Assembly (NCBI GenBank): GCA_023244895.1
Contig: JAHFLL010000001.1
Coordinates: 404,741 to 468,740, forward strand
DNA from: Candidatus Liptonbacteria bacterium
GTDB lineage: Bacteria > Patescibacteriota > Minisyncoccia > UBA6257 > 2-01-FULL-56-20
Length of the DNA stretch: 64,000 nucleotides
Direction of reading: 5' to 3'
This document shows, piece by piece, positions 1-64,000 of this stretch. Positions within the stretch are counted from its first letter, which is position 1. Each line of letters begins with the position of its first letter. The notes beneath the pieces were generated by a model. It was not told the origin of the DNA. It did no database searches and saw only the letters and a list, made by a program, of their open reading frames with translations. Both the position numbers and the translations under genes were made by a program.

Positions 1-39
1 GGTCTCCGGCGGGTTTGTTTTTTGAGATAAGGTTAAACA

Positions 40-606
40 TTAAAATCCTATTTTGTCCGATATATTTTGAAGCGCGGAAATTACCGTTTTAAAATGCTCT
101 TCTTCCGAAATACCCAGCTCCATTGTCCCCCGCGCAATCTCCTCCCGACTAACTTTTTCCGCGAACTTTTTCTTCTTCAAATATTTAGTCACTGTTTCCG
201 GCGTGATTCCAGATAACTTATCCGGACGCATATAAGCAATAGCTACCAAGAAACCACAAAGCTCATCCACCGCGAAGAGACACTTGGCCATTTGCGTTTC
301 ACGCGATACTCCAGAATAAGTGGCATGCCCCAGAACCGCCTCAACCATTTCTTCCGGATAGCCTTGTTCTCGTAGAACTTTTACGGCCTCAAAAGGGTGC
401 CCCGTCTTCATAATCGGATCCGGGTTGGGATATTTTTCATAATCCAGATCGTGTAGCAGGCCGGTTATGCCCCATAAATCTTCATCTCCCTGATATTTTA
501 AGGCGTAGGCACGCATAGCCGCTTCCACGCACAACATATGTTTGCGCAAACTAGGTGACTCCACCCAATCCGTCAGCAATTGCCAAGCATCTTCTCTTTG
601 AGGCAT
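40..606 (-). CDS. HD-domain metal-dependent phosphohydrolase
   Basis: 188-aa ORF with an HD motif (LLHDLDY) and the helical HD-superfamily pattern. Confidence 0.6.
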   Translation of the reverse strand: MPQREDAWQLLTDWVESPSLRKHMLCVEAAMRAYALKYQGDEDLWGITGLLHDLDYEKYPNPDPIMKTGHPFEAVKVLREQGYPEEMVEAVLGHATYSGVSRETQMAKCLFAVDELCGFLVAIAYMRPDKLSGITPETVTKYLKKKKFAEKVSREEIARGTMELGISEEEHFKTVISALQNISDKIGF

Positions 607-718
607 GAGTCAAAGGTACCAAAAAGGATAGCCTTAATCAATTTTTTATATATAGAGAAGCGCCCGCCGGTTTATTACCAGCGAGCGCTCTTCCCTCCTT
701 TCCTTCTCGTGCCACATC

Positions 719-1111
719 CTACCCGTGCGGGAGAGCCTTGCCGGCTATCACGAGCTCCGCTCTTGCCAAGACGTCGACCGTTGCGACCAGCACGCTCTGA
801 GGTATCGCAACTTTCGCGTGATTGGCAGCATCAATTAACTTCCTGACGCGACGGACAGTCTCGTTCACCATCCTGATGGAGATGGGATGGGAACCCAGCA
901 GATGGCGGAGGTGCTGCAGGTCCATGTTGATCGCATGGGCTACGACATCTCCAACCTTGTGGTCGGTCGGATCTGTCCCGAACCATTCCTTGAAACGATT
1001 TGAGTTAGCCTTCCTAAGGGCTTCCGCCGCAGCGTGACTATGCCTCATCACTCCTCCAGGGTTTTGTTCAGACTTATTTTTAAAACAAAAATCAACTATT
1101 GGCAAGTGCAA
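719..1111 (-). CDS. Hypothetical protein in a small GC-rich islet (possible HEPN-like Rx5H motif)
   Basis: 130-aa ORF in a patch visibly GC-richer than its flanks, with antisense ORFs also present. RHLLGSH resembles an Rx4-6H motif. The true start is likely an internal Met (MRHSH). Confidence 0.3.
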   Translation of the reverse strand: MHLPIVDFCFKNKSEQNPGGVMRHSHAAAEALRKANSNRFKEWFGTDPTDHKVGDVVAHAINMDLQHLRHLLGSHPISIRMVNETVRRVRKLIDAANHAKVAIPQSVLVATVDVLARAELVIAGKALPHG

Positions 1112-1127
1112 AAAAGCATCTCAACCG

Positions 1128-2807
1128 TCAATCCTCCAACGCAATATGTTGCTTATGTAGAAGCTTCAAATCATGCTCCTTCAAACTGTGCAAAATTGAC
1201 ATATCCGGATCTATTGCGATTGTTTTGCCCAAATATTGCCCGGCGGTAAAGTGCGGGAGAAGAACATAATCCGCGCCATGGGCATAAAGAAGTTCTGCGT
1301 CCTTTTCTGTCTCCGCCCTTACAATAATTTTGGGTCGCTCCAACAGGTCTTTCAACTCCGAAATGAGCATTAAATTATCCTCCAAGTCCGGGCTGGTAGA
1401 AATAACCAATTTAGCTTCATCAAAATTAGCCTTCTCAAATATCTCTTGGTCCGCTAAATCTCCAAAAAGATAATCCACCTTCCTTCTTTGAAGCTGGGGC
1501 AATATCTCCGGATTAAAATCTATCGCTAGAACGTCTTTCGGATTCAAATTGTCCAGTATGCTTTGGCCCGTACGGTGCGCGCCAATCAAAATGATAGGTT
1601 TATGGAATTCTTCGTTAAACATCTTGTCGTCTTTAGCTTTGCGCTTTTCAAACAAAGATAAGGCCTTCGCGAAGAATCTAAAAAGAAGTTCGCTATGCTG
1701 CAAAAGATAACTGGAAAGTACGAATGTCGTTAACCCGACCGCGGCTATTAGAGAAACTACGCCGTTATCCAAGTGTCCTATTTTTGCTCCCAGCGCCACC
1801 AACACCAAGCTAAACTCCGATATTTGCGCTATAGCCATTCCGGTCATAAAACTGGTCCGTTTACGATAGCCCATCAAGCCCATTGCTATTAGGACGATGA
1901 GCGGATTGCCGATTAGGACAAAAAGAGAAAGGATGAAAACGGAGACCATGGACTCGCCCACGTTTGAAAAAGTGATAGATGAACCCAGCGCCACAAAGAA
2001 TATTAAGATAAAAAAGTCTCTTAACGGCCTGACCCGCGCGGATATCTGGAAATGCTCCGCCGAGTTAGCCAAAGAAAGTCCAGCCAGAAAACCAGCTATT
2101 TCGACCGAAAAACCTATCATCTTAGCGAAGGTGGCGACCAGAAAGACCCAGGCCAAGGACATCACAAACAAAAGTTCGTGAGAACGGGCCACCCGATCCA
2201 GTACGGAGGGCAAAACCTTTCGGCCCAGATAAAGCATTATCCCAAAAAGGACTACCGCTTTGCCGACCACTGCGAGTATCGGCAAATACTCTATTCCCTC
2301 CCCACCCCGCACTCCCGAAAGAATCACCAGGAGTATCACGGCGACCAAATCTTGAATGAGTAATATGCCTACGGCAATACGTCCATACAAGCTATGCATA
2401 TCCCTCTTTTCCGTTAGAACCTTGACCGCGATGATGGTTGAGGAAAAGGTAAGAGCAATACCTATATAAGAAGCCGAAACTATTCCGAAATGAAGCAACG
2501 TGGCTATCCAAAATCCCGCCCCGAAAGTTACAACCACCTGCGTTAAGCCTATTATTAAAGCCGGCTTACTGACTGCCTTAAACGATTCGTAATTTATTTC
2601 TAGTCCCACCAAAAACAAAAGAAACATTATGCCCATGTCTGCGAAAATGCGCAGACTGTCCTCCATGCCTGCGGGATAGAAATAATGGAGTAGTAAACCG
2701 GTCAACAGGTATGCCAAAATAAGCGGCTGGCGCAAAAGTTTGGCTAAATATCCCAAAATAGAGGCAACCGAAAGTACAACTGCTAGCTGAACTATTTCGC
2801 TGGCCAT
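1128..2807 (-). CDS. Cation:proton antiporter (CPA2/KefB-like) with C-terminal RCK/TrkA-N domain
   Basis: 559 aa with many TM helices and the Na_H exchanger pattern. The C-terminal Rossmann motif (IILIGAHRTGQSI) is typical of TrkA-N. Confidence 0.75.
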   Translation of the reverse strand: MASEIVQLAVVLSVASILGYLAKLLRQPLILAYLLTGLLLHYFYPAGMEDSLRIFADMGIMFLLFLVGLEINYESFKAVSKPALIIGLTQVVVTFGAGFWIATLLHFGIVSASYIGIALTFSSTIIAVKVLTEKRDMHSLYGRIAVGILLIQDLVAVILLVILSGVRGGEGIEYLPILAVVGKAVVLFGIMLYLGRKVLPSVLDRVARSHELLFVMSLAWVFLVATFAKMIGFSVEIAGFLAGLSLANSAEHFQISARVRPLRDFFILIFFVALGSSITFSNVGESMVSVFILSLFVLIGNPLIVLIAMGLMGYRKRTSFMTGMAIAQISEFSLVLVALGAKIGHLDNGVVSLIAAVGLTTFVLSSYLLQHSELLFRFFAKALSLFEKRKAKDDKMFNEEFHKPIILIGAHRTGQSILDNLNPKDVLAIDFNPEILPQLQRRKVDYLFGDLADQEIFEKANFDEAKLVISTSPDLEDNLMLISELKDLLERPKIIVRAETEKDAELLYAHGADYVLLPHFTAGQYLGKTIAIDPDMSILHSLKEHDLKLLHKQHIALED

Positions 2808-2820
2808 TGATTTTCAACTA

Positions 2821-3198
2821 TTATGATTGCGCTTTGGATATCCTTTCCGCTAAGTCTCCGATATATGGCAGTTTGTAGATTCCGCCCTGATAGCCCTTAT
2901 ACATCAAGAAAACCCACGAAATTACCCACACTAAATAAATTATATCCACCAAAAAGTAGAGAAATATAGAGAAAGACATGCCCAGCACAATGGAAAGAAT
3001 TTGTAGACCCCCAAACCAGATCAAAGACTGCGCCGCATGGAATCTTACGGTTGGCCTGTTCTTCTCTAATAATAAGAAAATTAGGCCGGTTACCCAAAAT
3101 CCCAGATAGCAGAAAAGATTAGCCGCGTTTTCGCCCATACCACTGCCCCCCTGAGGAGCCGGAGCCGGATCGGGAGATGTTTGATTATTTTGTTCCAT
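2821..3198 (-). CDS. DUF4870-like small membrane protein
   Basis: 125 aa with a Pro/Gly-rich N-terminus, then TM helices carrying an HAAQS motif. Confidence 0.5.
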   Translation of the reverse strand: MEQNNQTSPDPAPAPQGGSGMGENAANLFCYLGFWVTGLIFLLLEKNRPTVRFHAAQSLIWFGGLQILSIVLGMSFSIFLYFLVDIIYLVWVISWVFLMYKGYQGGIYKLPYIGDLAERISKAQS

Positions 3199-3251
3199 TT
3201 TGGATTCTTATCTTATTTTTGTGACTTTCCTAAATTATAACATATTGAATT

Positions 3252-4115
3252 CTACTTCTCATCAAATAGCTTTTGCAGAATATCAATATTTCTCCTATCC
3301 GGACCCGCGCCCTCAAATCCCGGCACCTCTAGCAGCCAAGGCAGGCTCTTAAATTCCTTTATGCGCGCCAGATTTATAAAACCAGCCAAACCTATCTCGC
3401 CCTGTCCAATATTCTCGTGCCTATCATGGTGCGAGCCGACCGAGGTCTTACTATCGTTCACATGTAGACAAGAAATCTTGCTCCACCCTATCAACCGACC
3501 CAGTTCTTCTTTTAATATGTTCAGATTGGCCGAGTCGTACTTCTCCATGACTCCCGCCTCCAATGCGTGTGCGGTATCAAAACAAACCCCCACTCGTTCG
3601 TTTTTATCTATTAGTTTCAAAATCTTAGATAAGTCCGCAAGAGACGAACCTAATTTATCGCCTCCACCCGCGCTGTTTTCTAAAATCAATTTACTTTCGC
3701 CCGGCACCTCTTTTAATATGTTTAAAACTATTCGTGCCAAATGCTCGCGCGCTTCTTGCGGGTTTCCGCCCTTGCTTGACCCTAGATGAAATATGACTCC
3801 CTCGCCCCCTATCGCTTCACTAATTTTGAGACTGTTTCTAAGGAGATTCTCGGACTTTTGCCTTAGGTCAACATTCGGACTGGCCAGATTTATGAGATAT
3901 GGCGCGTGTAAAAAAACTGGCCAAACATCCATCTCTCGCGAAAGTGCTCGAAATTCTTTCGCGGACTTCTCGTCCGGTAGGGCCGCGTTCCACTGGCGTG
4001 GAGAAGAGCCGAATATCTGAATCGTGTTAGCACCTATCTCCCTGGCCCTCAAAAGAGCCTGCGTTAAGCCCCCTCCCGCAGAAACGTGTCCTCCAATACG
4101 AACTTTTGTGCTCAT
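3252..4115 (-). CDS. nfo: Endonuclease IV (AP endonuclease family 2)
   Basis: 287 aa with a TIM-barrel AP-endonuclease pattern (GGHVSAGGG, HAPYLINLASP, metal-binding His/Asp/Glu). Confidence 0.8.
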   Translation of the reverse strand: MSTKVRIGGHVSAGGGLTQALLRAREIGANTIQIFGSSPRQWNAALPDEKSAKEFRALSREMDVWPVFLHAPYLINLASPNVDLRQKSENLLRNSLKISEAIGGEGVIFHLGSSKGGNPQEAREHLARIVLNILKEVPGESKLILENSAGGGDKLGSSLADLSKILKLIDKNERVGVCFDTAHALEAGVMEKYDSANLNILKEELGRLIGWSKISCLHVNDSKTSVGSHHDRHENIGQGEIGLAGFINLARIKEFKSLPWLLEVPGFEGAGPDRRNIDILQKLFDEK

Positions 4116-4375
4116 TGGGAACTATTATAACCTAATACCCGCCAAACCCAACCCGGCTGCCCGCCACCCTCCCAGCCCTTGATTTTTTGACCGGGATATG
4201 CTAGGATGTAGAAGTAAATAAGAGATGCCCTAAGGGGCGTTTTTTGTTTGTAAAATAAGGGTTTAAAGCCGTTTCTGATACCCAACACGGGTTTCTACGG
4301 TTCAGGCCTAAAAGTCTTCGTAAAAGCAAATTTGGGGCCATAGCAAGGCCTTAAATAGCGGAAAACAAGCATAAA

Positions 4376-4828
4376 ATGTCTAAAAACGCGGCGTTGGGAG
4401 CGATACTCGTTTTGAGCATCTTTTACCCCACCCAAGGAGAGGTAATCCACGCGGATTTCGAACTGGATATACCTACCCATACTCAGACCACTGTCTCAAC
4501 CACCCTGGCTTCCGTACCGACGATTAAAGCTGTCTCGGCTAGAACCAGGACGGTTAAAGTCACCGCCTACACCAGCAGCCCGGAAGAAACGGATGATACT
4601 CCATTCATAACCGCTTCCGGTAAAACCGTGCGGGATGGCATAGTCGCCAGCAACTTTCTCCCCCTGGGAACCAGGGTCAAAATTCCTACCCTATTCGGCG
4701 ACAAAATCTTTGTGGTAGAAGACCGCATGCACCCCAGGATGAAAAACGTGGTGGATATTTGGATGGAAAAGAAAGAAGATGCCCTCAAATTCGGATTCAA
4801 AAATGCCGAGATAGCAATCTTGGACTAG
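4376..4828 (+). CDS. 3D-domain (MltA-like double-psi beta-barrel) protein with signal peptide
   Basis: 150 aa with an N-terminal hydrophobic leader and the C-terminal 3D-domain pattern (VAYTSS, TASG, VASN, LPLGT, DRM). Confidence 0.6.
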   Translation: MSKNAALGAILVLSIFYPTQGEVIHADFELDIPTHTQTTVSTTLASVPTIKAVSARTRTVKVTAYTSSPEETDDTPFITASGKTVRDGIVASNFLPLGTRVKIPTLFGDKIFVVEDRMHPRMKNVVDIWMEKKEDALKFGFKNAEIAILD

Positions 4829-4876
4829 AAAATAGAATTTAGTAGTTAGAAGTTAGTAGATAATGCGCGCAATAAC

Positions 4877-4906
4877 CAAAACCCCCGGAACTCCGGGGGT
4901 TTTGGT
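4877..4906. terminator. Bidirectional intrinsic terminator hairpin
   Basis: AAAACCCCCGGAACTCCGGGGGTTTTGG: a perfect GC stem flanked by A-runs and T-runs. Confidence 0.55.
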
Positions 4907-4984
4907 TGTCGGGCTGGTTGCCTGTAAATTATTTATACACGAAAGCCGGTTCCGATGCCCGTCTGGGACTTACTCGAAACCGGC

Positions 4985-5206
4985 TCACTCTCGCGAGGCC
5001 TTGTCGGTCTCGGCTGCTTGGTCCGCTTGGACTTGCTCTGCAATCTGTCTGTCCAGCCGGCGCTTACTTCGGGCATACTTTATGGCCCAGGGAGAGAGAA
5101 TCGCCCCAGCCACGAGAAATCCGACCCCGTAGATAAAGCACCTAGACCAGCTTACGGTCTCTTTCTCCAACCCCTTGATCGTGTCCGCGATCGTCTTTGC
5201 GGTCAT
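4985..5206 (-). CDS. Small single-TM membrane protein
   Basis: 73 aa with a strong SD (AGGAGGTG) 4 nt upstream of the ATG, one TM helix, a charged C-terminus, and its own hairpin terminator downstream. It sits in a GC-richer patch. Confidence 0.45.
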   Translation of the reverse strand: MTAKTIADTIKGLEKETVSWSRCFIYGVGFLVAGAILSPWAIKYARSKRRLDRQIAEQVQADQAAETDKASRE

Positions 5207-5254
5207 GGACCACCTCCTAGCTCCCTTATACTCCTATTTTATAACCTATTCAAA

Positions 5255-5893
5255 TTAGAAATCCTGCCCGTCCCCCTCTTTCATGGGACGAAAATCTATG
5301 CCCTCCGAAACCAAAAAAGTTTCTGGCACCAGATGCGCGGCTCCAAACTGCTTTACCCCACCATCGTGCACTGGAAAAGCGAACTTGGGCCTCACCTCTA
5401 AAGCATACTTCATCGCCTCGGATATCTTCATCCAAGGTCCGGCCACCGGCAAGGCCAATATTTCCGGCCTGGTTTTGGGAATATAAAAAGCGTCTCCGGG
5501 ATAGAACAATCTTCCGCCGAAGAAAAAGCCCGTATTCTGAACTTGACCAAAGTTTTGATATATCTCCGCGTGCTTATTACCCATTGCTTCCAGTTTTAAA
5601 CCCGAGACGTCTCCGGTCACGCCATCCTCCATCAATTCAAAGGATATTCCCTCTTTGGTCAAAATAACTCCTACCCCGGAATTAGTTATAACTCTTACGC
5701 CCGGGTTTTCTTTGAGCAGGATTCTTAATGAGTCCATGTGCAAGTGATCGGCATGCTCGTGCGTAATCACTATCGCATTCAGATTCCGCGCCTCAACTTG
5801 AGACAAGGAATAGCTACCGGGATCGGTCAATATTCGTACTCCGCTTTCTTCAATCAGTAACGCGCAATGTCCGTATTTAGTTACTTTCATCAA
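5255..5893 (-). CDS. MBL-fold metal-dependent hydrolase
   Basis: 212 aa with HEHADH and the other beta-lactamase-fold metal ligands. Confidence 0.7.
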   Translation of the reverse strand: MMKVTKYGHCALLIEESGVRILTDPGSYSLSQVEARNLNAIVITHEHADHLHMDSLRILLKENPGVRVITNSGVGVILTKEGISFELMEDGVTGDVSGLKLEAMGNKHAEIYQNFGQVQNTGFFFGGRLFYPGDAFYIPKTRPEILALPVAGPWMKISEAMKYALEVRPKFAFPVHDGGVKQFGAAHLVPETFLVSEGIDFRPMKEGDGQDF

Positions 5894-6071
5894 CGTTATT
5901 ATTATCCGTCACGTCTTCCTGCTTATTTTGAGTCTCTGTCTTGCCATGCTTGCCATCCGTGCATTCACAGGGCTCCAGGGGGTGGTCATGCTTCTCACAG
6001 GTTTGCGCCTGGCAAGTACCCGGCTTATCAGAAACTCCCGCGCAACTTCCGGAACAAAAATAATGAGTCAT
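5877..6071 (-). CDS. Small Cys-rich putative metal-binding protein
   Basis: 64 aa with six Cys (CSGSC, C-x4-C, CEC) and several His. It overlaps the MBL gene start by 17 nt, and TATAAT lies just upstream of the ATG (possibly leaderless). Confidence 0.3.
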   Translation of the reverse strand: MTHYFCSGSCAGVSDKPGTCQAQTCEKHDHPLEPCECTDGKHGKTETQNKQEDVTDNNNVDESN

Positions 6072-6085
6072 ATTTTTATTATAAT

Positions 6086-6709
6086 TTATTTATTTTCAGT
6101 TATCTTCGCAAAATCTTCCGTCACTTTATTCCAATTAACTACATTCCACCAAGCGGCGATATAGTCCGGTCGACGATTCTGATACTTAAGGTAATAGGCG
6201 TGTTCCCAGACATCCAAGCACAAAATGGGATGCAGCCCCTCCGAAACCGGGGAATCCTGATTCGCGCTGGAAACTATACTTATCTTTCCGCTTGGGTCGG
6301 CTAAGAGCCAGGCCCAGCCACTGCCAAACCTCCCTAGCGCCGCCTTACCAAAAGATTCCTTCATCGCATCCAAGCTGCCGAAAGATTCATTTATCTTTTG
6401 GAGTAAGGCGGGAGAAGCTTCCCCGCCCTGTCCGATCGGAGCCATATATTCCCAAAACAAGGAGTGATTATAATGTCCACCTCCATTGTTCCGAATAGCA
6501 ACCCTGCTCTCTTCCGGAATAGAGTCCAAGTTTTGCAGCAACTCCAGAACGCTCTTATCCTGAAACGCGGGCAAACCTGCCAGCGACTCATTTAACTTAT
6601 TCACATAAGTCTGATGATGTTTAGAATGGTGGATTTCCATTGTTTGCGCGTCAATGTAGGGCTCTAACGCTTCGTATCCGTATCCTAATTTCGGTAGTTC
6701 GTGTTGCAT
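6086..6709 (-). CDS. Fe/Mn superoxide dismutase
   Basis: 207 aa with [14 protein letters not shown] and the other SOD signature residues. Confidence 0.85.
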
Positions 6710-6716
6710 GTGTTTG

Positions 6717-7064
6717 TTATTTTTTTATATTTTTTAAAGACGGTAGCTGTTCTATTTTCGCGGCGACTATGAAATCATTTTCTGACAAACCCGAAATGGC
6801 ATGGGTCCACAAGATGATATCTACCTTGTTGTAATAGATAATTATATCCGGATGATGTCCCTCTGCCTCAGCAAGCTTCGCGACTTCGTTCACGAAATCT
6901 ATGGCTTGGACGAAATTCTCAAATATAAATCTCTTCTGTATTTTTATATCTTCCAAAATAGACCAGTCCAAAGGTAGCTGCTTCAAATAGGTGGCTGCTT
7001 CTGCGGGGCTAAACCTAGGCACTCCTCCCTCGCAAGGTAGGCACTTTTTATCGGTCAAATTCAT
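6717..7064 (-). CDS. Pterin-4a-carbinolamine dehydratase (PCD/DCoH)
   Basis: 115 aa with the EGHHPD motif. Confidence 0.75.
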
Positions 7065-7159
7065 TGGAGTTAGATTATACCAGAAAAAGGACGGGCTAGA
7101 CAGCAGAACCTAAAACCCCGCTAAGGCGGGGTTTTAGAAAAAAACTACATCAATTATCC

Positions 7160-7531
7160 CTATTTTTTGCCGTTCCGACACATCTTCTTAGAGCAACAGC
7201 AATCGCCACAGCAATTTTCCTCGCTCTTTACCCTACCCGCGCACTCTAGGCACTCCGTTTCGCCACAGTCACACTTTTTACCGAAAACAAAGATATAAAG
7301 TATCTCTAATATGCCCAAGGTATTCACTACCAGAAGCACGATAAACCAGCCCGCCGATTTATTTTGAGCGGCGCGCCATAGGGCAAATCCCTTCCAAATC
7401 AAAGACCAAATGATTATCGCGAAGACCAGAACCAATCCCAGCCAGCCCCAATGACCGAATCCCTCCCAGTTCTGGTATGGACCGACGTTCATCACGCCCC
7501 CCATGACCCTACCAAATCCTTCTCCGTACAT
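7160..7531 (-). CDS. Membrane protein with Cys-rich C-terminal tail
   Basis: 123 aa with two TM helices and a tail KKCDCGETECLECAG...CCGDCCCSKKMCRNGKK. Confidence 0.45.
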   Translation of the reverse strand: MYGEGFGRVMGGVMNVGPYQNWEGFGHWGWLGLVLVFAIIIWSLIWKGFALWRAAQNKSAGWFIVLLVVNTLGILEILYIFVFGKKCDCGETECLECAGRVKSEENCCGDCCCSKKMCRNGKK

Positions 7532-7567
7532 GTTATTTGTTTAAATATTTTAAACGACCTTTCTTCC

Positions 7568-7768
7568 CTATCTGTTGCCAAGCATCGCCTCCGCCTCCGA
7601 CCTGGTCAGTAAATCCCTCTTTTTGATTTCCTCCTCCACCAATTTGCGGACCGTGTCTTCCAGTACCTTCTTACTGTCTTGCGCCTGCTTCATTAACTGC
7701 GAAATCTGGTCCGGAGACATGCCCTTCATCATCTCGGACGCCATCTTAAATTGGTCAAACATTCCCAT
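7568..7768 (-). CDS. Small helical hypothetical protein
   Basis: 66-aa charged helical ORF with no recognisable family. Confidence 0.3.
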   Translation of the reverse strand: MGMFDQFKMASEMMKGMSPDQISQLMKQAQDSKKVLEDTVRKLVEEEIKKRDLLTRSEAEAMLGNR

Positions 7769-7796
7769 TCTATTTTTATTAATTATTTGTTAATGC

Positions 7797-8546
7797 CTAT
7801 CTTATACCGCTGTCAAATTGCAAACTCAAATCCGTCCACTTTCCATTTTCTACCACAAACTTTACGGGACTAAAGGATGGCATTCGTCGCGCGCCAAGTT
7901 CCGCTTGGGCTATCACATAAGATCCCGGAGAAAGCTGTGTCTCAAATCGACCGTCTCCATCGGAAGAAACATTGGTAGGGGTCCCGCTCTTTTGGTTTGT
8001 TATTACAAAGGAAGCAATAAATGGTTTGTCCGCACATTCTGCCGGATTAGGATCGCGCACCACCGGACAGGTTGGACCGATAGTTACCATGCCTCGCACG
8101 CCCGACTTGCTCAAGACCGGTGCGGGGGCAACGTTTTCCGTAAAGCTGTCGCCGCTAGAAGTCACACATCTTCTGGGATAAGACTCCATCACCGGATAGC
8201 CCTGAGCAACACACTCCTCAAAACTGGAAGGTTCTCCAAGGGGAGTATTGCCGTAATCTTTTGTAAACGTCCGTCCGTCTGGAGACACACACCTCTCCGG
8301 ATAAGTCATCAAAACCTTTCCGCCCTGCGCCATGGCGCACTCCTCAAAATTATTAACCTCCGAAATATTACCGCTAGACAGCTTATCAATGAAGTAATAA
8401 GCCAAAACGGCCAGAACGGCCAATATTACTGCCGCCACAATTAAAGATTCATGTCTGTCTTGAGGACGCATGTTAGTTGTATCTTTCTTTCGCGCTCGGA
8501 TTATAACATACTTCCTAGGTTTAGGAAAAATTATCATCTTCCCCAT
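7797..8546 (-). CDS. Membrane-anchored secreted protein with tandem FEEC...YP(E/R)RCV repeats
   Basis: 249 aa. The start is probably an internal Met (MRPQDRHES), before a TM anchor. A Cys-containing module is duplicated. Confidence 0.45.
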   Translation of the reverse strand: MGKMIIFPKPRKYVIIRARKKDTTNMRPQDRHESLIVAAVILAVLAVLAYYFIDKLSSGNISEVNNFEECAMAQGGKVLMTYPERCVSPDGRTFTKDYGNTPLGEPSSFEECVAQGYPVMESYPRRCVTSSGDSFTENVAPAPVLSKSGVRGMVTIGPTCPVVRDPNPAECADKPFIASFVITNQKSGTPTNVSSDGDGRFETQLSPGSYVIAQAELGARRMPSFSPVKFVVENGKWTDLSLQFDSGIR

Positions 8547-8630
8547 AAATCGCCTTTCCGAATCCAGGATTTGCGCCTTCTGCGCTTATATAATATCCTA
8601 AACCGGCAAAATTAATACACAAACACAAAT

Positions 8631-9710
8631 ATGACCAAAGAAGAACTGGGAGGGAAAATATCTAATCTAAAAATTTCACGCGGGAAAAAATCGGAAGCGC
8701 TCATAGAGGGAGAAATCACGGTAGAGACCATGCGCCCCTATGCGGAGGCGGTAGTCAAAGAAGCCGGTAAAGATTTTGAGATGCCCGGCTTCCGCAAAGG
8801 CCAGGTTCCAGAGAACATATTACGCCAGAATTTAAATATGGCGCACGTCTGGTCGGATGCCGCCCATGATGCCCTGGGCGACTTATATCCCGAGATATTG
8901 GAGCTCCATGAGTTAGCGGTCATTAGTTCTCCGCGCGTGACGTTCACCAAGCTTGCTCCGGAAAATCCGCTCGGTTTTCAAATAGAAATAGGCTTAATGC
9001 CGGAATTCAAATTGCCGGACTATAAAAAAATAGGCAAAAAAGCTGCTGAAACAAAAAAAATAGCGGAAACGACCGAGGCGGAGATAGAAGAAACCATAGC
9101 CTACATCAAGAAGTCTCGAGAGAAAAGCCAGCAAGACAAAGAATTGACGGATGAAAATATTAAAGAATTCGGAGATTTCAAAAACCTGGCGGAATTCCGT
9201 GCGCGCATTAAGGAAAATCTTTTACATGAGAAAGAGATGGATGCGAGTCGCGCGATTCGGGAACAAATAGCTAAAGACTTAGCGGAAGCTACCAAGATAG
9301 AGCTTCCGGAAATAGTTGTGGAAGAAGAACTCCAAATTATGCGCAAGGATCGCGCCGCGGAACTGGACCGTCTTAAAATGTCCACCGAAGATTATTTAAA
9401 GCAGTTGAATAAAACTGCGCAGGAGCTGGAGAAGCAGGAACTGGAATACGTGGAGCGTCAGCTCAAAACGCGCCTGATACTCGGTAAGATAGCGGAAGAA
9501 GAAAAGATAGTACCGGAAGAAAAGGAAGTGGAACAAAACTCGGAATATTTAATGAGGCGCCACCCGGAAAGCGACCCGGAACAGGTCTACCATTACGTTG
9601 TGAATATGCTGACCAACGAGCTGGTCTTGGAGCTACTGGAAGGCAAGAAAAAAGACACGCAAGCTCAAGAGAAGACGGGAAAACCGAAAGACAAGCCGGA
9701 GGAGAAATAA
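8631..9710 (+). CDS. tig: Trigger factor (short form)
   Basis: 359 aa. The N-terminal GFRKGQVP motif is diagnostic of the trigger-factor ribosome-binding domain. The C-terminus is long and helical. An extended -10 (TATATAAT) lies upstream. Confidence 0.65.
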   Translation: MTKEELGGKISNLKISRGKKSEALIEGEITVETMRPYAEAVVKEAGKDFEMPGFRKGQVPENILRQNLNMAHVWSDAAHDALGDLYPEILELHELAVISSPRVTFTKLAPENPLGFQIEIGLMPEFKLPDYKKIGKKAAETKKIAETTEAEIEETIAYIKKSREKSQQDKELTDENIKEFGDFKNLAEFRARIKENLLHEKEMDASRAIREQIAKDLAEATKIELPEIVVEEELQIMRKDRAAELDRLKMSTEDYLKQLNKTAQELEKQELEYVERQLKTRLILGKIAEEEKIVPEEKEVEQNSEYLMRRHPESDPEQVYHYVVNMLTNELVLELLEGKKKDTQAQEKTGKPKDKPEEK

Positions 9711-9726
9711 CCGGCACTACCCACAG

Positions 9727-9762
9727 CGCAAAAACACCGCCAGGAAAGCGGTGTTTTTGTTT
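9727..9762. terminator. Intrinsic terminator after tig (bidirectional)
   Basis: AAAACACCGCCAGGAAAGCGGTGTTTTTGTTTT. Confidence 0.55.
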
Positions 9763-9780
9763 TAGGTCTATAAAAGATTC

Positions 9781-10830
9781 CTATATTTTAACAATCTCCT
9801 CCCAGGGCAAACCTGCTTTACCAAAGTGCCCATAAGCCGCGGTCTGGAGATATATGGGGCGCAATAAATTCAAGCGCTCCATAATCGCGCGTGGACGGAA
9901 ATCAAATTTGGCCTTTACTAACTCCGCCAGACTCTCGCCCTTTTCATTTATCGCCTCCACCATCAAAGGCTCCGCCCGCCCGATGGCGTAGGCAACCGAA
10001 ACCAGGCACGTTTTTGCCAATCCACTCGCGACAACATTTTTGGCCGCAAAACGGGCCATGTAAGCGGCGGATCTATCCACCTTGCTGGGGTCCTTGCCGG
10101 AAAAACATCCTCCGCCATGAGGCAAGAGTCCGCAATAAGTATCCACCATTATCTTGCGTCCAGTGAGTCCTGTGTCTGCCTCAAACCCACCCTGCACAAA
10201 TCTACCCGTGGGATTAACTAATATCTCCAAACTGGAGACGTCTCCTATAATGGGTTTTATCAATTTATCCGTCAACTCTTGTTTGATAAATTCTTGTTCT
10301 GCCTCTTCCGAATGCTGTGCGCTTACTAAAACCGCGGTAATTTTTCCATTTTGGACGGTTATCTGAGTCTTACCGTCCGGTCTCATCCAAGACAGTCCGG
10401 CACGCCTCAATTTTTCCAAGCCCTCCGCGAGCGCGTGAACCTTCACTACCGCGTCTGGCAAATATTCCGGAGTCTCATCGGTGGCGTAGCCATACATAAT
10501 ACCCTGGTCCCCTGCTCCACCAGTATCTACTCCGAGCGCGATGTCTGGTGATTGGCGAACGATATTGGTTATTATTTTTAGCTCCTGTTCGTATCCGATA
10601 CCGCGATAAATTTCTTTTGCTATCTTTTCCGCGTCAAATTGGGCATTCGTGGTCACTTCTCCGCCCACGATTAAAGTTCCATGTCCGCCGAACGATTCCA
10701 CCGCCACCCTGCTTTTAACGTCTTCCCGGAGACATTCGTCTAGAATCGCATCCGAAATCTGATCACAAACCTTGTCGGGGTGACCGGAGGTCACGCTTTC
10801 TACCGTATAAGTTTTATCTATTACAAACAT
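9781..10830 (-). CDS. metK: S-adenosylmethionine synthetase
   Basis: 349 aa with N-terminal ESVTSGHPDKVCDQISDAILD and the GGGAFSGKD-like motif. Confidence 0.9.
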   Translation of the reverse strand: MFVIDKTYTVESVTSGHPDKVCDQISDAILDECLREDVKSRVAVESFGGHGTLIVGGEVTTNAQFDAEKIAKEIYRGIGYEQELKIITNIVRQSPDIALGVDTGGAGDQGIMYGYATDETPEYLPDAVVKVHALAEGLEKLRRAGLSWMRPDGKTQITVQNGKITAVLVSAQHSEEAEQEFIKQELTDKLIKPIIGDVSSLEILVNPTGRFVQGGFEADTGLTGRKIMVDTYCGLLPHGGGCFSGKDPSKVDRSAAYMARFAAKNVVASGLAKTCLVSVAYAIGRAEPLMVEAINEKGESLAELVKAKFDFRPRAIMERLNLLRPIYLQTAAYGHFGKAGLPWEEIVKI

Positions 10831-10861
10831 TTATTTTTTGACTTAGTTTATTATATTGACT

Positions 10862-11060
10862 TAAAAACAAAAAACTCTCTGCGGGAAAGAGAGCGACCTT
10901 GATTATCTTTCCCTTACGGGTCTGAATTTAGCACCTTCTTCAATTTCGCTCGGGTTAGCTTGCCCTGAGTTTATCGAAGGGTTGCTGGCGGATCTCCGGG
11001 TCAGTTCCCGCTCTCCTTGCGCAGTTTAAACACAAGAAGGATCCCCGCACTCTTGATAGT
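10862..11060 (-). promoter_or_regulatory. SAM-I (S-box) riboswitch in the metK leader, with terminator
   Basis: Reverse complement contains ACUAUCAAGAG, a GGGAACUGACCC (P3) stem, CAGCAACC, the pseudoknot element AAGGUGCUAAAUUCAG, and GAAAGAUAAU closing P1. A CUCUCU/AGAGAG hairpin plus U-run follows. Confidence 0.7.
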
Positions 11061-11120
11061 ATTCAGTTGTAGAAACAATTTTATACCATATGCGCCTCTG
11101 GTCAAGTGAGAAATGTCTAT

Positions 11121-11149
11121 TTGACGATATATATCATATATGTTATAAT
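11121..11149 (+). promoter_or_regulatory. Sigma70-like promoter (TTGACG-17-TATAAT)
   Basis: Consensus hexamers with a 17-nt spacer, read directly from the sequence. Confidence 0.45.
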
Positions 11150-11325
11150 CTAGACAGATCTTAGATAAAGGATTGCCTCTTGCGGACAGATCGTGAAGCG
11201 AAATTTGTTTTATGTTTCGTGCTCCATGCTTCATGACGTGCTCGCAGGAGGCAAGGTCAGAATCACTGGCCAGCTAGAGGTGGTCGGGCTAGCTCTAAAC
11301 AACCACCTTCTGCAACAATCCGATA

Positions 11326-11502
11326 ATGTTTCAAGCCATCGGATTAGCGGCAGTGATTGTAGTCTTGGGGATTTTTATGCCGGACGTTTTGAACGCCTTG
11401 CAGAACTTCCTCCTGACTCTCCTGCAGCGGGCCACGTTGGTATTGGATTCGATTCAAACCCCGAATCAATCCGCCGACGTGTTCCGCACCATGCAACGCT
11501 AG
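11326..11502 (+). CDS. Possible 58-aa hydrophobic small ORF (MFQAIGLAAVIVVLGIF...)
   Basis: Below the ORF-track cutoff. Hydrophobic N-terminus with a terminator directly downstream. No clear SD, and the ATG sits in a predicted hairpin loop. Confidence 0.25.
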   Translation: MFQAIGLAAVIVVLGIFMPDVLNALQNFLLTLLQRATLVLDSIQTPNQSADVFRTMQR

Positions 11503-11518
11503 ACCAAGTGTTGCGAGC

Positions 11519-11556
11519 AAAACACCATTCCTCAGGGAATGGTGTTTGTGCGTTTA
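11519..11556 (+). terminator. Intrinsic terminator
   Basis: AAAACACCATTCC-TCAG-GGAATGGTGTTTGTG hairpin plus T-rich tail. Confidence 0.45.
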
Positions 11557-11568
11557 AGCGGAATAAGA

Positions 11569-11901
11569 CTAATCTTTATTTACACTCCCCTGCACTCCCT
11601 CTGTTCTCGCTCTCTTTTGCCGTATTTTCTCCTTCAAAGATTCCAGCTCTCTTTCTAAGTCTTCTAAAAATTCCTTAGCGCCTTCACTGCGCTCTCGGAC
11701 TTCCCCGTCCGGCTCGCGTGGAGTTAGAATCCAGAAAATTATGTAAAACAAACCTCCTAGTCCATGGATTAAAAGTAAGGCCACGAATATCACTCTTACC
11801 AGGGTTGCGTCTATCTCGAAATGCTCCGCGAGTCCTCCGCAGACTCCGGCAATAATATGGTTTTTACGTGAACGATATAGGGTTTTTGGTTCCTTTGGCA
11901 T
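11569..11901 (-). CDS. PspC-domain membrane protein
   Basis: 110 aa with LYRSRKNHIIAGVCGGLAEHF (PspC domain), a TM helix and a helical acidic tail. Confidence 0.65.
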   Translation of the reverse strand: MPKEPKTLYRSRKNHIIAGVCGGLAEHFEIDATLVRVIFVALLLIHGLGGLFYIIFWILTPREPDGEVRERSEGAKEFLEDLERELESLKEKIRQKRARTEGVQGSVNKD

Positions 11902-11904
11902 AGC

Positions 11905-12939
11905 TCATACTATAATCATTCCGTCGCCGAAAGAAAAGAGGCGAAATTTGTGTTTAATGGCAAATCGGTAGATATTCATAATCTCTTTGCGGGAAGACAA
12001 AGCGGAGACCAGCATCAATAAACTGGATTTCGGTACGTGGAAATTGGTGATCAAACCATCCAGAGACTTGAACTTATAACCCGGTCGGATAAAAAGATCC
12101 GTCTCGCCCTTTTTAGGCATCAATTTCCCGGACTTTCCCGCGGCCGATTCCAATGTTCGCGCCACGGTAGTGCCAACCGCGACAATTTTTCTACCTTCCC
12201 GACGAGCCTTATTGATCTTCTCCGCCGCCGCCGCGGAAACAGAATATTCCTCCACGTGCAATCTGCCGGACCTCATATTTGCTTCGGTCACCGAAGCAAA
12301 AGTACCCAAATTTACGTGCAGAGTAGTAAGACATATCTCATGACCTTCCTCCCGCAAATCTTTTAACAATTTGCGAGTAAAATGAAGGGAAGCGGTGGGT
12401 GCCGCAACCGAGCCGGGTCTTTCCGCGAATACGGCCTGATATTCTCTGCGCAACTCTCTTTCTTTGAGCGGAGAATGTTTAATATATGGCGGAATCGGTG
12501 TCTTGCCGTACTTCCGGAGAATGCTCATAAACTTTCTTTTTGCAAAAAGGGTTTTCAGGTAATACTCTTTGCTGTTTTTGTTTTCTACTTCAAATCCGAA
12601 TTTATCCACGGTCAAGACCTCTCCCGGAATAACCTTCCTATCCATCAGAAACCTTAAGTCTCCGACAAATGTTCCCAAGTATAACCCCCTCACCCTGCCG
12701 CCGGTTTTTTTATGGAACTCCAAACGCGCCGGAACAACCTTGGTTTGATTCAAAACTAAAAGTGATTTAGGCGGGAGATACTTGGCAATATTCCTAAAAA
12801 CATCTACTGCTATCTTTTTAGTCTTTCTGTCGTAGATCAGAAGGCGCGCGCTATCTCTAGGATGCGCCGGTTTTTGAGCGATCAACTCCGCCGGAAACTC
12901 AAAATTATACTTCTCAAGCTCCGCCAAATTATTTTTCAT
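11905..12939 (-). CDS. queA: S-adenosylmethionine:tRNA ribosyltransferase-isomerase
   Basis: 344 aa with the QueA N-terminal pattern (LIAQKPAHPRDSARLLIY). Confidence 0.85.
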   Translation of the reverse strand: MKNNLAELEKYNFEFPAELIAQKPAHPRDSARLLIYDRKTKKIAVDVFRNIAKYLPPKSLLVLNQTKVVPARLEFHKKTGGRVRGLYLGTFVGDLRFLMDRKVIPGEVLTVDKFGFEVENKNSKEYYLKTLFAKRKFMSILRKYGKTPIPPYIKHSPLKERELRREYQAVFAERPGSVAAPTASLHFTRKLLKDLREEGHEICLTTLHVNLGTFASVTEANMRSGRLHVEEYSVSAAAAEKINKARREGRKIVAVGTTVARTLESAAGKSGKLMPKKGETDLFIRPGYKFKSLDGLITNFHVPKSSLLMLVSALSSRKEIMNIYRFAIKHKFRLFSFGDGMIIV

Positions 12940-13194
12940 CTAATCGTGATTCTTCTGCCACCAATCCCTTAAAAAACTTAGCGATAAGGTGGATAGTAAA
13001 TACCCCAAAACAGGCACGAAAGCTTTTAGCCAAGGATACTTCTCGCTAATTAAGACCAGCCATATCCCCGCCACTACATAGGTCGCGACAGATATAAATA
13101 TCCTTCTGGTCCAGCTGGTTTCCCAAAATTTATCCAATTCAACCCTTGCGTTCCGCTCCTTAATCAGTTGTATCTCCTTTTCTATGTCCATCAT
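12940..13194 (-). CDS. Small 2-TM membrane protein
   Basis: 84 aa, hydrophobic. Confidence 0.4.
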   Translation of the reverse strand: MMDIEKEIQLIKERNARVELDKFWETSWTRRIFISVATYVVAGIWLVLISEKYPWLKAFVPVLGYLLSTLSLSFLRDWWQKNHD

Positions 13195-13200
13195 TTTAAA

Positions 13201-13914
13201 TTAAGTGGATGCCGCAAAATAAGTAGCTATAATAGCCGCCGTTTCCGCTCGTAAGGTCAGTTTGCCCAAGCTAATCACAGGATATTTGAGCGCCTTAACC
13301 AGGGCCAATTCTTTTTCCGTCCAACCGCCTTCCGGACCGACAAATATTCCCACCCGATCGGATTTAGCCAGCTTACCCCGCAAGGTCAGCGAATCTTTAC
13401 TACCTCCTCTTTCGTCAAAAAATATATTTAAATCGTTCTCTCTGGCTAGCGTCAGGGCCCCTTCCAGACTACGGGACTCCAGAATCTCCGGAATGGATAG
13501 TCTACCGGACTGCTCCGCCGCCTCCTTGGCAATCTTACGCAATCTTTCCAAAGAAAGACCCAGCTTAACCGTCCTTTCCGAGATAACCGGAACTATTTCC
13601 GAGGCGCCCGTCTCGGTCGCTTTTTGAACAACCAATTCAAAATTGTCTTTTTTGATTACCGCCGCGAAAAGGGTTATGTATTTTTTAGGTTCGGATCCCT
13701 CGTCTACCGGTCGGATGCTTTCAAAAACAACCCCACTCGCGCCTAACTCTGCTATTCGAACTAGAACCGCCCCGCCCTTACCATTCCCCAAAACTACCTC
13801 TTCCCCGGGACCAAGCCGTAGAACGTCCCTTATCTGATGCACTAAGCCCGGCTCAGAGGCATCCAAACGGTGCTGGCTTAGATCAAAATCGCCGATGAAG
13901 CGGTGTATTTTCAT
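13201..13914 (-). CDS. rsmE: 16S rRNA (uracil1498-N3)-methyltransferase
   Basis: RsmE pattern with the start likely at internal MKIHRF. A 4-nt overlap with the upstream gene fits that start. C-terminal SPOUT fold motifs (GPEGGWT). Confidence 0.75.
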   Translation of the reverse strand: MKIHRFIGDFDLSQHRLDASEPGLVHQIRDVLRLGPGEEVVLGNGKGGAVLVRIAELGASGVVFESIRPVDEGSEPKKYITLFAAVIKKDNFELVVQKATETGASEIVPVISERTVKLGLSLERLRKIAKEAAEQSGRLSIPEILESRSLEGALTLARENDLNIFFDERGGSKDSLTLRGKLAKSDRVGIFVGPEGGWTEKELALVKALKYPVISLGKLTLRAETAAIIATYFAAST

Positions 13915-14510
13915 GCTAGAGGGTTGTCCCATTTGACTCTTTTTTTGGACGGTTCGCTCCACCACAAGAACAGATACAGTAAGAATAACGCCAGAAAGTT
14001 AAACAGCAAGAAGGCCGGGGTCCCCCAGTCTATGCCCTGCGCGAACCTCCATTCTGAGATTGGCCAGAGAACCGGAGTCGCGGAGTATTCGTAGCTATGC
14101 GAAGGCACGTCTATCAAAATATGAAGCCCCCAGCCCAACATTGCCCAGAGAGAAGAACTGCGCCGAGCCTTTCGTCCCGTGAATAACCGGTAGAATAGAA
14201 CCACAAGAAGCATGGCGACGCAGAAAACAACCAGGCTATGACTTAGGCTATAGAATATGCGTGTTATGGTATTCGTGTCTACCAAGCCCAACTGTCCGTG
14301 TTGCGGTATTTGAGAATAATTTATTTTCCCGCTTACCAAATTCCACACATACACGGCCCACACCGGAGCAAAAACCACTACGTCCGGGAAAATGCCCCAC
14401 CCCGCCGTGAGTATTGGTCTTACCCGTAGATGTTTATGCTTAACTTTAAGATGACGGTTGGCTAATTGCGCCAAACCGGCTGACCAGAGAGCATGAGAAA
14501 ATATTTCCAT
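13911..14510 (-). CDS. Membrane-bound metal-dependent hydrolase (YdjM/DUF457-like)
   Basis: 199 aa with multiple TM helices and His-rich motifs (HSL, HILIDVPSH). Confidence 0.5.
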   Translation of the reverse strand: MEIFSHALWSAGLAQLANRHLKVKHKHLRVRPILTAGWGIFPDVVVFAPVWAVYVWNLVSGKINYSQIPQHGQLGLVDTNTITRIFYSLSHSLVVFCVAMLLVVLFYRLFTGRKARRSSSLWAMLGWGLHILIDVPSHSYEYSATPVLWPISEWRFAQGIDWGTPAFLLFNFLALFLLYLFLWWSEPSKKRVKWDNPLA

Positions 14511-14933
14511 TTATTTTTTTGTTCCTAGAAAGCGATTGACCAAAACAACCAGCAGGGTTACGAAAATTACCAAGACTATCACAGAAGACAAGGAGTTGTT
14601 ATATATATCAACCTGTCCTCTGCCAAAATCAATAACATTTTCTCTTATAAACCACAGCTCGTCTAATATTAACCCGATAGCTACCGCGATAAGTGGTAGT
14701 TGCAGCCAGCTTCTCTTTCTCTCGAACAACATAAGAATCGCGGAAAAGATCAAGAGAGATACTCCGTAGTCAAAGTGGTGCAGTTCGAACCCGAACAGTT
14801 TAGGATCAAAATCGCTGATATGAATATATATGCCAATTCTCGTAACAACTATCGTCAAGCAGATAAGAGAAACGAAAACTATGATCCTGTGATGAATCTC
14901 CAGCTTCTCAAATTTATCAATAAATTTTTTCAT
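14511..14933 (-). CDS. Hypothetical membrane protein
   Basis: 140 aa with 4 TM helices. Confidence 0.4.
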   Translation of the reverse strand: MKKFIDKFEKLEIHHRIIVFVSLICLTIVVTRIGIYIHISDFDPKLFGFELHHFDYGVSLLIFSAILMLFERKRSWLQLPLIAVAIGLILDELWFIRENVIDFGRGQVDIYNNSLSSVIVLVIFVTLLVVLVNRFLGTKK

Positions 14934-14934
14934 A

Positions 14935-15627
14935 TTAAAGTTCGTAAATCACATCTTTTCTCTCTACCACGACTTGCCAATTGTTCTTTCGCGCGACGCG
15001 ATATAAAAGAGAGTTGGGATTAAAACATATCGGATGTTCCACCATTTTAAGAAACGCTACGTCTGACTCCGTATCCCCCACACCCACCGAACCCTTTAGG
15101 GTTAAATTCTCTTTCTCTATGGCACGCTCCATAATCTTAGCCTTATCCATTATTAATTCCTCGTACTCAACCTTACCGGTAAATCTTTTATTCTTGTCTA
15201 ATTCCAGGATTCTGCCGTAAACCTTATTAAAACCCAGAGCGACCGCGAAATCATGCACGATATATTTAGGCGAATGAGAGATTGCCAAAAGATAATAGTT
15301 TCTATTTTTCAACTCCCTAATCAAATCACGGGTGTATCTATAAACTTTATCTTTATTGGCTCGTAATACTGCCCCTGAAGTCTTTTTAAATTCTGCTAAC
15401 TTAACTCCTTTTATATTCTTGCCGAAGACCCGCACCACACCCATTATGTATTCTTCATATCCGCCTACTCTATTTTGCCAATCATCTTTTTTTTGCAGAT
15501 ACTCCCGCTGAGTTTTTGGCGGAAAAATACCGCGGGCGATCATCTCATCCACGAGCTCAATTAGAAGACTGGAACGAAAAATAGTTCCGTCTATATCAAA
15601 CACCGCCAACTTCATTTTTTTTTGCAT
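14935..15627 (-). CDS. HAD-superfamily hydrolase (HAD-IB/PSPase-like)
   Basis: 230 aa with DIDGTI motif I and C-terminal GVGDTESD motifs III/IV. Confidence 0.7.
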   Translation of the reverse strand: MQKKMKLAVFDIDGTIFRSSLLIELVDEMIARGIFPPKTQREYLQKKDDWQNRVGGYEEYIMGVVRVFGKNIKGVKLAEFKKTSGAVLRANKDKVYRYTRDLIRELKNRNYYLLAISHSPKYIVHDFAVALGFNKVYGRILELDKNKRFTGKVEYEELIMDKAKIMERAIEKENLTLKGSVGVGDTESDVAFLKMVEHPICFNPNSLLYRVARKNNWQVVVERKDVIYEL

Positions 15628-16101
15628 CTATTTAAACAGATTGGCGAAACCACTAAGCAACCGTTGCCAGACCTCCCCCGAAACGCTCATCATAAAAGCT
15701 CCTAAACCAACCAACGTTGCGCCAATAGCCGCCCGCCAGGTGAATGGATCTTTTAGTACCAGAACGGCAAGAATGAAAACAAACAACAGGCTTAGTCTAT
15801 CTATCGCGGCTACCGCCGGAGCGGGACCGTGTTTTAGGGCGTAAAAATAGAATATCCAAGAGAGAGCTCCTGCCGCGCCTGCCAGAACTATCCAAAGCCA
15901 TTCCCGGTCGCTTACGGAATGCCAGGTAAAATTTCTGAATTTGCCGAGCAAAATAGCCGCAAGTAAAGTAATCCCCGCCATTACTACCGCGCGCAAAGCG
16001 GTGGCGAGGGTTGAATCTAGTTTAGACAGACCTATCTTGCCGAAAATAGCTACCAATGCGGCGCAAATCGCGGAAAGTAATGCGTACCAAAACCAATTCA
16101 T
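15628..16101 (-). CDS. Small EamA/DMT-family membrane protein
   Basis: 157 aa with 4-5 TM helices in an EamA-like pattern. Confidence 0.55.
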   Translation of the reverse strand: MNWFWYALLSAICAALVAIFGKIGLSKLDSTLATALRAVVMAGITLLAAILLGKFRNFTWHSVSDREWLWIVLAGAAGALSWIFYFYALKHGPAPAVAAIDRLSLLFVFILAVLVLKDPFTWRAAIGATLVGLGAFMMSVSGEVWQRLLSGFANLFK

Positions 16102-16163
16102 AGTGGATATATTATGCCAAATTTAAACCGGATTTACCACGTCTATGGCGCAACTTAAAACGT

Positions 16164-17387
16164 TTATTTTTTAAGCTTTTCTAAAACATCTTTTTTAAAG
16201 TGCTCAAACTGATCATCCTTTATCGCCTGGCGCAAGCGCGCCATAAAATTACCGAAAAAGAAAACGTTATGCATCGTAGCTAATCGGCCAGCCTGCATAT
16301 CTTTTCTCTTGAACATCTGTTTTAACATCGCGCGCGACATATCCGGGTTGGTGCAAACCGGGCACACGCAAAGCTCGTCTAGCGGTCCTTCCGGATCCGG
16401 TAAAACGCTTTTCATAATATCTAAGTGGCCCCTCTCGGTCCAAATCCGGCCATGCCTGGCCTCGCGAGTGGGTATCACGCAGTCAAAGGTGTCTATTCCC
16501 GCTTCCACGCCCGCCAAAATATCCTCCATTTTACCGACCCCAAAAAGATGGCGAGGTTTACTCTCCGGCAAATTTTCTATAGCCCACTCCACCATTTGGG
16601 CTGTTTTGGCCTTAGTACCTCCGTAAGCATCTCCGTAGGTGCTGCCGATAGCGAATCCGTCAAACGGCATTTTGCCAATTACGCTGGCACTCTCTTTCCT
16701 CAAGTCTTCAAAGGCGCCACCCTGCACCACGCCATACATGGCCTGATCCGTAGCGTGGGCCTCAAGCGACCTCTCTGCCCATCTATGAGTCCGCTCCATA
16801 GCTTGCTTGGTATAGGCGTAGTCGTGAGCTGGGGAGGTAGGTTCGTCAAAAGCTACTATAATGTCCGCCCCCAACTGCTCTTGTATCTTCACGGATGTTT
16901 CCGCATCTAAATACATTTCTTCCTCCCCACCAACTACCTCCTCCATCCCATCTTCTCCCGGTAGTACGGGATGGAAATAAACTCCGGCTTCGGTCACGCG
17001 CACTAAACTCTTTTTTTCGGAAAGAGATTTATTTTCATCCGACTTGCTTCCCCCTCGCCGCATATTATTTTCGTAAAGAAAGCCCAGACTGAAAACTTGA
17101 AAGCCGCCGGAGTCGGTCATAATTGGTCCTTTAAAACGCATTACTTCATGCAGGCCCGGATAGTCATTCAGTCCCTCGTCACCCAGATCCCGCCAGAGAT
17201 GGTAGGTGTTTGAGATAATCATTTGGACGTTGGCCTCCTTTAGATCTTCGGGGGTTAGCGTACGCACTTCCGCGTGCGTTCCCACAATAACGTAAGCTGG
17301 AGTTTCTACTAAGCCGTGCGCGGTCTTTAAAATACCCGTGCGAGCATGAGTGTTTTTATCTTTCCGCTCAACGTCAAAGCTGAACAT
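16164..17387 (-). CDS. tgt: Queuine tRNA-ribosyltransferase
   Basis: 407 aa with the TDSGGFQ motif and a C-terminal zinc site (CVCPVC...H). Confidence 0.85.
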   Translation of the reverse strand: MFSFDVERKDKNTHARTGILKTAHGLVETPAYVIVGTHAEVRTLTPEDLKEANVQMIISNTYHLWRDLGDEGLNDYPGLHEVMRFKGPIMTDSGGFQVFSLGFLYENNMRRGGSKSDENKSLSEKKSLVRVTEAGVYFHPVLPGEDGMEEVVGGEEEMYLDAETSVKIQEQLGADIIVAFDEPTSPAHDYAYTKQAMERTHRWAERSLEAHATDQAMYGVVQGGAFEDLRKESASVIGKMPFDGFAIGSTYGDAYGGTKAKTAQMVEWAIENLPESKPRHLFGVGKMEDILAGVEAGIDTFDCVIPTREARHGRIWTERGHLDIMKSVLPDPEGPLDELCVCPVCTNPDMSRAMLKQMFKRKDMQAGRLATMHNVFFFGNFMARLRQAIKDDQFEHFKKDVLEKLKK

Positions 17388-17390
17388 GCG

Positions 17391-17831
17391 CTAATTTATA
17401 ATATCCACTAACTCTATCGTGAACTTTAAAGTGGAATTAGGAGGGATGGGACCAACCGCATTCGGACCGTATCCCATTTCCGGCGGAATAGTGAGCTCGC
17501 GCTTACCGCCGACCTTCATACCTTCAAAACCCTCATCCCAGCCCTTAATGACTTGCCCCGCTCCCAATTGGAAGCTAAAGGGCTGCCTACGTTCATAGGA
17601 ACTATCAAACTGCGTCCCGTTAAGCAGAGTACCGGCATAGTGAACAGATAAAGTGTCGCCCATCTTAGCCTCTTTGCCGTTACCCACTGTTATTTCTTTT
17701 ATAATTAATCCGTCTGCCCTAGTAATCATTGCTGTTTGTTGATTATTTTTCTGTGAGTTGATCCAGCCTTGGCTCTGACCTACGATTATTAGAACCGCGA
17801 TAAGAACCACAATTCCGCCGATTATTCTCAT
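17391..17831 (-). CDS. FKBP-type peptidyl-prolyl cis-trans isomerase (membrane-anchored)
   Basis: 146 aa with an FKBP C-terminal domain (VHYAGTLLNGTQFDSS, GWDEG). Confidence 0.8.
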   Translation of the reverse strand: MRIIGGIVVLIAVLIIVGQSQGWINSQKNNQQTAMITRADGLIIKEITVGNGKEAKMGDTLSVHYAGTLLNGTQFDSSYERRQPFSFQLGAGQVIKGWDEGFEGMKVGGKRELTIPPEMGYGPNAVGPIPPNSTLKFTIELVDIIN

Positions 17832-17847
17832 TTATATTTTTAGATTT

Positions 17848-18219
17848 TTATCTGACCCTACTGCCCGGTTCGACTTCCTTTTCCGGCATGAGTATCTTGG
17901 GTAGCCCATCGCTTCCGCTCGCGGCTAAAAGCATTCCCTCGCTTTTAAAGCCCATTAATTCTCTTGGTTCTAGGTTGGCAACTATCACTATGGTTTTCCC
18001 AATAAGCTCTTCCGGCGCGTACGCCTTGCCTATTCCAGCTACAACTTGCCTTGTCTGCGGCGCTCCATCCTCTCCCAAGTCTCCCGCCTCCAACTCCAAG
18101 CGAATCAATTTTTCCGAATCCGGCACTCTCTCCGCGCCAAGCACTTTCGCGGTTCTGAGTTCTGTCTTTAAGAAATCATCTATGTTTATTTTGTCCATTG
18201 TTTGCAGAAATAGTATCAT
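17848..18219 (-). CDS. tRNA-binding domain protein (CsaA/Myf/EMAP-like)
   Basis: 123 aa showing the OB-fold tRNA-binding domain pattern (LDLRVG-like, KTIVIVANLEPR). Confidence 0.6.
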   Translation of the reverse strand: MILFLQTMDKINIDDFLKTELRTAKVLGAERVPDSEKLIRLELEAGDLGEDGAPQTRQVVAGIGKAYAPEELIGKTIVIVANLEPRELMGFKSEGMLLAASGSDGLPKILMPEKEVEPGSRVR

Positions 18220-18240
18220 TGGGAGGTACTTTAAACAAGC

Positions 18241-18840
18241 ATGGAAACATTTTTAGGCTTACTTTTCGGAGACTTCGCTATTTATCTTCCTAAAATAGTA
18301 TTTTGGGCGAGCTGGGTTGCGGCGGCATACTTTTATTTCATACCCCGACCACGCGCTATGAGATGCCTTGCCATCTTTCTGGCGAGTTTTCGCTTGCTTT
18401 ACGTCGGTTTTCTCATCTATGGCCAACACTTTATTTGGTCCCAAAACGAATTCACTAAGTTCTTCGTGGAATATCAGAACGGAAGCTATTTTAGCGAGTA
18501 TGCCTGGGTCCACTTCGGACTGAATGCCGTCCTTTCCATAACAGGAGCGCTTCTGTTTTGGACGCTTCTGCGTTCTCTTAAATCTTATCGGGAAAGGTTT
18601 TTCTATGAAGGAGAGACGGAGCTGGGCTTGGTCTTAGCGCTTATCTGCGGCTGGCCAGGAATATTGATCTTTATCTGTTTTAGCTTAGTGATGGTTGTCC
18701 TGGTTTCTATTTTTAAGATACTCTTCACTAAGGAAAAGTACACCACGCTTGGCGTACCTCTCCTCTTGGCCTGCCCCGTTGTTCTTCTGGGCTCCGTCGC
18801 GTTGGTTGACGCCCTCAGACTCGGCGCCCTCAAAATCTAA
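18241..18840 (+). CDS. Hypothetical polytopic membrane protein
   Basis: 199 aa with 5-6 TM helices. Confidence 0.4.
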   Translation: METFLGLLFGDFAIYLPKIVFWASWVAAAYFYFIPRPRAMRCLAIFLASFRLLYVGFLIYGQHFIWSQNEFTKFFVEYQNGSYFSEYAWVHFGLNAVLSITGALLFWTLLRSLKSYRERFFYEGETELGLVLALICGWPGILIFICFSLVMVVLVSIFKILFTKEKYTTLGVPLLLACPVVLLGSVALVDALRLGALKI

Positions 18841-18880
18841 TCCAATCCTTCCTTTCGGAATTTGGTGCTTGGGATTTGTC

Positions 18881-20050
18881 CTAAAATGTTCCCTTGCGCT
18901 TTTTCATCGCGCTGGACACCTTGGCTTTAGCCAACTCTACTGCCACTTGGCGAGGGTTGCGCTTGGTCTTAATGCTCTTCGTAAGCACTTCTCTTACGGC
19001 CTTACTTATTCTCTCCTCAACCAGCTTGAACATTTTCTCCGGAGAATAGCCCATGTGCTCCGCGTAGGAAGATATGACTCCGCCCGCGTTGGCCACGAAA
19101 TCGGGCACGATGAGAATACCTTTTTTGACTAATCTTTCTTCTATCTCTTCCCGCATGGGAATATTCCCTCCCTCTACTATTATGTGGGCTTTAATCTTTT
19201 CGTAATTACCTTCATGAATCACGTCTGTGACGGAAGCCGGGATCATAATGTCTACCGGAATTGACCAAAACGCGTCCGCGGACAAGGTCTTCGCGCCCGG
19301 GTAGGTGGTGATAGATTTTCTACTGTCAACTATTTTTGCCACCTTTTTCGGGTCAAATCCTTCCGGCATGTGCACTACGCCCTGCGCGTCTGCGATTGCG
19401 ACTACCTTCGCACCCATCTCGGTTAAGAATTTGTACGCAAAGGTACCGACATTCCCAAATCCATGAATAGAAACTGTCGCGCCCTTAATAGGAGCTTTTT
19501 TCATCTCCGCCGCTATTTTAGCCGCCTGCGCAACCCCAAAACCCGTACTACCATATTCATGCGGAATACCGCACTTAAGAGTCTTACCCTTACCCACGCA
19601 ATACTTGGCGGGCTTACCGGTCGCGTCACCCCAATTACCACTTGCTTCCACGAACCACTGCATCTCGGTTTCACCGGAATTCACATCCGGCCCGGCAATG
19701 TATTTGGTAAACAGAAACGGCTTAATAGCTCGCGCGAAAGATTCTATCAACTTCTTTTTAGTAGCAAGAGAGGCGTCCATCCTACCGTTCTTGCCCATAA
19801 TCGGCCAACGTAAGCCGGACTTTGCTCCACCGAAAGGAATCCCAGCCATGGCATTTTTCCAAGTCATGGTGCTGGCTAGACGATAGACCTCTTCTTCACT
19901 CACTTTCGGCATTAAACGGATTCCGCCTTTGCCAACCCCGATAGCGGTGTTGTGTATTACCGCGAACCCTTCCATGCCGATCTTGGGGTCTTTAACGCGC
20001 ACCACATACTCCGGCCCGAAATTATCTTTACTTGTATCCATTGGAAACAA
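18881..20050 (-). CDS. Glu/Leu/Phe/Val dehydrogenase (glutamate dehydrogenase-like)
   Basis: 389 aa with GGAK and the active-site Lys region (KNAMAGIPFGGAKSG). Confidence 0.8.
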   Translation of the reverse strand: MFPMDTSKDNFGPEYVVRVKDPKIGMEGFAVIHNTAIGVGKGGIRLMPKVSEEEVYRLASTMTWKNAMAGIPFGGAKSGLRWPIMGKNGRMDASLATKKKLIESFARAIKPFLFTKYIAGPDVNSGETEMQWFVEASGNWGDATGKPAKYCVGKGKTLKCGIPHEYGSTGFGVAQAAKIAAEMKKAPIKGATVSIHGFGNVGTFAYKFLTEMGAKVVAIADAQGVVHMPEGFDPKKVAKIVDSRKSITTYPGAKTLSADAFWSIPVDIMIPASVTDVIHEGNYEKIKAHIIVEGGNIPMREEIEERLVKKGILIVPDFVANAGGVISSYAEHMGYSPEKMFKLVEERISKAVREVLTKSIKTKRNPRQVAVELAKAKVSSAMKKRKGTF

Positions 20051-20074
20051 TCTTTTTTAGTAGGCCTTTATTTT

Positions 20075-20329
20075 TTATTTAATATTGAGAAGATGGGCTA
20101 GGGTCGCCTCATCAAAACCAATCACTACCTGATCTCCAATCTCTATTACCGGCACGCCCATCTGACCAGTCTTATCAATCATTGCCTGCGCGGCTACGCG
20201 GTCAACTGCCACATTTTTTTCTTCGTAAGCAACATTGTGCGCGCTGAAATACTGCTTGGCCATCTTGCAATAAACACAGGTTGGCGTGGAATAGATTGTT
20301 ACCTTTGGCGCTGTTACTGCTTCTGCCAT
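20075..20329 (-). CDS. Glutaredoxin-like protein (NrdH/YruB type)
   Basis: 84 aa with CVYC redox motif in a thioredoxin fold. Confidence 0.7.
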   Translation of the reverse strand: MAEAVTAPKVTIYSTPTCVYCKMAKQYFSAHNVAYEEKNVAVDRVAAQAMIDKTGQMGVPVIEIGDQVVIGFDEATLAHLLNIK

Positions 20330-20345
20330 GTTGTTGTTATTATTT

Positions 20346-20678
20346 TTATTTTTTTTCGACCGATTTATTATTTTCTATCGCCTTAAGCAAAGCTTTAATT
20401 GTAGGATTGGTCTTAATGCCGTAACACATGGATTGTCCCGCCCGCACCCCTTTTATCAGCCCGGTCATCTCTAGAATCTTGAGCTGTTGGGAGGCGGCGG
20501 GCACGGATATGCCAAAAATCTTCGCGATATCCGTCACGCACAGGTCTTTGTATTCACACAGCAGGTTGAACATTTTAAACCTGCGCGCGTCTCCCAATGC
20601 GCCGAAGATTATGGGCAAACCCTCGTCTTCGGACTGAATTGCCTTCTGAATTTTCTTTATTTCGGATTCGGATATCAT
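20346..20678 (-). CDS. ArsR/SmtB-family transcriptional regulator
   Basis: 110 aa with a winged-HTH pattern (LCVTDIAKIFGISVPAASQQLKIL). Confidence 0.75.
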   Translation of the reverse strand: MISESEIKKIQKAIQSEDEGLPIIFGALGDARRFKMFNLLCEYKDLCVTDIAKIFGISVPAASQQLKILEMTGLIKGVRAGQSMCYGIKTNPTIKALLKAIENNKSVEKK

Positions 20679-20709
20679 ATTGACTTAGATTTATTTTTAT
20701 TTCCTAATA

Positions 20710-20733
20710 TTAAGCTATTAAGCAATAGCTTAA
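20710..20733. promoter_or_regulatory. Perfect 10-4-10 inverted repeat (TTAAGCTATT-AAGC-AATAGCTTAA), candidate ArsR operator
   Basis: Read directly from the sequence. It sits in the arsR promoter region and overlaps a TTGACA-containing -35/-10 zone on the minus strand. Confidence 0.4.
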
Positions 20734-20855
20734 TAATTGTAGTCGCAACTAAGAATCTGTCAAGTCTTCCCCGGGACAGCTCCTGCTTAACCAAATACAC
20801 CCAAAGCATCCAGAACTTCGGGTCAATCTAAGTTCCAACGACTAATCACTAAGTC

Positions 20856-22682
20856 CTAATTCTTGATTCCCAACTGCCTTCTCCTCTCCTCCATTTCATC
20901 TAAGACCATCTTGCGGATACGCACGCTCTTAGGAGTGACTTCCACCAGTTCGTCGTCTCCGATATATTCCAAAGAGTCTTCCAAATCCATAGTCTTGGGA
21001 GTATCAAAATGTTCCGCCGCTCCGTCGTTCTTAGAACGCATATTAGAAAGCTCTTTTTCCTTACAGACATTGACCGGTAAGTCTTTCGGACGAGAACGCT
21101 GACCCACTACTTGCCCCTTATAAACCTGTTCGCCCGGACCGATGAAAAACATGCCCTGTCCCTGTACGTTTAACATACCATAAAGGCGAGTGATTCCCGT
21201 CTCGTGCGCCACGAGCGAGCCCTGTTCCCTGTCCTTCCAGTTTCCCGGGTCGGGACGATACTCGTCAAAAACCACGTGCATGATGCCCAAACCCTTGGTA
21301 TCGGTAATAAATTCCTGCCGGTAGCCGAACATGCCCCGGGTGGGAATAGAAAAATCCAAATAGGTTATTCCGTTTTCGGTGCGCATATCGGTCAGCTCTC
21401 CTTTGCGACCACCCAATTTCTGAATAATCACGCCGGAGTATGCTTCCGGGACTTCAATAGAAACATCATCATACGGAGTACAGGTTTTGCCGTCTATGGT
21501 CTTGGTAATAACCTGCGGACGAGAAACCTGGAATTCGTATCCCTCCCGGCGCATGCGCTCAATTAAAATCGCCAAGTGCAACTCTCCCCTGCCGGAAACA
21601 ACCCAGCCGGCCTTGCCGCTTACAGTTTCCGCCACATCCTCCACTCTTAAGGCCACATCCGACTCTAATTCGTTATACAGTCTCTCTCTGATCTGGCGGG
21701 AGGTGGTAAACTGTCCCTCCTTGCCAGCTACCGGCGAATCGTTTACCAAAAAAGTCATCTTCACGGTTGGCTCTTCAATATTCAAGAGCGGTAAAGCCAC
21801 GGGGTTTACGGGGTCCGCAACAGTTTCTCCGATAGTTATGTCCGCTATGCCGGAAATTGCCACAATGTCTCCCGCGGAAACTTCCTTGGCGTCCGTGCGG
21901 GTTAAACCCTCGTAGGTCATGAGCGAAACAAGACGACACTTCTTAGTCTCTCCCAAACGGTTGATATGAACTATTTCTTGCCCCGCCTTGATAACGCCAT
22001 TATATATTCGGCCGGTCGCGACCCGTCCCTTAAAACTATCCGCGGTCAAAGTATTTATAAGCATCTGCAGGGGCTTACCCGGATCTCCTTCCGGCGCGGG
22101 AATATGCTCCAATATCGCATCAAAAATCGGAGAGATGTCCTTCATGGCATCTAGCTCCTTTTCCAGCCCGGCTTTACCGAGTTTCGCGGAAGCGTATACG
22201 ATCGGAAAATCCGCGATATGCTCTTCCGCGCCCAATTCCATAAATAGATCTAGGGTTTTATCCACTACGTAATTCGGGCGTGCGTCCGGCTTGTCTATCT
22301 TATTAATCACCACCACTACTCGTAGCTTGGATTCCAGCGCTTTTTTGAGCACGAAGCGAGTCTGAGGCATAGGACCCTCCTTGGCGTCTATTAAGAGCAG
22401 GCAACCGTCCGCCATCTTCAAAACCCGCTCCACCTCGCCTCCGAAATCAGCGTGTCCCGGCGTATCTATAATGTTTATCTTGGTGCCCTTCCAGTTTACG
22501 GACGCGTTTTTAGAAAAAATAGTAATCCCGCGCTCCCGCTCCAATTCGTTGGAGTCCATTATAAATTCCGTCGCGGCAACCTCTTTATTCATCTTAGTCA
22601 AAGATTGGCGCAACAAAGCATCCACCAAAGAGGTTTTTCCGTGATCTACGTGAGCTATTATGGCAACGTTTCGGATGTTCAT
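20856..22682 (-). CDS. typA: Translational GTPase TypA/BipA
   Basis: The start is probably MNIRNVAIIAHVDHGKT. EF-G-like GTPase with the TypA C-terminal domain. Confidence 0.9.
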   Translation of the reverse strand: MNIRNVAIIAHVDHGKTSLVDALLRQSLTKMNKEVAATEFIMDSNELERERGITIFSKNASVNWKGTKINIIDTPGHADFGGEVERVLKMADGCLLLIDAKEGPMPQTRFVLKKALESKLRVVVVINKIDKPDARPNYVVDKTLDLFMELGAEEHIADFPIVYASAKLGKAGLEKELDAMKDISPIFDAILEHIPAPEGDPGKPLQMLINTLTADSFKGRVATGRIYNGVIKAGQEIVHINRLGETKKCRLVSLMTYEGLTRTDAKEVSAGDIVAISGIADITIGETVADPVNPVALPLLNIEEPTVKMTFLVNDSPVAGKEGQFTTSRQIRERLYNELESDVALRVEDVAETVSGKAGWVVSGRGELHLAILIERMRREGYEFQVSRPQVITKTIDGKTCTPYDDVSIEVPEAYSGVIIQKLGGRKGELTDMRTENGITYLDFSIPTRGMFGYRQEFITDTKGLGIMHVVFDEYRPDPGNWKDREQGSLVAHETGITRLYGMLNVQGQGMFFIGPGEQVYKGQVVGQRSRPKDLPVNVCKEKELSNMRSKNDGAAEHFDTPKTMDLEDSLEYIGDDELVEVTPKSVRIRKMVLDEMEERRRQLGIKN

Positions 22683-22763
22683 ATGTTTAAACGGCAAACG
22701 CCCGCAAGGGCGCATTTAGTGCGTTTAATTTATACCAAAATATTTTAATTACGTCAATTAATT

Positions 22764-24032
22764 TTAGCGGGAGGGCCGATACGAAGGCCGCCTACTATGC
22801 CCACTGCCCCGCCGCGTGCCTCCGCTACCATAACCATGACTGCGCGAAGATCTAAATGGCGGTCGTCTACCATATGCGGGCCGAGCCGGAACTGAATGTA
22901 AAATCGGCTTAGGTAATGAATCCGGAAGTTCCGCTATGGGTAAAGGTTTATGCAAAAGCCTCTCTATGTCGCGCAAGTCCCCCAGCTGATCTGGGGTAGC
23001 GAACGAAATCGCATGCCCGCTCGCGCCCGCTCGCCCGGTTCGCCCGATACGATGCACGTAATCCTCCGCCTGCATGGGCAAGTCATAATTGATTACCACC
23101 TCAATGCCCTGCACATCAATACCGCGCGCCGCGATGTCTGTCGCAACTAATATGCGATACCTACCCGTGTCAAATCCATTTAAAGCATCTCTGCGCTGAT
23201 TGAGCGAGCGATTGGAGTGCAACTCCGCGGAAGTGTGCCCCAAATCACGCAACCCTTTCGCTATTCTTTTCGCGCCATGTTTAGTTCGGCTAAATACTAA
23301 GACCGAGCCCTTGTAGTCGTAGAGTAACTTTTTAAGAAGCGCGTCTTTGCTTTCTCGCCCAACCATAAACACCTCCTGGGTTAAGTTGTCCGCCATGGTC
23401 CCCGGCGGAGCTATCTCTATTTGTAACGGCAGCTTCATAAATGTTTTCGCGATTGTGCCTATCTCCGGAGGCATGGTGGCGGAAAACAACATCGTCTGCT
23501 TCTCTGTTGGAACAGATTGCAAAATGCGCTTGAGCTGGGGAGCAAAGCCCATGTCGAGCATCCGATCCGCTTCATCTAAAACCAAAATACCAACATTAGA
23601 AAGACTTAAAATACGCTGCTCTAGGTGATCAATAATGCGCCCCGGCGTGCCAATCACGATGTCCGACTTGCGCCTAATGTCCGATATCTGCCGACCCATG
23701 GGCGCGCCTCCAATCAGAAGGGCCGTCTTAATTCCCAGCCCGCGGCCTATTTTTTGTAAAGATTCCTCTACTTGAAGTGCCAACTCGCGCGTCGGCAGAA
23801 CCACCAAACCGATGCCATTCTTGCGCCGCAAAACCCCCTGAATCATAGGAATGCCAAAAGCAAGCGTCTTACCGGTGCCGGTCTGCGCGATACCGATCAG
23901 GTCCTTGCCTTCTATCGCGAGCGGGATAGACCTCTCTTGAATGGGCGTGGGAACGGTGAATTTAAGCTTGTCTAATATAGATAAAATACCGGGGGCTATA
24001 CCGAGTTTATAGAAGCCCGAAAATTCGTTCAT
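22764..24032 (-). CDS. DEAD-box ATP-dependent RNA helicase
   Basis: Q-motif, GTGKT, DEAD, SAT and HRIGRTGR motifs, plus an RG-rich C-terminal tail. Confidence 0.85.
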   Translation of the reverse strand: MNEFSGFYKLGIAPGILSILDKLKFTVPTPIQERSIPLAIEGKDLIGIAQTGTGKTLAFGIPMIQGVLRRKNGIGLVVLPTRELALQVEESLQKIGRGLGIKTALLIGGAPMGRQISDIRRKSDIVIGTPGRIIDHLEQRILSLSNVGILVLDEADRMLDMGFAPQLKRILQSVPTEKQTMLFSATMPPEIGTIAKTFMKLPLQIEIAPPGTMADNLTQEVFMVGRESKDALLKKLLYDYKGSVLVFSRTKHGAKRIAKGLRDLGHTSAELHSNRSLNQRRDALNGFDTGRYRILVATDIAARGIDVQGIEVVINYDLPMQAEDYVHRIGRTGRAGASGHAISFATPDQLGDLRDIERLLHKPLPIAELPDSLPKPILHSVPARPAYGRRPPFRSSRSHGYGSGGTRRGSGHSRRPSYRPSR

Positions 24033-24077
24033 AAAAGAACGATAACATGACTTTCTAAGAATAGATATGGCCGGAGA

Positions 24078-24557
24078 CTAAGCCATCTTGCGCAACTCAT
24101 ATCTCTCAAAACTATCACCCTCGTCCGCGAAATAGAACTCACCCTCCAATTTTTCTCCGGCAAGCACCCGTGGCAACCAGTATTTATCGTCCGGCCACAT
24201 CTCCCCAAACGGAATATCCGCATGTTTAAACCATTGCGGGCGCACTTCCTCCGTCTCTATCGGCTCACCCTCCCATTTTCGCACCAGATAAACCGGCACC
24301 TCCTGATTCCAGTCTTTTTTATGTTCTGGGAAGTAGAATCTTAAACTGGCCACGTGCTCTAGGTCATTTAATCCGAATTTCACCCCGATTTCCTCTTCCG
24401 ATTCCCGCACCGCGGACTGTTCTACCGTTTCGCCCAGCTCCGGTTTCCCGCCCACCCCATTCCACCTGCCCGCCCCAAACCTGCGCTTCTTCATCGCCAG
24501 AAGCACCTCCCCTTCCCGAATCAATAAAACCAAACTGACCTTGCGTAATTCCTCCAT
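24078..24557 (-). CDS. NUDIX hydrolase (MutT-like)
   Basis: Nudix box GGKPELGETVEQSAVRESEEEIG. The start is probably an internal Met just after the helicase stop. Confidence 0.75.
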   Translation of the reverse strand: MEELRKVSLVLLIREGEVLLAMKKRRFGAGRWNGVGGKPELGETVEQSAVRESEEEIGVKFGLNDLEHVASLRFYFPEHKKDWNQEVPVYLVRKWEGEPIETEEVRPQWFKHADIPFGEMWPDDKYWLPRVLAGEKLEGEFYFADEGDSFERYELRKMA

Positions 24558-24559
24558 CT

Positions 24560-27535
24560 TTATTTCATTATATTTCTTAGAGCACAAAATTCACAATCTT
24601 TCTCCCCGCAACTCTTGTCCCAAAATTTCAAATTTACAATCTCGTCTGCCACCTCCAAAATCTTAGCGCGCAACTCTTTTGTTTCCTCGTCGCTCACCGT
24701 GAATTCCTCCCGCTTAAACTTGCCCAACTTGTTGGGTTGCACAAAATCAATTACACCCGAAATCATTTTGTACTTATGCAAAGGATATAAATCCAAAAGC
24801 AATTTATAAAACACTAATTGTCTCTTATAGTCCCCGTCCGAATCTTCTGTTTTACCCTCCATCTTGTTCCGACTCTGCGCCTGGCCGGTCTTGTAGTCCA
24901 CCACGATTACTTCTCCTTCCTCGTCTTGTAGCTCTAACTTGTCCAACTTACCGTTTATCTTTACCCCGGGCGCGAGCTCAATATCGCGGATAGAAAATTC
25001 GCTGATAGTATTGTAATTCCAGTTCGCACTGTATTCATCATAATAATCCTTGAGTTCTTTTTTACCTCTCTTTAGCAATTCGTCTCTATCATCCTGGAGC
25101 ATGGGTTGCTTCCATATCTCCGCTTCAAACTGTTCCTGAATAAAATGGTAGTCCGCCTCCTTGCCTTCCTTGCGGGCGTCAAAAAACTTCTGAAGGGTGC
25201 CGTGCACCGCATTTCCGTACATCAAATGCCGATTTTGCGCCGCGGGCAAGCGCAAGAGGTTTTGGTAAAAATACTGCCAAGGACATTCCAAATAGTTATT
25301 AAGCGCAGTTACGGAAAGACCCTTTTCTTCAAAGACCGCGCGCACAAACTCGCGATTAGACTGGTCCGGCTGCGCCTGCTCTTTCTTGGTAAAAAGAATA
25401 TCTTTTTTGTTGCCGAACTCCTCGTCCCAGCTCTCCGCGTCAATCACCTCTTTTAGGTCCGATCTTATCTCCTCTAAAAATTGGCTGGGCACCTGCTCTC
25501 TGCCATCCTCTCCGTGATAGGCGTAGCTCAAATAAAGCTCTTTGCGCGCCCTGGTAAGACTCACGTAAAAAAGCCGGCGCTCGTCTTCGTTCTTTTCCAG
25601 CTCATCTGAATCCACATACTTTCCGGAGGGCAAGTTAAACTTGGTTAGATTGCGACGATTGCCCCAATGTCCATCCGTGAGCCTAGTTATAAATACCACG
25701 TCAAATTCTTGTCCCTTAGCGCTATGCGCGGTCATAAGACGCACCGCCTCCCGCGCGCCGCGCATCCGCGAACGGATAGCCACGCCGTGCTCTTCTAATA
25801 TTTGGAGGTGAGCCAGAAACTCTTTTAGGGAGTAATCTCCCCTATTGCCCGCCATTTTCTTTGCTTCATCAAAAAAAGCGTTAAGTTTTTCAATCCTATG
25901 CCAGCCCTTCTCACTCAAGAGATCTGCCAAATACCCGGATTCGCGCACCACCATTTCAAAAACTTCTACAAAGGGCTTGTTCTTGGCTAGACGATGCCAG
26001 CTCTCCAATTTATGATAAAGCTCTTTTAGTTTTTCCGGCTGGTTTAGCTTCACATCCTTTCTGCCCTGTCCGGAAAGCATTATGCGATGAAGGGACGCTT
26101 CGCCGTAATCTCTAGCGTAAATCAATTGATAGGCGTCCAGCGGATCAATACCCAAAAAATCTATATGGAGCGCCTCCGCCAAAGCGATATCGTTGCCGAA
26201 TTCTTCTATGGTCCTAAGTAATGCTATCAACTTGCGAATGTCGGAGTCGTGCAGAATATCTTTGTCTGACTCCAAGCTGACCGCGAGACCCTGCTTTTCC
26301 AAAAAATCCGCCAGCTTGAAGCCGTCCGCGTTGTCCCGAAAAATAACCGCTACTTCTTCCGGTCTGGTTCCGCGCTCTATCGCTTTTTTGATATTCTCCG
26401 CGACAAAATACAACTCCGTGCCCGGTAGACTAAAACCCGCCAGTTTTATCTTCTGGGCAAGATGTTGCGTCTGCGATTTAAGCTTTTGACCCAGAACCGC
26501 GCGATTATTCTCTATCAGACTCTGCGCCGAATCCAATATGTTCTGATGAGAACGATAGTTGTCCGTAAGCGAAATAAGCTTCACCTTAGGATACTTATTT
26601 TTGAAATATAGAAAGTTCTCCAAGCTCGCACCCTGAAAACGAAAGATGGCTTGTTTCTCGTCGCCTACCACGAACAAATTCGGGCTCTCATGGAAACTGG
26701 CCAAAAGCTCTAAGACAATATTCTGGGCGGTATTGGTGTCCTGGTGCTCATCTACCAACAGATACTGATATTTTTCTTGTAGTTCCAATAAAAAGTCATT
26801 CTTATCTCTGAGCGCGGAAACGGTCTCCAGTATCATATCGTCAAAATCGTAACGTCTCCGCTCGCGCAATATCTTTTCATAAGCCAGGTAAACCTGTGCC
26901 AGCTCTTGATTCTTCTCTATATCTTTAAGCTTTTTCTGGTACTCGCCCTTCATTTTGCCCTTATGCGCGCCCTTCTCGTGGTATAGGTCGGAAATTTTAT
27001 CAAACTCGGATTTTTGCTCTTTGGCCCATTTCTCAAAATCTCCCGCGCTCATGCCCTCGTTTTTAAGATGCTTAATAGCCCAAACGATATCCTTAATGTA
27101 GTGATACTTGTCGCCAAAAGGTTTTAATCGTTCCAGCTCTCCGTTGTCTAAAACCTCCCGCAAATAGCCGATTTGGTCCACTTCCGCTAAGTTCTCCGAA
27201 CCTATAATACGCGGATAGTATTCCGGATACCCCTCTATTAGACGGTTGCAAAAACCATGAAAAGTAGAAATATTCACGTAATATCCCGGTGCGCCGATAA
27301 GACCAACTAAACGCTTGCGCATATTGGCCGCGCCCGCCTCCGTAAAGGTTAGCGCCAAAATCGCGTCCGGAGGCGTGTCGGTTTGGAGCAGAATATTCGC
27401 GATACGCAAAGTGAGTATCTGGGTCTTGCCCGTGCCCGGACCCGCGATGACCATAACCGGACCCTCAATCGCGTCTACCGCCTCCTTTTGTCTGGGATTA
27501 AGTTTTTTATATGCCTCCTCAAACTCTTTCTTCAT
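24560..27535 (-). CDS. UvrD/PcrA-family helicase fused to C-terminal PD-(D/E)xK-type nuclease with Cys cluster
   Basis: 991 aa with N-terminal GPGTGKT and UvrD motifs. The C-terminus carries a 4-Cys cluster typical of AddB/Cas4-like Fe-S nucleases. Confidence 0.8.
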   Translation of the reverse strand: MKKEFEEAYKKLNPRQKEAVDAIEGPVMVIAGPGTGKTQILTLRIANILLQTDTPPDAILALTFTEAGAANMRKRLVGLIGAPGYYVNISTFHGFCNRLIEGYPEYYPRIIGSENLAEVDQIGYLREVLDNGELERLKPFGDKYHYIKDIVWAIKHLKNEGMSAGDFEKWAKEQKSEFDKISDLYHEKGAHKGKMKGEYQKKLKDIEKNQELAQVYLAYEKILRERRRYDFDDMILETVSALRDKNDFLLELQEKYQYLLVDEHQDTNTAQNIVLELLASFHESPNLFVVGDEKQAIFRFQGASLENFLYFKNKYPKVKLISLTDNYRSHQNILDSAQSLIENNRAVLGQKLKSQTQHLAQKIKLAGFSLPGTELYFVAENIKKAIERGTRPEEVAVIFRDNADGFKLADFLEKQGLAVSLESDKDILHDSDIRKLIALLRTIEEFGNDIALAEALHIDFLGIDPLDAYQLIYARDYGEASLHRIMLSGQGRKDVKLNQPEKLKELYHKLESWHRLAKNKPFVEVFEMVVRESGYLADLLSEKGWHRIEKLNAFFDEAKKMAGNRGDYSLKEFLAHLQILEEHGVAIRSRMRGAREAVRLMTAHSAKGQEFDVVFITRLTDGHWGNRRNLTKFNLPSGKYVDSDELEKNEDERRLFYVSLTRARKELYLSYAYHGEDGREQVPSQFLEEIRSDLKEVIDAESWDEEFGNKKDILFTKKEQAQPDQSNREFVRAVFEEKGLSVTALNNYLECPWQYFYQNLLRLPAAQNRHLMYGNAVHGTLQKFFDARKEGKEADYHFIQEQFEAEIWKQPMLQDDRDELLKRGKKELKDYYDEYSANWNYNTISEFSIRDIELAPGVKINGKLDKLELQDEEGEVIVVDYKTGQAQSRNKMEGKTEDSDGDYKRQLVFYKLLLDLYPLHKYKMISGVIDFVQPNKLGKFKREEFTVSDEETKELRAKILEVADEIVNLKFWDKSCGEKDCEFCALRNIMK

Positions 27536-27588
27536 AATGAACGATGGTTGAATTTTACTCCAAAGCGGTCAAATTAAGTAATCTTTTG

Positions 27589-27618
27589 TTGACACGATAT
27601 ATTTTTTATCGTATGAAT
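27589..27618 (+). promoter_or_regulatory. Sigma70-like promoter (TTGACA-17-TATGAA)
   Basis: Read directly from the sequence, at the edge of a GC-rich islet. Confidence 0.35.
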
Positions 27619-27642
27619 ATTTCTAGCACACAGGGAGGCACA

Positions 27643-28020
27643 GTGACGAGAAGGTTAGCGGACCTTATCAGGGAGTACGAGGCCAGACGGTGGACGCCCG
27701 TCCGCCGTAAACGCGAACTGCGCAAGACCATCCTCCAAAAGATGGCGCGCGCAATCGCAATCTTCTGCATAAATAACGGCAGACTGAGCGGTAGCGTCAT
27801 CATTCAGAGCGCGGGTAACGTCACCTGGGAGCCAATCAAGACGGACGCGCCCATCCTGACGGAACAAGCGTTTGTGGAGTTGTATCCGCGCGTTGTCTTC
27901 TTCGCGAGCTTCTGCAAGAAATACCGAGTCGGTAATCTCGGTATCAGGGTACCGGGCATGGGCACGGTGCACTGGGCTCCGCGAGAAGTCAGCCTAGAAA
28001 CCTCGCGCCGAAAGAGGTAA
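27643..28020 (+). CDS. Hypothetical Arg-rich protein in GC-rich islet (coding strand uncertain)
   Basis: A GGAGG precedes a GTG start, and a terminator hairpin lies downstream. An antisense 105-aa ORF (27655..27972) competes for the same DNA. No family recognised. Confidence 0.3.
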   Translation: MTRRLADLIREYEARRWTPVRRKRELRKTILQKMARAIAIFCINNGRLSGSVIIQSAGNVTWEPIKTDAPILTEQAFVELYPRVVFFASFCKKYRVGNLGIRVPGMGTVHWAPREVSLETSRRKR

Positions 28021-28032
28021 CGGCGCAGATTG

Positions 28033-28070
28033 AGCGACTAGCACCATGGGTGCTGGTCGCTTCGCTTTTA
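28033..28070 (+). terminator. Intrinsic terminator
   Basis: GCGACTAGCACC-ATGG-GTGCTGGTCGC hairpin followed by a T-rich tail. Confidence 0.4.
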
Positions 28071-28523
28071 TGGAGCCCAGGGGGCAGAAACTATTTGATA
28101 TATATATGGATGAATCCTCTCAAATAAAAATGCGCCAATAAGCCAGTAGGAACTGTGGAGTGCGCTAACGTGCCCTCTGTAATTAAAAGGCATACTAGAA
28201 TAATCCCACAAACGCACCCCAAAAAAGCGAATTACGAAAACGGAACCGGCGAGCTCAAGCAACGTTAAAAATATTATATAAATTAACAGTCTTAAAATTA
28301 GAGGTAGTGCGTAGATAGAGCTTGAGAGTAAAAGTAGTAGCAACGCGCCGAATCCATAGATAGGTAAAAGAGGGATAGGCTTTCCTAAATACTTAAACAA
28401 CCCCGGAAAGATAAATTTTTTAGCGAGAGCGGAGCGGTAGATGACCTCGATAACCCAACCCAAAAGGCTGTAAATGAAGAATATGGCTGCCAGCTCTATG
28501 GCGCTCATTAAAACGGATGTCAT
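28068..28523 (-). CDS. Hypothetical polytopic membrane protein
   Basis: 151 aa with 4 TM helices. It lies downstream of the ABC exporter and may be functionally linked to it. Confidence 0.45.
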   Translation of the reverse strand: MTSVLMSAIELAAIFFIYSLLGWVIEVIYRSALAKKFIFPGLFKYLGKPIPLLPIYGFGALLLLLLSSSIYALPLILRLLIYIIFLTLLELAGSVFVIRFFGVRLWDYSSMPFNYRGHVSALHSSYWLIGAFLFERIHPYIYQIVSAPWAP

Positions 28524-28613
28524 ATACCAAATCCTGAAATTATTTTATCGGACTGAGCCATGGGAAGTATTTTAACATCCAACCCGTGAGCGACAAAGCC
28601 TGACGCAATATTT

Positions 28614-30356
28614 TTATCCCCCGGCAACCTGCTGTTTCCAGAGAGCGGCATACAGGCCGTTTTTACTTAGAAGTTCCGCCGCGGAACCACGCTCTATCAG
28701 CTTCCCCTTTTCTAATACAAAGATGGTTTCGGAATGGACAATCGTAGAAAGACGATGAGCCACAAGTATGGTAATGAGATCCGGGCGCGTGAATTTTATA
28801 TTTTTAATGGTAAGTGTTATGTCTTCCTCTGTTAGAGAGTCCAAACTGGAGGTCGCCTCGTCAAAAATAATCAGGTCGGGTTTGCGCAAAAGCGCTCGCG
28901 CTATAGCCAATCTTTGCTTTTCTCCGCCGGAAAGCTTGAGTCCACCCTCCCCAATGCGGGTTGAAAGACCATTCTCTCCACGCTCAATAAGCACACTGGC
29001 AGAGGCTGCCCTAAGCGCCTCCTCGCAATCCTCATCGCTCGCCAGAGGATTCGCGAACAACAGATTCTCTCTGATGGTTCCGGCGAAAAGCTGGGTGTCT
29101 TGCGAAACCAGACCCATCTTTTTTCTCAGCCCCTCCTTATCTATATTCAGGTAGGGCTCTCCATTAATGGTTATCTTACCGGCGGTAGGTTCATACAGTC
29201 CTACAAGCAGCTTTATGATAGTGGACTTGCCCGAACCGGACGGACCCACAAAGGCGGCAGTCTGCCCTGGCCCTATTTCAAAATCTATTCCATTTAGAGC
29301 ATGCTCCGAGCTGGACTGATAAGAGAAAAAGACTTTATCAAATTTTATCCTGTCTATTTTCCCGATCGCGACCGGATGTTCCGGCTTCTTTTCCGCGGGT
29401 GTTCGGAAAAGCTCTTCTAGGCGACCCATGCTTGCCCGCATTTCCTGATAGCTCTTAGTCACATTGCCCAACTCACTCAAAGGATTGAAGACCGCGAAAG
29501 AGTAGAAGAGCAAACTAAAGAACTGGCCAAGGGTAATAGTACCCCTAAAGATTAAAAGCAACATTAGGAGCAGTAGTCCGGAACGCAAAACGTTGATTAG
29601 CGTGCCTTGGATAAAACTCATCTTGCGCACCAGAATCACTTTCTTGAGCTCCAATTGCAATATTTTTTCGTTCACGTCGTTTAGGCGTCCGATCTCCTGC
29701 TTTTCCAAACCCAAACTCTTCACTAATTCCACGTTACGCAAAGTCTCGGTAGTAGAGCCCGCCAGCCCCGCGGTCTGCTCAATTATGGTTTTCTGGGCGG
29801 TCTTAATCTTGCGGCTAATATAGTAGGTAGCCACGCCCAAAATAGGAATAATGGAAAAGTAAATTAGGCCAATCAGCCAGTTGACCGAAAACGCGTAAGA
29901 CAAAACAAACACCACTCCGATTAGGGACAGAAAAACAATATTAATAGCTCCCCGAATAAATTCTTCCGCGTCCGTGCGCGCTTTTTGTAACTTTTGCAAA
30001 AACTCACCGGAGCGCTGGTCCTCAAATATGGCGTAAGGCAAAGAGAAGGAATGCTCCACACTGTCCGAATAAATCTTGGTGCCAACCCTCTGGACTACAA
30101 TGCTGACGTAATAATCTTGAAAATTTTTGGCTACCCGGGAGACAAAGGCCACGCCCACCGAAGCTAAAAGCAACAAACCCACCCCGCGATAGAATTCCGG
30201 CTGGCTTAAAGCATCTGCCTTGGTGGCGTAACCGTCTATCAGATGCCGGAATATCTGCGGATCCAGCAAGGAGAATATCTGGTTTATGGTGGCGAGCAGT
30301 AGTGCTAGAAAGAGAGCTCGCCGATAGTCTTTAACGTATTTCCAGAGTAATTTCAT
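28614..30356 (-). CDS. ABC exporter, fused permease/ATPase (MsbA-like)
   Basis: 580 aa with an N-terminal 6-TM domain, then Walker A, LSGGEKQRLAIARAL and Walker B. Confidence 0.85.
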   Translation of the reverse strand: MKLLWKYVKDYRRALFLALLLATINQIFSLLDPQIFRHLIDGYATKADALSQPEFYRGVGLLLLASVGVAFVSRVAKNFQDYYVSIVVQRVGTKIYSDSVEHSFSLPYAIFEDQRSGEFLQKLQKARTDAEEFIRGAINIVFLSLIGVVFVLSYAFSVNWLIGLIYFSIIPILGVATYYISRKIKTAQKTIIEQTAGLAGSTTETLRNVELVKSLGLEKQEIGRLNDVNEKILQLELKKVILVRKMSFIQGTLINVLRSGLLLLMLLLIFRGTITLGQFFSLLFYSFAVFNPLSELGNVTKSYQEMRASMGRLEELFRTPAEKKPEHPVAIGKIDRIKFDKVFFSYQSSSEHALNGIDFEIGPGQTAAFVGPSGSGKSTIIKLLVGLYEPTAGKITINGEPYLNIDKEGLRKKMGLVSQDTQLFAGTIRENLLFANPLASDEDCEEALRAASASVLIERGENGLSTRIGEGGLKLSGGEKQRLAIARALLRKPDLIIFDEATSSLDSLTEEDITLTIKNIKFTRPDLITILVAHRLSTIVHSETIFVLEKGKLIERGSAAELLSKNGLYAALWKQQVAGG

Positions 30357-30446
30357 GGAATCCCGATTCTAGCATGATCGAGACACAAAAACACGCCTCC
30401 ACGCCCTCTCGGGGAGAGTAAAACCAACTTGGGCCTATCTACCCCT

Positions 30447-30722
30447 TTATGCTCCGTGCGAGGTGCGATGGGCCAGATTCCATAGCCAACCCAAAACATA
30501 GCCCACCACATAGCCAATGATGCCGGTTACGATGATGAGTAGAATGGCATTACCGAATCCGAATGGATCAATAGAGTACTGGACCGTCATAAAATGCAGG
30601 CCCAATATCCAATCCATAAGCGGTTTGGCAATATTGACCAGCACCATAAGCGCCCAGACCGCGTGCAGAATGGCGAACAGACCTCCCAGCGTTAGACCGA
30701 TTTTGTGAGAATTTAACTTCAT
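30447..30722 (-). CDS. Small membrane protein
   Basis: 91 aa with 3 TM helices. Confidence 0.4.
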   Translation of the reverse strand: MKLNSHKIGLTLGGLFAILHAVWALMVLVNIAKPLMDWILGLHFMTVQYSIDPFGFGNAILLIIVTGIIGYVVGYVLGWLWNLAHRTSHGA

Positions 30723-30767
30723 GTGAGATTTGATGATCTTCGACCTTTTTTATAAAAAATCTAAGAG

Positions 30768-31067
30768 CTATTCCGGAAAGAAACCATATTGGAGCGAGTA
30801 TTTAACGGTCAGGGTTTTGCCTATCGAAAGGGACTCCTTTTTGCAGACAGATTTCTTTATGGGTACAAAATACTTTTTACCCTTGGATGCGAAAAGCGAG
30901 GTTCGCCAGGTTGTTCCGCCTACCGTAACCGTGACCGGAATACTTCCCCACCCGCCCGGACGCACATTGGGGACCTTACCGTCCGGAATAGAAACATAAC
31001 TCCACGCTGCCGGACCAGGAAAGACGCACAACTTGCCCGTCACTGAATATTCTCCTGGAGGGTTCAT
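30768..31067 (-). CDS. DUF1905-domain protein
   Basis: Conserved TTWRTSL...VPIKK pattern. The start is taken at internal MNPPGEY; the longer ORF-track N-terminus is Gly/Arg junk. Confidence 0.5.
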   Translation of the reverse strand: MNPPGEYSVTGKLCVFPGPAAWSYVSIPDGKVPNVRPGGWGSIPVTVTVGGTTWRTSLFASKGKKYFVPIKKSVCKKESLSIGKTLTVKYSLQYGFFPE

Positions 31068-31093
31068 CTTCTTCGTCCTTATGTTTGTGGTCG

Positions 31094-31279
31094 CTAAGCT
31101 CCAGCTAGAAAACCAAAAAGTTGATGTACCAAGAAAGCTGGCCAGAGAACGGCCTTGAGCAATCCTAGTGCCCCCATCCCGAAAGAGGTGGCGTTGCTTA
31201 TGAAATAAACCGCCCCGCCCACCACTCCCAAACCATACACCGCCCCGGACGTACCTGCGCATTGCATTTTGTTTTGCAT
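31094..31279 (-). CDS. Small glycine-zipper membrane protein
   Basis: 61 aa with a GxxxG-rich TM segment, lying downstream of a purine-rich repeat tract. Confidence 0.3.
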   Translation of the reverse strand: MQNKMQCAGTSGAVYGLGVVGGAVYFISNATSFGMGALGLLKAVLWPAFLVHQLFGFLAGA

Positions 31280-31329
31280 GTATTAATTATCCCACTCACA
31301 TAAAAAAGCGCAAATCCTTATTCGCCCAT

Positions 31330-31425
31330 TCCCTCTTCCGCTTTCTAACTTCTACTTCCAACCTCTATCTTCTATATTCTATCTACTAACTTCTACCCTC
31401 CACTATACTTGAGTATAGTACCGGG
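31330..31425. repeat. Pyrimidine-rich (CTTCTAC-type) tract plus inverted copy of the 23-bp palindromic motif (left island edge)
   Basis: On the plus strand the tract contains almost no G. It ends with CCACTATACTTGAGTATAGTACC. This is the reverse complement of the GGTACTATACTACGGTATAGCGG motif at 39842 and 41041. Confidence 0.5.
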
Positions 31426-31575
31426 GATGAGAGAGTGGGAGTTGAGAGAATGAGAGCTGGGGGGTGGGAGTTTTGGGGGGCGGGGTGGGGGTGGGGGTGG
31501 GAGGGAGAAAACGGGTTGGAAAACGCGAGGGGGTTATTTTTGAGATGGGATAAGGGTTGGTGGGGTCAGATATTT
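31426..31575 (+). repeat. G-rich, C-poor tract (GGGGGTGGG repeats), G-quadruplex-capable
   Basis: GGGGGGTGGGAGTTTTGGGGGGCGGGGTGGGGGTGGGGGTGGGAGGGAG and nearby sequence. On the minus strand, transcribed from the upstream operon, this reads as C-rich/G-poor, which is rut-site-like. Confidence 0.5.
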
Positions 31576-31648
31576 ATGAACCAGGTTTTCGGAATGCTTG
31601 TAGGCCTCTTCGTTAATAAGGCTACTTCTCGATAAAAAGAAGTTATGA

Positions 31649-32404
31649 CTACCCAGTGGTCTTTTTGAGTTCTGGAACAGTCTCTTCGAGCAACGCCTTG
31701 ATTTGATCTGAGTCAAGTGAGGACAATGCGGAATATCCACCCCTGAGATTAAGCCTGCGCATTATCAGACGTACTTTTGCCTCCTTGCTATTCGAAAATA
31801 ATGTTGGATTTCCCACTACAAATTCAAGCACGGCGAATCGTATGGTCTCATTTCTTCCTTGGGCACCAGGCAATAGATGCGTGGTGTAGTCCAACATGGA
31901 AAATACCTCTCGGGTAAGGACGTAGGGATCTTTTGCGTCCTTCGTCTTCGTGAGAGAAACAACCCACCAGAGCCTTGCGATGTCGTTGTTCATCAACGAT
32001 GCGGGACTCATCGGATCGACAAACCAATGATCGAGAATATATTTACCTCGCTTACTTTCCTTCTGGGCGGATACATCCGTCCTCTTTTTCATATAGTCGA
32101 AAAAGTCCACGTGGGTAAGGTATGTCCAAAAGCGCTCATCCGATGCGTCTTCGGGGCTCAGCGCGCTGTACGCTTCGAAAAGTCGTATCGCGGCCTCCGC
32201 AGAATCCCTACTGCCCCCGCCCGGCGGGTTGGGAAATAATATTTTGGACATGGGAACCTTCAGAGACGACTGCACCGTATCGATATCTTCGACGGAGAAA
32301 CTTTCTCCTAAATATTTTTTTACGCCTTTCCCTGTACGCAAATCATCCTTCATTCTAACGAGGGCTGCGGTCGTAAATATCGGTCTGGTGTTTTTTTCTG
32401 GCAT
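31649..32404 (-). CDS. Hypothetical protein, 4th gene of GHKL-ATPase operon
   Basis: 251 aa. Its start lies 1 nt after the upstream stop. No recognisable family (motifs RFWTYLTHV and ILDHWF). Confidence 0.6.
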   Translation of the reverse strand: MPEKNTRPIFTTAALVRMKDDLRTGKGVKKYLGESFSVEDIDTVQSSLKVPMSKILFPNPPGGGSRDSAEAAIRLFEAYSALSPEDASDERFWTYLTHVDFFDYMKKRTDVSAQKESKRGKYILDHWFVDPMSPASLMNNDIARLWWVVSLTKTKDAKDPYVLTREVFSMLDYTTHLLPGAQGRNETIRFAVLEFVVGNPTLFSNSKEAKVRLIMRRLNLRGGYSALSSLDSDQIKALLEETVPELKKTTG

Positions 32405-32405
32405 A

Positions 32406-33257
32406 TCAGGAGAATGTTATTTTATCGACGATATTGTTGAGATCGTTCAGCGAATTGGTGAGGGGGTAGTCGAATATCGCTTGCACCAGCTCGGGGATAT
32501 TTTCCACCGAGACGCCTATGCGGCGCATTCGATCCTCTTTCATCAGGTCGGTCAGTTTCTTGTGCCACTTCCTGTGGTTGTGCGTGGCACTCCTATCTTC
32601 CGACAAAAACTCGCTCATCACCCAAAGCATAGCCGGATATACGTACAGCGATATGAATACTCGTTTCAAATCTTCGCTCTTTTTAATCTTCTTCATATTT
32701 TCGTAATCCTCTTCGGGTAACTTTATGAGGATAGGGTCCGACCCCAATTCGTACTTAACATCTTTCCCTGCATGCTTGTAGAACATGAAAAATGCGCCTT
32801 CCGATCCCGGCGTCTCCCAATCTTTGGTGACCTCGAAAGAATCGCTGCCGCTGTATCCGAGTATTTCACCCTTATGAACCGTGAAAGTTTGCCCATCGAA
32901 GAAATCTGTGGTGTAGGCATTTTTGTATCGCGGTATATCCTGTTTTGCGATAATCAAACACGTCGCCACAACCGTATCTCTGAGATATTTCGAATCTATC
33001 CTTATTTGCCCCGAACCGTCTCCAGGAAGCTCGAAGCCCATTCGATACATCGTCGAGGAACAGGATACGTCGACAAAGAAAACCGCCTTGCCGTCAGTTA
33101 TTAATTTCTCCATAGCTTCGTTATGGAGGACCTGAGAAACGGTCAAGATCGTCTCTTTGGCGATAACGAGTCCAATATGGGTCTCGAACCTACCGACGAT
33201 TTCGCCTCCGTCCTTGCGTAGTATTGGATGCGGCAACGATACAATGTCGAGTTTCAT
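32406..33257 (-). CDS. Hypothetical protein, 3rd gene of operon (possible PD-(D/E)xK-like motif GD...IDSK)
   Basis: 283 aa. ATGA overlap with the GHKL gene. The weak PD-x9-DxK pattern is speculative. Confidence 0.6.
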   Translation of the reverse strand: MKLDIVSLPHPILRKDGGEIVGRFETHIGLVIAKETILTVSQVLHNEAMEKLITDGKAVFFVDVSCSSTMYRMGFELPGDGSGQIRIDSKYLRDTVVATCLIIAKQDIPRYKNAYTTDFFDGQTFTVHKGEILGYSGSDSFEVTKDWETPGSEGAFFMFYKHAGKDVKYELGSDPILIKLPEEDYENMKKIKKSEDLKRVFISLYVYPAMLWVMSEFLSEDRSATHNHRKWHKKLTDLMKEDRMRRIGVSVENIPELVQAIFDYPLTNSLNDLNNIVDKITFS

Positions 33258-35155
33258 CGAGATTTTTTGATTAGTTCAAAAGCGTTGAGCTTCAGGGAAT
33301 ATTTTCCGGATTCCGAAAATTTTACCTTCAGTCTCCTTGCGCCCATTTTATTCAAAACAAGATCACGTATCTCGTTTGCATTGAAGCTGGGCTGATTTTT
33401 AACCGTCTTATCCGCTATGATCGTTTGCAAAACTAACCTCTCGGAAGAATCGTCGCCACCCGCAACTATTTGAACGATGTCTATTTTCTTTCCTGGCTCT
33501 CCCTTGATCTGAATCTGATGAGTCGGATTACTTTCGGAGTCGGAACCCGCAAATGAAAGGAATGCGATACCCGCTAGCGGTCGCGCGTCGTTATTCTTTG
33601 TTTTCGATTTTTTCTTTCCCTTGTTTCTCTTGTCGGCAACTGGAATATATACATCCCCACCTTCCTTCTCGGCGCGTTCTTTGATGCTCAGGATCTTCTT
33701 TTTTACTTTCAGATCCAAATTCCGCATTTCCTCGACGGTCACCTCGTCGCCGTATTCTTTTTGGGTGTATTCTTTTTCTCCGCCCTGCGCTCCAGAACCT
33801 TCGTCGGTATCCATTGCAATAAAATCCTCCAACCCCTCGATAGAAAGATATCGTTCTTCCCGAGAGGTGCTCAGTTTTTGCAACTCCCTTTTGATAAAAT
33901 TCTCCATTTCCAGATACGCCAACTTGGCCTTTTCGCGATTCTCTTGCGTTTTGGCGTTCTCCCATTTCCATTCGTTGTGTTCCTGGTTCTCCATCTCCCT
34001 GAGGAGCGCATTACCATTTTCGTTGTCGCAAATAAAAACCGCGGCATACCGATTCATCGAATTCTTCTTGATGCAGTCCACGACCATGCCGGGTTTCCGG
34101 ATCAAAGCCACCCGGTTGGGATACCCGTCAGCCAGTAAAAGATGCAAGCGAACCTTGCCGAGGTGATCCAATTCGTCCTCTATCGGAGCATCCTTACGAT
34201 AGGCGTAGTAGAGAGGTAGCGGGTTCGGCACATCCGTGTTGCCCCACTCGAAAGGAGCTTTGCTGAAATATTTATGGAGGAGGTGTTCGACGGTATTTTG
34301 ATTGATGGTTTCGTTTTCCTGCACCTTAACGGTAAGCTTGCCCGTAATGATGGGCAGCCAGAAATAGCGGAGGATCGATTGAACCAATTCTGAGGCCCAA
34401 TCGTCCTCACCGATGAAATCGGGGATTAAAAAGTCCGTGCCAGGTCTTATTCGCTTAAACACGCTCGGAAAAAGCTTGGTGAAATTAGTTGGGATGAGAT
34501 CGCGGTCGTGAATCGGCTTTTGATCACCCACGCCGTAGGTACCGTTATTTTGTTTTCGCTTCCCGTCTTCTTCGAACGTGGTAACGATGGTTTTCCCAGC
34601 GAAGGTATAAGAGTTGGCCTCGTCGATACTGGAAATGAAAAGGGAAAGAAAGCCGGACGAGACATAGTAAGCGCCTTTTCCCAGACCGAACGATCCACCG
34701 CTCCCAGACTGTTTATTGCTGAAACCGACGGATTCCGCAAACCGGAACCAGTTCTCTTTTGTCATGCCGACAGTATTGAAATCACTGATCCTGAGAACTT
34801 TGACCGTGGTATTTTTCGAGATTTTACTCGCTCCTTTCTCGAATTCGACTGCCGTATCAATCGCTCCTTTCTCCCTCAAATAAACGGCGCACGCCGAAAG
34901 TATCTTCGCGAGCCGCTCGGCTCCAGGCACGCTTTTGGCGGGCATCGTAACAACGCTGAATTCAGCTTCAACGGGCTTCCCTGAACTCGAATCGTGCGCG
35001 TCCATTATATTTTGGAGGGCCTCTCGGGCGATATAGTAGGAAGGATTACCGCGAAATTCAACCGTGGGCCCAGCATTCGGGCCATCGGCCATACCCCCCC
35101 CGAGATCCCCGAAAATCCATTCAGGCTTATTTGAATCTGTTGAAGTCTTGGGCAT
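33254..35155 (-). CDS. GHKL-superfamily ATPase (Hsp90/MORC/MutL-like Bergerat fold), 2nd gene of operon
   Basis: 633 aa with N-box EALQNIMDA, G1 box DFNTVGMTKE (Hsp90-like DxGxGMTK) and G2 GSGGSFGLGKG. It also has a Lys-rich low-complexity linker and a ~100-aa C-terminal domain. Confidence 0.7.
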   Translation of the reverse strand: MPKTSTDSNKPEWIFGDLGGGMADGPNAGPTVEFRGNPSYYIAREALQNIMDAHDSSSGKPVEAEFSVVTMPAKSVPGAERLAKILSACAVYLREKGAIDTAVEFEKGASKISKNTTVKVLRISDFNTVGMTKENWFRFAESVGFSNKQSGSGGSFGLGKGAYYVSSGFLSLFISSIDEANSYTFAGKTIVTTFEEDGKRKQNNGTYGVGDQKPIHDRDLIPTNFTKLFPSVFKRIRPGTDFLIPDFIGEDDWASELVQSILRYFWLPIITGKLTVKVQENETINQNTVEHLLHKYFSKAPFEWGNTDVPNPLPLYYAYRKDAPIEDELDHLGKVRLHLLLADGYPNRVALIRKPGMVVDCIKKNSMNRYAAVFICDNENGNALLREMENQEHNEWKWENAKTQENREKAKLAYLEMENFIKRELQKLSTSREERYLSIEGLEDFIAMDTDEGSGAQGGEKEYTQKEYGDEVTVEEMRNLDLKVKKKILSIKERAEKEGGDVYIPVADKRNKGKKKSKTKNNDARPLAGIAFLSFAGSDSESNPTHQIQIKGEPGKKIDIVQIVAGGDDSSERLVLQTIIADKTVKNQPSFNANEIRDLVLNKMGARRLKVKFSESGKYSLKLNAFELIKKSR

Positions 35156-35157
35156 TT

Positions 35158-35388
35158 TTATAGTTCAAACTCCTTCTCTTGTTTTTCTTCACCCCGAAAA
35201 CGAGCTTCCGCCTTCGCAAGCGCGTCTTTCATCGCCCCGAAAATCTTCCTTAATTGGTCTGGGGTGTAGTCGTAAAGCCCACGATTATGGAGATTGGAAA
35301 CGATCCGGATATCGTCGAGGACTTTCCTGACCCTTTTCTCCGCCAGCCGCTTGAACCGTTCCGCCTTTTGTTCGTTATTTTTTGACAT
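35158..35388 (-). CDS. Small helical basic protein, 1st gene of operon (possible DNA-binding/regulator)
   Basis: 76 aa. Its stop lies 2 nt before the GHKL ATG. A TTGACA-17-TATACT promoter sits upstream. Confidence 0.45.
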   Translation of the reverse strand: MSKNNEQKAERFKRLAEKRVRKVLDDIRIVSNLHNRGLYDYTPDQLRKIFGAMKDALAKAEARFRGEEKQEKEFEL

Positions 35389-35412
35389 AGTATTTTAGGA
35401 AGTATTTCCTGA

Positions 35413-35441
35413 AGTATATTCTATAGTATTTTCTATGTCAA
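35413..35441 (-). promoter_or_regulatory. Sigma70-like promoter for the 4-gene operon (TTGACA-17-TATACT on minus strand)
   Basis: Read directly from the sequence. It lies just downstream of a small GC hairpin that terminates vsr. Confidence 0.4.
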
Positions 35442-35446
35442 GTCTC

Positions 35447-35869
35447 TTATCTTCGGGCCTCTTCGGGGCCTAAACACCTCTTCATTTTGGTCTCTACGCG
35501 ATCCGGATGCTTCTTTATGACCGATCCCCAGAATCGGAGCACCTTATAACCGCGTTTGCGTAGTTCCCTGATCTGACGGCTGTCCCTTTTTATATTCGCA
35601 GCAATTTTTGATTTCCAAAAATCGGGAATTCGTGCGCCCCATTTTTTAAGCCCTCTTCCATGCCAAAAATCGCCATCCGCGAAGATGGCGATTTTATTTT
35701 TCACAAAGACAATGTCGGGTTTTCCCGGGAGACTGGCTACGTTTTTTCTGTAGCGTTCAATTTTCCAAAAAGGCCTGACTATTCTGCCCAATAGTTTTTC
35801 GATGTCGGTATTTTTTGTACCGACTTTCTTCATCAATACGCTACGCGCTTCTTTGGTTAATTTATCCAT
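35447..35869 (-). CDS. vsr: Very-short-patch-repair endonuclease
   Basis: Motif FADGDFWHGR (compare the FVDGCFWHGH Vsr signature) with conserved Asp/His. The start is probably internal MDKLT. Confidence 0.75.
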   Translation of the reverse strand: MDKLTKEARSVLMKKVGTKNTDIEKLLGRIVRPFWKIERYRKNVASLPGKPDIVFVKNKIAIFADGDFWHGRGLKKWGARIPDFWKSKIAANIKRDSRQIRELRKRGYKVLRFWGSVIKKHPDRVETKMKRCLGPEEARR

Positions 35870-36389
35870 GCTCCTCGACGCGTGGATAAATAATGCGTGC
35901 CTCTGCGACAAGAGCTTTAGTAACTGTTATATTCCATCCCCGCATAGTCTTGTGCCACTTCTTCAGTCTGAAAAATTGTTCCCATGTGATCTCTAAAATT
36001 TTCTTTGGCTGCAGATTCTGATCTATTAAAACAATAACGACGTACTCGAATTTCTTTTCCGAGGGATGCTCGATTTCGGGATCACCGAGTCCGTAAAAAA
36101 CACTCGTCAAACTGTTCGGCTCGGTAATTGTCTTTATGCTGTACCTGTCTCCCTTCCGACTCAATGCATCAACATTCTGGGTTCCTTCCGGAGCTGCTTG
36201 GAGCTTAGGCAACCCGGGAATTTTGTTATATGTTTCGATGGCCAAAAACTCGCCACGTTCCCCGGTGATGTTCTTGGTCCGTATTAACCCTCGCTTTTTC
36301 AAAAGAGTAATCGCAAACGCGTAGACGCTCCACACGACGTCATCACTGGCAGCCTCTATCTTCTCAAATATCTCAAATTCCTTTCCCAT
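35862..36389 (-). CDS. Hypothetical protein between dcm and vsr (R-M associated)
   Basis: 175 aa, translationally coupled to its neighbours. No recognised family. Confidence 0.45.
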   Translation of the reverse strand: MGKEFEIFEKIEAASDDVVWSVYAFAITLLKKRGLIRTKNITGERGEFLAIETYNKIPGLPKLQAAPEGTQNVDALSRKGDRYSIKTITEPNSLTSVFYGLGDPEIEHPSEKKFEYVVIVLIDQNLQPKKILEITWEQFFRLKKWHKTMRGWNITVTKALVAEARIIYPRVEEHG

Positions 36390-36397
36390 GAGTAAAT

Positions 36398-37384
36398 CTA
36401 CAGAAATTTTATTATTTCACGGCCAATTTCCCGTATCACGTTTATCGCCACGCTATTTCCGAGCTGCTTGAGCATCTGCGTATGTGTAACCGTTGTTGGA
36501 AAATCGAAATCCGCCGGAAATCCCATCATCGTTTTCATCTCACCCACAGTCAAGACATGTTTTTCCCCTCCAACAATATATGTATCCCAACTCCTCTTGT
36601 CCACAAACCATTCTCCGTTTCTTTTTTTGTATACTGGCGACCCGCGCCCACCAACTCGAATGGTTCTCCCTATCTTGTTCGGCCATTTCTTATCTTTAAA
36701 GAATTTACATAAAGTCGTGCCTCCTGGACTAGTTGGCTTTGGGAATTTAAATTCCTTGGCGCCAGGCGCTCCTTTTTTAAAGGCCACTAAATAAAATCTG
36801 GGTCGAGCGGTCGGCAGACCGAAATCGCTGGCATTCAGAAAGTTCCAGGAATCGTCTCGCTCCTCGTTTACGTAATATCCAGCCCTGTCCAGTTTTTCCA
36901 AGATAATTTGGAACGTATGCTTATTGTCGTGATTAACAATGTTCCTCACGTTCTCCAGAAAAATAACCTTCGGCTGCTTGGCCAAAATTATTCTCTCTAT
37001 GTCACCGAATAGGGTGCCTCTGTCATCATCAAATCCCCGTTTTTGTCCGATACGACTGAACGGTTGGCATGGGAAACCAGCACACAATACATCGAATTTT
37101 GGTATAACCCTTTTTATATTTTTATCCCAAATTGTTTTTGATTGCCCAGTATCAGTAAGGGTTATGTCCTTTATGCTTTTCCAAAAATAGGGTTCGCGCT
37201 TCTTGCTTTTAAACAATTCGGGGTTGGTCTTACGAAAATTATGCTCGTATGTCTTCCGTGCATTCTCGTCGAATTCATTTACGAACACGCATTCACCGCC
37301 GAGCTCCTGTAGCGCGAGATGGAATCCACCGATTCCAGCGAAAAGGTCAATAAATGTAAACTTTGGCCTCCTTTTCTTTTTCAT
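36398..37384 (-). CDS. dcm: DNA (cytosine-5)-methyltransferase
   Basis: Motif I FIDLFAGIGG, motif IV GFPCQPFS, ENV, and the C-terminal target-recognition and motif IX/X pattern. Confidence 0.85.
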   Translation of the reverse strand: MKKKRRPKFTFIDLFAGIGGFHLALQELGGECVFVNEFDENARKTYEHNFRKTNPELFKSKKREPYFWKSIKDITLTDTGQSKTIWDKNIKRVIPKFDVLCAGFPCQPFSRIGQKRGFDDDRGTLFGDIERIILAKQPKVIFLENVRNIVNHDNKHTFQIILEKLDRAGYYVNEERDDSWNFLNASDFGLPTARPRFYLVAFKKGAPGAKEFKFPKPTSPGGTTLCKFFKDKKWPNKIGRTIRVGGRGSPVYKKRNGEWFVDKRSWDTYIVGGEKHVLTVGEMKTMMGFPADFDFPTTVTHTQMLKQLGNSVAINVIREIGREIIKFL

Positions 37385-37464
37385 TATTTATACAATCAGA
37401 ATAGCATAATTTCCCTCCATTTTCACAGATTTATATACCCCAGCGATGCGCCAGAGCGAATGGT

Positions 37465-38475
37465 TTATCTTGCTTTATGGGATAGCTCAAATAACTTGTC
37501 CTTTATGCTTTCAAACTGGGCTCTAGTAATTGGATATGGTGTACCCCCGCCATGATTGAAAGAGTTTGAAAATGGCTCGCTGAATTCTCCCTGTTTCCCA
37601 AATTTCAGCTCAATATCCTTCTTGGACTTTTTCTTTATCTCAAAATCAACAAAGTGAGGCCAGTGCCGGTTATTTATTTCCAGGGTCCTTCTCTGATCTT
37701 CAAAAAATGTCCCCCTGTGGTTGTCGAGCGCCATATAATACGGTTCGACAATACTGCAAATGTAGTATCTGTAAATAGTTATCTCCGTCTTAGGGTTTTT
37801 GGGCATAGCCATACTATTCCCGGCCTTACCGAATATAAAAAGTATCTTGTCGCCTTTCTGCATATCCAGAATATGCGGCAATGCTTTTGCATGCTGTCGG
37901 AATGCCCAGAACGGCTTAGAGGGCTTACTCTTGAGCATCCTATCAAAGTTCTTCACCGCAGGGCCATTGGCTCCTCCTTTTAAGAATACGACCCAATATT
38001 GACTCTTGCTTGAAAGATTCTTGCTCTCGGCCTGATAAATTAGAGACTCCCGCGAGAGCCGAGAAATATTTTCCGCGACCCAATCGGCAAAATCATCATG
38101 GTCAATGGCTACAACGTCTATCCCCTCATATGTCTTTAAATCAGTCTCCCCAAGGACAACAACAAAACCATCTTTTTCTTTTATATATCTTTTCTGATTG
38201 TCTTTCTTAAAATCGGTTAAATGCCATTTGACCTCTACCGGTATGCCGTTCTGCCGTTTTTTAAAAAAGATCTCCAGGTCGGCTCGATAACGAGCTTCTG
38301 TCTTGGACCCTTCGGGTACAATAAGATTTATCTGATCTTTTTGGAGTCTTTCCGGAAGCAATTTTCTCCTCTGGCCAGAATCACCAAAATAATATCTTTC
38401 GAAAAGATAACGGTGGATCAGCTTTTCGTTAAAGGCATTTCGGTTGATCTTTTTGAAGATATCCAGTCCGCTCAT
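37465..38475 (-). CDS. Putative type II restriction endonuclease (N-terminal PD-(D/E)xK: RADLEIF...PVEVKW)
   Basis: 336 aa, located immediately upstream of dcm on the same strand. It has a D-x12-EVK motif. This is an inference. Confidence 0.5.
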   Translation of the reverse strand: MSGLDIFKKINRNAFNEKLIHRYLFERYYFGDSGQRRKLLPERLQKDQINLIVPEGSKTEARYRADLEIFFKKRQNGIPVEVKWHLTDFKKDNQKRYIKEKDGFVVVLGETDLKTYEGIDVVAIDHDDFADWVAENISRLSRESLIYQAESKNLSSKSQYWVVFLKGGANGPAVKNFDRMLKSKPSKPFWAFRQHAKALPHILDMQKGDKILFIFGKAGNSMAMPKNPKTEITIYRYYICSIVEPYYMALDNHRGTFFEDQRRTLEINNRHWPHFVDFEIKKKSKKDIELKFGKQGEFSEPFSNSFNHGGGTPYPITRAQFESIKDKLFELSHKAR

Positions 38476-38610
38476 TAAAATCTCTTATGTTTTTTATGAC
38501 CTACCCCTTCTTCCAATCCCTGATGGTGAATCCGCCGGGGGGAAGTTTTGGGCTCTTATTTACCTTAAATAATATGCCCCTCTTTTGGCTTTAGCAAGAA
38601 TAAAATTCAA

Positions 38611-38694
38611 GGCAGTAAGTAGATAGTAGCAAGTAGTAGGTAGAAGGCGGAGTATATAAAAAAGAACCAGCCCCGGACGCGCGTCGCGCCGGGG
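38611..38694. repeat. Composite repeat copy 1: C-depleted GTAG/TAGAAG tract + 48-bp terminator module (GCGGAGTATATAA..CCCCGGACGCGCGTCGCGCCGGGG)
   Basis: 47 of 48 bp match 39974..40021. On the minus strand this is a hairpin plus T-run terminating the PNP gene. Confidence 0.55.
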
Positions 38695-38726
38695 CCGGAA
38701 TAGAATCCGTCTGACTTCTCCGCCAC

Positions 38727-39614
38727 TTACGCCGCTTCGCTCCGGCGGTAGAGCTCGAAGAACCTGAGGAAGATCTTGGCGACACGCCGGCGGACCGGCG
38801 GGCTCTTCAAGACCCTCACGACCTCCTCGTGATTGGTCGCGTTTGTGCCATCCTTCTTGGTTGTATTGGACACGATGGAAACGGCGAGCGTGCGCAGACC
38901 GCGATTGGTCGCGACGATCACTTCGGGCGCGGTAGACATGCCCATCGCGTCCCCGCCCAGAATCCGAATCGCACGGACCTCCGCGGGGGTCTCGTAGGTC
39001 CGTCCGGTCTGGACGAAGAGCACGCCCCTGTGGACACGCCGAGACTCTCGCACGATTGCGGCCGCGCGGTGGAACATACTGCGCAGCTTCAGGTCGTACG
39101 TGCCGACCTTGGGGTACATGGGCTGGAAGTACCAGTTGCTCCCAAAGTCCAAATGCGGTCCGAGAAGCGGGTTGGGCATCGCGAGAGCGATGTGGTCCGT
39201 GACCACCATCAGATCTCCGACCTTGTAGGACATGTTCGCCGCGCCGACTGCGTTGGTCGACATGTAGATCTGGACACCGAGCTCCGCCATCACCTGGACG
39301 GCGAGGGTAACCCACCACATCGCCCGCGGGTCGGGAGCGGCGTTGTAGTAGTGCTCCCGGCCGGACAAGGCGAAAACGGGCACGCCAGCGATGGTCCCGT
39401 AGATCAGCTCGCCCTTGTGCCCCGGAGCGCTCACGCCCGGGAAACCGGGAATCAGCCGATACGGGATCACAACCTCCTTCACCATCTGCTCGGCGAGGTC
39501 GTCCATCCCCGAGCCTAGCGTGAGCGAAATCTTGGGCATGGGGCCATTCACCCTGCTCCGGATGTAGGCTGCCGCCGCCCGAACCTTGGCCACGTAGACT
39601 TTCGGCGAGATCAT
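38727..39614 (-). CDS. Purine nucleoside phosphorylase (PunA/MTAP family), GC-rich foreign cassette
   Basis: 295 aa with GSGMDDLAE, SGREHYY and MGMSTAPEVIVA...NHEEV. A strong SD (GGGAGG) lies upstream. The gene is markedly GC-richer than the genome. Confidence 0.8.
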   Translation of the reverse strand: MISPKVYVAKVRAAAAYIRSRVNGPMPKISLTLGSGMDDLAEQMVKEVVIPYRLIPGFPGVSAPGHKGELIYGTIAGVPVFALSGREHYYNAAPDPRAMWWVTLAVQVMAELGVQIYMSTNAVGAANMSYKVGDLMVVTDHIALAMPNPLLGPHLDFGSNWYFQPMYPKVGTYDLKLRSMFHRAAAIVRESRRVHRGVLFVQTGRTYETPAEVRAIRILGGDAMGMSTAPEVIVATNRGLRTLAVSIVSNTTKKDGTNATNHEEVVRVLKSPPVRRRVAKIFLRFFELYRRSEAA

Positions 39615-39837
39615 CTCTCAGTCCCTCCCTGTTATGCCTCACGGAATAATATCAAAACCGTTTCGGATAGCTCCTCGCGGCTCATCACATCATTATGCAG
39701 TCAGGTATAAAAATCAATGTAGTAAGCGAAAGTAGAGGCTAGTAGCTAGAAGGTAGTAGGTAGCGAGCAAAATGAACCTAAACGGGAAAACACTGCTCAT
39801 CTCTCACTAACCCTATCTCCCCCAACTCACACCCCCG

Positions 39838-40021
39838 TGGTGGGTACTATACTACGGTATAGCGGAGGATAGTAGGTAGAATATATAAGGTAGAAGTTGG
39901 AAGATGGGAAGTGGTAGGTAAAAAGCGAGGGGTAGAAGTTAGAAGATAGAAGTTGGAAGGTAGAAAGTAGAATGCGGAGTATATAAGAAAGAACCAGCCC
40001 CGGACGCGCGTCGCGCCGGGG
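39838..40021. repeat. Composite repeat copy 2: 23-bp palindromic motif + C-depleted purine tract + 48-bp terminator module
   Basis: GGTACTATACTACGGTATAGCGG, then about 100 nt with almost no C (GGTAGAAGTTAGAAGATAGAAG...), then the terminator module for the lipoprotein gene. Confidence 0.55.
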
Positions 40022-40041
40022 CGGTCAATCTCATCATCCTA

Positions 40042-40746
40042 CTAGTCATAGAAGCGCGTCACCGGGGAGTAGTGCTCCCGGATGAAGGCGTTGAAGCAGG
40101 GACCTTCCTTCTGGCCACAGGCAAGCCAGCCTCTATACATAGTGGCACCGACCGGGTCCAGGTTGCGGCCCGCCCTCACTAGAGCAGAGACGGTATAGCG
40201 GCAGGTCCTGTCCCATGCGGTGACCTCGGAGGCGATCAGCGCCTCCTTACCGTCCACGTTGTCACAGCCACTCGCAAGATGCTCCAGCTCGTGGAGAAGA
40301 CCGATCACGATCGAGACTTCGAAGGTCTGCGGCGTGACCTTTCCGCTTCGATAGAACTGTAGCTGGGCCGGTACGAAGATCCGGAGCACGGGATTGCCAC
40401 CCCGAGCATCGCAACCGGCCAAGACGTCTCTGGAGCGGTTATTGAAGGACGTGCTGGCCTCGATGGCGAACACCTTGCCGTAGCGCTCAGCGCTCCGCCT
40501 GGAGAGCTCCAGATAACGGTTGTTGATGTCCGAAACCGAATACCTGGCCCGGAGCACCTCCTCCATCACGGTCCGGTTGAAGTGGGAGTCCCAGAACGCG
40601 TGGAGCTCCTCGTCCGAGAACTTGCGCTCCACCCTCTCCGCCACGGTGGGGGTGGGTTCATTCTTCTTGTCTATGGGGCAACCAAGAACCAGAAGAATGG
40701 TCGTCAGAAACAGGATGCGCGCCGTTCTTCCGCGTCGCATGGACAC
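40042..40746 (-). CDS. Lipoprotein with HExxH zinc-metallopeptidase motif, GC-rich cassette
   Basis: Signal peptide with lipobox LVLGC, HELEH motif, and an SD (AGGGGAGG) before a GTG/ATG start. Confidence 0.55.
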   Translation of the reverse strand: MSMRRGRTARILFLTTILLVLGCPIDKKNEPTPTVAERVERKFSDEELHAFWDSHFNRTVMEEVLRARYSVSDINNRYLELSRRSAERYGKVFAIEASTSFNNRSRDVLAGCDARGGNPVLRIFVPAQLQFYRSGKVTPQTFEVSIVIGLLHELEHLASGCDNVDGKEALIASEVTAWDRTCRYTVSALVRAGRNLDPVGATMYRGWLACGQKEGPCFNAFIREHYSPVTRFYD

Positions 40747-40895
40747 AGGTTGCCTCCCCTATTGTTTTGCCGTCATTGCGGCGATGGTAAACGAACCGAC
40801 CATATAATACAATTTTTCATGTAAAACACAAGATAACCCTCTTTCATTAATTATCTAGCCCCTCACGTCCCCAGCTTGACTAGGACATAGCACCA

Positions 40896-41064
40896 GGTAA
40901 CAAGTAGTGGCTAGTAATTAGTATTGAATAACGGTGAGTTAGAAGACGGTGGTTGGTAGTTAGAACGTGGAAAGTGGAACGTAGAACTACTGCCACTACT
41001 ACAATCATAATTCCGCTTACTCATCCATCAACCCCCACAGTGGGCACTATACTACGGTATAGTT
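40896..41064. repeat. Third copy of purine-rich tract + 23-bp palindromic motif (GTGGGCACTATACTACGGTATAG)
   Basis: Same orientation as the copy at 39842, and upstream of the plus-strand gene 41153. Confidence 0.45.
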
Positions 41065-41152
41065 ATCCACAGATAGGCATTGACGCACAGACTGGACGGC
41101 TATAGTTTTAAATCAGCCCCCGAAACGTTAACCTCTTTCAAGGAGCAGTGTC

Positions 41153-41392
41153 ATGGGTAGCAACAACACGCCACGGTACGAGGAAGACACTCGGCAGGTC
41201 TCCTCGGCCACCAGTGCGGCGGGCATGGCAGCGGCAGTCATGATTGCCGGGCCGTTCGCAGCGCTGTTCGTCGATCCGAACGACAAGTGGGAGCACACCA
41301 TCACCGATACCCAGACTGGTAACCAGGTTGTGGGTACCGGGAGCACCCCGCAAGAAGCTCGCGACGAAGCCCTGGGCAACATGCGTCGCTAA
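41153..41392 (+). CDS. Small hypothetical protein (79 aa), GC-rich
   Basis: AAGGAG sits 7 nt upstream of the ATG. No recognised family. Confidence 0.45.
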   Translation: MGSNNTPRYEEDTRQVSSATSAAGMAAAVMIAGPFAALFVDPNDKWEHTITDTQTGNQVVGTGSTPQEARDEALGNMRR

Positions 41393-41564
41393 TCGTTTAG
41401 CGAACATCCAGCCCGGATATAAAAAGAGGTACAGACACAAAAGTAAGGCAAGAAAGGGGCAAAATAGCCCGCCGCAATTAGCGGAAAATCCACAAGGCGC
41501 ATATTACGCGCGAGCCCCGGCTATTGCTAACGCACCCGGGGTTTTTGAATATTAAAATCAACAC

Positions 41565-41612
41565 AAAAAGCGAGACCCCGGACGCAGCACGATGCTGGCC
41601 GGGGCCCGAACT
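41565..41612 (-). terminator. GC hairpin terminator related to the CCCCGG..CCGGGG module
   Basis: Minus-strand GGGCCCCGGCCAGCA..TGCTGCGTCCGGGG followed by a T-rich run, located after the zinc-ribbon gene. Confidence 0.35.
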
Positions 41613-41631
41613 CTTCTCCACGCACAGAACG

Positions 41632-41895
41632 CTATTGCGGAGGCCAGATGGACTCGTCCTCGCAGACGGGACACTCGTAGCGATCTCCTCGCCTGGCCGA
41701 CTCTGGCAACTGCTTGTCGCAATTGGGGCAGACCGGTACCAAAACAGTGTCCTCGTTGGCGGGCAGTCGGCAACATTGCGGGCAGTAGCCCGCAACCTTG
41801 CCGTTTCGATCTTCTACCCTCTCCAGCAACCCTCCGCACGCCTTGTGCGCGGACCACCACTCTGTCGGCTTCAAGGCGATCGCCAGAACGCTCAT
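41632..41895 (-). CDS. Zinc-ribbon mini-protein (CPQCC...CPNC...CPVC)
   Basis: 87 aa with a strong SD (GGGAGGAG) and three CxxC pairs. Confidence 0.5.
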   Translation of the reverse strand: MSVLAIALKPTEWWSAHKACGGLLERVEDRNGKVAGYCPQCCRLPANEDTVLVPVCPNCDKQLPESARRGDRYECPVCEDESIWPPQ

Positions 41896-41908
41896 CCGAT
41901 TCTCCTCC

Positions 41909-42118
41909 CTAGCACCTGGTGCAGGATGTCACGGTGCAGTAGGTCTTGGATTCCGGTCCGCCGCTTCTGCGAGCGCTGTCGTTGCAGCCCTCGCAGACCA
42001 GGGCGTTTCCACCCCGGACCAGACCCGCGCCATTGCAGTGCGAGCACTTCTCGCCCTTCTTCCCGCCGCTCCCTCGGCAGAAGGAGCAATTCATGACCGG
42101 GACGTCTCCGAGCGCCAT
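41909..42118 (-). CDS. DnaJ-type zinc-finger mini-protein (CxxCxGxG repeats)
   Basis: Start taken at MALGDV with the SD GGGGGA. Motifs CSFCRGSGG, CSHCNGAG and CEGCN. Confidence 0.45.
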   Translation of the reverse strand: MALGDVPVMNCSFCRGSGGKKGEKCSHCNGAGLVRGGNALVCEGCNDSARRSGGPESKTYCTVTSCTRC

Positions 42119-42200
42119 GATGTCCCCCAATCCAGACACGGGATGTGTCTGCTGGAGATAGATTTTGATACAACCAGAAACAAAGTCAACGCCCAAGCGG

Positions 42201-43688
42201 TTAAAGCTCTCCCAAATCCAAGGTCTGGTCTATTCTTATTTTTTGCACAAAGTCCGGCACGTGGCTGACTAATATCATCGCGCCCTCGTAGCGATGTAAG
42301 GCTTCCGCTATAACCGGGATGTGGCGAAAGTTGATGTGATTAGTGGGTTCGTCCAAAATCAATAAACCCGGATGCTGTAAAGTAATTGCCGCAAAAGCAA
42401 CCAGGCCCTTTTGCCCTTCGGACAGAGCTCCTATCTTAGTTTTTAAAATATTGGCGTCCAATAAAAAGCCCGCCGCGTGAGAACGCAAAGACTCTATCGT
42501 CCCGCCCCGCACCACATCTTTTAGAGCGTCGTAAACGGTCTGCTCAAAATCCAGGGTGGAAAAATCCTGACGATAATACCCAACTCGAATCCCCTCCTGT
42601 ATATGCTCTCCCTTGGCGTGACCACTCGCGAGTTTTTCCAAGAGGGTTGTCTTGCCGATACCATTCGGTCCGGCAAGCAAGAGATGCTCTTTCTTTTTGA
42701 GGTCAATCTTAACTTTCTTTACGACCGGCTTGTGGTCTCTAATAACCGAGACCGAAGAAAGGCTCAAAATAACTCCGGTAATATCTTCCTGGCAGGGAAT
42801 GAAAAATTTACGAATAGTTTTATCTTCCTGACGTCCCTCCACCATATCGCCTTCCAGCTCCACTATTTTCTCATTCATCTTACGCGCCACGTCACGCATA
42901 TGCCCTCCCTTCTGAGCGAAAAAGTTGGCCTGCTCTTTACGGTGCGCGATATCTTTTTCCAGGCGCACATTTTTCATTCTTTCTCTCTCCAGGCGCGCCT
43001 TAATTTCTTCCACCACCGCCAGATAGTTGCCGGGGTACTGCTCCACCTTGCGGGTAAAGCTGTCCAAATAAAGCACTCCATGCGTAAAAGCATTCAAAAA
43101 ATCGGCGTCGTGCGAAATAACAATACAGGTTTTTTTATAATCAATTAGAAACTGGGTTAAGTGCGCGATGCCCTGCTTGTCCAAATTGTTGGTCGGCTCG
43201 TCGAGCAACAGAATATCCGAATCCTGAATCAACGCCTGGGCCAAGAGAATTCTGGCTTGCTGGCCTCCGGAAAAGGTCTTGAGCGCGCGCGTGAGCGGAG
43301 CGGAAAGATGCACCGCTTCCAAAACCTTTTTTACCCTGGGCTCAATATCATAAATCTTTTTAGGGAAGGCGCGCTCAAAAAATTCCAAAACGGAAAGTTC
43401 CAGTTCGCTCCGCGCGATAACCTGGCGGGCGGTCGCAATGCTTAAGCCCTTTTCCACTATCACGTCTCCCTCCTCCGGGGGAAGTTCTCCGGTGATAAGC
43501 TTAAAGATGGTGCTTTTGCCCGCACCATTCTGACCCATTAAAGTAACTTTCGCGCCACGACGCACGGAAAAGCTGGCGCCCGATAGGATTGGCTTTTGAT
43601 GTCCAAACTCAAAAACCACCTCATTGAAGCGAATAATCACCTCGCCGTGGACCGGCTTGGTCTCGATTGTAGCGGAAACTGGTTTCAT
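42201..43688 (-). CDS. ABC-F family ATPase (tandem ABC domains, EttA/Uup-like)
   Basis: 495 aa with two Walker A/signature/Walker B sets and no TM domain. Confidence 0.85.
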   Translation of the reverse strand: MKPVSATIETKPVHGEVIIRFNEVVFEFGHQKPILSGASFSVRRGAKVTLMGQNGAGKSTIFKLITGELPPEEGDVIVEKGLSIATARQVIARSELELSVLEFFERAFPKKIYDIEPRVKKVLEAVHLSAPLTRALKTFSGGQQARILLAQALIQDSDILLLDEPTNNLDKQGIAHLTQFLIDYKKTCIVISHDADFLNAFTHGVLYLDSFTRKVEQYPGNYLAVVEEIKARLERERMKNVRLEKDIAHRKEQANFFAQKGGHMRDVARKMNEKIVELEGDMVEGRQEDKTIRKFFIPCQEDITGVILSLSSVSVIRDHKPVVKKVKIDLKKKEHLLLAGPNGIGKTTLLEKLASGHAKGEHIQEGIRVGYYRQDFSTLDFEQTVYDALKDVVRGGTIESLRSHAAGFLLDANILKTKIGALSEGQKGLVAFAAITLQHPGLLILDEPTNHINFRHIPVIAEALHRYEGAMILVSHVPDFVQKIRIDQTLDLGEL

Positions 43689-43785
43689 AGAAAATTAAGA
43701 CCCCCAAAATTGGGGGCGAACCACCAAAAGACAGCCTGATTATATCAGATATGAGATAAAATGCCAATGCCCGAGGACCCTAGCC

Positions 43786-44121
43786 TTATTCCCCGGGACA
43801 CCTGGCAAACTCGCAATTCGGACCAGTTCTTGCAACAGAGGATCCATCCGCGCAAAGCTTGGCCTCTTGCGTGCAAATAGACGCTCCCCCGCCTACATTT
43901 AAGGGGCCCGGAGCTACCGCTCTGGGGCATTCGGCGAATTCACAGTTAGGACCGGTTCTGCCTACCGCCGAACCATCCGGACATATTTTTGCCTCTTGTG
44001 TACATCCACGCGTGTTCCCGCCATCCGCATAATCTGATTTTCTATACGAAAGAAACAGCGCCATAACGGCCAAGACGACCACCACCGCTCCAACCATCAA
44101 AATCGTAAATCTACTATTCAT
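43786..44121 (-). CDS. Membrane-anchored secreted protein with duplicated CTQEAKxCxDGSxVxRTGPNCEFAxCP module
   Basis: Start at MNSRF (TM anchor), with two near-identical Cys modules. Confidence 0.45.
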   Translation of the reverse strand: MNSRFTILMVGAVVVVLAVMALFLSYRKSDYADGGNTRGCTQEAKICPDGSAVGRTGPNCEFAECPRAVAPGPLNVGGGASICTQEAKLCADGSSVARTGPNCEFARCPGE

Positions 44122-44122
44122 T

Positions 44123-45322
44123 TTATTTATCTTTGTCTTTATTTTTTTTATCCACGACCTTTTTCTCCGCAACCGTGCCCGAGCGGAGGACCATCTTTAG
44201 GTATTTATTACGAGATAATTTCTCTGGCAAGAAACTTTCCGCTCCGTAAGGCTTGTAGTTCTTGCCATAGCCCAACTCCTTCATAAGATCGGTGGGCGCG
44301 TTACGTACTACAAGTGGTACGGGCAAGTTTCCAAACTTCTTTACATCCGCCATGGCCATAAGGTAAGCGTCGTAAGAATTTCGGTTCTTCTGCGCAAGCG
44401 CGAGGTAAGACACGCCGTGCGCCAAGTTTATGGCCGCTTCCGGCAAACCCACCGTTTCCACCGCGCGAAAAACCGCGTTCGCGACCAGAAGCGCGGTAGG
44501 GTGCGCTAGCCCGATGTCTTCCGAAGCAAATACCACCATCCTGCGCGCGATAAACTTGGGGTCCTCGCCGGACTCCACCATGCGCGCCAGGTAATAAAGC
44601 GCCGCATCCGGCTGACTAGCGCGCATACTTTTTATAAAAGCACTAATAACGTTGTAATGCTCATCTCCCTTCTTGTCGAAACGCAAGAATTTATTCTGAA
44701 CCGTATTTTTAAGCGCCTCCAGGTCTATTTTACTATAAAGCGCGGCGGCATTTTCCAGAACGGTGATGGCCTGGCGGGCGTCGCCATTTGCCATGCGCAC
44801 CAGCCAATCCTTCGCGTCCTTGGGTAATTTGATTCCGGTTCTCTTAATTATCTCTCCGATTTCGCCGTCCGATAGTTCGTTCAGAACAAAGACTCGACAA
44901 CGGGAAAGGAGGGCGGGAATAATTTCAAAACTGGGATTCTCGGTGGTGGCCCCGATCAAAACCAAATTTCCCCGCTCCACGTGGGGCAATAAGAAATCCT
45001 GCTGGGCTTTATTGAAACGATGAATCTCGTCCAAAAACAGAATCCGGGGACCGCTCCGCAAGGAGTTATCGTTCACAATATTCTTGATATCCTCCTTACC
45101 CGCGGAAACGGCGGAAAGATCGTAAAGCTTAGCCTCCAAAGAATTGGCGTAGATACGCGCCAGGGTAGTCTTACCCACTCCGGGTGGACCCCAAAGTATA
45201 AAAGAAAAAACATGCTTATTCTTAATGGCAATATTAAGAGGCTTGCCCTCGCCTACCAGGTGCTCCTGCCCTACAAACTCTTTTAGGGTTTTGGGGCGTA
45301 TCTTTGATGCCAATGGCTCCAT
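44123..45322 (-). CDS. rarA: Replication-associated recombination protein A (AAA+ ATPase)
   Basis: 399 aa with GPPGVGKTT, the RarA/MgsA pattern and a C-terminal helical domain. Confidence 0.85.
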   Translation of the reverse strand: MEPLASKIRPKTLKEFVGQEHLVGEGKPLNIAIKNKHVFSFILWGPPGVGKTTLARIYANSLEAKLYDLSAVSAGKEDIKNIVNDNSLRSGPRILFLDEIHRFNKAQQDFLLPHVERGNLVLIGATTENPSFEIIPALLSRCRVFVLNELSDGEIGEIIKRTGIKLPKDAKDWLVRMANGDARQAITVLENAAALYSKIDLEALKNTVQNKFLRFDKKGDEHYNVISAFIKSMRASQPDAALYYLARMVESGEDPKFIARRMVVFASEDIGLAHPTALLVANAVFRAVETVGLPEAAINLAHGVSYLALAQKNRNSYDAYLMAMADVKKFGNLPVPLVVRNAPTDLMKELGYGKNYKPYGAESFLPEKLSRNKYLKMVLRSGTVAEKKVVDKKNKDKDK

Positions 45323-45404
45323 AAGAAAATACTAACACCCTCGCGCCTAAAAGGCACAAGTTTATATATGCGCGATGTATATACGGCGGACCTCCAGAAA
45401 ATTT

Positions 45405-45926
45405 CTACTTTTTCTTTTTAGAAACCTCTTTTTTAGCCACCTTGGCTTTCTTTACAACTTTAACCACGCTCTTCGCATCCTTAGGAGCAGACTTGGTGGC
45501 GGGCCAAACTATTTCCGGCGCAGCTACTTTGGGAGTAGATGACGCGCGATTCGCGGCTCCTACCACCTCAATCAGCTTATCCAATTTGGACATAAGGCTA
45601 TCCAACTGACGCTTGATATCGTCTATGCGACGATCTTCCACCTTGGGCGCAAAAGCCTGAGGAGTCGGGGCGGAAAAATCACGCCGGGGAGACCTACCTT
45701 CTGGCGCGCCACCTCTGTTCAAACCAAAACAGTCGCTACAATAAACCGGGCGGGAACCGTTCGGTTTAAACGGAACCTCACATGATTTACCACACTTATC
45801 GCAAACTGCCGGAAATAACTGAGGCCTATCAAAGCTTCTGCCTTCGGGCCTGCCAAAACTCGGTCTACGATCAAAGCCGCCTCCACCACGTTCTCTCCTA
45901 AATCCTCCTTTTTTGAAATCTTTCAC
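45405..45926 (-). CDS. Basic zinc-ribbon protein (RGG-rich N-terminus, CxxC-x17-CxxC, Lys-rich C-terminus), probable nucleic-acid binder
   Basis: 173 aa with CDKCGKSC...CSDC. Confidence 0.5.
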   Translation of the reverse strand: MKDFKKGGFRRERGGGGFDRRPSFGRPEGRSFDRPQLFPAVCDKCGKSCEVPFKPNGSRPVYCSDCFGLNRGGAPEGRSPRRDFSAPTPQAFAPKVEDRRIDDIKRQLDSLMSKLDKLIEVVGAANRASSTPKVAAPEIVWPATKSAPKDAKSVVKVVKKAKVAKKEVSKKKK

Positions 45927-46000
45927 CTTCTTTGTTTATGACCTGACAACCTATCGACTACCACACCATAGCCTTTTCTTCGCTTTTCGGCAAGCAAAAC

Positions 46001-47275
46001 CTAGGTTCCGTGCTGCCAGGAGGCAAGATATTCCTTCTGCTCCGCGGTTAAGGCATCTATTCCCAGACCCATAGTTTTGAGCTTAAGAGACGCCACGTAT
46101 AGCTCAATCTCGGAATCCACTTCATATACCTGCGGGGAAAGCGAGGCGTGATTTTTAACCATCCACTCCGCCGCCAATGCCTGGGTGGAAAAACTCATAT
46201 CCATAACAGAGGCGGGGTGCCCCTCCGCGGCGGCAAGGTTAATCAAACGCCCTTCCGCCAGAAGATAGATGCGCGCGCTGCCTTTTTCTCCCGTAATTAC
46301 GTATTCGTCCACGAAACGCCGGACATCTTTTCTAACCGAGCTCGCGAGCGCAGCCAAATCTTTAACATTCACCTCCACGTCAAAGTGACCGGAGTTGCAA
46401 ACTACCGCTCCATCTTTCATCAAACGGAAGTGATCTTTGGTCAAAACATTTATATTACCGGTTACGGTGCAAAAGATATCGCCAATCGGGGCGGCGGTCT
46501 GCATAGGCATTACCCGAAAGCCGTCCATCGCGGCCTCCAACGCTTTTATGGGATCCACCTCGGTTACTATCACCTGAGCGCTCATACCCCGCGCGCGCAA
46601 GGCAAGTCCCCGCCCGCACCAGCCATAACCGGCAATCACAAAATTCTTACCCGCGATTAAGGCGTCGGTCGCACGAATTATTCCGTCCAGGGTGGACTGG
46701 CCCGTGCCGTAACGATTATCAAAAAGATTTTTAGTCTTGGCATCATTTACCGCCACAACCGGAATGCGCAAAGCGCCGTCTTTAGCCATGGCTCGCAAAC
46801 GGATAACCCCGGTAGTTGTTTCCTCCATGCTGCCCCATAATTTCGCGAGCTCGCTCGGAAATTCATTATGAATAGTGGAAACGAGGTCAGCGCCGTCGTC
46901 CATCGTAATTTGAGGCTGGTGCGCGATAGCGGTTTTGATGTGCGAAAAGAACGTGTCACGATCCTCGCCTCGAATGGCGTATACCCGAATGCCATAATCC
47001 TGCACTAAGCTGGCCGCCACGTCATCTTGAGTGGAAAGCGGATTGGAGGCACACAAAAGAACATCCGCTCCGCCTACTTTGAGCGCCCGCGCCAAATTCG
47101 CGGTTTCCGCGGTAACGTGCAGGCAAAGCGACATCTTGGTATCCCTAAAAGGCTGCTCCTTTTCAAAGCGCGCGTAAGTTTCGGCTAAAACGGGCATGTC
47201 TCGCTCCGCCCATTCAATTCGTTTCTTACCCTGAGAGGCAAGGCTTATATCTTTTATGTCGTAGTCCATAGGCAA
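46001..47275 (-). CDS. ahcY: Adenosylhomocysteinase
   Basis: 424 aa with the SAH-hydrolase pattern, including the NAD-binding region GYGWCGRG. Confidence 0.9.
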   Translation of the reverse strand: MPMDYDIKDISLASQGKKRIEWAERDMPVLAETYARFEKEQPFRDTKMSLCLHVTAETANLARALKVGGADVLLCASNPLSTQDDVAASLVQDYGIRVYAIRGEDRDTFFSHIKTAIAHQPQITMDDGADLVSTIHNEFPSELAKLWGSMEETTTGVIRLRAMAKDGALRIPVVAVNDAKTKNLFDNRYGTGQSTLDGIIRATDALIAGKNFVIAGYGWCGRGLALRARGMSAQVIVTEVDPIKALEAAMDGFRVMPMQTAAPIGDIFCTVTGNINVLTKDHFRLMKDGAVVCNSGHFDVEVNVKDLAALASSVRKDVRRFVDEYVITGEKGSARIYLLAEGRLINLAAAEGHPASVMDMSFSTQALAAEWMVKNHASLSPQVYEVDSEIELYVASLKLKTMGLGIDALTAEQKEYLASWQHGT

Positions 47276-47308
47276 TCAGTTTAAAGGAAGATTGGCGTAA
47301 AATCCAGA

Positions 47309-48247
47309 TTAAGCGGGCAACTCCTCGCTAAAATTCTGCGCATAGCGCGCCCGCGCTTCCGCTAGAGTTAGACTATATTCCTGAGTGCCGTTTACTTCTA
47401 CCGCATAGGCAGAGATAACACTCGCAAACCGTCCTACTATTTCCAAGGGCCAAGCCATAATAAGCCCCTTAATAAATCCAGCGCGATAAGCGTCGCCTGC
47501 CCCGGTTGGATCTATTGCCGCATCTACCCGCGCGCAAGGAATATCTATTGTTTTCTCCCGGGTGCGAATGCGAGAACCTTCCTTGCCCAGAGTAGTGATA
47601 ATCATTTCCGCATATTTTAAAATATCCTCCTCGCTCCAGCCTGTTTTCTGAAGCACCAACGACAATTCATAATCATTTGAGATTAAAGCCTTGGCGCCGG
47701 TTATACCATTTTTTATCTCCTCCCCGGAAAGCGCGGCGATTTGCTGGCTGGGGTCAAAAATAAATGAAATGTTTTTCTCGCGGTACATGCCGGGCAAACG
47801 GCGCATATCTTCAATATTGCCGGGAGAAATAATTGCTAATGCTTGCGTGGGAATATCGTCCGGCGTCACCTCGCAGGAATGAGCCATCGCGCCGATAGAA
47901 AGAGCTGCAATTTGATTGTCGGCGTTATCGGTCATAATGTGAGAAACGGTAGTAGTTTTCTCGGGAACGATTTTCACGAGGCTCAGATCCACTCCCACGC
48001 GCGACAGCCAGTCGCGATAACGTTCAAAGTCCCGCCCGGCACAAGCGAGAATCAGCGGTTGTTCTTCTAAGAGAGCCAAGCCGTAAGCAATATTGCCGGC
48101 GGTTCCGCCAAAATGCTCCTCTAAATTTTCGGCTACAAAACTAAGGTTTAAGGTGTGGATTTTACCCGGCATAATATGGTCGCTGAAACAGCCGGCATAT
48201 TCCATTATCTTGTCGTAAGCGATTGAGCCAGAAACTAATACGCGCAT
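47309..48247 (-). CDS. PfkB-family carbohydrate/nucleoside kinase (possibly adenosine kinase)
   Basis: 312 aa with DPTGAGDAYRAGF, adjacent to ahcY. Confidence 0.75.
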   Translation of the reverse strand: MRVLVSGSIAYDKIMEYAGCFSDHIMPGKIHTLNLSFVAENLEEHFGGTAGNIAYGLALLEEQPLILACAGRDFERYRDWLSRVGVDLSLVKIVPEKTTTVSHIMTDNADNQIAALSIGAMAHSCEVTPDDIPTQALAIISPGNIEDMRRLPGMYREKNISFIFDPSQQIAALSGEEIKNGITGAKALISNDYELSLVLQKTGWSEEDILKYAEMIITTLGKEGSRIRTREKTIDIPCARVDAAIDPTGAGDAYRAGFIKGLIMAWPLEIVGRFASVISAYAVEVNGTQEYSLTLAEARARYAQNFSEELPA

Positions 48248-48317
48248 ATAAAGCTAATACTAAGCGCGCCCAGCTCAATTTGCAATTTCATCCACATCTT
48301 AAAATGTATTGAATGCT

Positions 48318-48410
48318 CGCTCTCCTCCCCTGGCTACCACTTTCTACTTTGCACATTCCACCTTCTGTCTTCTAACTTCTACCCGCTACTTACTACCTAC
48401 TGTCCTATCA
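48318..48410. repeat. G-depleted (CTAC/CTTCTA) tract in divergent promoter region
   Basis: Plus strand reads CCACTTTCTACTTTGCACATTCCACCTTCTGTCTTCTAACTTCTACCCGCTACTTACTACCTACTG. Same family as the other GTAG tracts. Confidence 0.4.
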
Positions 48411-48425
48411 TGTATAATGCTTTTC

Positions 48426-49193
48426 ATGCGCTTAAAGCTTATATCTCTCAATCTCTGGCAGGGCGGGAAGCTCTGGCAAGAGATCGTTGATTTCTTGGAG
48501 AGAGAAAAGCCCGATATTTTAGCCCTGCAAGAGGTCTATGAATCCAGAGAGCCCCATCCGGAACAGAGATATAGATCCATGACAAAACTACAGGAAGCCC
48601 TGCCTTATCTATCTTTCTATCAATTCGCCCCCACCCTCACGGGACTGTCCCTAGATGGTGTGCCATACAGAGAAGGCAATGCCGTCTTTAGCAAGTTCGA
48701 GCTGAAACAAAGGGGTGTTCATTTCTTTGATGTGCCTTATGGAGAATTTGATTATGCAGGCACGGCGTTTGATCCCGCCCGTGCACCCCGCAACATTCAA
48801 CACGTCGTAGCGGATATAAACGGAACCGATCTGAATATTTTTAATCTACAGGGTATTTGGGGCAAAAATGAGCTAGATAACGAGAGAAGGATGAATATGG
48901 GGAAAACCGTTGCCAAACTTGTAGCCGGCAGAGAACATGCTCTTCTCTGTGGGGACTTTAATGTGGATATTAAAACTCGAAGCATCGCCCAAATAGAGGA
49001 GGCTGGACTCGTAAACATATTTAAAGGCAAGATTGAGTCCAGCATGAATACTCTGCGCCGGCCACAAGAGATATTCGGTAAGATAACTCCAGACACGATT
49101 TTTATAAGCCCCGACCTGAAACTAATTTCCGCGGATTGCCCCAAGGTGGACATATCCGATCATTTGCCCCAGATAATTACCTTTGAAATTTAG
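48426..49193 (+). CDS. Endonuclease/exonuclease/phosphatase (EEP) family protein
   Basis: Start at MRLKLISLNLWQGG with TATAAT just upstream. EEP motifs (ILALQEV, CGDFN, SDHLP). Confidence 0.65.
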   Translation: MRLKLISLNLWQGGKLWQEIVDFLEREKPDILALQEVYESREPHPEQRYRSMTKLQEALPYLSFYQFAPTLTGLSLDGVPYREGNAVFSKFELKQRGVHFFDVPYGEFDYAGTAFDPARAPRNIQHVVADINGTDLNIFNLQGIWGKNELDNERRMNMGKTVAKLVAGREHALLCGDFNVDIKTRSIAQIEEAGLVNIFKGKIESSMNTLRRPQEIFGKITPDTIFISPDLKLISADCPKVDISDHLPQIITFEI

Positions 49194-49206
49194 ACCGGGC
49201 CTTGAA

Positions 49207-49240
49207 AACAAAACACCCCGCAAAGCGGGGTGTTTTGTTT
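49207..49240. terminator. Bidirectional intrinsic terminator
   Basis: AAAACACCCCGCAAAGCGGGGTGTTTTGTTT. Confidence 0.55.
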
Positions 49241-49253
49241 CTACCAATTTTAC

Positions 49254-49556
49254 TTAGTAGCTGGAGCCTTGACCACGACCACCGAATTCACGGCGGGGGG
49301 CACGAGCCTCCAAAGGACGGGCCTCGTTGACGGTTAAGCGGCGACCTTCGAAATCCTTACCATTCCACATTTCGATTGCCTTCGCAGCGTCAGCGTCATT
49401 GACCATCTCGACGAAACCAAACCCACGGGAGCGGTTGGTCATCTTGTCCATGATTATGGACGCGGATGCAACCTCTCCAGCCTGGGCAAAAGCCTCGCGC
49501 AAGCTGTCCTCGGTGGTGCTGTAGGGCAAACCACCAATATATAGCTTTGTAGCCAT
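49254..49556 (-). CDS. RRM-domain RNA-binding protein
   Basis: 100 aa with RNP-2 (LYIGGL) and RNP-1 (RGFGFVEM) and an RGG tail. Confidence 0.8.
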   Translation of the reverse strand: MATKLYIGGLPYSTTEDSLREAFAQAGEVASASIIMDKMTNRSRGFGFVEMVNDADAAKAIEMWNGKDFEGRRLTVNEARPLEARAPRREFGGRGQGSSY

Positions 49557-49722
49557 TTTGTGCTGTATTTTTAATCTTCGTGTAAGTCGACTTGTTTATT
49601 ACTTTCTCTCTGCTGATTCACACGAAGACCAACAAACGGCTCCGCGAACTGCTTGTGAGAAGAATTCTTACAGCTCTCGTATTATACCATTTGGCTTAAA
49701 TTAATGCAAATACCCTATTTAG

Positions 49723-51531
49723 CTATATTTTACCTAGCTTCCTAGCCAACGCCTCAGCTTCACTAAGCAGTCTTTCTATCTCATTTAAACCCTCGTGCCA
49801 GAAGTCCGCGCGAGTAATATCTACGCCCAAATCCGCGAAGATATCCTGGGGAGACTTAGAAATACCCGCAGAAAGAAACCTTTTCACGGCTTCAATCCTG
49901 GTCTTGTCTTTACGCACTTGAGCCTGCAAAGATTTTGATATCAGGAGCCCGGTCGCATAGGAATAAACATAAAAGAAGCTGCGAATATGGCTCCAGTAGA
50001 CCCACCAATTTTCGGAACCGGGAGATTGCTCCACCGCCTCGCCCATATAGTCTGCCATATGTTTCTGGAAAATCTGCCCGATCTCAATATGGGATAAATA
50101 TCCTTTTTCTCGAAAAGTTTTGTGAAGTTCTTGCTCAAAACGGTAACAGGCCGCCTGGCGGAAGATACTGGAGACATCATCATTCAACTTAGTGAGCATC
50201 ATGGCCAGGCGCAACTCCTCATCCGCTTCTTTCTCTATACGTTCCAGCACGAAGTCTTCCATAAAAGTACTAGCCACTTCCGCGCTGGCGGTAGAAGTCC
50301 CGAAATAGACTCCTTTCTGCTCCGGGCGCATCAGTTCGTTGTTAATCGCGTGCCCCATCTCATGCGCTAAGGTCATTACGTCGTTTAGGCGGTCAGTGTG
50401 ATTTAAAAGCACATATGTCGGCTGGCTGACTAGAAGATGGGAGCAAAAGGCGCCATTGTGCTTGCCCTTCCCCGGGAAAACATCTATCTGACCATTCTCT
50501 AGTAACCGTTCTAATATTTCGGGAAAGGCCGGATCCAGTCCGCTGAAGACATCTTTAACCAACCCCACCGCCTCCCCAAAAGTATATTTTTTATCCGCCT
50601 CGCCATAAGGCACGTTGCGTTCGTGGTATGCGAGCTTAGGCACACCCATTAATTTCGCCCGTAAGGCGTAATAATCACGGGAGATTTGAAAATGGTTCCG
50701 AATGGTTTCTATCGCCACATCTACCACCACGGTAGAGATGTCGTCGTGCACGTGACGCAGAGTATCCGGGCGCTCCACTCCGCGTAATTCATCATCGCTC
50801 TTCTTATTATCTAAGACCGCGTTTATCTCCGCCTCCGCCACATCCAGATGTTTTACAAAAATATTATTCAACGCCTGCGCCGCGGAGTCGCGTACCGGTT
50901 TTTCAATATTGTTCGCGAGGCTGGTTAGCTCCGAAAAATTTGCCTTCTTTCTGTTTCCCTCTTTGTCTACTAAAACCTCAGCTTCTTCTTTGGAAATCAA
51001 GCCAGACACCATCCTGACCCACTGGCCGTAAGCGGGCGAGGATTTGAAGTCCATGATTCTCTCTTCCGGTTCGGAAAGCAAATATTTGCCTTCCGCAAAC
51101 AATCTTTCCAAAAAATGCCTAAAATATGAAAGCTCCGACGCCGTGAGCATGCGCGCTTGCGCGTCCGGCTCTATCTTGGAAATCCTTAGCTCAAAAAAGC
51201 GCACCTCATCCGCGATTTTGCGCGCGAATTCTTCCGCCTGGTTTAGTTTCGCCTTAAGCTCCGAAGAATTCTGGTCCTGCTCCGCCCTTAACCAAAAATA
51301 ATAAGCTTCATCCCCGCCTTGTCCGCAAGAATTTTGCCAAGCTTCATATTCCGTAAGCGCTTGCGCTAGCGCCTTCGGGTCAGAGAGGTAGTCTTCGCGA
51401 TTTTTCCAAGCCTGCACAAATCCAGCCGTTTTGGCCTGTATCTCTTTACGCTTAGCTTCTTTCGCCGGGTCATCATCCGACACAAGGAGCGGGCTCAGGT
51501 CCCAGGTGGTTTTTATGTCTTTTTCTGTCAT
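49723..51531 (-). CDS. pepF: Oligoendopeptidase F (M3B)
   Basis: 602 aa with HEMGHAINNE (HExxH) and the downstream Glu. Confidence 0.8.
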   Translation of the reverse strand: MTEKDIKTTWDLSPLLVSDDDPAKEAKRKEIQAKTAGFVQAWKNREDYLSDPKALAQALTEYEAWQNSCGQGGDEAYYFWLRAEQDQNSSELKAKLNQAEEFARKIADEVRFFELRISKIEPDAQARMLTASELSYFRHFLERLFAEGKYLLSEPEERIMDFKSSPAYGQWVRMVSGLISKEEAEVLVDKEGNRKKANFSELTSLANNIEKPVRDSAAQALNNIFVKHLDVAEAEINAVLDNKKSDDELRGVERPDTLRHVHDDISTVVVDVAIETIRNHFQISRDYYALRAKLMGVPKLAYHERNVPYGEADKKYTFGEAVGLVKDVFSGLDPAFPEILERLLENGQIDVFPGKGKHNGAFCSHLLVSQPTYVLLNHTDRLNDVMTLAHEMGHAINNELMRPEQKGVYFGTSTASAEVASTFMEDFVLERIEKEADEELRLAMMLTKLNDDVSSIFRQAACYRFEQELHKTFREKGYLSHIEIGQIFQKHMADYMGEAVEQSPGSENWWVYWSHIRSFFYVYSYATGLLISKSLQAQVRKDKTRIEAVKRFLSAGISKSPQDIFADLGVDITRADFWHEGLNEIERLLSEAEALARKLGKI

Positions 51532-51565
51532 CTTTATTTTATATTTACCTACTACATACTACTTT

Positions 51566-51736
51566 CTACTTACTGTTCAACACTTTCTGTTCTACTCCAC
51601 ACCAGGGACAAAACCAGGCATTGCGCTTGGGCGCGTCAGCTATGGACCACCATTTATTACACTTCCCGCAACGAAAATGAGAAATCTGCTCCAATGAAAT
51701 TCTGCCCTGTAGTTTCTTCTTGTCTTCTGTTTTCAT
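51566..51736 (-). CDS. Possible small zinc-ribbon protein (CGKCNKWW...CPWCG)
   Basis: Internal Met start. The 3' end runs into the purine-rich tract upstream of pepF. Weak call. Confidence 0.25.
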   Translation of the reverse strand: MKTEDKKKLQGRISLEQISHFRCGKCNKWWSIADAPKRNAWFCPWCGVEQKVLNSK

Positions 51737-51737
51737 T

Positions 51738-52283
51738 CTATCTGACGATGTATTCAAATAAATTTCCTCTGTCCAATTTGAATCTTTTAGTGACGCCAAG
51801 AGATGGCTGGATCGCAAAGCTTTCCCCGGGTCTACGCTCCGCGTAATTAACTTCAATTACACCATCTTTGATAGATATGTTCTGAGGCGCGATTCTATCA
51901 CCCAAAAGAAGAGAGTTTGTGCCTCTCGCACCGGTATTTGTATTCAAGGCAGAAGAAACATAGAAGAAGGTTCCGCTACCACCCGAATCTTGGGTTAACA
52001 TAACCGCCGAATCCTCTTTGCCGTCGCTATCTAAATCTCCCAGGGCTGGCTCTCCAAATATGCGCGTAATTATCTTGCTCGCGGAACCCGGCGCGGCTTC
52101 TTGCTCCAAGACTCCGTTCTTCAGAGGATAAAGCAAGTTCTCTATGGTGTAGGTTGCATTTTTCGGCTCAAAAAGAGTTGCGGAGTTGTCCGGAGCTATG
52201 CTCGGCCCTGTTCCGTTCCAGTAATAGAACATCGCGGCCACAACCACCACAAAAGCGCCAACAACCATAACTTTTTTCGTCAT
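51738..52283 (-). CDS. Membrane-anchored hypothetical protein
   Basis: 181 aa with an N-terminal TM anchor. Confidence 0.4.
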   Translation of the reverse strand: MTKKVMVVGAFVVVVAAMFYYWNGTGPSIAPDNSATLFEPKNATYTIENLLYPLKNGVLEQEAAPGSASKIITRIFGEPALGDLDSDGKEDSAVMLTQDSGGSGTFFYVSSALNTNTGARGTNSLLLGDRIAPQNISIKDGVIEVNYAERRPGESFAIQPSLGVTKRFKLDRGNLFEYIVR

Positions 52284-52323
52284 GCACTAATAATAAGACC
52301 CTGCGGAGATCTGGGCAAATCAG

Positions 52324-52722
52324 CTAGTAAGACTTTCTAAAATTGGTCCATAGTCTTTGTGGCCAACTCTTACCCATGAAAAATAACGCCAAATCTATTT
52401 CTTCAATAATTCTTTTATTCCCCATCCACCCCTCTTGAGACTTTAGCCCGATGAGTATTCTTTTCGAAACTGGATAATAAGCTGAAAAATTTCTCAATTC
52501 GTATATAATAGCTATCTGTCTATCAAGTTTTATTTTTCTATCTGGCTGCAACTGCTCGTTTACCAGCTCGTCTATCAACTTATGATATATATTAAAACGT
52601 TTATCTTTTAGATAATCTCTAAATTTCCATAACGCCCAAAAGCCAGCCATTATTAAAGACAGCGCTCCTATGCCGCCAGAATGAATATCTAAAAAATTTA
52701 GGATGTCATTCACGTTAAACAT
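52324..52722 (-). CDS. Hypothetical membrane protein
   Basis: Start probably at internal MFNVND, just after the lexA stop. Confidence 0.35.
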   Translation of the reverse strand: MFNVNDILNFLDIHSGGIGALSLIMAGFWALWKFRDYLKDKRFNIYHKLIDELVNEQLQPDRKIKLDRQIAIIYELRNFSAYYPVSKRILIGLKSQEGWMGNKRIIEEIDLALFFMGKSWPQRLWTNFRKSY

Positions 52723-52723
52723 G

Positions 52724-53404
52724 CTAATTAGTTGAGTACAACGGCACCACTTCCAAGTCGCCCTTTTGGGGAGCGCGCACAATATCTATGACCTTGCCGA
52801 AAATTTGAAAGTTGCGATTTACGATTATCGGCTTATATTGCGGGTCGGAAGAAACCGGGTGCAAGATGATGGCGTTATTCGCGAACTGAATCTTCTTTAT
52901 AACCGCGAAACCGTCAATTATTGCCACCACTAAATCTTCCTCATAGATGGCCTGAGTCATCTCCACTAAGACATAGTCGTTCTCGTTTATGCCCGCGTCT
53001 TTCATAGAATCGCCCACCGCGCGAATACCAACCACATTATCTTTGCGCCGCCCTTGGAGCATTTCGCTCGCCACGCATAAAAACTCATCAAAAGAACTTT
53101 GCGCGAAGACGTTCACGTTATCGCAACCCGCGGAAGCGATAACCGGAATTTCTACTTCTTCCTTGGGCTTATCGTTTTCCAACTCCAGCACACGAATACC
53201 ACGCCGCTCGTAGCGGGAACGCTGGATTAGGCCCTTCTTTTCCAAAACCATTAGATATTGAGAAATACTGCGCGGAGAAGACAACTTCAAGGAACGCGCC
53301 ATTTCTTGAATGGTGGGCGCCTCGCCGTGCCTATCCGCATAGCTTTTTAGGACCTCGTAAAACTTTCTTTGTTTTTCCGTCAGCGTTGAGATTATTTTGT
53401 TCAT
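52724..53404 (-). CDS. lexA: LexA repressor
   Basis: 226 aa with an N-terminal wHTH, an S24 domain carrying GDSM (the Ser of the dyad) and the downstream Lys. Confidence 0.85.
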   Translation of the reverse strand: MNKIISTLTEKQRKFYEVLKSYADRHGEAPTIQEMARSLKLSSPRSISQYLMVLEKKGLIQRSRYERRGIRVLELENDKPKEEVEIPVIASAGCDNVNVFAQSSFDEFLCVASEMLQGRRKDNVVGIRAVGDSMKDAGINENDYVLVEMTQAIYEEDLVVAIIDGFAVIKKIQFANNAIILHPVSSDPQYKPIIVNRNFQIFGKVIDIVRAPQKGDLEVVPLYSTN

Positions 53405-53412
53405 GCTTAAAT

Positions 53413-53425
53413 TGTATTACATACA
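53413..53425. promoter_or_regulatory. Candidate SOS box palindrome TGTAT-TAC-ATACA upstream of lexA
   Basis: Read directly from the sequence. A second ATACATTA half-site-like element lies about 20 nt away. Confidence 0.3.
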
Positions 53426-53526
53426 TTACTCTCGTCAATATATACATTATATATATTACCCGGGCCAAAAAGCCCGTATTTCCTAGCTTATTTCTCCCCT
53501 CCTAAAAGTTATCCACAGCCTTAGAG

Positions 53527-53967
53527 CTACTGAATCTTATTGTCTTCCAAATATTTTATCGCTACCTCGGCACCCTCTATGGAAATTATTTTGTGCTTGT
53601 ACCCGAAAAATTCGGTTATGGATTTCCGAACTTCGTCCGGCAATTCCACACAGCTCTTTCTCGGATCACCAACATCAACCACTATCATCTTATCGTCTCC
53701 ATCCTCCCGACGTAGTAAGCCTATCGGCTCAACCACAACCTCTCCCCCTACGGAATATTTCTTATTAGATATTAACAAAACATCTACCTCATCTTTATCA
53801 TTAGCGTTAAATGTATTCGGTACGTAGCCATAATCGACTGGCATAATGCCATTATTCACCTGTATGACGTCTTTGATCGGACCGATATCCACAAAACCGG
53901 ATTTATCATAACCAAGATGACGCCTGCGATCGTCTCCCTTCGGCATTTCTATAATTACCTTAAACAT
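53527..53967 (-). CDS. Inorganic pyrophosphatase (family I)-like
   Basis: Motifs PVDYGYVP and DKDEVDVLLIS resemble NYGFIPQT and DGDPLDVLV. Start at MFKVII. Confidence 0.55.
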   Translation of the reverse strand: MFKVIIEMPKGDDRRRHLGYDKSGFVDIGPIKDVIQVNNGIMPVDYGYVPNTFNANDKDEVDVLLISNKKYSVGGEVVVEPIGLLRREDGDDKMIVVDVGDPRKSCVELPDEVRKSITEFFGYKHKIISIEGAEVAIKYLEDNKIQ

Positions 53968-53974
53968 GACCAGA

Positions 53975-54565
53975 CTAGTCAGTCTTTTCTCTTTTGACCA
54001 ACCCCTCAAAAGTGATGCGAATATAATCTCCCACCGTCACACCTTTCATCTTGTATATCTGATTGGTGGAAAAAATTCTTTTATCTTCCGGATTAAGACC
54101 GAGCCAGACGATTGCCTCATCAATTTTCTGCCAACTATCTGATTCAATCTCCAAATACGGCTCAAGTTCCGGATAGATGTCTATATCAAACTCCACGCCC
54201 TCCTTAGTCCAGCGGGTGCGTTTATTTTCCACATAATGCTTTTCAATAAATCCGATGCTTAAGAGCAGTTGGGCGGTCTTCTCAAAATCGTTCACGATTA
54301 TTTCCGTCTCCTCCATGCCGTCGTCATTGCCGGTACCGTCATGTTTCTCCGCGCCAAGCCGTTTTTTGAAACTTAGAGTAATTTTTTCGCCCTCATCCCG
54401 CAGACGCAACCAGGAGTGGGCTTTGTCTAGGCGCCAATCCGGATAGTCAAAAACTCGCCGGCGGTAAAAAAAATCGCCCACTTTCTCCGCGCCAACCTCC
54501 AGAAGCTTGGCCTCCAAGCTCGCGAGATTTACATTTAAGAATTTAACCTCTATTTCTTCAGCCAT
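53975..54565 (-). CDS. CYTH-domain (triphosphate tunnel metalloenzyme) protein
   Basis: N-terminal EIEVKF acidic motif. Start at MAEEIEVKF. Confidence 0.6.
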   Translation of the reverse strand: MAEEIEVKFLNVNLASLEAKLLEVGAEKVGDFFYRRRVFDYPDWRLDKAHSWLRLRDEGEKITLSFKKRLGAEKHDGTGNDDGMEETEIIVNDFEKTAQLLLSIGFIEKHYVENKRTRWTKEGVEFDIDIYPELEPYLEIESDSWQKIDEAIVWLGLNPEDKRIFSTNQIYKMKGVTVGDYIRITFEGLVKREKTD

Positions 54566-54858
54566 ATGGATGAGCCAATTATAAATCCAATTCACAAAAA
54601 ATATCCACAGACCGGGAAGTTTGACAGCTTTCTAAAACGGGCAGAATATTAACCTCGCACATTAGAAATATTTTAGGAATCTGGGGAAGCGGGTGTAAAT
54701 CCCGCACAGTGCCGCTACGGTGATCTCGATAATCTTATCGGGAAAGTCCGACTACCAGTCCTAGAACCTTTTGTGTTCCTCGAGCAAGGAACAAACTGAT
54801 TTTGTCCAATCAGGATCCCCTTGCTCTAGCGGGATTTTTTAGTTCCGCGCAGAACAAA

Positions 54859-56679
54859 ATGTTTAAAAAAATAATCGGCGTGCTTGCGGGCGGAGTAGTC
54901 GTGGCAGTCTTGGCAATTCCCTCTCTCTCGCGGGGAGATATAAATAAATCGGTCGCATATCTGGAGTCAAAATCTCTTAGCGCCTGGAGTGTTATGGCCT
55001 TAGTCTCGGCGGGCAAGAACCCAAGCACGGATTCCTTGAAGAGCATAAGCGCAACCCAAGCCATAGACTTGGAGGCACCGATACTCGCTCTCACCGCGGC
55101 AGGCAAAGATCCACGCAGCTTCTCCACCGAGAATCTGGTTACTAAATTAAAAAATTATTACGACGGGACCCAATTAGGCAGTGCATCTATTCTAAACGAC
55201 GACATATTTGGACTTCTGGCCCTCAAAAGCTCCGGCGAGAGCGATTCGGATACTACCGTTTCCGGAACCAAGGCCCTTATACTTTCCAAACAGAATTCGG
55301 ATGGCGGATGGAGCTACGCGATTGGCGGAGCGAGCGATACGAATACGACCGCGGCGGGCATTATGGCGCTTATTTCCGCCGGGCAGAACAAAGAGAGCGC
55401 TCCAATTACAAATGGTCTTAATTATCTTAAATCCGCCCAAAATATAGATGGTGGCTTCCCTTATGACCCTAAAAGCGCTTGGGGCACGGATTCGGATGCC
55501 TCTTCGGATGCCTGGGTCATAATGGCTTTACGTTCGGTGGGCATAGATCCCGCAACCATAACCAAGGACGGTAAGTCCGCCCTTACGCATCTCGCGACCC
55601 TTTCCACAGAAGAAGGATATTATCGCTATCAAGCCGGCAGTTCGGAAGATTCTTTTAGTCCAACCACTACTTCTTACGCGGTTATCGCTCTCTCCGGCAA
55701 ATATCTCCCAGTCGGAACAATCGCTCCCCCGCCCGCAAGCAAAGCTGGATTCAGCTATCGCATTGAAGGCGCAAGTGGCCAGCTTTGCGCCGGAGAGGCA
55801 GATGGATTAACCGCGCTTGACGCGGTCGTTATCGCGAGCGAGGCCTGCAACATTACCTACCATATGACTCAGATGAGCTTCGGGGATTACGTGGATGCCA
55901 TCGGCGGAGAAACCGCTTTCGGCACAAATGGCTGGATGTATCTGGTAGACAATCAAAAGCCAAGCGTGGGCGCGGGAGATTACAAGCTATCCGCGAACGA
56001 TGAGGTGCTCTGGTACTACGGAGACTATGCCTGGCAACCGCTTCGCCTATCGCTTAATTCCACCAGCACCACCGGCTCAACCCTAACCGGCAAGTTGGAA
56101 TACTTTGATGGCACAAATTGGAAATACTCCGAGGGTGCGACCATAAAAGCGAATGATAAGACTGCTACGACCGGAATAGATGGAACATTTTCTCTAACTC
56201 TATCTAATGGAGCTTACAAAGTGTTTGGCGAGAAGAATGGCTTTATCCACAGCAATCGTTCCAATTTTAACGTCGGCACCGCCAGCCAGAGCTCTTTGGA
56301 TCTAACTGTAGATCTGGGTTCTGGAGGTAATAGCAGTTCCAACCCCGACCCGACTCAGGAAATATCTTTTTCCGTCCAGACCGAAAATTCTCTTAAAAAA
56401 TTTAATTTCGGTAAGAAAAGTAACGGAGCCCTTCCTGTCCAGAAAGCGACTCTGACCAATTTAAGCGCGAGCCCAACTCACTTTGAGAGCAGTGTCTCGG
56501 GCGATGAGGTCTTCCGAAATTATTTGAATCTAGACGGCAAAACGTGGCGGATGTTCGGAGTAAATCTCGCGCCGGGCGGGGCCAAACAAACCGAGATATC
56601 TCTCAAGCTTCCTTCCGGGCATACCGGTACGGGCGTACGCAATGGGTCGCTAATATTCTGGGCCACACCCGCTCTCTAA
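54859..56679 (+). CDS. Secreted protein with prenyltransferase/terpene-cyclase-like alpha/alpha-toroid repeats and C-terminal beta-sandwich
   Basis: Signal peptide, then repeated GGW...A.G..AL units and a C-terminal domain (GIDGTFSLTLSNGAYKV) resembling the carboxypeptidase regulatory domain. Confidence 0.5.
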   Translation: MFKKIIGVLAGGVVVAVLAIPSLSRGDINKSVAYLESKSLSAWSVMALVSAGKNPSTDSLKSISATQAIDLEAPILALTAAGKDPRSFSTENLVTKLKNYYDGTQLGSASILNDDIFGLLALKSSGESDSDTTVSGTKALILSKQNSDGGWSYAIGGASDTNTTAAGIMALISAGQNKESAPITNGLNYLKSAQNIDGGFPYDPKSAWGTDSDASSDAWVIMALRSVGIDPATITKDGKSALTHLATLSTEEGYYRYQAGSSEDSFSPTTTSYAVIALSGKYLPVGTIAPPPASKAGFSYRIEGASGQLCAGEADGLTALDAVVIASEACNITYHMTQMSFGDYVDAIGGETAFGTNGWMYLVDNQKPSVGAGDYKLSANDEVLWYYGDYAWQPLRLSLNSTSTTGSTLTGKLEYFDGTNWKYSEGATIKANDKTATTGIDGTFSLTLSNGAYKVFGEKNGFIHSNRSNFNVGTASQSSLDLTVDLGSGGNSSSNPDPTQEISFSVQTENSLKKFNFGKKSNGALPVQKATLTNLSASPTHFESSVSGDEVFRNYLNLDGKTWRMFGVNLAPGGAKQTEISLKLPSGHTGTGVRNGSLIFWATPAL

Positions 56680-56680
56680 G

Positions 56681-57208
56681 ATGAAAAAAATAATTATTTT
56701 GACGGCGGCGTCGTTCTTGGTCATACTCGGCTTCCAAACTTCAAGAGCGAATGCAATAGGTATATCAGTCCGTCCGTCCGAGCTCCGCATCCAGGCCCAA
56801 ACCGGAGAGACGGCAAGCGCGCGGATAAAAGTAAAAAATCCCTCCGAGGAGGTGGCGCTTTTTGAGGTTTATCCGGAGGAATTTGAAAATAAGATAAGCG
56901 CCTCCCCTGCCAAGTTCACTTTGGAAAGCGGAGAGGAAAAAGATGTGGTTATAAAATTCAAACCCAGTGAGGATGGAATTTTTAGTACATCTCTTGCGGT
57001 GGTGGCTCGTCCACTAGACAATCCGGGGGGTATCGGGAGCGGGGCCAAAATAGCGTTCCAGGCCGAAAACAAGCCTCGCTCAATTGGCTTGGCGCTCATA
57101 TCGGATATTTTTTCCGGCCGAAGGGCGGCTGTCGCAATCATAATATTGGCCGCCCTGGCCACTCTAATGCTAATACTTAGAAAAAGAATTGCTCAAAAAC
57201 AAAACTAG
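56681..57208 (+). CDS. Secreted hypothetical protein with C-terminal TM anchor
   Basis: 175 aa with a signal peptide, a beta-rich middle, and a C-terminal TM plus basic tail. Confidence 0.4.
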   Translation: MKKIIILTAASFLVILGFQTSRANAIGISVRPSELRIQAQTGETASARIKVKNPSEEVALFEVYPEEFENKISASPAKFTLESGEEKDVVIKFKPSEDGIFSTSLAVVARPLDNPGGIGSGAKIAFQAENKPRSIGLALISDIFSGRRAAVAIIILAALATLMLILRKRIAQKQN

Positions 57209-57600
57209 ACCTTGCGACGGTGCTCCTTTTTGATGCGCCAGTATTCCGAATCCCCGCCTGCCCCAGGTTCCTTGCCTCGGCTTTTCTTCATTAGTTTGGC
57301 GGGATATTTTTGGGCAATATGCGCCAATTTTTCGCGGATTATTTTTTCGGTGTCTAATCCCAAAAGAACGGATAAGTCCAACGCATAAATCAAAACATCC
57401 GCCAGCTCCTTTTTGATATGCTCCAATTTCTCCTTATCTTTCTTTATTTCTTCCAACGGCAAATTTTCCCACTGAAAAAGCTCTAGAAGCTCCGCGCCCT
57501 CTATCATAACCGACTTGGCCAGATCCGCCGGACGCAATTTATGCCAACCACGCTCTTTAAGATATTTATATATGTCTTTTTCCAGCTCCCTCATAATCAA
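57205..57600 (-). CDS. MazG-like nucleotide pyrophosphohydrolase
   Basis: Motifs EGAELLE and ELADVLIYALDLS. Confidence 0.7.
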   Translation of the reverse strand: MIMRELEKDIYKYLKERGWHKLRPADLAKSVMIEGAELLELFQWENLPLEEIKKDKEKLEHIKKELADVLIYALDLSVLLGLDTEKIIREKLAHIAQKYPAKLMKKSRGKEPGAGGDSEYWRIKKEHRRKV

Positions 57601-57809
57601 TCTCCGATGTATTTGAATCTGGGACCTTTGTAGCCGTCCCGCTCTATTTCTTCTGTAAACATGATGGCCGGTCTAACCCACAACTGCTCCTCTCCGCAGA
57701 CGTGGTATATAACCATCTCTTCCATGGTCTCGCTATGTTTTGCGAAACCGACAACCTCGTAGTCTTTGCCCTTAAAGTGCCTATATTTGCCCAACTTAAT
57801 TTCACTCAT
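57597..57809 (-). CDS. DUF1653-family small protein
   Basis: 70 aa with the YRHFKGKDY pattern. Confidence 0.6.
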   Translation of the reverse strand: MSEIKLGKYRHFKGKDYEVVGFAKHSETMEEMVIYHVCGEEQLWVRPAIMFTEEIERDGYKGPRFKYIGD

Positions 57810-58171
57810 CTCACTATTATATGTTTAAAATACTTTTCCTGAAAATGAACTTTCTCCTCTATCTCCACATCAGTTAAAGTTTTCCCCTTAGACACAACCA
57901 CTAGCTTGTCGTCGTCATCTTCCAGGCGATGGATTATTGCGATAACCACACCGCTCACCTTATCCAGAGGTTCGCTTGAGCTAAGATGGTATGCGTCCAG
58001 CTCCTTCCCATCCGGAGCTATAATCCCGGGAATGTAGCCTGCATTAATTTCGTATATCTCATCCGGATATTTGGGATGCCGGCTGCCCAATGGCCGGTCA
58101 ATCACCATCTCCACCTCTTTACCAAGAAATGGCTCTGCTAGCCTAAACGAAATTGATTTATCCTTGTCCAT
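57806..58171 (-). CDS. Divergent inorganic-pyrophosphatase-like protein
   Basis: DRPLGSRHPKY...NAGYIPGIIAPDGKELDAYHL parallels family I PPase motifs. Confidence 0.5.
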   Translation of the reverse strand: MDKDKSISFRLAEPFLGKEVEMVIDRPLGSRHPKYPDEIYEINAGYIPGIIAPDGKELDAYHLSSSEPLDKVSGVVIAIIHRLEDDDDKLVVVSKGKTLTDVEIEEKVHFQEKYFKHIIVR

Positions 58172-58697
58172 GCTCTTTTTTATACAACATTGTGTCGTAT
58201 CCTTCAAAAACTCTATCTTCCGGTTTCACGCCGAGGCTGACTAGAAAATCCATCAGCTCGGCTTGCACTTTCTTGCCATCCTCCTCGCTCATTTTTTCTA
58301 CTTCAATGAAAGAACCCAAACCCTCCACCTCGTCCAGACAGATTTCTAACTCTTCCACTTTGCCCTTACGCCTGTTCTTGTTTACGAAAACAGTATGGGT
58401 AAATCCTAATAGTTCCAACATCTTACGAGCTCCTACCGAATCGCTCACCTCCACTTCTTGCTCAAAACAATCCAATTCTCCGCTGCGGTCTTTTTTGGCG
58501 GTTAGTAAATATCTACCACCACTACTACGTATGCGCATAACCGTGCTGTCGCCTAAATTGCTTGGGGTGGCCCCGGGGATATTAAATATCTCGTCTTCCT
58601 GGCGGACGGGGTCGGAAAGTTTACAACCCAAACTCCCCAGTTTTTCTATTATGGTTTTTGCATCCGATATTTTTGCCTTAACTTCTATTTCAAACAC
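58158..58697 (-). CDS. CYTH-domain protein (second copy)
   Basis: N-terminal EIEVKAKI and C-terminal FIEVEKM motifs. Confidence 0.6.
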   Translation of the reverse strand: MFEIEVKAKISDAKTIIEKLGSLGCKLSDPVRQEDEIFNIPGATPSNLGDSTVMRIRSSGGRYLLTAKKDRSGELDCFEQEVEVSDSVGARKMLELLGFTHTVFVNKNRRKGKVEELEICLDEVEGLGSFIEVEKMSEEDGKKVQAELMDFLVSLGVKPEDRVFEGYDTMLYKKEHGQG

Positions 58698-58780
58698 TTA
58701 GCGCTTTTTTATCTTAGCGACAGATACGCGTAAAATACGCCACGCCTCCTTCGCGGCAAAGAGACCAACTTCGTACAAGT

Positions 58781-61336
58781 TTATGAACCGTGACATTTCT
58801 TATATTTCTTCCCGCTTCCACAGGGGCAGGGGTCGTTGCGACCAGCCTCCTTACCATCCGCGCCGCGCATACCCTTGTTGGATATGTGGATTACCTGAGT
58901 TTCCTTGCTGGTATTACTTTCGCTTTTCTCGGGCTTAAATATATTACCCAATACCCAGGAATTGAAGTTATCCCAAAAAGTGGCATATAGACGATGCGCC
59001 TCCTGGCGATATTCTACCAGAGGGTCTTTCTGGCCATAGGCGCGCAAACCGACCGACTCGCTTAACGCCTCCAAATCTTCCAGATTATTCATCCAAAGCA
59101 TATCTAAAATGCTCAAAAGCTTGGCATAAGCATTCGGCTGCAAAGCCACCTCCACGCTTCGTTTAGTAATAATCTCGCGCAGCTTCGTCAAATCCATACC
59201 AGGCCAGGGATGATCCTTATCCACAATGCCCGATTCCTCACAGGCCTGCTTGAGCGAAGCCTCTCCTTCCGGCTCCTGCTCCATCCCTATAAATGTTTTT
59301 TCCATCCCGGCGGCAGCAGCATCAAAGATCAACTGGGGCAGAATAGCCTTGCCCTGGCTCTCTAATATCTCCTGGCGCCTCTTATAGACCGCGGAGCGTT
59401 GCTTGTTTAAAACGTCATCGTATTCCAATAGATGTTTGCGCATATCAAAGTTCGCGCCCTCCACCTTACTTTGGGCTTGCGCAACTGCTTTAGAAATAAA
59501 TCCGACCTGAATCGGCTCATCTTCCGGTAAATCAAAACGCTCAATCATGCTCCTGATACGGTCGCCTCCGAAGATTCGCAAGAGATCGTCGTCCAAAGCC
59601 AAATAGAATTGAGAAGAACCACGGTCGCCCTGCCGGCCTGCGCGCCCGCGCAGCTGATTATCTATGCGCCTGGCTTCATGACGCTCCGTACCTATTACAT
59701 GTAGACCTCCCAGCTCTTTTACCTTCTCTGCCTCCTCTTTGGTGGGCGGATTGCCACCCAGGATTATGTCCACACCACGGCCAGCCATGTTGGTCGCAAC
59801 TGTTACCCCCTTCAACCTGCCTGCCTGCGCGATAATGGAGCCTTCTCGTTCGTTATTCTTGGCGTTTAAAACTTCATGCGGGATACCGTCCTGGCTTAAA
59901 AGCGCGGAAAGGTGCTCGTTCTTTTCAATAGAAGTAGTTCCCAAAAGCACCGGCTGGCCTTTTTCATAACAGGTTCGCACATCCCGTACCACTGCCCGCC
60001 ATTTTGCCTCTTGGTCTTTGTAAATTACATCCGACCGGTCTTCTCTCGCCAAAGGCCGATTAGATGGAATAGAGAAAACGTCCAGATTGTATACCTTGTA
60101 GAATTCTTCCGCGGAAGTTTGCGCCGTGCCGGTCATGCCGGAAATGTGTTTATACATACGGAAGTAGTTCTGAATAGAAATCTTGGCATAAGTCTTGGAT
60201 TCTTCTTTTACCAACACGCCTTCCTTGGCCTCAATAGCCTGATGCAAGCCGCCGTTATAACGCCGACCCTGAAGCATGCGCCCGGTAAACTCATCTACAA
60301 TTATTATCTGTCCATCTTTCACCACGTAATCCTTGTCTTTGCGATAAAGCGCGTGCGCGCGTAAGCTCTCTTCCAAGTAATGCACTAGGCGTAAACTTTC
60401 AGGCGCGTAAAGGTTCGGGACGCCCAAGGCTTTTTCCATTTTCTCTATGCCCGCCGATATGATGCTGACCGAACGCTTCTTCTCGTCCACGGTGTAGTCG
60501 TTGTCCACCTCCAGATTCTTTACCAAGCGAGCGAAAACTTTATAGTACTCGCTGGACTGTGCATCCGGCGCGGAAATAATAAGCGGAGTGCGGGCCTCAT
60601 CTATCAAAATACTATCCACCTCGTCTATCACCGCGAAAAAGGGCTTGCGCTGAGCCTGTTCTAGGGGATTATAGGTCAGGTTGTCGCGCAGATAGTCAAA
60701 ACCGAACTCATGATTGGTACCGTAAGTTATGTCCGCGAGATATGCCTCCCGGCGAGTAATTGGCCTTAGGAAATCCTGTTGGATTAAAAAACTGCCGGTT
60801 GTGTCTTCTTTTTCGTCCAAAGCCTTAACCTGAGCCGCCGGAACCTTCCATTCCGGATCATATAGATATGCCGCGTTCGGCACCAAGCAACTTACCGAGA
60901 GACCCAGCGCGCGATAAATCTGCCCCATCCAAACCGCGTCGCGACGGGCGAGGTATTCGTTTACGGTTACCACGTGTGAACCCCTACCCTCCAGGGCGCG
61001 CGCGTAAACCGGAGCAACCGCGGCCAACGTCTTTCCTTCTCCCGTCATCATCTCCGCCACTCCCCCGCGATAAAGAACTACGCCACCCATCAACTGCACA
61101 TCATATGGCCGTTGATGCAGGGTACGTCGAGCCGCTTCCCGCGCGAGCGCAAAAGCATATTTAAAATCCGGCTCTGCGTCTTTGCTGAAAGATTCTTTTA
61201 GCTCCAAGCTTTTTTCTTTAAGTTCCGCGTCGCTCAACTTTTCCACCTCCGGTTCTAATTTATTTATCTCGGAAACCAAATTACGCAGTTCATCCAACTG
61301 CTTCCCACCGAAAAAGTTTTTAAGCGCGCCGAACAT
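58781..61336 (-). CDS. secA: Preprotein translocase ATPase SecA
   Basis: 851 aa with DEAD-like motor motifs and a C-terminal zinc tail CPCGSGKKYKKCHG. Confidence 0.9.
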   Translation of the reverse strand: MFGALKNFFGGKQLDELRNLVSEINKLEPEVEKLSDAELKEKSLELKESFSKDAEPDFKYAFALAREAARRTLHQRPYDVQLMGGVVLYRGGVAEMMTGEGKTLAAVAPVYARALEGRGSHVVTVNEYLARRDAVWMGQIYRALGLSVSCLVPNAAYLYDPEWKVPAAQVKALDEKEDTTGSFLIQQDFLRPITRREAYLADITYGTNHEFGFDYLRDNLTYNPLEQAQRKPFFAVIDEVDSILIDEARTPLIISAPDAQSSEYYKVFARLVKNLEVDNDYTVDEKKRSVSIISAGIEKMEKALGVPNLYAPESLRLVHYLEESLRAHALYRKDKDYVVKDGQIIIVDEFTGRMLQGRRYNGGLHQAIEAKEGVLVKEESKTYAKISIQNYFRMYKHISGMTGTAQTSAEEFYKVYNLDVFSIPSNRPLAREDRSDVIYKDQEAKWRAVVRDVRTCYEKGQPVLLGTTSIEKNEHLSALLSQDGIPHEVLNAKNNEREGSIIAQAGRLKGVTVATNMAGRGVDIILGGNPPTKEEAEKVKELGGLHVIGTERHEARRIDNQLRGRAGRQGDRGSSQFYLALDDDLLRIFGGDRIRSMIERFDLPEDEPIQVGFISKAVAQAQSKVEGANFDMRKHLLEYDDVLNKQRSAVYKRRQEILESQGKAILPQLIFDAAAAGMEKTFIGMEQEPEGEASLKQACEESGIVDKDHPWPGMDLTKLREIITKRSVEVALQPNAYAKLLSILDMLWMNNLEDLEALSESVGLRAYGQKDPLVEYRQEAHRLYATFWDNFNSWVLGNIFKPEKSESNTSKETQVIHISNKGMRGADGKEAGRNDPCPCGSGKKYKKCHGS

Positions 61337-61363
61337 AGCGTGGTAGTATTTTATGCCTATTGA

Positions 61364-61720
61364 TTATTTTCCTGATTTTTGCCTGGCGCTTACCTTGCGC
61401 ACTCGGTCAACTTTCTGAGTTTTATATTTCTCAATTTCCAGACGCAACTTAGACTGCACCTCATCCACTGCCGCTCGGACATCATCGGATTCTTGTTTGG
61501 CCCTCAAAACTTTGTTCGGTAAACGCAGAGTCGCCTCCGCCATAAAAACCTCTCCGCGATGGTGGTGGCGGGTGGTACGGGCTACCTCCAGCCAAAGCTC
61601 GGGTTGACCGGATGCGTCAAAACGCTTAAGCAAACGCTCGATAACCGCCATTTTGCGCCCTATGTAAACCTTCAAGGCCGGAGTCAAGACCAACTCTGTC
61701 GCTTTGATGTTCGTTTGCAT
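61364..61720 (-). CDS. hpf: Ribosome hibernation promoting factor (HPF/RaiA)
   Basis: 118-aa sigma54-modulation/S30EA pattern, in the classic position upstream of secA. Confidence 0.8.
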   Translation of the reverse strand: MQTNIKATELVLTPALKVYIGRKMAVIERLLKRFDASGQPELWLEVARTTRHHHRGEVFMAEATLRLPNKVLRAKQESDDVRAAVDEVQSKLRLEIEKYKTQKVDRVRKVSARQKSGK

Positions 61721-61804
61721 ATATCTATGGTATCAATTGAGTCGCCGCTTGTCTATTCTATATATTACAAGCTCCTTCTAGTATTTTTCGTGGCGTTCGC
61801 TATA

Positions 61805-61836
61805 AAAAACTCACCCCCGCGTTGCGGGGGTGAGTG
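61805..61836. terminator. Bidirectional intrinsic terminator
   Basis: AAAAACTCACCCCCGCGTTGCGGGGGTGAGTG. Confidence 0.5.
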
Positions 61837-62316
61837 AAGGGCTAGATTCTCTTCTTCTTCGCTACCTTCTTTGTTGCCTTCTTCTTCTTAGCTGGCATGG
61901 CAATTATTTACTTTTATTTGGTTGGGTTGCCGACTGCCCCAACTTTTTTTTGAAAAGACCATGAGAAAGTTTCCCCTCTCACGACGCATTTATTATAGCA
62001 AATTGATTTTGCTATTTTTCGCAAACCTGTGGATAACTCCGCTCCGGGGTTTATTTCGTGGCAACCATTATAGTTTTTCCAGACCAGAAAAACTTAATTG
62101 CATCTCGGCAAAAACAATACAAGTTAACCAAGGTGGTTTTTGCCTGCGATAGCTTGCCACGAAACAAACTCCTACGCTCGACTGGATAGATCCGAGAGCT
62201 TCTCGCGAAAAAATCTTACGCTTTATGAAAAGAAATAAATAACCTTAACAGCTTCCATAAAAACACGAACTTACGCTTAACTAAAACATTAGAAGGTTTC
62301 TTTAAGAACTAAACAT

Positions 62317-63225
62317 CTATGGCTCCAGGGATAATTCTTTTTCCGGATTTTTGGAGGTGAGCAGTATTAAGCCGAAGAAGAGCGGCACAAAAGAAGACAG
62401 CTGCCAAACGGTCGGGATGTTGCCCAAGAGAAAGTAGGCAAAAACCAAAGTAAAGAGCGGGCTCACGCTGCTTAGCGCTATTGCCTTAGTTATAGAAAGG
62501 CGGTGTATACCCTCTATCCAGAATATCTTGCTTAGCCCCAACAGAACTACTCCGTTTAATAAAAGCGTCGGCAAGGAATTTTTTATGTCTGTCCACGCGA
62601 GAACTTCTCCGAACAGATTCGCAGTCAGAAATATGGCCGGAACAGAGACTATGCACCTCAAAAGCAGGATTGTTTCGGTGCTAACTTTTTTCCTTGCTCT
62701 TTTTTGAAAATAATTTCCGGCCGGTCCAGTAGCGGCTGCGGCCAATATCAGCAAATCTCCCGCGTACCATCCGCTGGATTTCGGTAAAAGGATTATCACC
62801 GCACCCAACAGCATCAACAGCGAACCCCAGAGGTATTTGACCGAGAAATATTCTTTCTGCCAAACCTGAAAATATAAGTAGCTGAAAAATATTTCCATCA
62901 AAGCTACTAAGCTAACATTACCGCTGGTGCTATATTTCAATCCGATAAAATAAAGTATGTAGTACAGCGCGCCATTAATCAGGGCTACCAAGAAGATATC
63001 TTTTAAGGCTTCCCCATCCTTCAATTCCGGCCATCTTTTATTCCAAATAAACAGAAAAAGGAAAACCAGGGAAGAAAAAAGCGTAGCAAAGCCTAAAGAC
63101 ACCAGAGGGGGCAGGGAAAGATAGGTCATTGCGGTTATGACCGGGAATAATCCCCACAGCCAGCCCTCCGACAGAATAATTATCTCCCCTTTCCTCTCGG
63201 TAGACAGAGAGTTGAAGCTTTTCAT
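62317..63225 (-). CDS. EamA/DMT-family transporter (10 TM)
   Basis: 302 aa with two EamA-like halves. Confidence 0.7.
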   Translation of the reverse strand: MKSFNSLSTERKGEIIILSEGWLWGLFPVITAMTYLSLPPLVSLGFATLFSSLVFLFLFIWNKRWPELKDGEALKDIFLVALINGALYYILYFIGLKYSTSGNVSLVALMEIFFSYLYFQVWQKEYFSVKYLWGSLLMLLGAVIILLPKSSGWYAGDLLILAAAATGPAGNYFQKRARKKVSTETILLLRCIVSVPAIFLTANLFGEVLAWTDIKNSLPTLLLNGVVLLGLSKIFWIEGIHRLSITKAIALSSVSPLFTLVFAYFLLGNIPTVWQLSSFVPLFFGLILLTSKNPEKELSLEP

Positions 63226-63227
63226 AT

Positions 63228-64000
63228 CTAGATCCTGATGATTTCTTCTTCTATCCGGATTTTGAACTTATCCCAAACGGATTTCTTGACCAACCCTATT
63301 AAGACTTCTACGTCTTTAGCCTTAGCCCGGCCCATGTTGACTATAAAGTTAGGATGCTTGGGCGAAACCATCGCGCCGCCGGATTTCTTACCCATCACGT
63401 CCGCCTTGGAAATGATATAAGCGACCGGCACGACCGGAAAGGGATCGTTTTTTACGACTTCACGATACAAGGCCTGCTGTTTTTTGGTTAGACTCGCCAA
63501 GGGAATATTCTTGAAGGTGCTGCCTATACTGGGATGCTCCATCGGGTGCCTGCTCCAGCGATAATTTATTTTGTCTTCTATGGATTTTTTTATATCCTTT
63601 GCGATGCCCGGCTTCAGCTTGAAAATAGCCGAAGCAATAATTTCTTCCCCGTCTCTCTGCTTAAAAATACTGTCGCGATAACCAAACGCGCACTGCTTAT
63701 TGTTCCTCTCGATTATCTTTCCATCTTTGACCCGAACGCTTTTTACGCTCACAACCGAATCCTTTGTCTCCCCGCCGAAACAACCCGCATTCCCCCGAAT
63801 TGCCCCGCCCACGCTTCCCGGCAATCCTCCCGCCCACTCCATACCGCTCATTTCTTTCTGGACCGTAAATTTCAAAAAATTCTTAACCGACGCGCCTGCG
63901 CCGACTTCCACAAAATTACGCTTAACAATTTTAAAAAAATCTAAAACCGGACGAATAACGATTCCCTTGAAACCGTCGTCGCTTATTAAAAGATTCGTGC
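63228..64000 (-). CDS. murB: UDP-N-acetylenolpyruvoylglucosamine reductase (C-terminal part; 5' end beyond window)
   Basis: MurB C-terminal domain pattern. The ORF is open to the window edge. Confidence 0.65.
   Translation of the reverse strand, partial: TNLLISDDGFKGIVIRPVLDFFKIVKRNFVEVGAGASVKNFLKFTVQKEMSGMEWAGGLPGSVGGAIRGNAGCFGGETKDSVVSVKSVRVKDGKIIERNNKQCAFGYRDSIFKQRDGEEIIASAIFKLKPGIAKDIKKSIEDKINYRWSRHPMEHPSIGSTFKNIPLASLTKKQQALYREVVKNDPFPVVPVAYIISKADVMGKKSGGAMVSPKHPNFIVNMGRAKAKDVEVLIGLVKKSVWDKFKIRIEEEIIRI

Follow-up and report, generated by a model that had tools for sequence, protein, structure and literature searches.

Probably, the GC-rich purine nucleoside phosphorylase (PNP) gene in the 64-kb stretch of DNA analysed here (the window) is a canonical salvage gene that was acquired horizontally, long ago, from a GC-richer donor, and that now sits in a plasticity zone. 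It is because its composition is foreign and its context variable that we argue for horizontal acquisition. An earlier note on this DNA had offered acquired salvage metabolism as one of its readings, and the canonical enzyme, the purifying selection on it, its composition and its variable context bear that reading out. The features on which the argument draws are collected in the table.

Features of the PNP locus (window coordinates; a dot marks features without strand)
Feature	Position	Strand	Remarks
Conserved non-coding junction	38502..38611	.	Downstream edge of GC-rich block; 92% identity to L123, 90% to L001
D2 terminator module (87 nt), copy 1	38609..38695	.	83% identical to 39936-40022
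Intrinsic terminator of PNP	38653..38695	-	11-bp GC hairpin GCCCCGG-CGCG-ACG-CGCG-U-CCGGGGC, then U tract
PNP coding sequence	38727..39614	-	295 aa, trimeric PunA/PNP-I type 6-oxopurine nucleoside phosphorylase
PNP 5' region	39615..39717	-	AT-rich, kept in Rifle relatives; Shine-Dalgarno, -35-like, -10-like
Palindrome CTATAC-CGTA-GTATAG with flanks (repeat D10, copy 1)	39831..39862	.	About 220 nt upstream of PNP start
D2 terminator module, copy 2	39936..40022	.	3' of 234-aa gene, upstream of PNP; fold z = -6.1
GC-rich 234-aa putative lipoprotein	40042..40746	-	HExxH motif; GC3 0.783; uncharacterised family
Palindromic motif, copy 2	41031..41062	.	Upstream of 234-aa gene
GC-rich 79-aa ORF	41153..41392	+	AAGGAG Shine-Dalgarno; gene in independent annotation too
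Type B terminator hairpin	41560..41607	-	3' of 87-aa ORF; CCCCGG-CCAGC-loop-GCUG-CCGGGG and U tract
GC-rich 87-aa zinc-ribbon ORF	41632..41895	-	
GC-rich ORF, up to 95 aa	41909..42196	-	DnaJ-like CxxCxGxG repeats; abuts ABC-F stop codon
ABC-F type ATPase	42201..43688	-	Conserved host flank, clock reference

The gene product is a canonical and intact 6-oxopurine PNP of the trimeric PunA/PNP-I type. It matches Pfam PNP_UDP_1 (2e-33), and residues 9-271 of its 295 align, as a single domain, with positions 6-258 of the 274-position PunA model; its NCBIfam subfamily is PNPH-PUNA-XAPA. The earlier note had described a full-length enzyme of 'PunA/MTAP type' and quoted several of its motifs, all of which the ORF contains. 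The PunA half of that label holds, with scores above the curated cut-offs of NCBIfam NF006054 (239.4 bits, cut-off 218) and TIGR01697 (216.1 bits, cut-off 197.1), whereas the MTAP half does not, the score against the MTAP model TIGR01694 being 57.6 bits, far under its cut-off of 274.85, and those against other MTAP and MTIP models 20-36 bits, with cut-offs of 223-453. In a sequence search of the PDB the best matches were PNPs (E 1e-51 to 1e-35). An AF2 model of the protein (pLDDT 91, pTM 0.91), compared with the PDB by Foldseek, returned PNPs as all of the best 50 matches listed, with E down to 1e-29 and target-normalised TM-scores up to 0.92 to solved PNPs.

The earlier note had called for a check of the phosphate- and purine-binding residues, and all the catalytic residues of human PNP (reference sequence checked to be identical to PDB 1PF7/1ULA) align and are intact in a BLASTP alignment, the window/human pairs being S35/S33, H66/H64, R86/R84, H88/H86, Y90/Y88, N121/N115, A122/A116, E208/E201, M226/M219, S227/S220, N250/N243 and H262/H257. 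These include the residues that bind phosphate (S35, R86, H88 and S227, for human Ser33, Arg84, His86 and Ser220), the ribose contacts (Y90, M226 and H262, for Tyr88, Met219 and His257) and the base contacts (E208 and N250, for Glu201 and Asn243). Judged by these residues, the substrates would be 6-oxopurine nucleosides: the enzyme should convert inosine and guanosine, and their deoxy forms, with phosphate reversibly into hypoxanthine or guanine and (deoxy)ribose-1-phosphate, and family membership predicts that it does so as a homotrimer. The gene had also been thought to complement ahcY and PfkB genes for adenosine handling elsewhere in the window; since Asn243, which determines the preference for 6-oxopurines, is retained in the PNP, adenosine would have to be deaminated beforehand, and this link is only a loose one.

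The PNP could instead be a Cap17/DtcC-like effector of defence or nucleotide depletion, or an accessory of the restriction-modification (R-M) and PDC-M33 genes beside it, a possibility that we regard as very remote. The 'defence island' in which the earlier note placed the gene exists on one flank only, where PDC-M33 A/B/C, Vsr, a type II REase-like protein and a Dcm methylase lie at 31.6-38.5 kb; the direct neighbours of the PNP are the HExxH lipoprotein and a 336-aa ORF without annotated function. R-M genes adjoin the PNP in the Rifle relatives as well as in the window, though the R-M systems differ, and PNP-fold ATP nucleosidase effectors are known in CBASS, Detocs, Avs and pAgo systems (bioRxiv 10.1101/2023.01.24.525353). 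The window gene has a Pfam PF01048 superfamily fold and defence genes nearby in common with Cap17 (CBASS) and DtcC (Detocs). Defensive PNP domains, however, form their own clade, apart from the housekeeping DeoD, XapA, Udp and MtnN, and occur either as fusions with sensor or receiver domains or as members of defence operons (bioRxiv 10.1101/2023.01.24.525353). Cap17 and DtcC, nucleosidases acting on ATP and dATP, belong to that different clade (with the MtnN PNP domain as outgroup), whereas the window gene is PunA/XapA-like; its place among housekeeping rather than defensive PNPs follows from its PNPH-PUNA-XAPA family and the published clade description, not from Cap17 or DtcC sequences.

Nor does the gene have the architecture of the defensive PNPs. 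As the earlier note had it, the PNP is free-standing: it is a single domain with terminators on both sides splitting it from its neighbours, and shows no fusion to, or operon with, SLOG/TPALS, receiver, NLR, pAgo or CD-NTase. It matches no PADLOC model at E <= 0.01 and no PHROGs family, it keeps every residue of phosphorolysis, and the variant of the locus in L123 retains the junction and a RadC gene without the PNP. More distant homologues lie in salvage operons with guaA, guaB and phosphoribosyltransferases (PRTases) or beside DinB-LexA. The earlier note had itself named an intact salvage active site and no defence association elsewhere as findings that would speak against its defence reading, and this is what the PNP and its distant homologues present. 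We conclude that a defence role of the PNP is unsupported.

The composition of the PNP gene is not native. Its GC is 0.634 and its GC3 0.845, as against means of 0.471 (sd 0.035) and 0.518 (sd 0.053, maximum 0.642) for the 58 host ORFs of the window, giving z = 4.7 for GC and 6.2 for GC3. The protein is affected too, its share of Gly, Ala, Arg and Pro being 0.33 versus 0.23-0.27 in low-GC homologues. At 29 of the 30 related loci compared, the PNP and its own genome differ in GC by no more than 0.057; a shift, of 10-16 points across its loci, is confined to the 90%-identity cluster of the window PNP. The earlier note was therefore right about the GC-rich DNA (GC3 z 6.2) but not in confining it to the PNP: the shift spans about 3.5 kb (about 38.65-42.2 kb) and takes in four more ORFs with GC3 of 0.74-0.78 (z = 4.2-5.0). 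The change is abrupt at the ABC-F stop codon, where the ORF with DnaJ-like repeats forms the upstream edge of the block and homology to L001 stops (42196), and past the PNP terminator. Spacers among the GC-rich ORFs are host-like, three of them at 0.44-0.47 GC and the fourth at 0.52. Such host-like spacers with host-type repeats are not predicted by a single simple block transfer.

Among the GC-rich neighbours, the 234-aa protein has no match in Pfam, NCBIfam, PADLOC or PHROGs and belongs to an unnamed family in which 239 representative clusters match and H152, E153 and H156 are nearly invariant; an 83%-identical homologue occurs in L123 in another context, and the closest other relatives are 40-42% identical.

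Two jumps of composition, one at the stop codon of ABC-F and one beyond the terminator of the PNP, might be expected of an assembly or binning artefact in which foreign DNA was joined to a contig of a Candidate Phyla Radiation (CPR) bacterium, and assemblers could be led astray by repeated hairpins, at both of which the Logan contig L004 breaks. This is nevertheless hardly credible. A 60.7-kb assembly record deposited separately at ENA shows these junctions with 100% identity, and the proteins are also recorded from an NCBI contig of 840.7 kb. Contigs from three further samples (L001, L002 and L119), of which two are labelled Rifle groundwater, repeat the order of flank, GC-rich genes, PNP and low-GC genes, L001 extending to ABC-F and L119 to R-M genes. 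Host-type repeats are moreover interleaved with the GC-rich ORFs, and the PNP has diverged in step with the host gene that flanks it.

That divergence also bears on the age of the transfer. In the Rifle-aquifer relative L001 the PNP is likewise shifted, 90% identical in amino acids, and, as in the window, lies downstream of ABC-F and MgsA; DNA identity between the two is 88% for the PNP, 86% for ABC-F and 80% for MgsA. The ABC-F proteins are 96.6% identical, with dS = 0.79. The dS of the PNP is 0.44 and its dN/dS 0.13, and the gene is under purifying selection. Its GC3 is nearly equal in both lineages (0.845 and 0.847). The 152 four-fold sites compared between window and L001 comprise 113 that are strong in both, 6 weak in both and 33 discordant, and a fit to them with the host bias estimated from ABC-F puts the ancestral GC4 at 0.954 (bootstrap 0.89-1.0) and the decay factor per lineage at 0.635 (0.49-0.76), against a host value of 0.628. 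On the contig L116 a PNP fragment directly adjoins a piece of ABC-F in inverted orientation, which could reflect an older linkage of the two genes or a chimera.

Equal GC3 in two lineages dS 0.44 apart is also what one would see if the PNP were native or long resident and its GC3 were held high by selection on codons or mRNA structure or by GC-biased gene conversion, for which a recombinogenic locus with host-like spacers offers a setting, and a stationary model of this kind fits the 152 four-fold sites as well as decay does. It requires, though, that strong/weak turnover run about 2.1 times faster than in the ABC-F gene alongside, and gene conversion would have enriched the spacers too, three of which out of four stay at host values. 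The idea must further contend with an amino-acid composition shifted toward GC-rich codons, a protein on a long branch, and several unrelated neighbouring ORFs, mostly without annotated function, that share the shift and have no close relatives outside (at best 40-42% identity for the 234-aa protein and 39% for the desaturase of L001); no host gene of the window exceeds a GC3 of 0.64. We therefore consider maintained GC3 unlikely.

On the preferred account, of which we infer the time and direction of transfer from these patterns, the PNP would have been acquired once, before the split from the Rifle-aquifer relative (ABC-F dS about 0.8), from a much GC-richer donor with a PNP of the type found in CPR bacteria and DPANN archaea and a four-fold-site GC of about 0.95. 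Purifying selection would since have kept the enzyme while synonymous sites drifted neutrally toward host composition. The PNP may provide a small-genome, Paceibacterota-like CPR bacterium with purine bases and pentose phosphate, from a place in a recombination-prone plasticity zone that would reach from ABC-F to the defence island and hold other reshuffled GC-rich cassettes.

As to the donor, the earlier note had suggested a high-GC host organism and a comparison with actinobacterial homologues, and this is not borne out. The best homologues (45-55% identity) are from CPR bacteria and DPANN archaea, as are all the named proteins among the best 120 matches; the PNP structures of M. tuberculosis and Cellulomonas are the weakest trimeric matches (E 1e-20 to 1e-22 versus 1e-51 for the best), and an actinobacterial origin is rejected. 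A neighbor-joining tree sets the CPR/DPANN PNPs apart from those of Bacillus, Bacteroidales, Chloroflexia and human, with the window PNP on a long branch. In bootstrapped trees its sister group is P0004 in 50% of replicates and a high-GC clade in about 22%, and neighbor joining with and without Dayhoff-6 recoding did not settle the matter. Grouping with high-GC sequences could be compositional attraction. The searches yielded no donor lineage: outside the 90% cluster the closest protein is only 55% identical, and its gene has a GC3 of 0.625; among the 600 matches listed in a genome-collection alignment scan there were only distant PunA genes (<=45% identity, best segment). Native PNPs of the same clade, 47-49% identical, are carried by the high-GC L124 (68% GC, GC3 about 0.92) and L125 (60% GC), and the L125 QueA is 48% identical to that of the window, versus 39% for three other CPR loci. 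Organisms like L124 and L125 are plausible donors. The L001 desaturase gave no clue, its relatives being at most 39% identical and the named ones scattered (Thermoplasmatota and Solirubrobacterales). A phage origin was also considered and rejected: no relatives of the PNP, the 234-aa protein or a 435-aa cassette protein of L123 were found on viral contigs, and there are no PHROGs matches. The exact hairpin sequence likewise has no match in viral contigs.

The PNP appears to be monocistronic, with its own Shine-Dalgarno sequence (GGGAGGG, 39623-39629), upstream region and strong intrinsic terminator. By reading of the sequence, a -35-like TTGATT (39712-39717) and a -10-like CATAAT (39692-39697) stand upstream, and the 88%-identical block of DNA common to the window and L001/L119 ends exactly at 39717; a consensus promoter scan did not flag the site. 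This AT-rich conserved region is probably the PNP promoter. On the other side, the terminator hairpin is followed by UGGUUCUUUUUU (fold z = -3.1 for a 96-nt segment). A permissive Rfam scan of 38450-42300 returned one chance-level match only, and no riboswitch or known RNA in the leader or the spacers.

The repeated terminator module and the palindrome that the earlier note saw flanking the PNP are confirmed. The 29-nt hairpin CCAGCCCCGGACGCGCGTCGCGCCGGGGC has exactly two copies (38667-38695 and 39994-40022; none expected by chance), each directly 3' of a GC-rich gene; between the D2 modules the hairpin is 100% and a 63-nt core 93.7% identical. The palindrome ACTATACTACGGTATAG has two copies, at 39846 and 41046, with 0.03 expected. 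Its D10 copy 1 sits within an intergenic element made up of a CT-rich stretch, the palindrome and a G-rich stretch, and has no counterpart upstream of the PNP in L001. Of the long hairpins folded at copies of the CT-rich/palindrome element, that at 31300-31530 reaches significance (z = -3.5) and that beside the PNP (39770-39990, z = -0.5) does not.

The locus is a plasticity zone in which GC-rich cassettes are reshuffled among strains, presumably by recombination at the repeated modules. Its three variants (the window, L001/L119 and L123) carry GC-rich cassettes with related hairpins in different sets and orders. Every GC-rich ORF ends in a related GC-rich hairpin, the type B hairpin of the window being related to those after a 191-aa ORF and after the L001 PNP. 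The hairpin after the PNP in L001 stands after another gene in L123; the type of PNP terminator differs between window and L001, with the break of homology at the stop codon; and the conserved junction is followed by the 336-aa ORF in the window, by RadC in L123, where the PNP is absent, and by T5orf172 in L001.

Much the same observations (the hairpin at the end of each GC-rich ORF, the cassette content and order that vary at one locus, the hairpin that changes genes between L001 and L123, the terminator exchanged at the stop codon) could be taken for integron-like, site-specific capture with the hairpins as recombination sites and the PNP as one captured cassette. We think this quite improbable. 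No tyrosine recombinase or other integrase is present in the 64-kb window or the related loci, and the hairpins, as we read them, are short and nearly perfect, run into U tracts and show none of the RYYYAAC/GTTRRRY cores of attC; an attC/integron array was rejected on these grounds. Ribosome-binding sites and AT-rich upstream regions come with the cassettes themselves, some of which are opposite in orientation (the 79-aa ORF here, the desaturase in L001). The pattern can be accounted for by homologous recombination at 40-110-nt repeats and conserved junctions, with no need of a dedicated enzyme. A more ambitious proposal, which we rate as improbable if somewhat less so, is an integrase-free cassette-exchange array in CPR bacteria, in which single foreign GC-rich genes, the PNP among them, would lie between host-type promoter/linker modules and hairpin terminators, and strains would gain, lose and reorder them through recombination at these repeated modules.

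CPR bacteria have been described as lacking known nucleotide biosynthesis pathways, and a nucleoside phosphorylase is therefore central to their economy. The locus suggests that a salvage gene of this core kind can be carried on DNA gained by horizontal transfer, within a variable region, and still be retained by selection for long; it also offers a small, clean case in which the amelioration of a foreign gene is timed against a flanking host gene. The PNP adds no new defence mechanism. The one feature worth following is the strain-variable mosaic of GC-rich, terminator-bounded cassettes at one locus, and the cassette array, if true, would give streamlined symbionts a novel means of sampling genes.

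Among known enzymes, the PNP resembles human and bovine PNP, the Bacillus PunA type and XapA in being the same full-length single domain and passing the family cut-offs. With human PNP it shares all phosphate, ribose and base contacts, including the Asn243 and Glu201 of 6-oxopurine specificity; it differs in Phe200 (Tyr) and Val217 (Met). The CPR/DPANN subclade has as signatures a four-residue insertion after R-x-H-x-Y, F-Q-P in the 150s loop and DGTNATNHEEV, and for that clade the GC and the Gly/Ala/Arg/Pro content of the window PNP are unusually high. The CPR homologues of L120-L122 (46-47% identity) share with it clade, length and, presumably, reaction; guaA or guaB immediately precedes them, and PRTases, a cytidylate kinase-like gene, purA and NrdR/RNR are further neighbours. 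The window gene, unlike these, stands off any salvage operon, is seemingly monocistronic, and is compositionally foreign in a variable region.

The block has the deviant composition of a genomic island and a content that varies among relatives at a conserved locus, and the window contains no tRNA that could be its target and, among its annotated ORFs, no integrase, transposase or other mobility gene. In aquifer Patescibacteria, genomic islands and horizontal transfer, mostly between Patescibacteria, are reported to be common and to include R-M and nucleotide-metabolism genes (PMC12455944). Like those islands, this is a deviant block in a groundwater genome, beside R-M genes and with a nucleotide-metabolism gene, and the donor was probably another CPR-like organism. 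Unlike them, it has no mobility gene, is a mosaic of single-gene units split by host-like spacers, and would go back to a transfer older than a split at dS of about 0.8, yet still visible. Minimal mobile elements of Neisseria exchange cassettes by homologous recombination at conserved linkers, and integron arrays are their site-specific counterpart. The present locus is like the former in its conserved flanks, short non-coding linkers and strain-variable single-gene cassettes, and unlike the latter in that, with neither integrase nor attC cores, its repeats are ordinary intrinsic terminators and a CT-rich/palindrome element.

The 295-aa product of the PNP gene is predicted from its sequence to be a canonical salvage purine nucleoside phosphorylase of CPR/DPANN type. 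As the earlier note had it, the protein is full-length, matching Pfam PNP_UDP_1 at 2e-33 and passing the curated NCBIfam cut-offs of NF006054 (239 bits, cut-off 218) and TIGR01697 (inosine/guanosine/xanthosine phosphorylase; 216 bits, cut-off 197). It fails all of the NCBIfam MTAP models (TIGR01694, 58 bits against a cut-off of 275), and of the proposed "PunA/MTAP-type" assignment only PunA stands. Aligned with human PNP (reference sequence identical to PDB 1PF7/1ULA), it keeps 100% of the phosphate, ribose and base contacts (human/window: Ser33/S35, His64/H66, Arg84/R86, His86/H88, Tyr88/Y90, Asn115/N121, Ala116/A122, Glu201/E208, Met219/M226, Ser220/S227, Asn243/N250, His257/H262), with substitutions at Phe200 (to Tyr) and Val217 (to Met). 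The best 50 PDB matches listed by Foldseek for its AlphaFold2 model (25 sequences; pLDDT 91, pTM 0.91) are all purine nucleoside phosphorylases, including the P. gingivalis, B. fragilis, human and bovine enzymes (E down to 1e-29, target-normalised TM-score up to 0.92). Specificity for 6-oxopurines (inosine/guanosine) is set in this family by Asn243 with Glu201, so adenosine from the AhcY and PfkB genes would need prior deamination; these genes are indeed nearby, but the metabolic link drawn to them is only loose.

The closest relatives make up a 90%-identity cluster found in Rifle and other groundwater metagenomes. Beyond it the next PNP is 55% identical (Candidatus Giovannonibacteria), followed by others at 45-52%; the named organisms at 45-55% are Patescibacteria, Nanoarchaeota and Woesearchaeota only. 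In a neighbor-joining tree the CPR/DPANN PNPs form one clade, apart from those of Bacillus, Enterococcus, Bacteroidales, Chloroflexia, Acidobacteriota and human. The suggested comparison with actinobacterial and other high-GC homologues thus led elsewhere, the actinobacterial structures being the most distant trimeric matches. In three long contigs carrying homologues at 46-47% identity (one named Patescibacteria), PNP directly follows guaA or guaB, near phosphoribosyltransferases, a cytidylate kinase-like gene, purA and NrdR/RNR; this guaA/guaB-PNP-phosphoribosyltransferase context is a salvage operon. DinB and LexA adjoin PNP in another sublineage.

PNP is far GC-richer than its host, as claimed: GC is 0.634 and GC3 0.845 (z = 4.7 and 6.2), against 58 other window ORFs with mean GC 0.471 (sd 0.035) and GC3 0.518 (sd 0.053, maximum 0.642). 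The shift is not confined to PNP, since the GC-rich tract also takes in the 234-aa ORF and three small ORFs (GC3 0.74-0.78). Of the four spacers that separate these ORFs, three are host-like (GC 0.44-0.47; the fourth is 0.52), and two of them hold CT-rich repeats also found elsewhere in the window. A possible objection is that the block belongs to a chimeric contig. This is very unlikely: an ENA assembly record of 60.7 kb, deposited separately, has the window junctions at 100% identity, contigs of three further samples (two labelled Rifle groundwater) have the same overall order, and repeats of host type are interspersed among the GC-rich ORFs.

Elsewhere PNP matches its own contig in composition (29 of the 30 related loci compared, difference <=0.057); only the PNPs of the 90% cluster are shifted, by 10-16 points across its various loci. 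Gly+Ala+Arg+Pro make up 0.33 of the window protein and 0.23-0.27 of low-GC homologues, and this additional shift in amino-acid composition suggests that the gene long resided in a GC-rich genome.

In the Rifle relative L001 the shifted PNP likewise lies downstream of ABC-F and MgsA; DNA identity to the window is 88% for PNP, 86% for ABC-F and 80% for MgsA. We compared four-fold degenerate sites between the two (S, G or C; W, A or T). The host flank ABC-F gave 110 SS, 39 WW and 54 discordant sites (GC4 0.675, per-lineage decay factor 0.628), and PNP gave 113, 6 and 33 (GC4 0.852). A two-state model with the host's equilibrium imposed, and ancestral GC4 and decay factor both free, put the ancestral GC4 of PNP at 0.954 (bootstrap 0.89-1.0) and its decay factor at 0.635 (0.49-0.76), the latter equal to the host value. 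The simplest reading of these data is a single acquisition before the window and L001 lineages split, from a donor whose silent-site GC would have been close to saturation, with parallel neutral amelioration in both lineages afterwards. The main rival, that a GC4 of ~0.85 is actively maintained, fits as well, but requires turnover ~2.1 times faster than in ABC-F. On the amelioration reading, selection would have kept the gene in this small-genome bacterium since transfer; the dN/dS of 0.13 places the protein under purifying selection. Canonical residues, foreign composition and this constraint bear out the salvage-by-acquisition option of the earlier note, and PNP was probably acquired horizontally from a GC-rich donor, before this lineage and the Rifle relatives parted.

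GC-rich donors of the right PNP clade exist in principle. Two loci of one bacterial lineage, L124 (68% GC, GC3 about 0.92) and L125 (60% GC), carry a native PNP of this clade between QueA-SET-HhH_GPD and DinB-LexA, just 47-49% identical to that of the window. Bootstrapped neighbor-joining trees gave no firm support to any one sister group of the window PNP. The L125 QueA is 48% identical to the window QueA, versus 39% for three other CPR loci. Perhaps a relative of Patescibacteria with high GC, this lineage may show what kind of organism the donor was. Separately, the 1.7-kb metagenome contig L116 has an inverted internal ABC-F fragment (residues 158-226, 77% identity) abutting a C-terminal PNP fragment of normal GC (residues 219-291, 56% identity). 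Such a join would come either from a chimeric assembly or from an inversion that involved two linked genes of a more distant relative.

The gene was rightly described as stand-alone. A Shine-Dalgarno GGGAGGG lies 8 nt ahead of its ATG, and the 5' region holds a putative promoter: a -35-like TTGATT is the exact start of the upstream block shared with the Rifle relatives, and a consensus promoter scan did not flag the site. About 30 nt past the stop codon, an 11-bp GC hairpin followed by UGGUUCUUUUUU forms a predicted classical intrinsic terminator. The upstream 234-aa gene closes with this terminator as well, so PNP appears monocistronic. The reported flanking terminator module and palindrome are both present, in exactly two copies in the window for the 29-nt hairpin and two for the 17-nt palindrome; chance expectation is essentially none.

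We compared three variants of this locus. The window reads ABC-F, ORFs of 95, 87, 79 and 234 aa, PNP, a non-coding junction and restriction-modification (R-M) genes. L001, L002, L088 and L119 read ABC-F, 269-aa ORF, 62-aa ORF, DUF2103, GC-rich desaturase, 95-aa ORF, DUF3160, Memo, GC-rich 191-aa ORF, PNP, 296-aa and 146-aa ORFs, junction, T5orf172 and a RadC-methylase R-M system. The third variant, L123, lacks PNP and reads 191-aa-like ORF, ORFs of 435, 62, 235 and 96 aa, junction and RadC; it has homologues of the 234-aa, 191-aa, 62-aa and 95-aa cassettes, reordered, plus a new GC-rich 435-aa ORF. Divergence of shared cassettes is widely unequal (60% to 90% amino-acid identity). Nearly all GC-rich ORFs end in a hairpin of two related types (CCCCGG...CCGGGG stem and U tract). 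The PNP hairpin is type A in the window and type B in L001, homology breaking at the stop codon, and the type B copy 3' of PNP in L001 stands 3' of the 96-aa gene in L123; hairpins and ORFs move separately from one another. The junction lies directly upstream of three different genes (336-aa ORF in the window, RadC in L123, T5orf172 in L001), suggesting module exchange at conserved linkers.

Annotated ORFs and a tRNA scan revealed no integrase, transposase or tRNA at the locus, and the hairpins lack attC cores, making an integron-like capture system unlikely. We infer instead a plasticity zone in which homologous recombination would reshuffle the cassettes, acting at non-coding modules that are repeated. 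PNP sits in this probable recombination hotspot adjoining defence genes. This fits published work on aquifer CPR genomes, which describes hundreds of genomic islands and mostly intra-Patescibacteria transfer, including R-M and nucleotide-metabolism genes (PMC12455944). PNP itself is of a known kind; the new aspect is the terminator-bounded, strain-variable GC-rich cassettes.

Coordinates of features in the window and related contigs
Feature	Contig	Position	Strand	Remarks
PNP ORF	window	38727..39614	-	295 aa
PNP 5' region	window	39615-39717	-	103 nt, AT-rich, conserved with Rifle relatives
GC-rich tract	window	~38.65-42.2 kb
29-nt GC hairpin	window	38667-38695; 39994-40022
17-nt palindrome	window	39846; 41046
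Junction	window	38502-38611		~110 nt, non-coding, 90-92% identity
Junction	L123	3650-3756
Junction	L001	12879-12919
Defence island	window	31649-38475	-
PDC-M33 A/B/C	window	31649-35155		PADLOC, E 1e-90, 1e-44, 8e-36
Dispersed element	window	31310-31530; 39780-39990; 41031-41062; 48330-48420		last, CT-rich tract only
Dispersed element	L119	5345-5419; 8444-8577; 15605-15764
234-aa ORF	window	40042-40746	-
Zinc-finger ORF	window	41909-42196	-
AdoCbl riboswitch	window	54658-54801	+	RF01482, 51.2 bits, gathering score 50
625-aa ORF	window	54802-56679
Desaturase	L001	3990-4901	-
PNP	L124	7001-7864
PNP	L125	7597-8481
ABC-F/PNP fragments	L116	1-470
Locus without PNP	L123	1-4485

Several other elements were seen. 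Copies of a dispersed intergenic element (CT-rich CTTCTAC tract, 6-4-6 palindrome CTATAC-NNNN-GTATAG, G-rich tract) occupy spacers that separate the modules of the variable region; the copy at 31.3 kb folds as a long hairpin (z = -3.5) and the one beside PNP does not (z = -0.5). The element might serve as a promoter, an operator or a recombination substrate. The 234-aa protein has a lipobox-like N-terminus (LVLGC), a near-invariant HExxH and conserved Glu, Trp and Cys, and may be secreted and similar to zinc peptidases; its unnamed family (about 239 representative clusters) matches nothing in Pfam or the PDB. The GC-rich ORF that adjoins the stop codon of ABC-F encodes zinc-finger repeats of DnaJ-like CxxCxGxG form; its true start may be an internal ATG at 42118 (ribosome-binding site GGGGGA), and one independent annotation does not call it. 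The delta-9-like fatty-acid desaturase cassette of the Rifle relatives, an unusual gene for a CPR bacterium, carries the same type A hairpin as the window PNP and has no relative above 39% identity. The Rfam-matched AdoCbl riboswitch directly precedes the gene for a 625-aa protein in which DUF4430 occurs together with squalene-hopene cyclase-like repeats (SQHop_cyclase); a surface or uptake role under B12 control is plausible.

The term defence island is correct for one flank of PNP, which holds PDC-M33 A/B/C, Vsr, a type II REase-like protein (175 aa; PDLC03205, 1e-60), a Dcm methylase and, without annotation, a 336-aa ORF whose product may be the cognate endonuclease. PDC-M33 A/B/C is a three-gene candidate defence system whose C protein is Pfam DUF6339. 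The PNP protein itself has no PADLOC or PHROGs match, and its homologues show no recurrent defence context among the loci compared. Intact salvage residues with no defence association elsewhere are what the earlier note had named as grounds for refuting a defence role, and this role, which it had offered as an alternative, is not supported. Defensive PNP domains, as described in the Cap17/Detocs paper, form their own clade, apart from the housekeeping DeoD/XapA/Udp/MtnN clades, and are sensor-fused or embedded in systems (bioRxiv 10.1101/2023.01.24.525353); the window PNP, in contrast, has a single domain and belongs to the XapA/PunA family.

Follow-up and report, generated by a model that had tools for sequence, protein, structure and literature searches.

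Two candidate phosphoanhydride-hydrolase operons, each joining a CYTH gene to a pyrophosphatase-fold gene, in a reduced Patescibacteria-type genome

Two genes of the CYTH superfamily in the DNA analysed here (a stretch of 64,000 nucleotides, called the window below) are each followed by a gene for a protein resembling family I inorganic pyrophosphatases (PPases), and the two pairs lie close together. How does one genome come to carry the same combination twice, and what would the paired enzymes do? The initial annotation took the pairs for paralogous copies of a two-gene module. We find another reading more plausible, with a probability of roughly 0.6: the window would hold two independent small housekeeping phosphoanhydride-hydrolase operons, in each of which a triphosphate tunnel metalloenzyme (TTM) triphosphatase is followed by a PPase, in a reduced genome of Patescibacteria type and with no duplicated module. 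This reading is ordinary biology and leaves current understanding as it stands. The genes concerned are the following:

53527-53967, minus strand: PPase1, 146 aa, PF00719; a short family I inorganic pyrophosphatase, after CYTH1
53975-54565, minus strand: CYTH1, 196 aa, PF01928; predicted triphosphatase, first gene of operon 1
54802-57208, plus strand: unit between pair 1 and operon 2, with its own B12 riboswitch
57205-57600, minus strand: MazG-like gene, PF12643; predicted NTP pyrophosphohydrolase, last gene of operon 2
57597-57809, minus strand: DUF1653 gene, 70 aa, PF07866; operon 2
57806-58171, minus strand: mini-PPase, 121 aa; family I PPase fold as predicted by a structure model, after CYTH2
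58158-58697, minus strand: CYTH2, 179 aa, PF01928; predicted triphosphatase, first gene after secA, operon 2
58781-61336, minus strand: secA, given for context; upstream of CYTH2

The four CYTH and PPase-like reading frames had been placed correctly, all on the minus strand, and the start codons we chose are in line with the N-termini of homologues. The CYTH gene had been described as overlapping the PPase gene in both pairs, which is true of pair 2 only: there the two frames share 14 nt (mini-PPase ATG at 58171, CYTH2 TAA at 58158-58160), whereas in pair 1 PPase1 starts 7 nt past the end of CYTH1 (53967 vs 53975). The MazG-like and DUF1653 genes, said to sit between the pairs, are both present as described, but 4-nt overlaps couple their translation to that of pair 2, one overlap (ATGA) joining the DUF1653 gene to the mini-PPase stop, and the plus-strand unit cuts pair 1 off from them. 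The junctions of operon 2 are thus one 14-nt and two 4-nt overlaps, and that of operon 1 is a 7-nt gap; 83 nt separate the secA stop from the CYTH2 start. On this geometry, operon 1 would run from CYTH1 to PPase1 and operon 2, behind secA, through CYTH2, mini-PPase, DUF1653 and the MazG-like gene. Promoter-like sites lie upstream of CYTH1 (54699-54670 and 54607-54578); because the promoter and terminator scans gave site counts no higher than shuffled sequence, we attach little weight to them and draw the operon boundaries from spacing only.

To call the pairs paralogous is to overstate their likeness. CYTH1 and CYTH2 are 25% identical, PPase1 and mini-PPase 30% identical over 90 aa, and each of the four proteins falls in a subfamily of its own with closer relatives in other genomes. 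Since the copies are so divergent and belong to distinct subfamilies, a duplicated two-gene module is unsupported, and we reject a recent duplication. The tri/polyphosphate or nucleotide-triphosphate hydrolysis pathway that had been read from the duplication retains its chemistry, namely TTM motifs and a PPase as a sensible second step, and loses the duplicated module. We also rejected a defence or signalling system, as the anti-phage defence models of PADLOC gave no matches to six proteins at E <= 0.01.

Both CYTH genes do belong to the family to which they were first assigned (PF01928, 60.3 bits for CYTH1 and 74.0 bits for CYTH2, cut-off 23.2). The ExExK motif reads E4-I-E6-V-K8 in CYTH1 and E3-I-E5-V-K7 in CYTH2, and it is followed by W52-L-R54-L-R56 and E139-I-E141 in the former and by V53-M-R55-I-R57 and E132-V-E134 in the latter; in the family alignments of both, ExExK, RxR and ExE are invariant or nearly so. 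When the family profiles are compared with solved structures, the best match is in each case SaTTM (7NS8), at 71.3 bits for the CYTH1 family and 77.3 bits for the CYTH2 family, with the class IV adenylate cyclase YpAC-IV (3N0Y) at 23.7 and 55.2 bits, respectively; with CYTH1 alone as the query, the match to SaTTM is no better than E 9e-4. The motif set supports both proteins as SaTTM-like TTMs and predicted triphosphatases. They differ at the position two residues before RxR, where 25 of 26 aligned relatives of CYTH1 carry an aromatic residue and CYTH2 has V53. An aromatic W/Y-x-R-x-R has been treated as defining thiamine triphosphatases (ThTPases) (PMC8233210). Given its W-x-R-x-R motif, CYTH1 may prefer an organic triphosphate; its profile match to ThTPase is marginal (E about 0.009), and the aromatic motif by itself does not fix the substrate.

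Public annotation points to another activity for CYTH2. On the TIGR00318 model, named 'class IV adenylate cyclase', it reaches 82.9 bits (cut-off 57.95), NCBI and JGI give that name to many of its homologues, and a cyclase too releases PPi, so that a neighbouring PPase, by removing PPi and drawing cAMP synthesis forward, would make sense as a partner. That CYTH2, and perhaps CYTH1, is such a CyaB-type cyclase is nonetheless highly improbable. The published signatures of class IV cyclases are an HF motif four residues before ExExK, a small residue in place of the first Arg of xRxR, and ExA in place of ExE (PMC8233210), and all three are absent from both proteins. For HFxxxxExExK, CYTH2 has M-F-E-I-E-V-K at its start and CYTH1 has M-A-E-E-I-E-V-K; merely two residues precede ExExK in CYTH2, and an N-terminal extension is impossible because an in-frame TAA stands directly before the GTG start. 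The first Arg is kept in both CYTHs and their families, as is ExE; aligned with the E-v-E of the CYTH2 family, YpAC-IV reads E-I-A. CYTH1 remains under the TIGR00318 cut-off (37.1 bits), and in the profile ranking even the CYTH2 family is nearer to SaTTM than to YpAC-IV. On these three motif tests and the ranking of PDB profiles we reject the cyclase; the TIGR00318 model evidently also picks up SaTTM-like triphosphatases. Those CPR proteins of CYTH type to which public databases attach the cyclase name have none of the cyclase signatures, and to deduce cAMP signalling from the label would be wrong.

We turn to the second gene of each pair. PPase1 is a member of the Pfam Pyrophosphatase family, as had been proposed (PF00719, 59.3 bits, cut-off 23.5), and matches PPases in the PDB with a best E of 6.8e-9. 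In an alignment with 16 homologues and E. coli PPase, whose reference sequence we checked against 1FAJ/1INO, it keeps the equivalents of E20, Y55, D65, D67, D70, D97, D102 and K104; its signature reads D-K-D-E-V-D and D...D-D-K, with the whole D-x-D-x-x-D and the D97/D102/K104 set present. PPase1 lacks E31 and has V at the R43 position; a family-specific DDRRRH motif stands where E. coli PPase has the K29/E31 segment, and 8 residues are deleted behind the FFxxY region.

The mini-PPase scores 17.6 bits on PF00719, which is below the same cut-off, and so we place it by a structure model; about half of its homologues carry a precomputed PF00719 match. With the AF2 model (pLDDT 95) as a Foldseek query, every one of the top 50 PDB matches is a family I PPase (probability 1.00, best E 3.8e-6, query-normalised TM 0.56-0.66), and hhalign relates the protein to PPase1 and E. 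coli PPase at a probability of 96.4%. As modelled, the mini-PPase has the family I PPase fold, an OB-like beta-barrel. The motifs DRPLGSRHPKY and DGKELDAYHL, quoted earlier as signs of its divergence, are present. Its signature region reads D54-G-K56-E57-L-D59 and D85-D86-D87-D88-K89, in which D54, D59 and D87 correspond to E. coli D65, D70 and D102, and the equivalents of K104 and N54 are also kept. The initial annotation had asked whether the metal-binding acids were lost: they are mostly kept, but K56 stands at the D67 position, where 102 of the 121 family members carry E, and A44 at the Y55 position, where 114 of 121 have Y. Further substitutions relative to E. coli are E20 to D25, K29 to R31 and E31 to P33. 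Compared with canonical PPases, the protein starts some 15 residues later, ends without the C-terminal helix and has neither the R43 hairpin nor E31; the hairpin and E31 are missing across the whole mini-PPase family. In E. coli PPase, phosphate is bound by K29, R43, Y55, Y141 and K142; for the role of D67 we found no quotable source in the literature. Residues invariant in, and specific to, the family are R26, H32, H81, R82 and F110-Q-E112. D85 alternates with N among its members. The sequence search returned more than 2568 homologues, and the clade comprises more than 2500 clusters, mostly from Patescibacteria and also from large genomes labelled Trueperaceae and Poribacteria. The family, with hairpin, E31 and terminal helix gone, shows how far the family I fold can be trimmed with its metal-binding Asp cluster still strongly conserved, and it would be a good target for enzymology.

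Which families the proteins belong to, their motifs and fold, how the operons are laid out and how far they are conserved is what the analysis shows; the substrates, a coupling between the two steps and any catalytic activity of the divergent mini-PPase copy we infer. The substrates of the CYTH enzymes would be inorganic tri- or tetraphosphate and, as poorer ones, NTPs attacked at the gamma-phosphate, with PPi and Pi as products. The PPase-fold enzyme encoded downstream would then hydrolyse the PPi, which would complete the route from PPPi or NTP through PPi to 2 Pi and prevent product inhibition of the CYTH enzyme. MazG-like enzymes are a PPi-producing family, and the mini-PPase would also clear the PPi made by the one in operon 2. 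Known enzymes behave in ways consistent with this scheme. SaTTM forms PPi and Pi from PPPi and P4, ADP from ATP, and no cAMP, and it is subject to product inhibition by PPi (PMC8233210). TTM and family I PPase have been presented as consecutive steps of polyphosphate breakdown (PMC12995831), and in E. coli it is chiefly the family I PPase itself that hydrolyses PPPi (PMC3440374). A physical TTM-PPase pairing fits the reported inhibition of TTMs by PPi and is directly testable.

How widely does the pairing hold? We sampled 80 genome loci around mini-PPase genes, 80 metagenome loci around CYTH2-type genes and the contigs of PPase1 homologues, and computed neighbour statistics with iterated family HMMs and an internal control of far genes. 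Conservation of the pairs in related genomes, proposed earlier as a test, is found in close relatives (L103, L170-L173; about 67-92% identity) and fails in the wider families. Of 77 mini-PPase loci, 3 have a CYTH gene no more than 2.5 kb away, an enrichment over the internal control that is not significant (p=0.087), and of 75 CYTH2-type loci, 2 have a PPase gene nearby. At three more distant PPase1-type loci we find no CYTH neighbour, nor is there one in the gene list of a fourth. With only close relatives and a few scattered cases in the sampled loci, we reject a broadly conserved CYTH-PPase module. The neighbours of the mini-PPase that do reach significance are NUDIX (odds ratio 6.3, p=2e-5), which is even fused to it in one locus (L035), and SecA (odds ratio 22, p=9e-6), which 17 of the 77 loci have within 2.5 kb. 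At two distant PPase1-type loci, too, the PPase1-type gene stands downstream of secA; in Patescibacteria, secA is conserved upstream of genes of the PPase family.

The remaining members of operon 2 place the pairs in a wider setting. The DUF1653 product scores 89.3 bits on PF07866 (cut-off 23.5) and the MazG-like product 37.8 bits on PF12643 (cut-off 27). DUF1653 adjoins CYTH2-type genes in two further loci (L116, L117), is kept beside the MazG-like gene in three (L169, L172, L173), and is fused to CYTH in two CYTH1-type proteins of other organisms (P0286, P0297), a first functional lead for this domain. The order in L172 and L173 runs from secA, at some remove, through NUDIX, NTPase_I-T, CutA1, CYTH2, mini-PPase, DUF1653, MazG-like and the B12 unit to CYTH1, NUDIX and His_Phos_1, the last two filling the slot after CYTH1 instead of PPase1; L170 has CYTH1, NUDIX, PPase1, and L048 has mini-PPase, NUDIX, CYTH1. 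The best explanation is that both operons lie in a fluid island whose genes, for small hydrolases of nucleotides and phosphates (NUDIX, NTPase_I-T, His_Phos_1, MazG-like, DUF1653, CYTH and PPase), change their order among related genomes. A bolder view, which we hold only tentatively, is that the mini-PPase clade is a portable remover of PPi or short polyphosphate and DUF1653 a dedicated CYTH partner domain, the two belonging to an unrecognised island that clears phosphoanhydrides and aberrant nucleotides. As a portable unit, the mini-PPase would have been recruited by fusion or adjacency to NUDIX, P-loop kinase, GrpB and 2H phosphoesterase, and here to a TTM and a MazG-like enzyme. If this were true, the island would serve ultra-small bacteria that depend on scavenged nucleotides. 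Our literature searches gave nothing useful on DUF1653 and nothing on PPases or Nudix in CPR.

Two other accounts of the pairs compete with the operon reading. Because adjacency is rare outside close relatives and the enrichment reaches only p=0.087, the coupling of CYTH and PPase may be incidental: close packing and shuffling within a compact genome would have brought small housekeeping genes together, with the enzymes acting independently. The neighbours preferred by the mini-PPase, SecA and NUDIX rather than CYTH, and the occupation of the slot after CYTH1 by other hydrolases in relatives agree with such an account. We consider it somewhat unlikely, as a single genome has two CYTH-PPase pairs with overlapping or nearly abutting frames and all four CYTH x PPase combinations recur across lineages: beside the two pairs of the window, a CYTH2-type gene accompanies a PPase1-type gene in L107, and a mini-PPase accompanies a CYTH1-type gene in L048, L065 and L018. 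The neighbouring genes, moreover, all encode phosphoanhydride or nucleotide hydrolases, and the CYTH+DUF1653 fusions link members of the island. The other account concerns the mini-PPase of the window lineage, which might no longer be a pyrophosphatase and might instead serve CYTH2 as an accessory subunit that binds PPi or metal, or act on another phosphoester or phosphoanhydride. The window protein shares with its relatives P0002 and P0003 an A or S at the Y55 equivalent and K at that of D67, and in the syntenic relative P0004 the equivalent of D70 is G; catalysis may be weakened in exactly the clade tied to CYTH2. The family-wide absence of the R43 hairpin and E31, the translational coupling to CYTH2, and the more complete PPase1 encoded 3.8 kb away would also suit a loss of the original activity. 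We judge this unlikely: D25, D54, D59, D85-D88 and K89 are retained, most of them invariant across the 121 members, and K56 looks like a tolerated variant, since K occurs at this position in 13 of 121 members from several lineages, usually with E57.

We close by comparing the two operons with known systems. Both CYTHs resemble the archaeal SaTTM (Saci_0718; PDB 7NS8) in having a single CYTH domain, a similar size and the ExExK, xRxR and ExE motifs; sequence identity to it is low, however, and it has A54 where CYTH1 has W. The locus numbers of Saci_0718 and the Sulfolobus PPase Saci_0955 are distant, whereas the CYTHs of the window adjoin PPase-fold genes. With the mammalian 25-kDa ThTPase (PDB 3BHD/3TVL), CYTH1 may be compared for its aromatic residue two positions before RxR (W52); its profile match is marginal, and overall it is closer to SaTTM. 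CYTH2 belongs to the same superfamily as CyaB (YpAC-IV; PDB 3N0Y/2FJT), scores above the TIGR00318 cut-off and has homologues that bear the cyclase name; unlike CyaB, it has no HF motif, has not lost the first Arg of xRxR and shows ExE for ExA. Among family I PPases (E. coli Ppa, 1INO; S. acidocaldarius, 1QEZ), PPase1 finds its place by Pfam membership and the metal-binding Asp set and differs in its length of 146 aa, the 8-residue deletion and the DDRRRH motif. The mini-PPase shares their fold in its predicted structure and keeps the equivalents of N54, D65, D70, D102 and K104, but it is 121 aa long and has no R43 hairpin, no E31 and no C-terminal helix.

The genes encoding the CYTH (triphosphate tunnel metalloenzyme, TTM) and pyrophosphatase-like (PPase) proteins lie on the minus strand in two groups, with start codons that match the N-termini of homologues:

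53527-53967, minus: PPase1 (PF00719 Pyrophosphatase, 59.3 bits; cut-off 23.5)
53975-54565, minus: CYTH1 (Pfam CYTH, 60.3 bits; cut-off 23.2)
57205-57600, minus: MazG-like (Pfam, 37.8 bits)
57597-57809, minus: DUF1653 (Pfam, 89.3 bits)
57806-58171, minus: mini-PPase, 121 aa (PF00719, only 17.6 bits, under the cut-off of 23.5)
58158-58697, minus: CYTH2 (Pfam CYTH, 74.0 bits; cut-off 23.2)
58781-61336, minus: secA

All four CYTH and PPase reading frames are thus where the initial annotation put them, and Pfam supports each of them except mini-PPase, which scores below its cut-off. The overlap claimed for both pairs holds for the second, where the CYTH2 and mini-PPase frames share 14 nt; CYTH1 and PPase1 are separated by a 7-nt gap. 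Overlaps of 4 nt join mini-PPase to DUF1653 and DUF1653 to the MazG-like gene, and the full order is MurB, EamA, HPF, SecA, CYTH2, mini-PPase, DUF1653, MazG-like.

Between the two pairs, and filling the larger part of the CYTH1 upstream spacer, stands a unit on the opposite strand:

54658-54801, plus: AdoCbl (B12) riboswitch RF01482 (51.2 bits; gathering score 50)
54802-56679, plus: 625-aa protein gene directly 3' of the riboswitch, DUF4430 plus an alpha/alpha-toroid domain (SQHop_cyclase/prenyltransferase-like)
56681-57208, plus: Ig-like membrane protein gene

We take the domain pair of the 625-aa protein to be a transcobalamin/intrinsic-factor-like architecture, and the three elements look like a riboswitch-controlled B12-capture unit. 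The riboswitch recurs at 64.3 bits in the equivalent position upstream of a DUF4430 gene in two syntenic relatives, L172 (6899-7033, minus) and L173 (6823-6957, minus). After PPase1 comes a LexA-like repressor gene (52724-53404, minus; Peptidase_S24 plus LexA DNA-binding domain), a position syntenic in L172. A promoter-like site of its own precedes it (TTGACG, 16 nt, TACAAT at 53438-53411); counts of such sites across the scan do not exceed those in shuffles. Just upstream of this site, within 53405-53526, an AT-rich near-palindromic stretch, TATATATAATGTATATAT, could be its operator. Elsewhere, G+C reaches 0.52-0.57 at 38001-44000 of the window against about 0.47 in the remainder, and an Rfam scan of that segment found no rRNA, tRNA or other Rfam family.

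The two pairs had been read as a duplicated two-gene module, and this reading does not survive comparison of the proteins. CYTH1 and CYTH2 are 25% identical, PPase1 and mini-PPase 30% identical across 90 residues, and all four have numerous closer relatives among other organisms: 2028 representatives for CYTH1 (24 at E <= 1e-30), 134 relatives for CYTH2, 40 for PPase1 and more than 2568 clusters for mini-PPase (identity 55-80% among the best 120), almost all in metagenome-assembled genomes of Patescibacteria/CPR such as Andersenbacteria and Paceibacterota. The window itself probably derives from a small CPR genome. Judged by sequence, the four proteins are distinct subfamilies, which rules out two copies of one pair.

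Three marks distinguish class IV adenylate cyclases from triphosphatases: an HF motif four residues ahead of ExExK, a small residue in place of the first Arg of xRxR, and ExA in place of ExE (PMC8233210). The CYTH2 N-terminus reads M-F-E-I-E-V-K and closely follows an in-frame stop, which makes an HF motif impossible; the protein carries R55-I-R57 and E132-V-E134, all invariant across its family; in the alignment to the cyclase YpAC-IV (3N0Y), E-I-A stands opposite the E-x-E of CYTH2. In CYTH1 the N-terminus is M-A-E-E-I-E-V-K, and the other two motifs read R54-L-R56 and E139-I-E141. The best profile match of both families is SaTTM (Saci_0718, 7NS8), a characterized archaeal triphosphatase, at 77.3 bits for CYTH2 and 71.3 bits for CYTH1, against 55.2 and 23.7 bits for YpAC-IV. 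CYTH2 also matches TIGR00318 at 82.9 bits, and databases name its relatives "class IV adenylate cyclase". We rejected this assignment because CYTH2 lacks the cyclase features and SaTTM outscores YpAC-IV; on these motifs and profiles, the match and the name are best read as over-annotation. SaTTM itself converts PPPi and P4 to PPi and Pi; its turnover of ATP and GTP, which yields NDP, is about 19 times slower, it forms no cyclic nucleotide, and PPi inhibits it (PMC8233210). Unlike CYTH2, CYTH1 has a tryptophan, W52, two residues ahead of RxR, at a position where 25 of 26 aligned relatives have an aromatic residue and which aligns with SaTTM A54, the site that structural mapping equates with W53 of mouse ThTPase (PMC8233210). 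This raises the possibility that CYTH1 stacks an organic group.

PPase1 and its family retain the equivalents of E20, Y55, D67, D70, D97, D102 and K104 of the E. coli PPase (reference sequence confirmed identical to 1FAJ/1INO), with D or E at the D65 equivalent. The segment DDRRRH sets the family apart, and 8 residues are missing after the FF motif. By this comparison PPase1 is a shortened, essentially complete family I PPase.

Mini-PPase departs further. Its predicted structure (pLDDT 95) has family I PPases exclusively as best structural matches, and a profile-profile alignment (probability 96.4%) gives the following correspondence to E. coli residues: D25 (E20), R31 (K29), H32 (Y30), P33 (E31), N43, A44, G45 (N54, Y55, G56), D54 (D65), K56 (D67), D59 (D70), D85 (D97), D87 (D102) and K89 (K104). 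The R43-bearing hairpin is deleted, the last ~24 residues lie outside the alignment, and at only 121 aa the protein is too short for a second C-terminal helix such as canonical PPases have. Of the metal-binding acids of this PPase, described initially as divergent, D54, D59 and D87 are kept and lysine stands at the D67 equivalent. All 121 family members share R26, H32, Y40, N43, D54, R82, D86, D87, D88, K89 and F110; D59 and H81 are each present in 120, and Q111 and E112 each in 119. Position 25 is D in 118, with E in the remaining 3; at position 56, 102 members carry E and 13 carry K, and at position 44, 114 carry Y. P0002 and P0003, the closest relatives of the window protein, share with it the combination of K56 with A or S at position 44, and in P0004, which is syntenic, glycine takes the place of the D70 equivalent. 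As a family these proteins look like active metal-dependent phosphohydrolases, and the CYTH2-linked copies are, by these residues, the most deviant among them.

Close mini-PPase homologues (55-59% identical) are present, too, in large genomes that carry labels outside the CPR, namely L021 (OZ243956.1, a 4.5-Mb chromosome labeled Trueperaceae), L045 (OY762266.1, 6.3 Mb, labeled Poribacteria) and L082. The family may therefore extend beyond reduced genomes; in the large ones a canonical PPase is presumably present as well. Several binned "Gammaproteobacteria" among the mini-PPase genomes look like mislabeled CPR bins. Mini-PPase is also found as a C-terminal fusion, known from uninterrupted reading frames alone, in which assembly or frame errors are possible:

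L035 9497-10351: NUDIX plus mini-PPase
L084 9467-10351: shikimate-kinase-like P-loop kinase plus mini-PPase
L032 9440-10330: GrpB plus mini-PPase
L078 9428-10354: LigT 2H phosphoesterase plus mini-PPase
L027 507-1409: peptidase S51 plus mini-PPase

The CYTH side has fusions of its own: P0286 (262 aa) and P0297 (273 aa) are CYTH1-type proteins with a C-terminal DUF1653, both Pfam domains scoring above cut-offs, and DUF1653 adjoins CYTH2-type genes in L116 and L117. A literature search returned essentially nothing on DUF1653, for which these fusions are a first functional lead.

Whether CYTH and PPase genes belong together depends on how far one looks. The pairs are conserved in close relatives: mini-PPase adjoins CYTH2 in L103 (CYTH2 85% identical), and L172 and L173 (~67% identical) keep CYTH2, mini-PPase, DUF1653 and MazG-like and, beyond the same B12-related unit, have CYTH1, NUDIX and His_Phos_1. 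L170 and L171 (PPase1 74% identical) have CYTH1, NUDIX and PPase1, so the slot behind CYTH1 is variable even at this distance, and NUDIX is the steadier CYTH1 partner (likewise in L048). In the wider families, conservation fails. Using iterated family HMMs, we set the genes lying up to 2.5 kb from the anchor against those at 4 kb or more from it on the same loci. Around mini-PPase (77 loci, different genomes), CYTH is near in 3 (p=0.087); the figures are 19 loci for NUDIX (odds ratio 6.3, p=2e-5) and 17 for SecA (odds ratio 22, p=9e-6). Of the 75 loci of CYTH2-type genes, 2 have a PPase-family gene nearby, 8 a second CYTH and 8 NUDIX. Four PPase1-type genes that are more remote have SecA, NUDIX, MazG-like and DUF1653 as neighbors, with no CYTH in the three loci with data or in the gene list of the fourth. 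One such locus, L169 (MurB, HPF, SecA, PPase1-type ... MazG-like, DUF1653), mirrors the window's secA region, and therefore both PPase types hold equivalent positions downstream of secA. As side observations, CYTH1-type and CYTH2-type genes often lie 0.6-2 kb apart or in tandem (metagenome contigs L115, L142, L148, L154, L157 and L159; 8/75 CYTH2 loci), and nucleoside diphosphate kinase is a recurrent neighbor of CYTH2-type genes (7 loci, first clustering).

The main rival explanation is that CYTH and PPase genes are adjacent incidentally, within a shuffled housekeeping island. This explanation still carries considerable weight, since the wider families show no statistical enrichment of the pairing. 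All four CYTH-by-PPase combinations are nevertheless found, in the two window pairs, in L107 (CYTH2-type with PPase1-type) and in L048, L065 and L018 (mini-PPase with CYTH1-type), which hints at an association that is recurrent but weak. Relatives' neighborhoods consist mostly of small nucleotide and phosphoanhydride hydrolases, and PADLOC found no defense-system signal for the six proteins. Most likely, the window holds two separate operons, each with a triphosphatase and a PPase-fold enzyme: the TTM-type triphosphatase would produce PPi, which the enzyme encoded downstream would remove, and in the secA-side operon PPi would also come from the MazG-like enzyme. The analysis shows family membership, motifs, fold and gene geometry; the substrates, the coupling and mini-PPase activity we infer. 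The finding is real and largely ordinary, its interest lying in an uncharacterized minimal PPase clade, mis-named CYTH proteins and the CYTH-DUF1653 link.

The literature on known systems lends support to a link between the two enzyme classes. In E. coli, family I PPase is the main PPPi-hydrolyzing activity (PMC3440374). For Sulfolobus, a TTM and then a family I PPase are presented as successive steps of polyphosphate breakdown, from genes that are unlinked (PMC12995831), whereas in the window the CYTH and PPase genes are adjacent.
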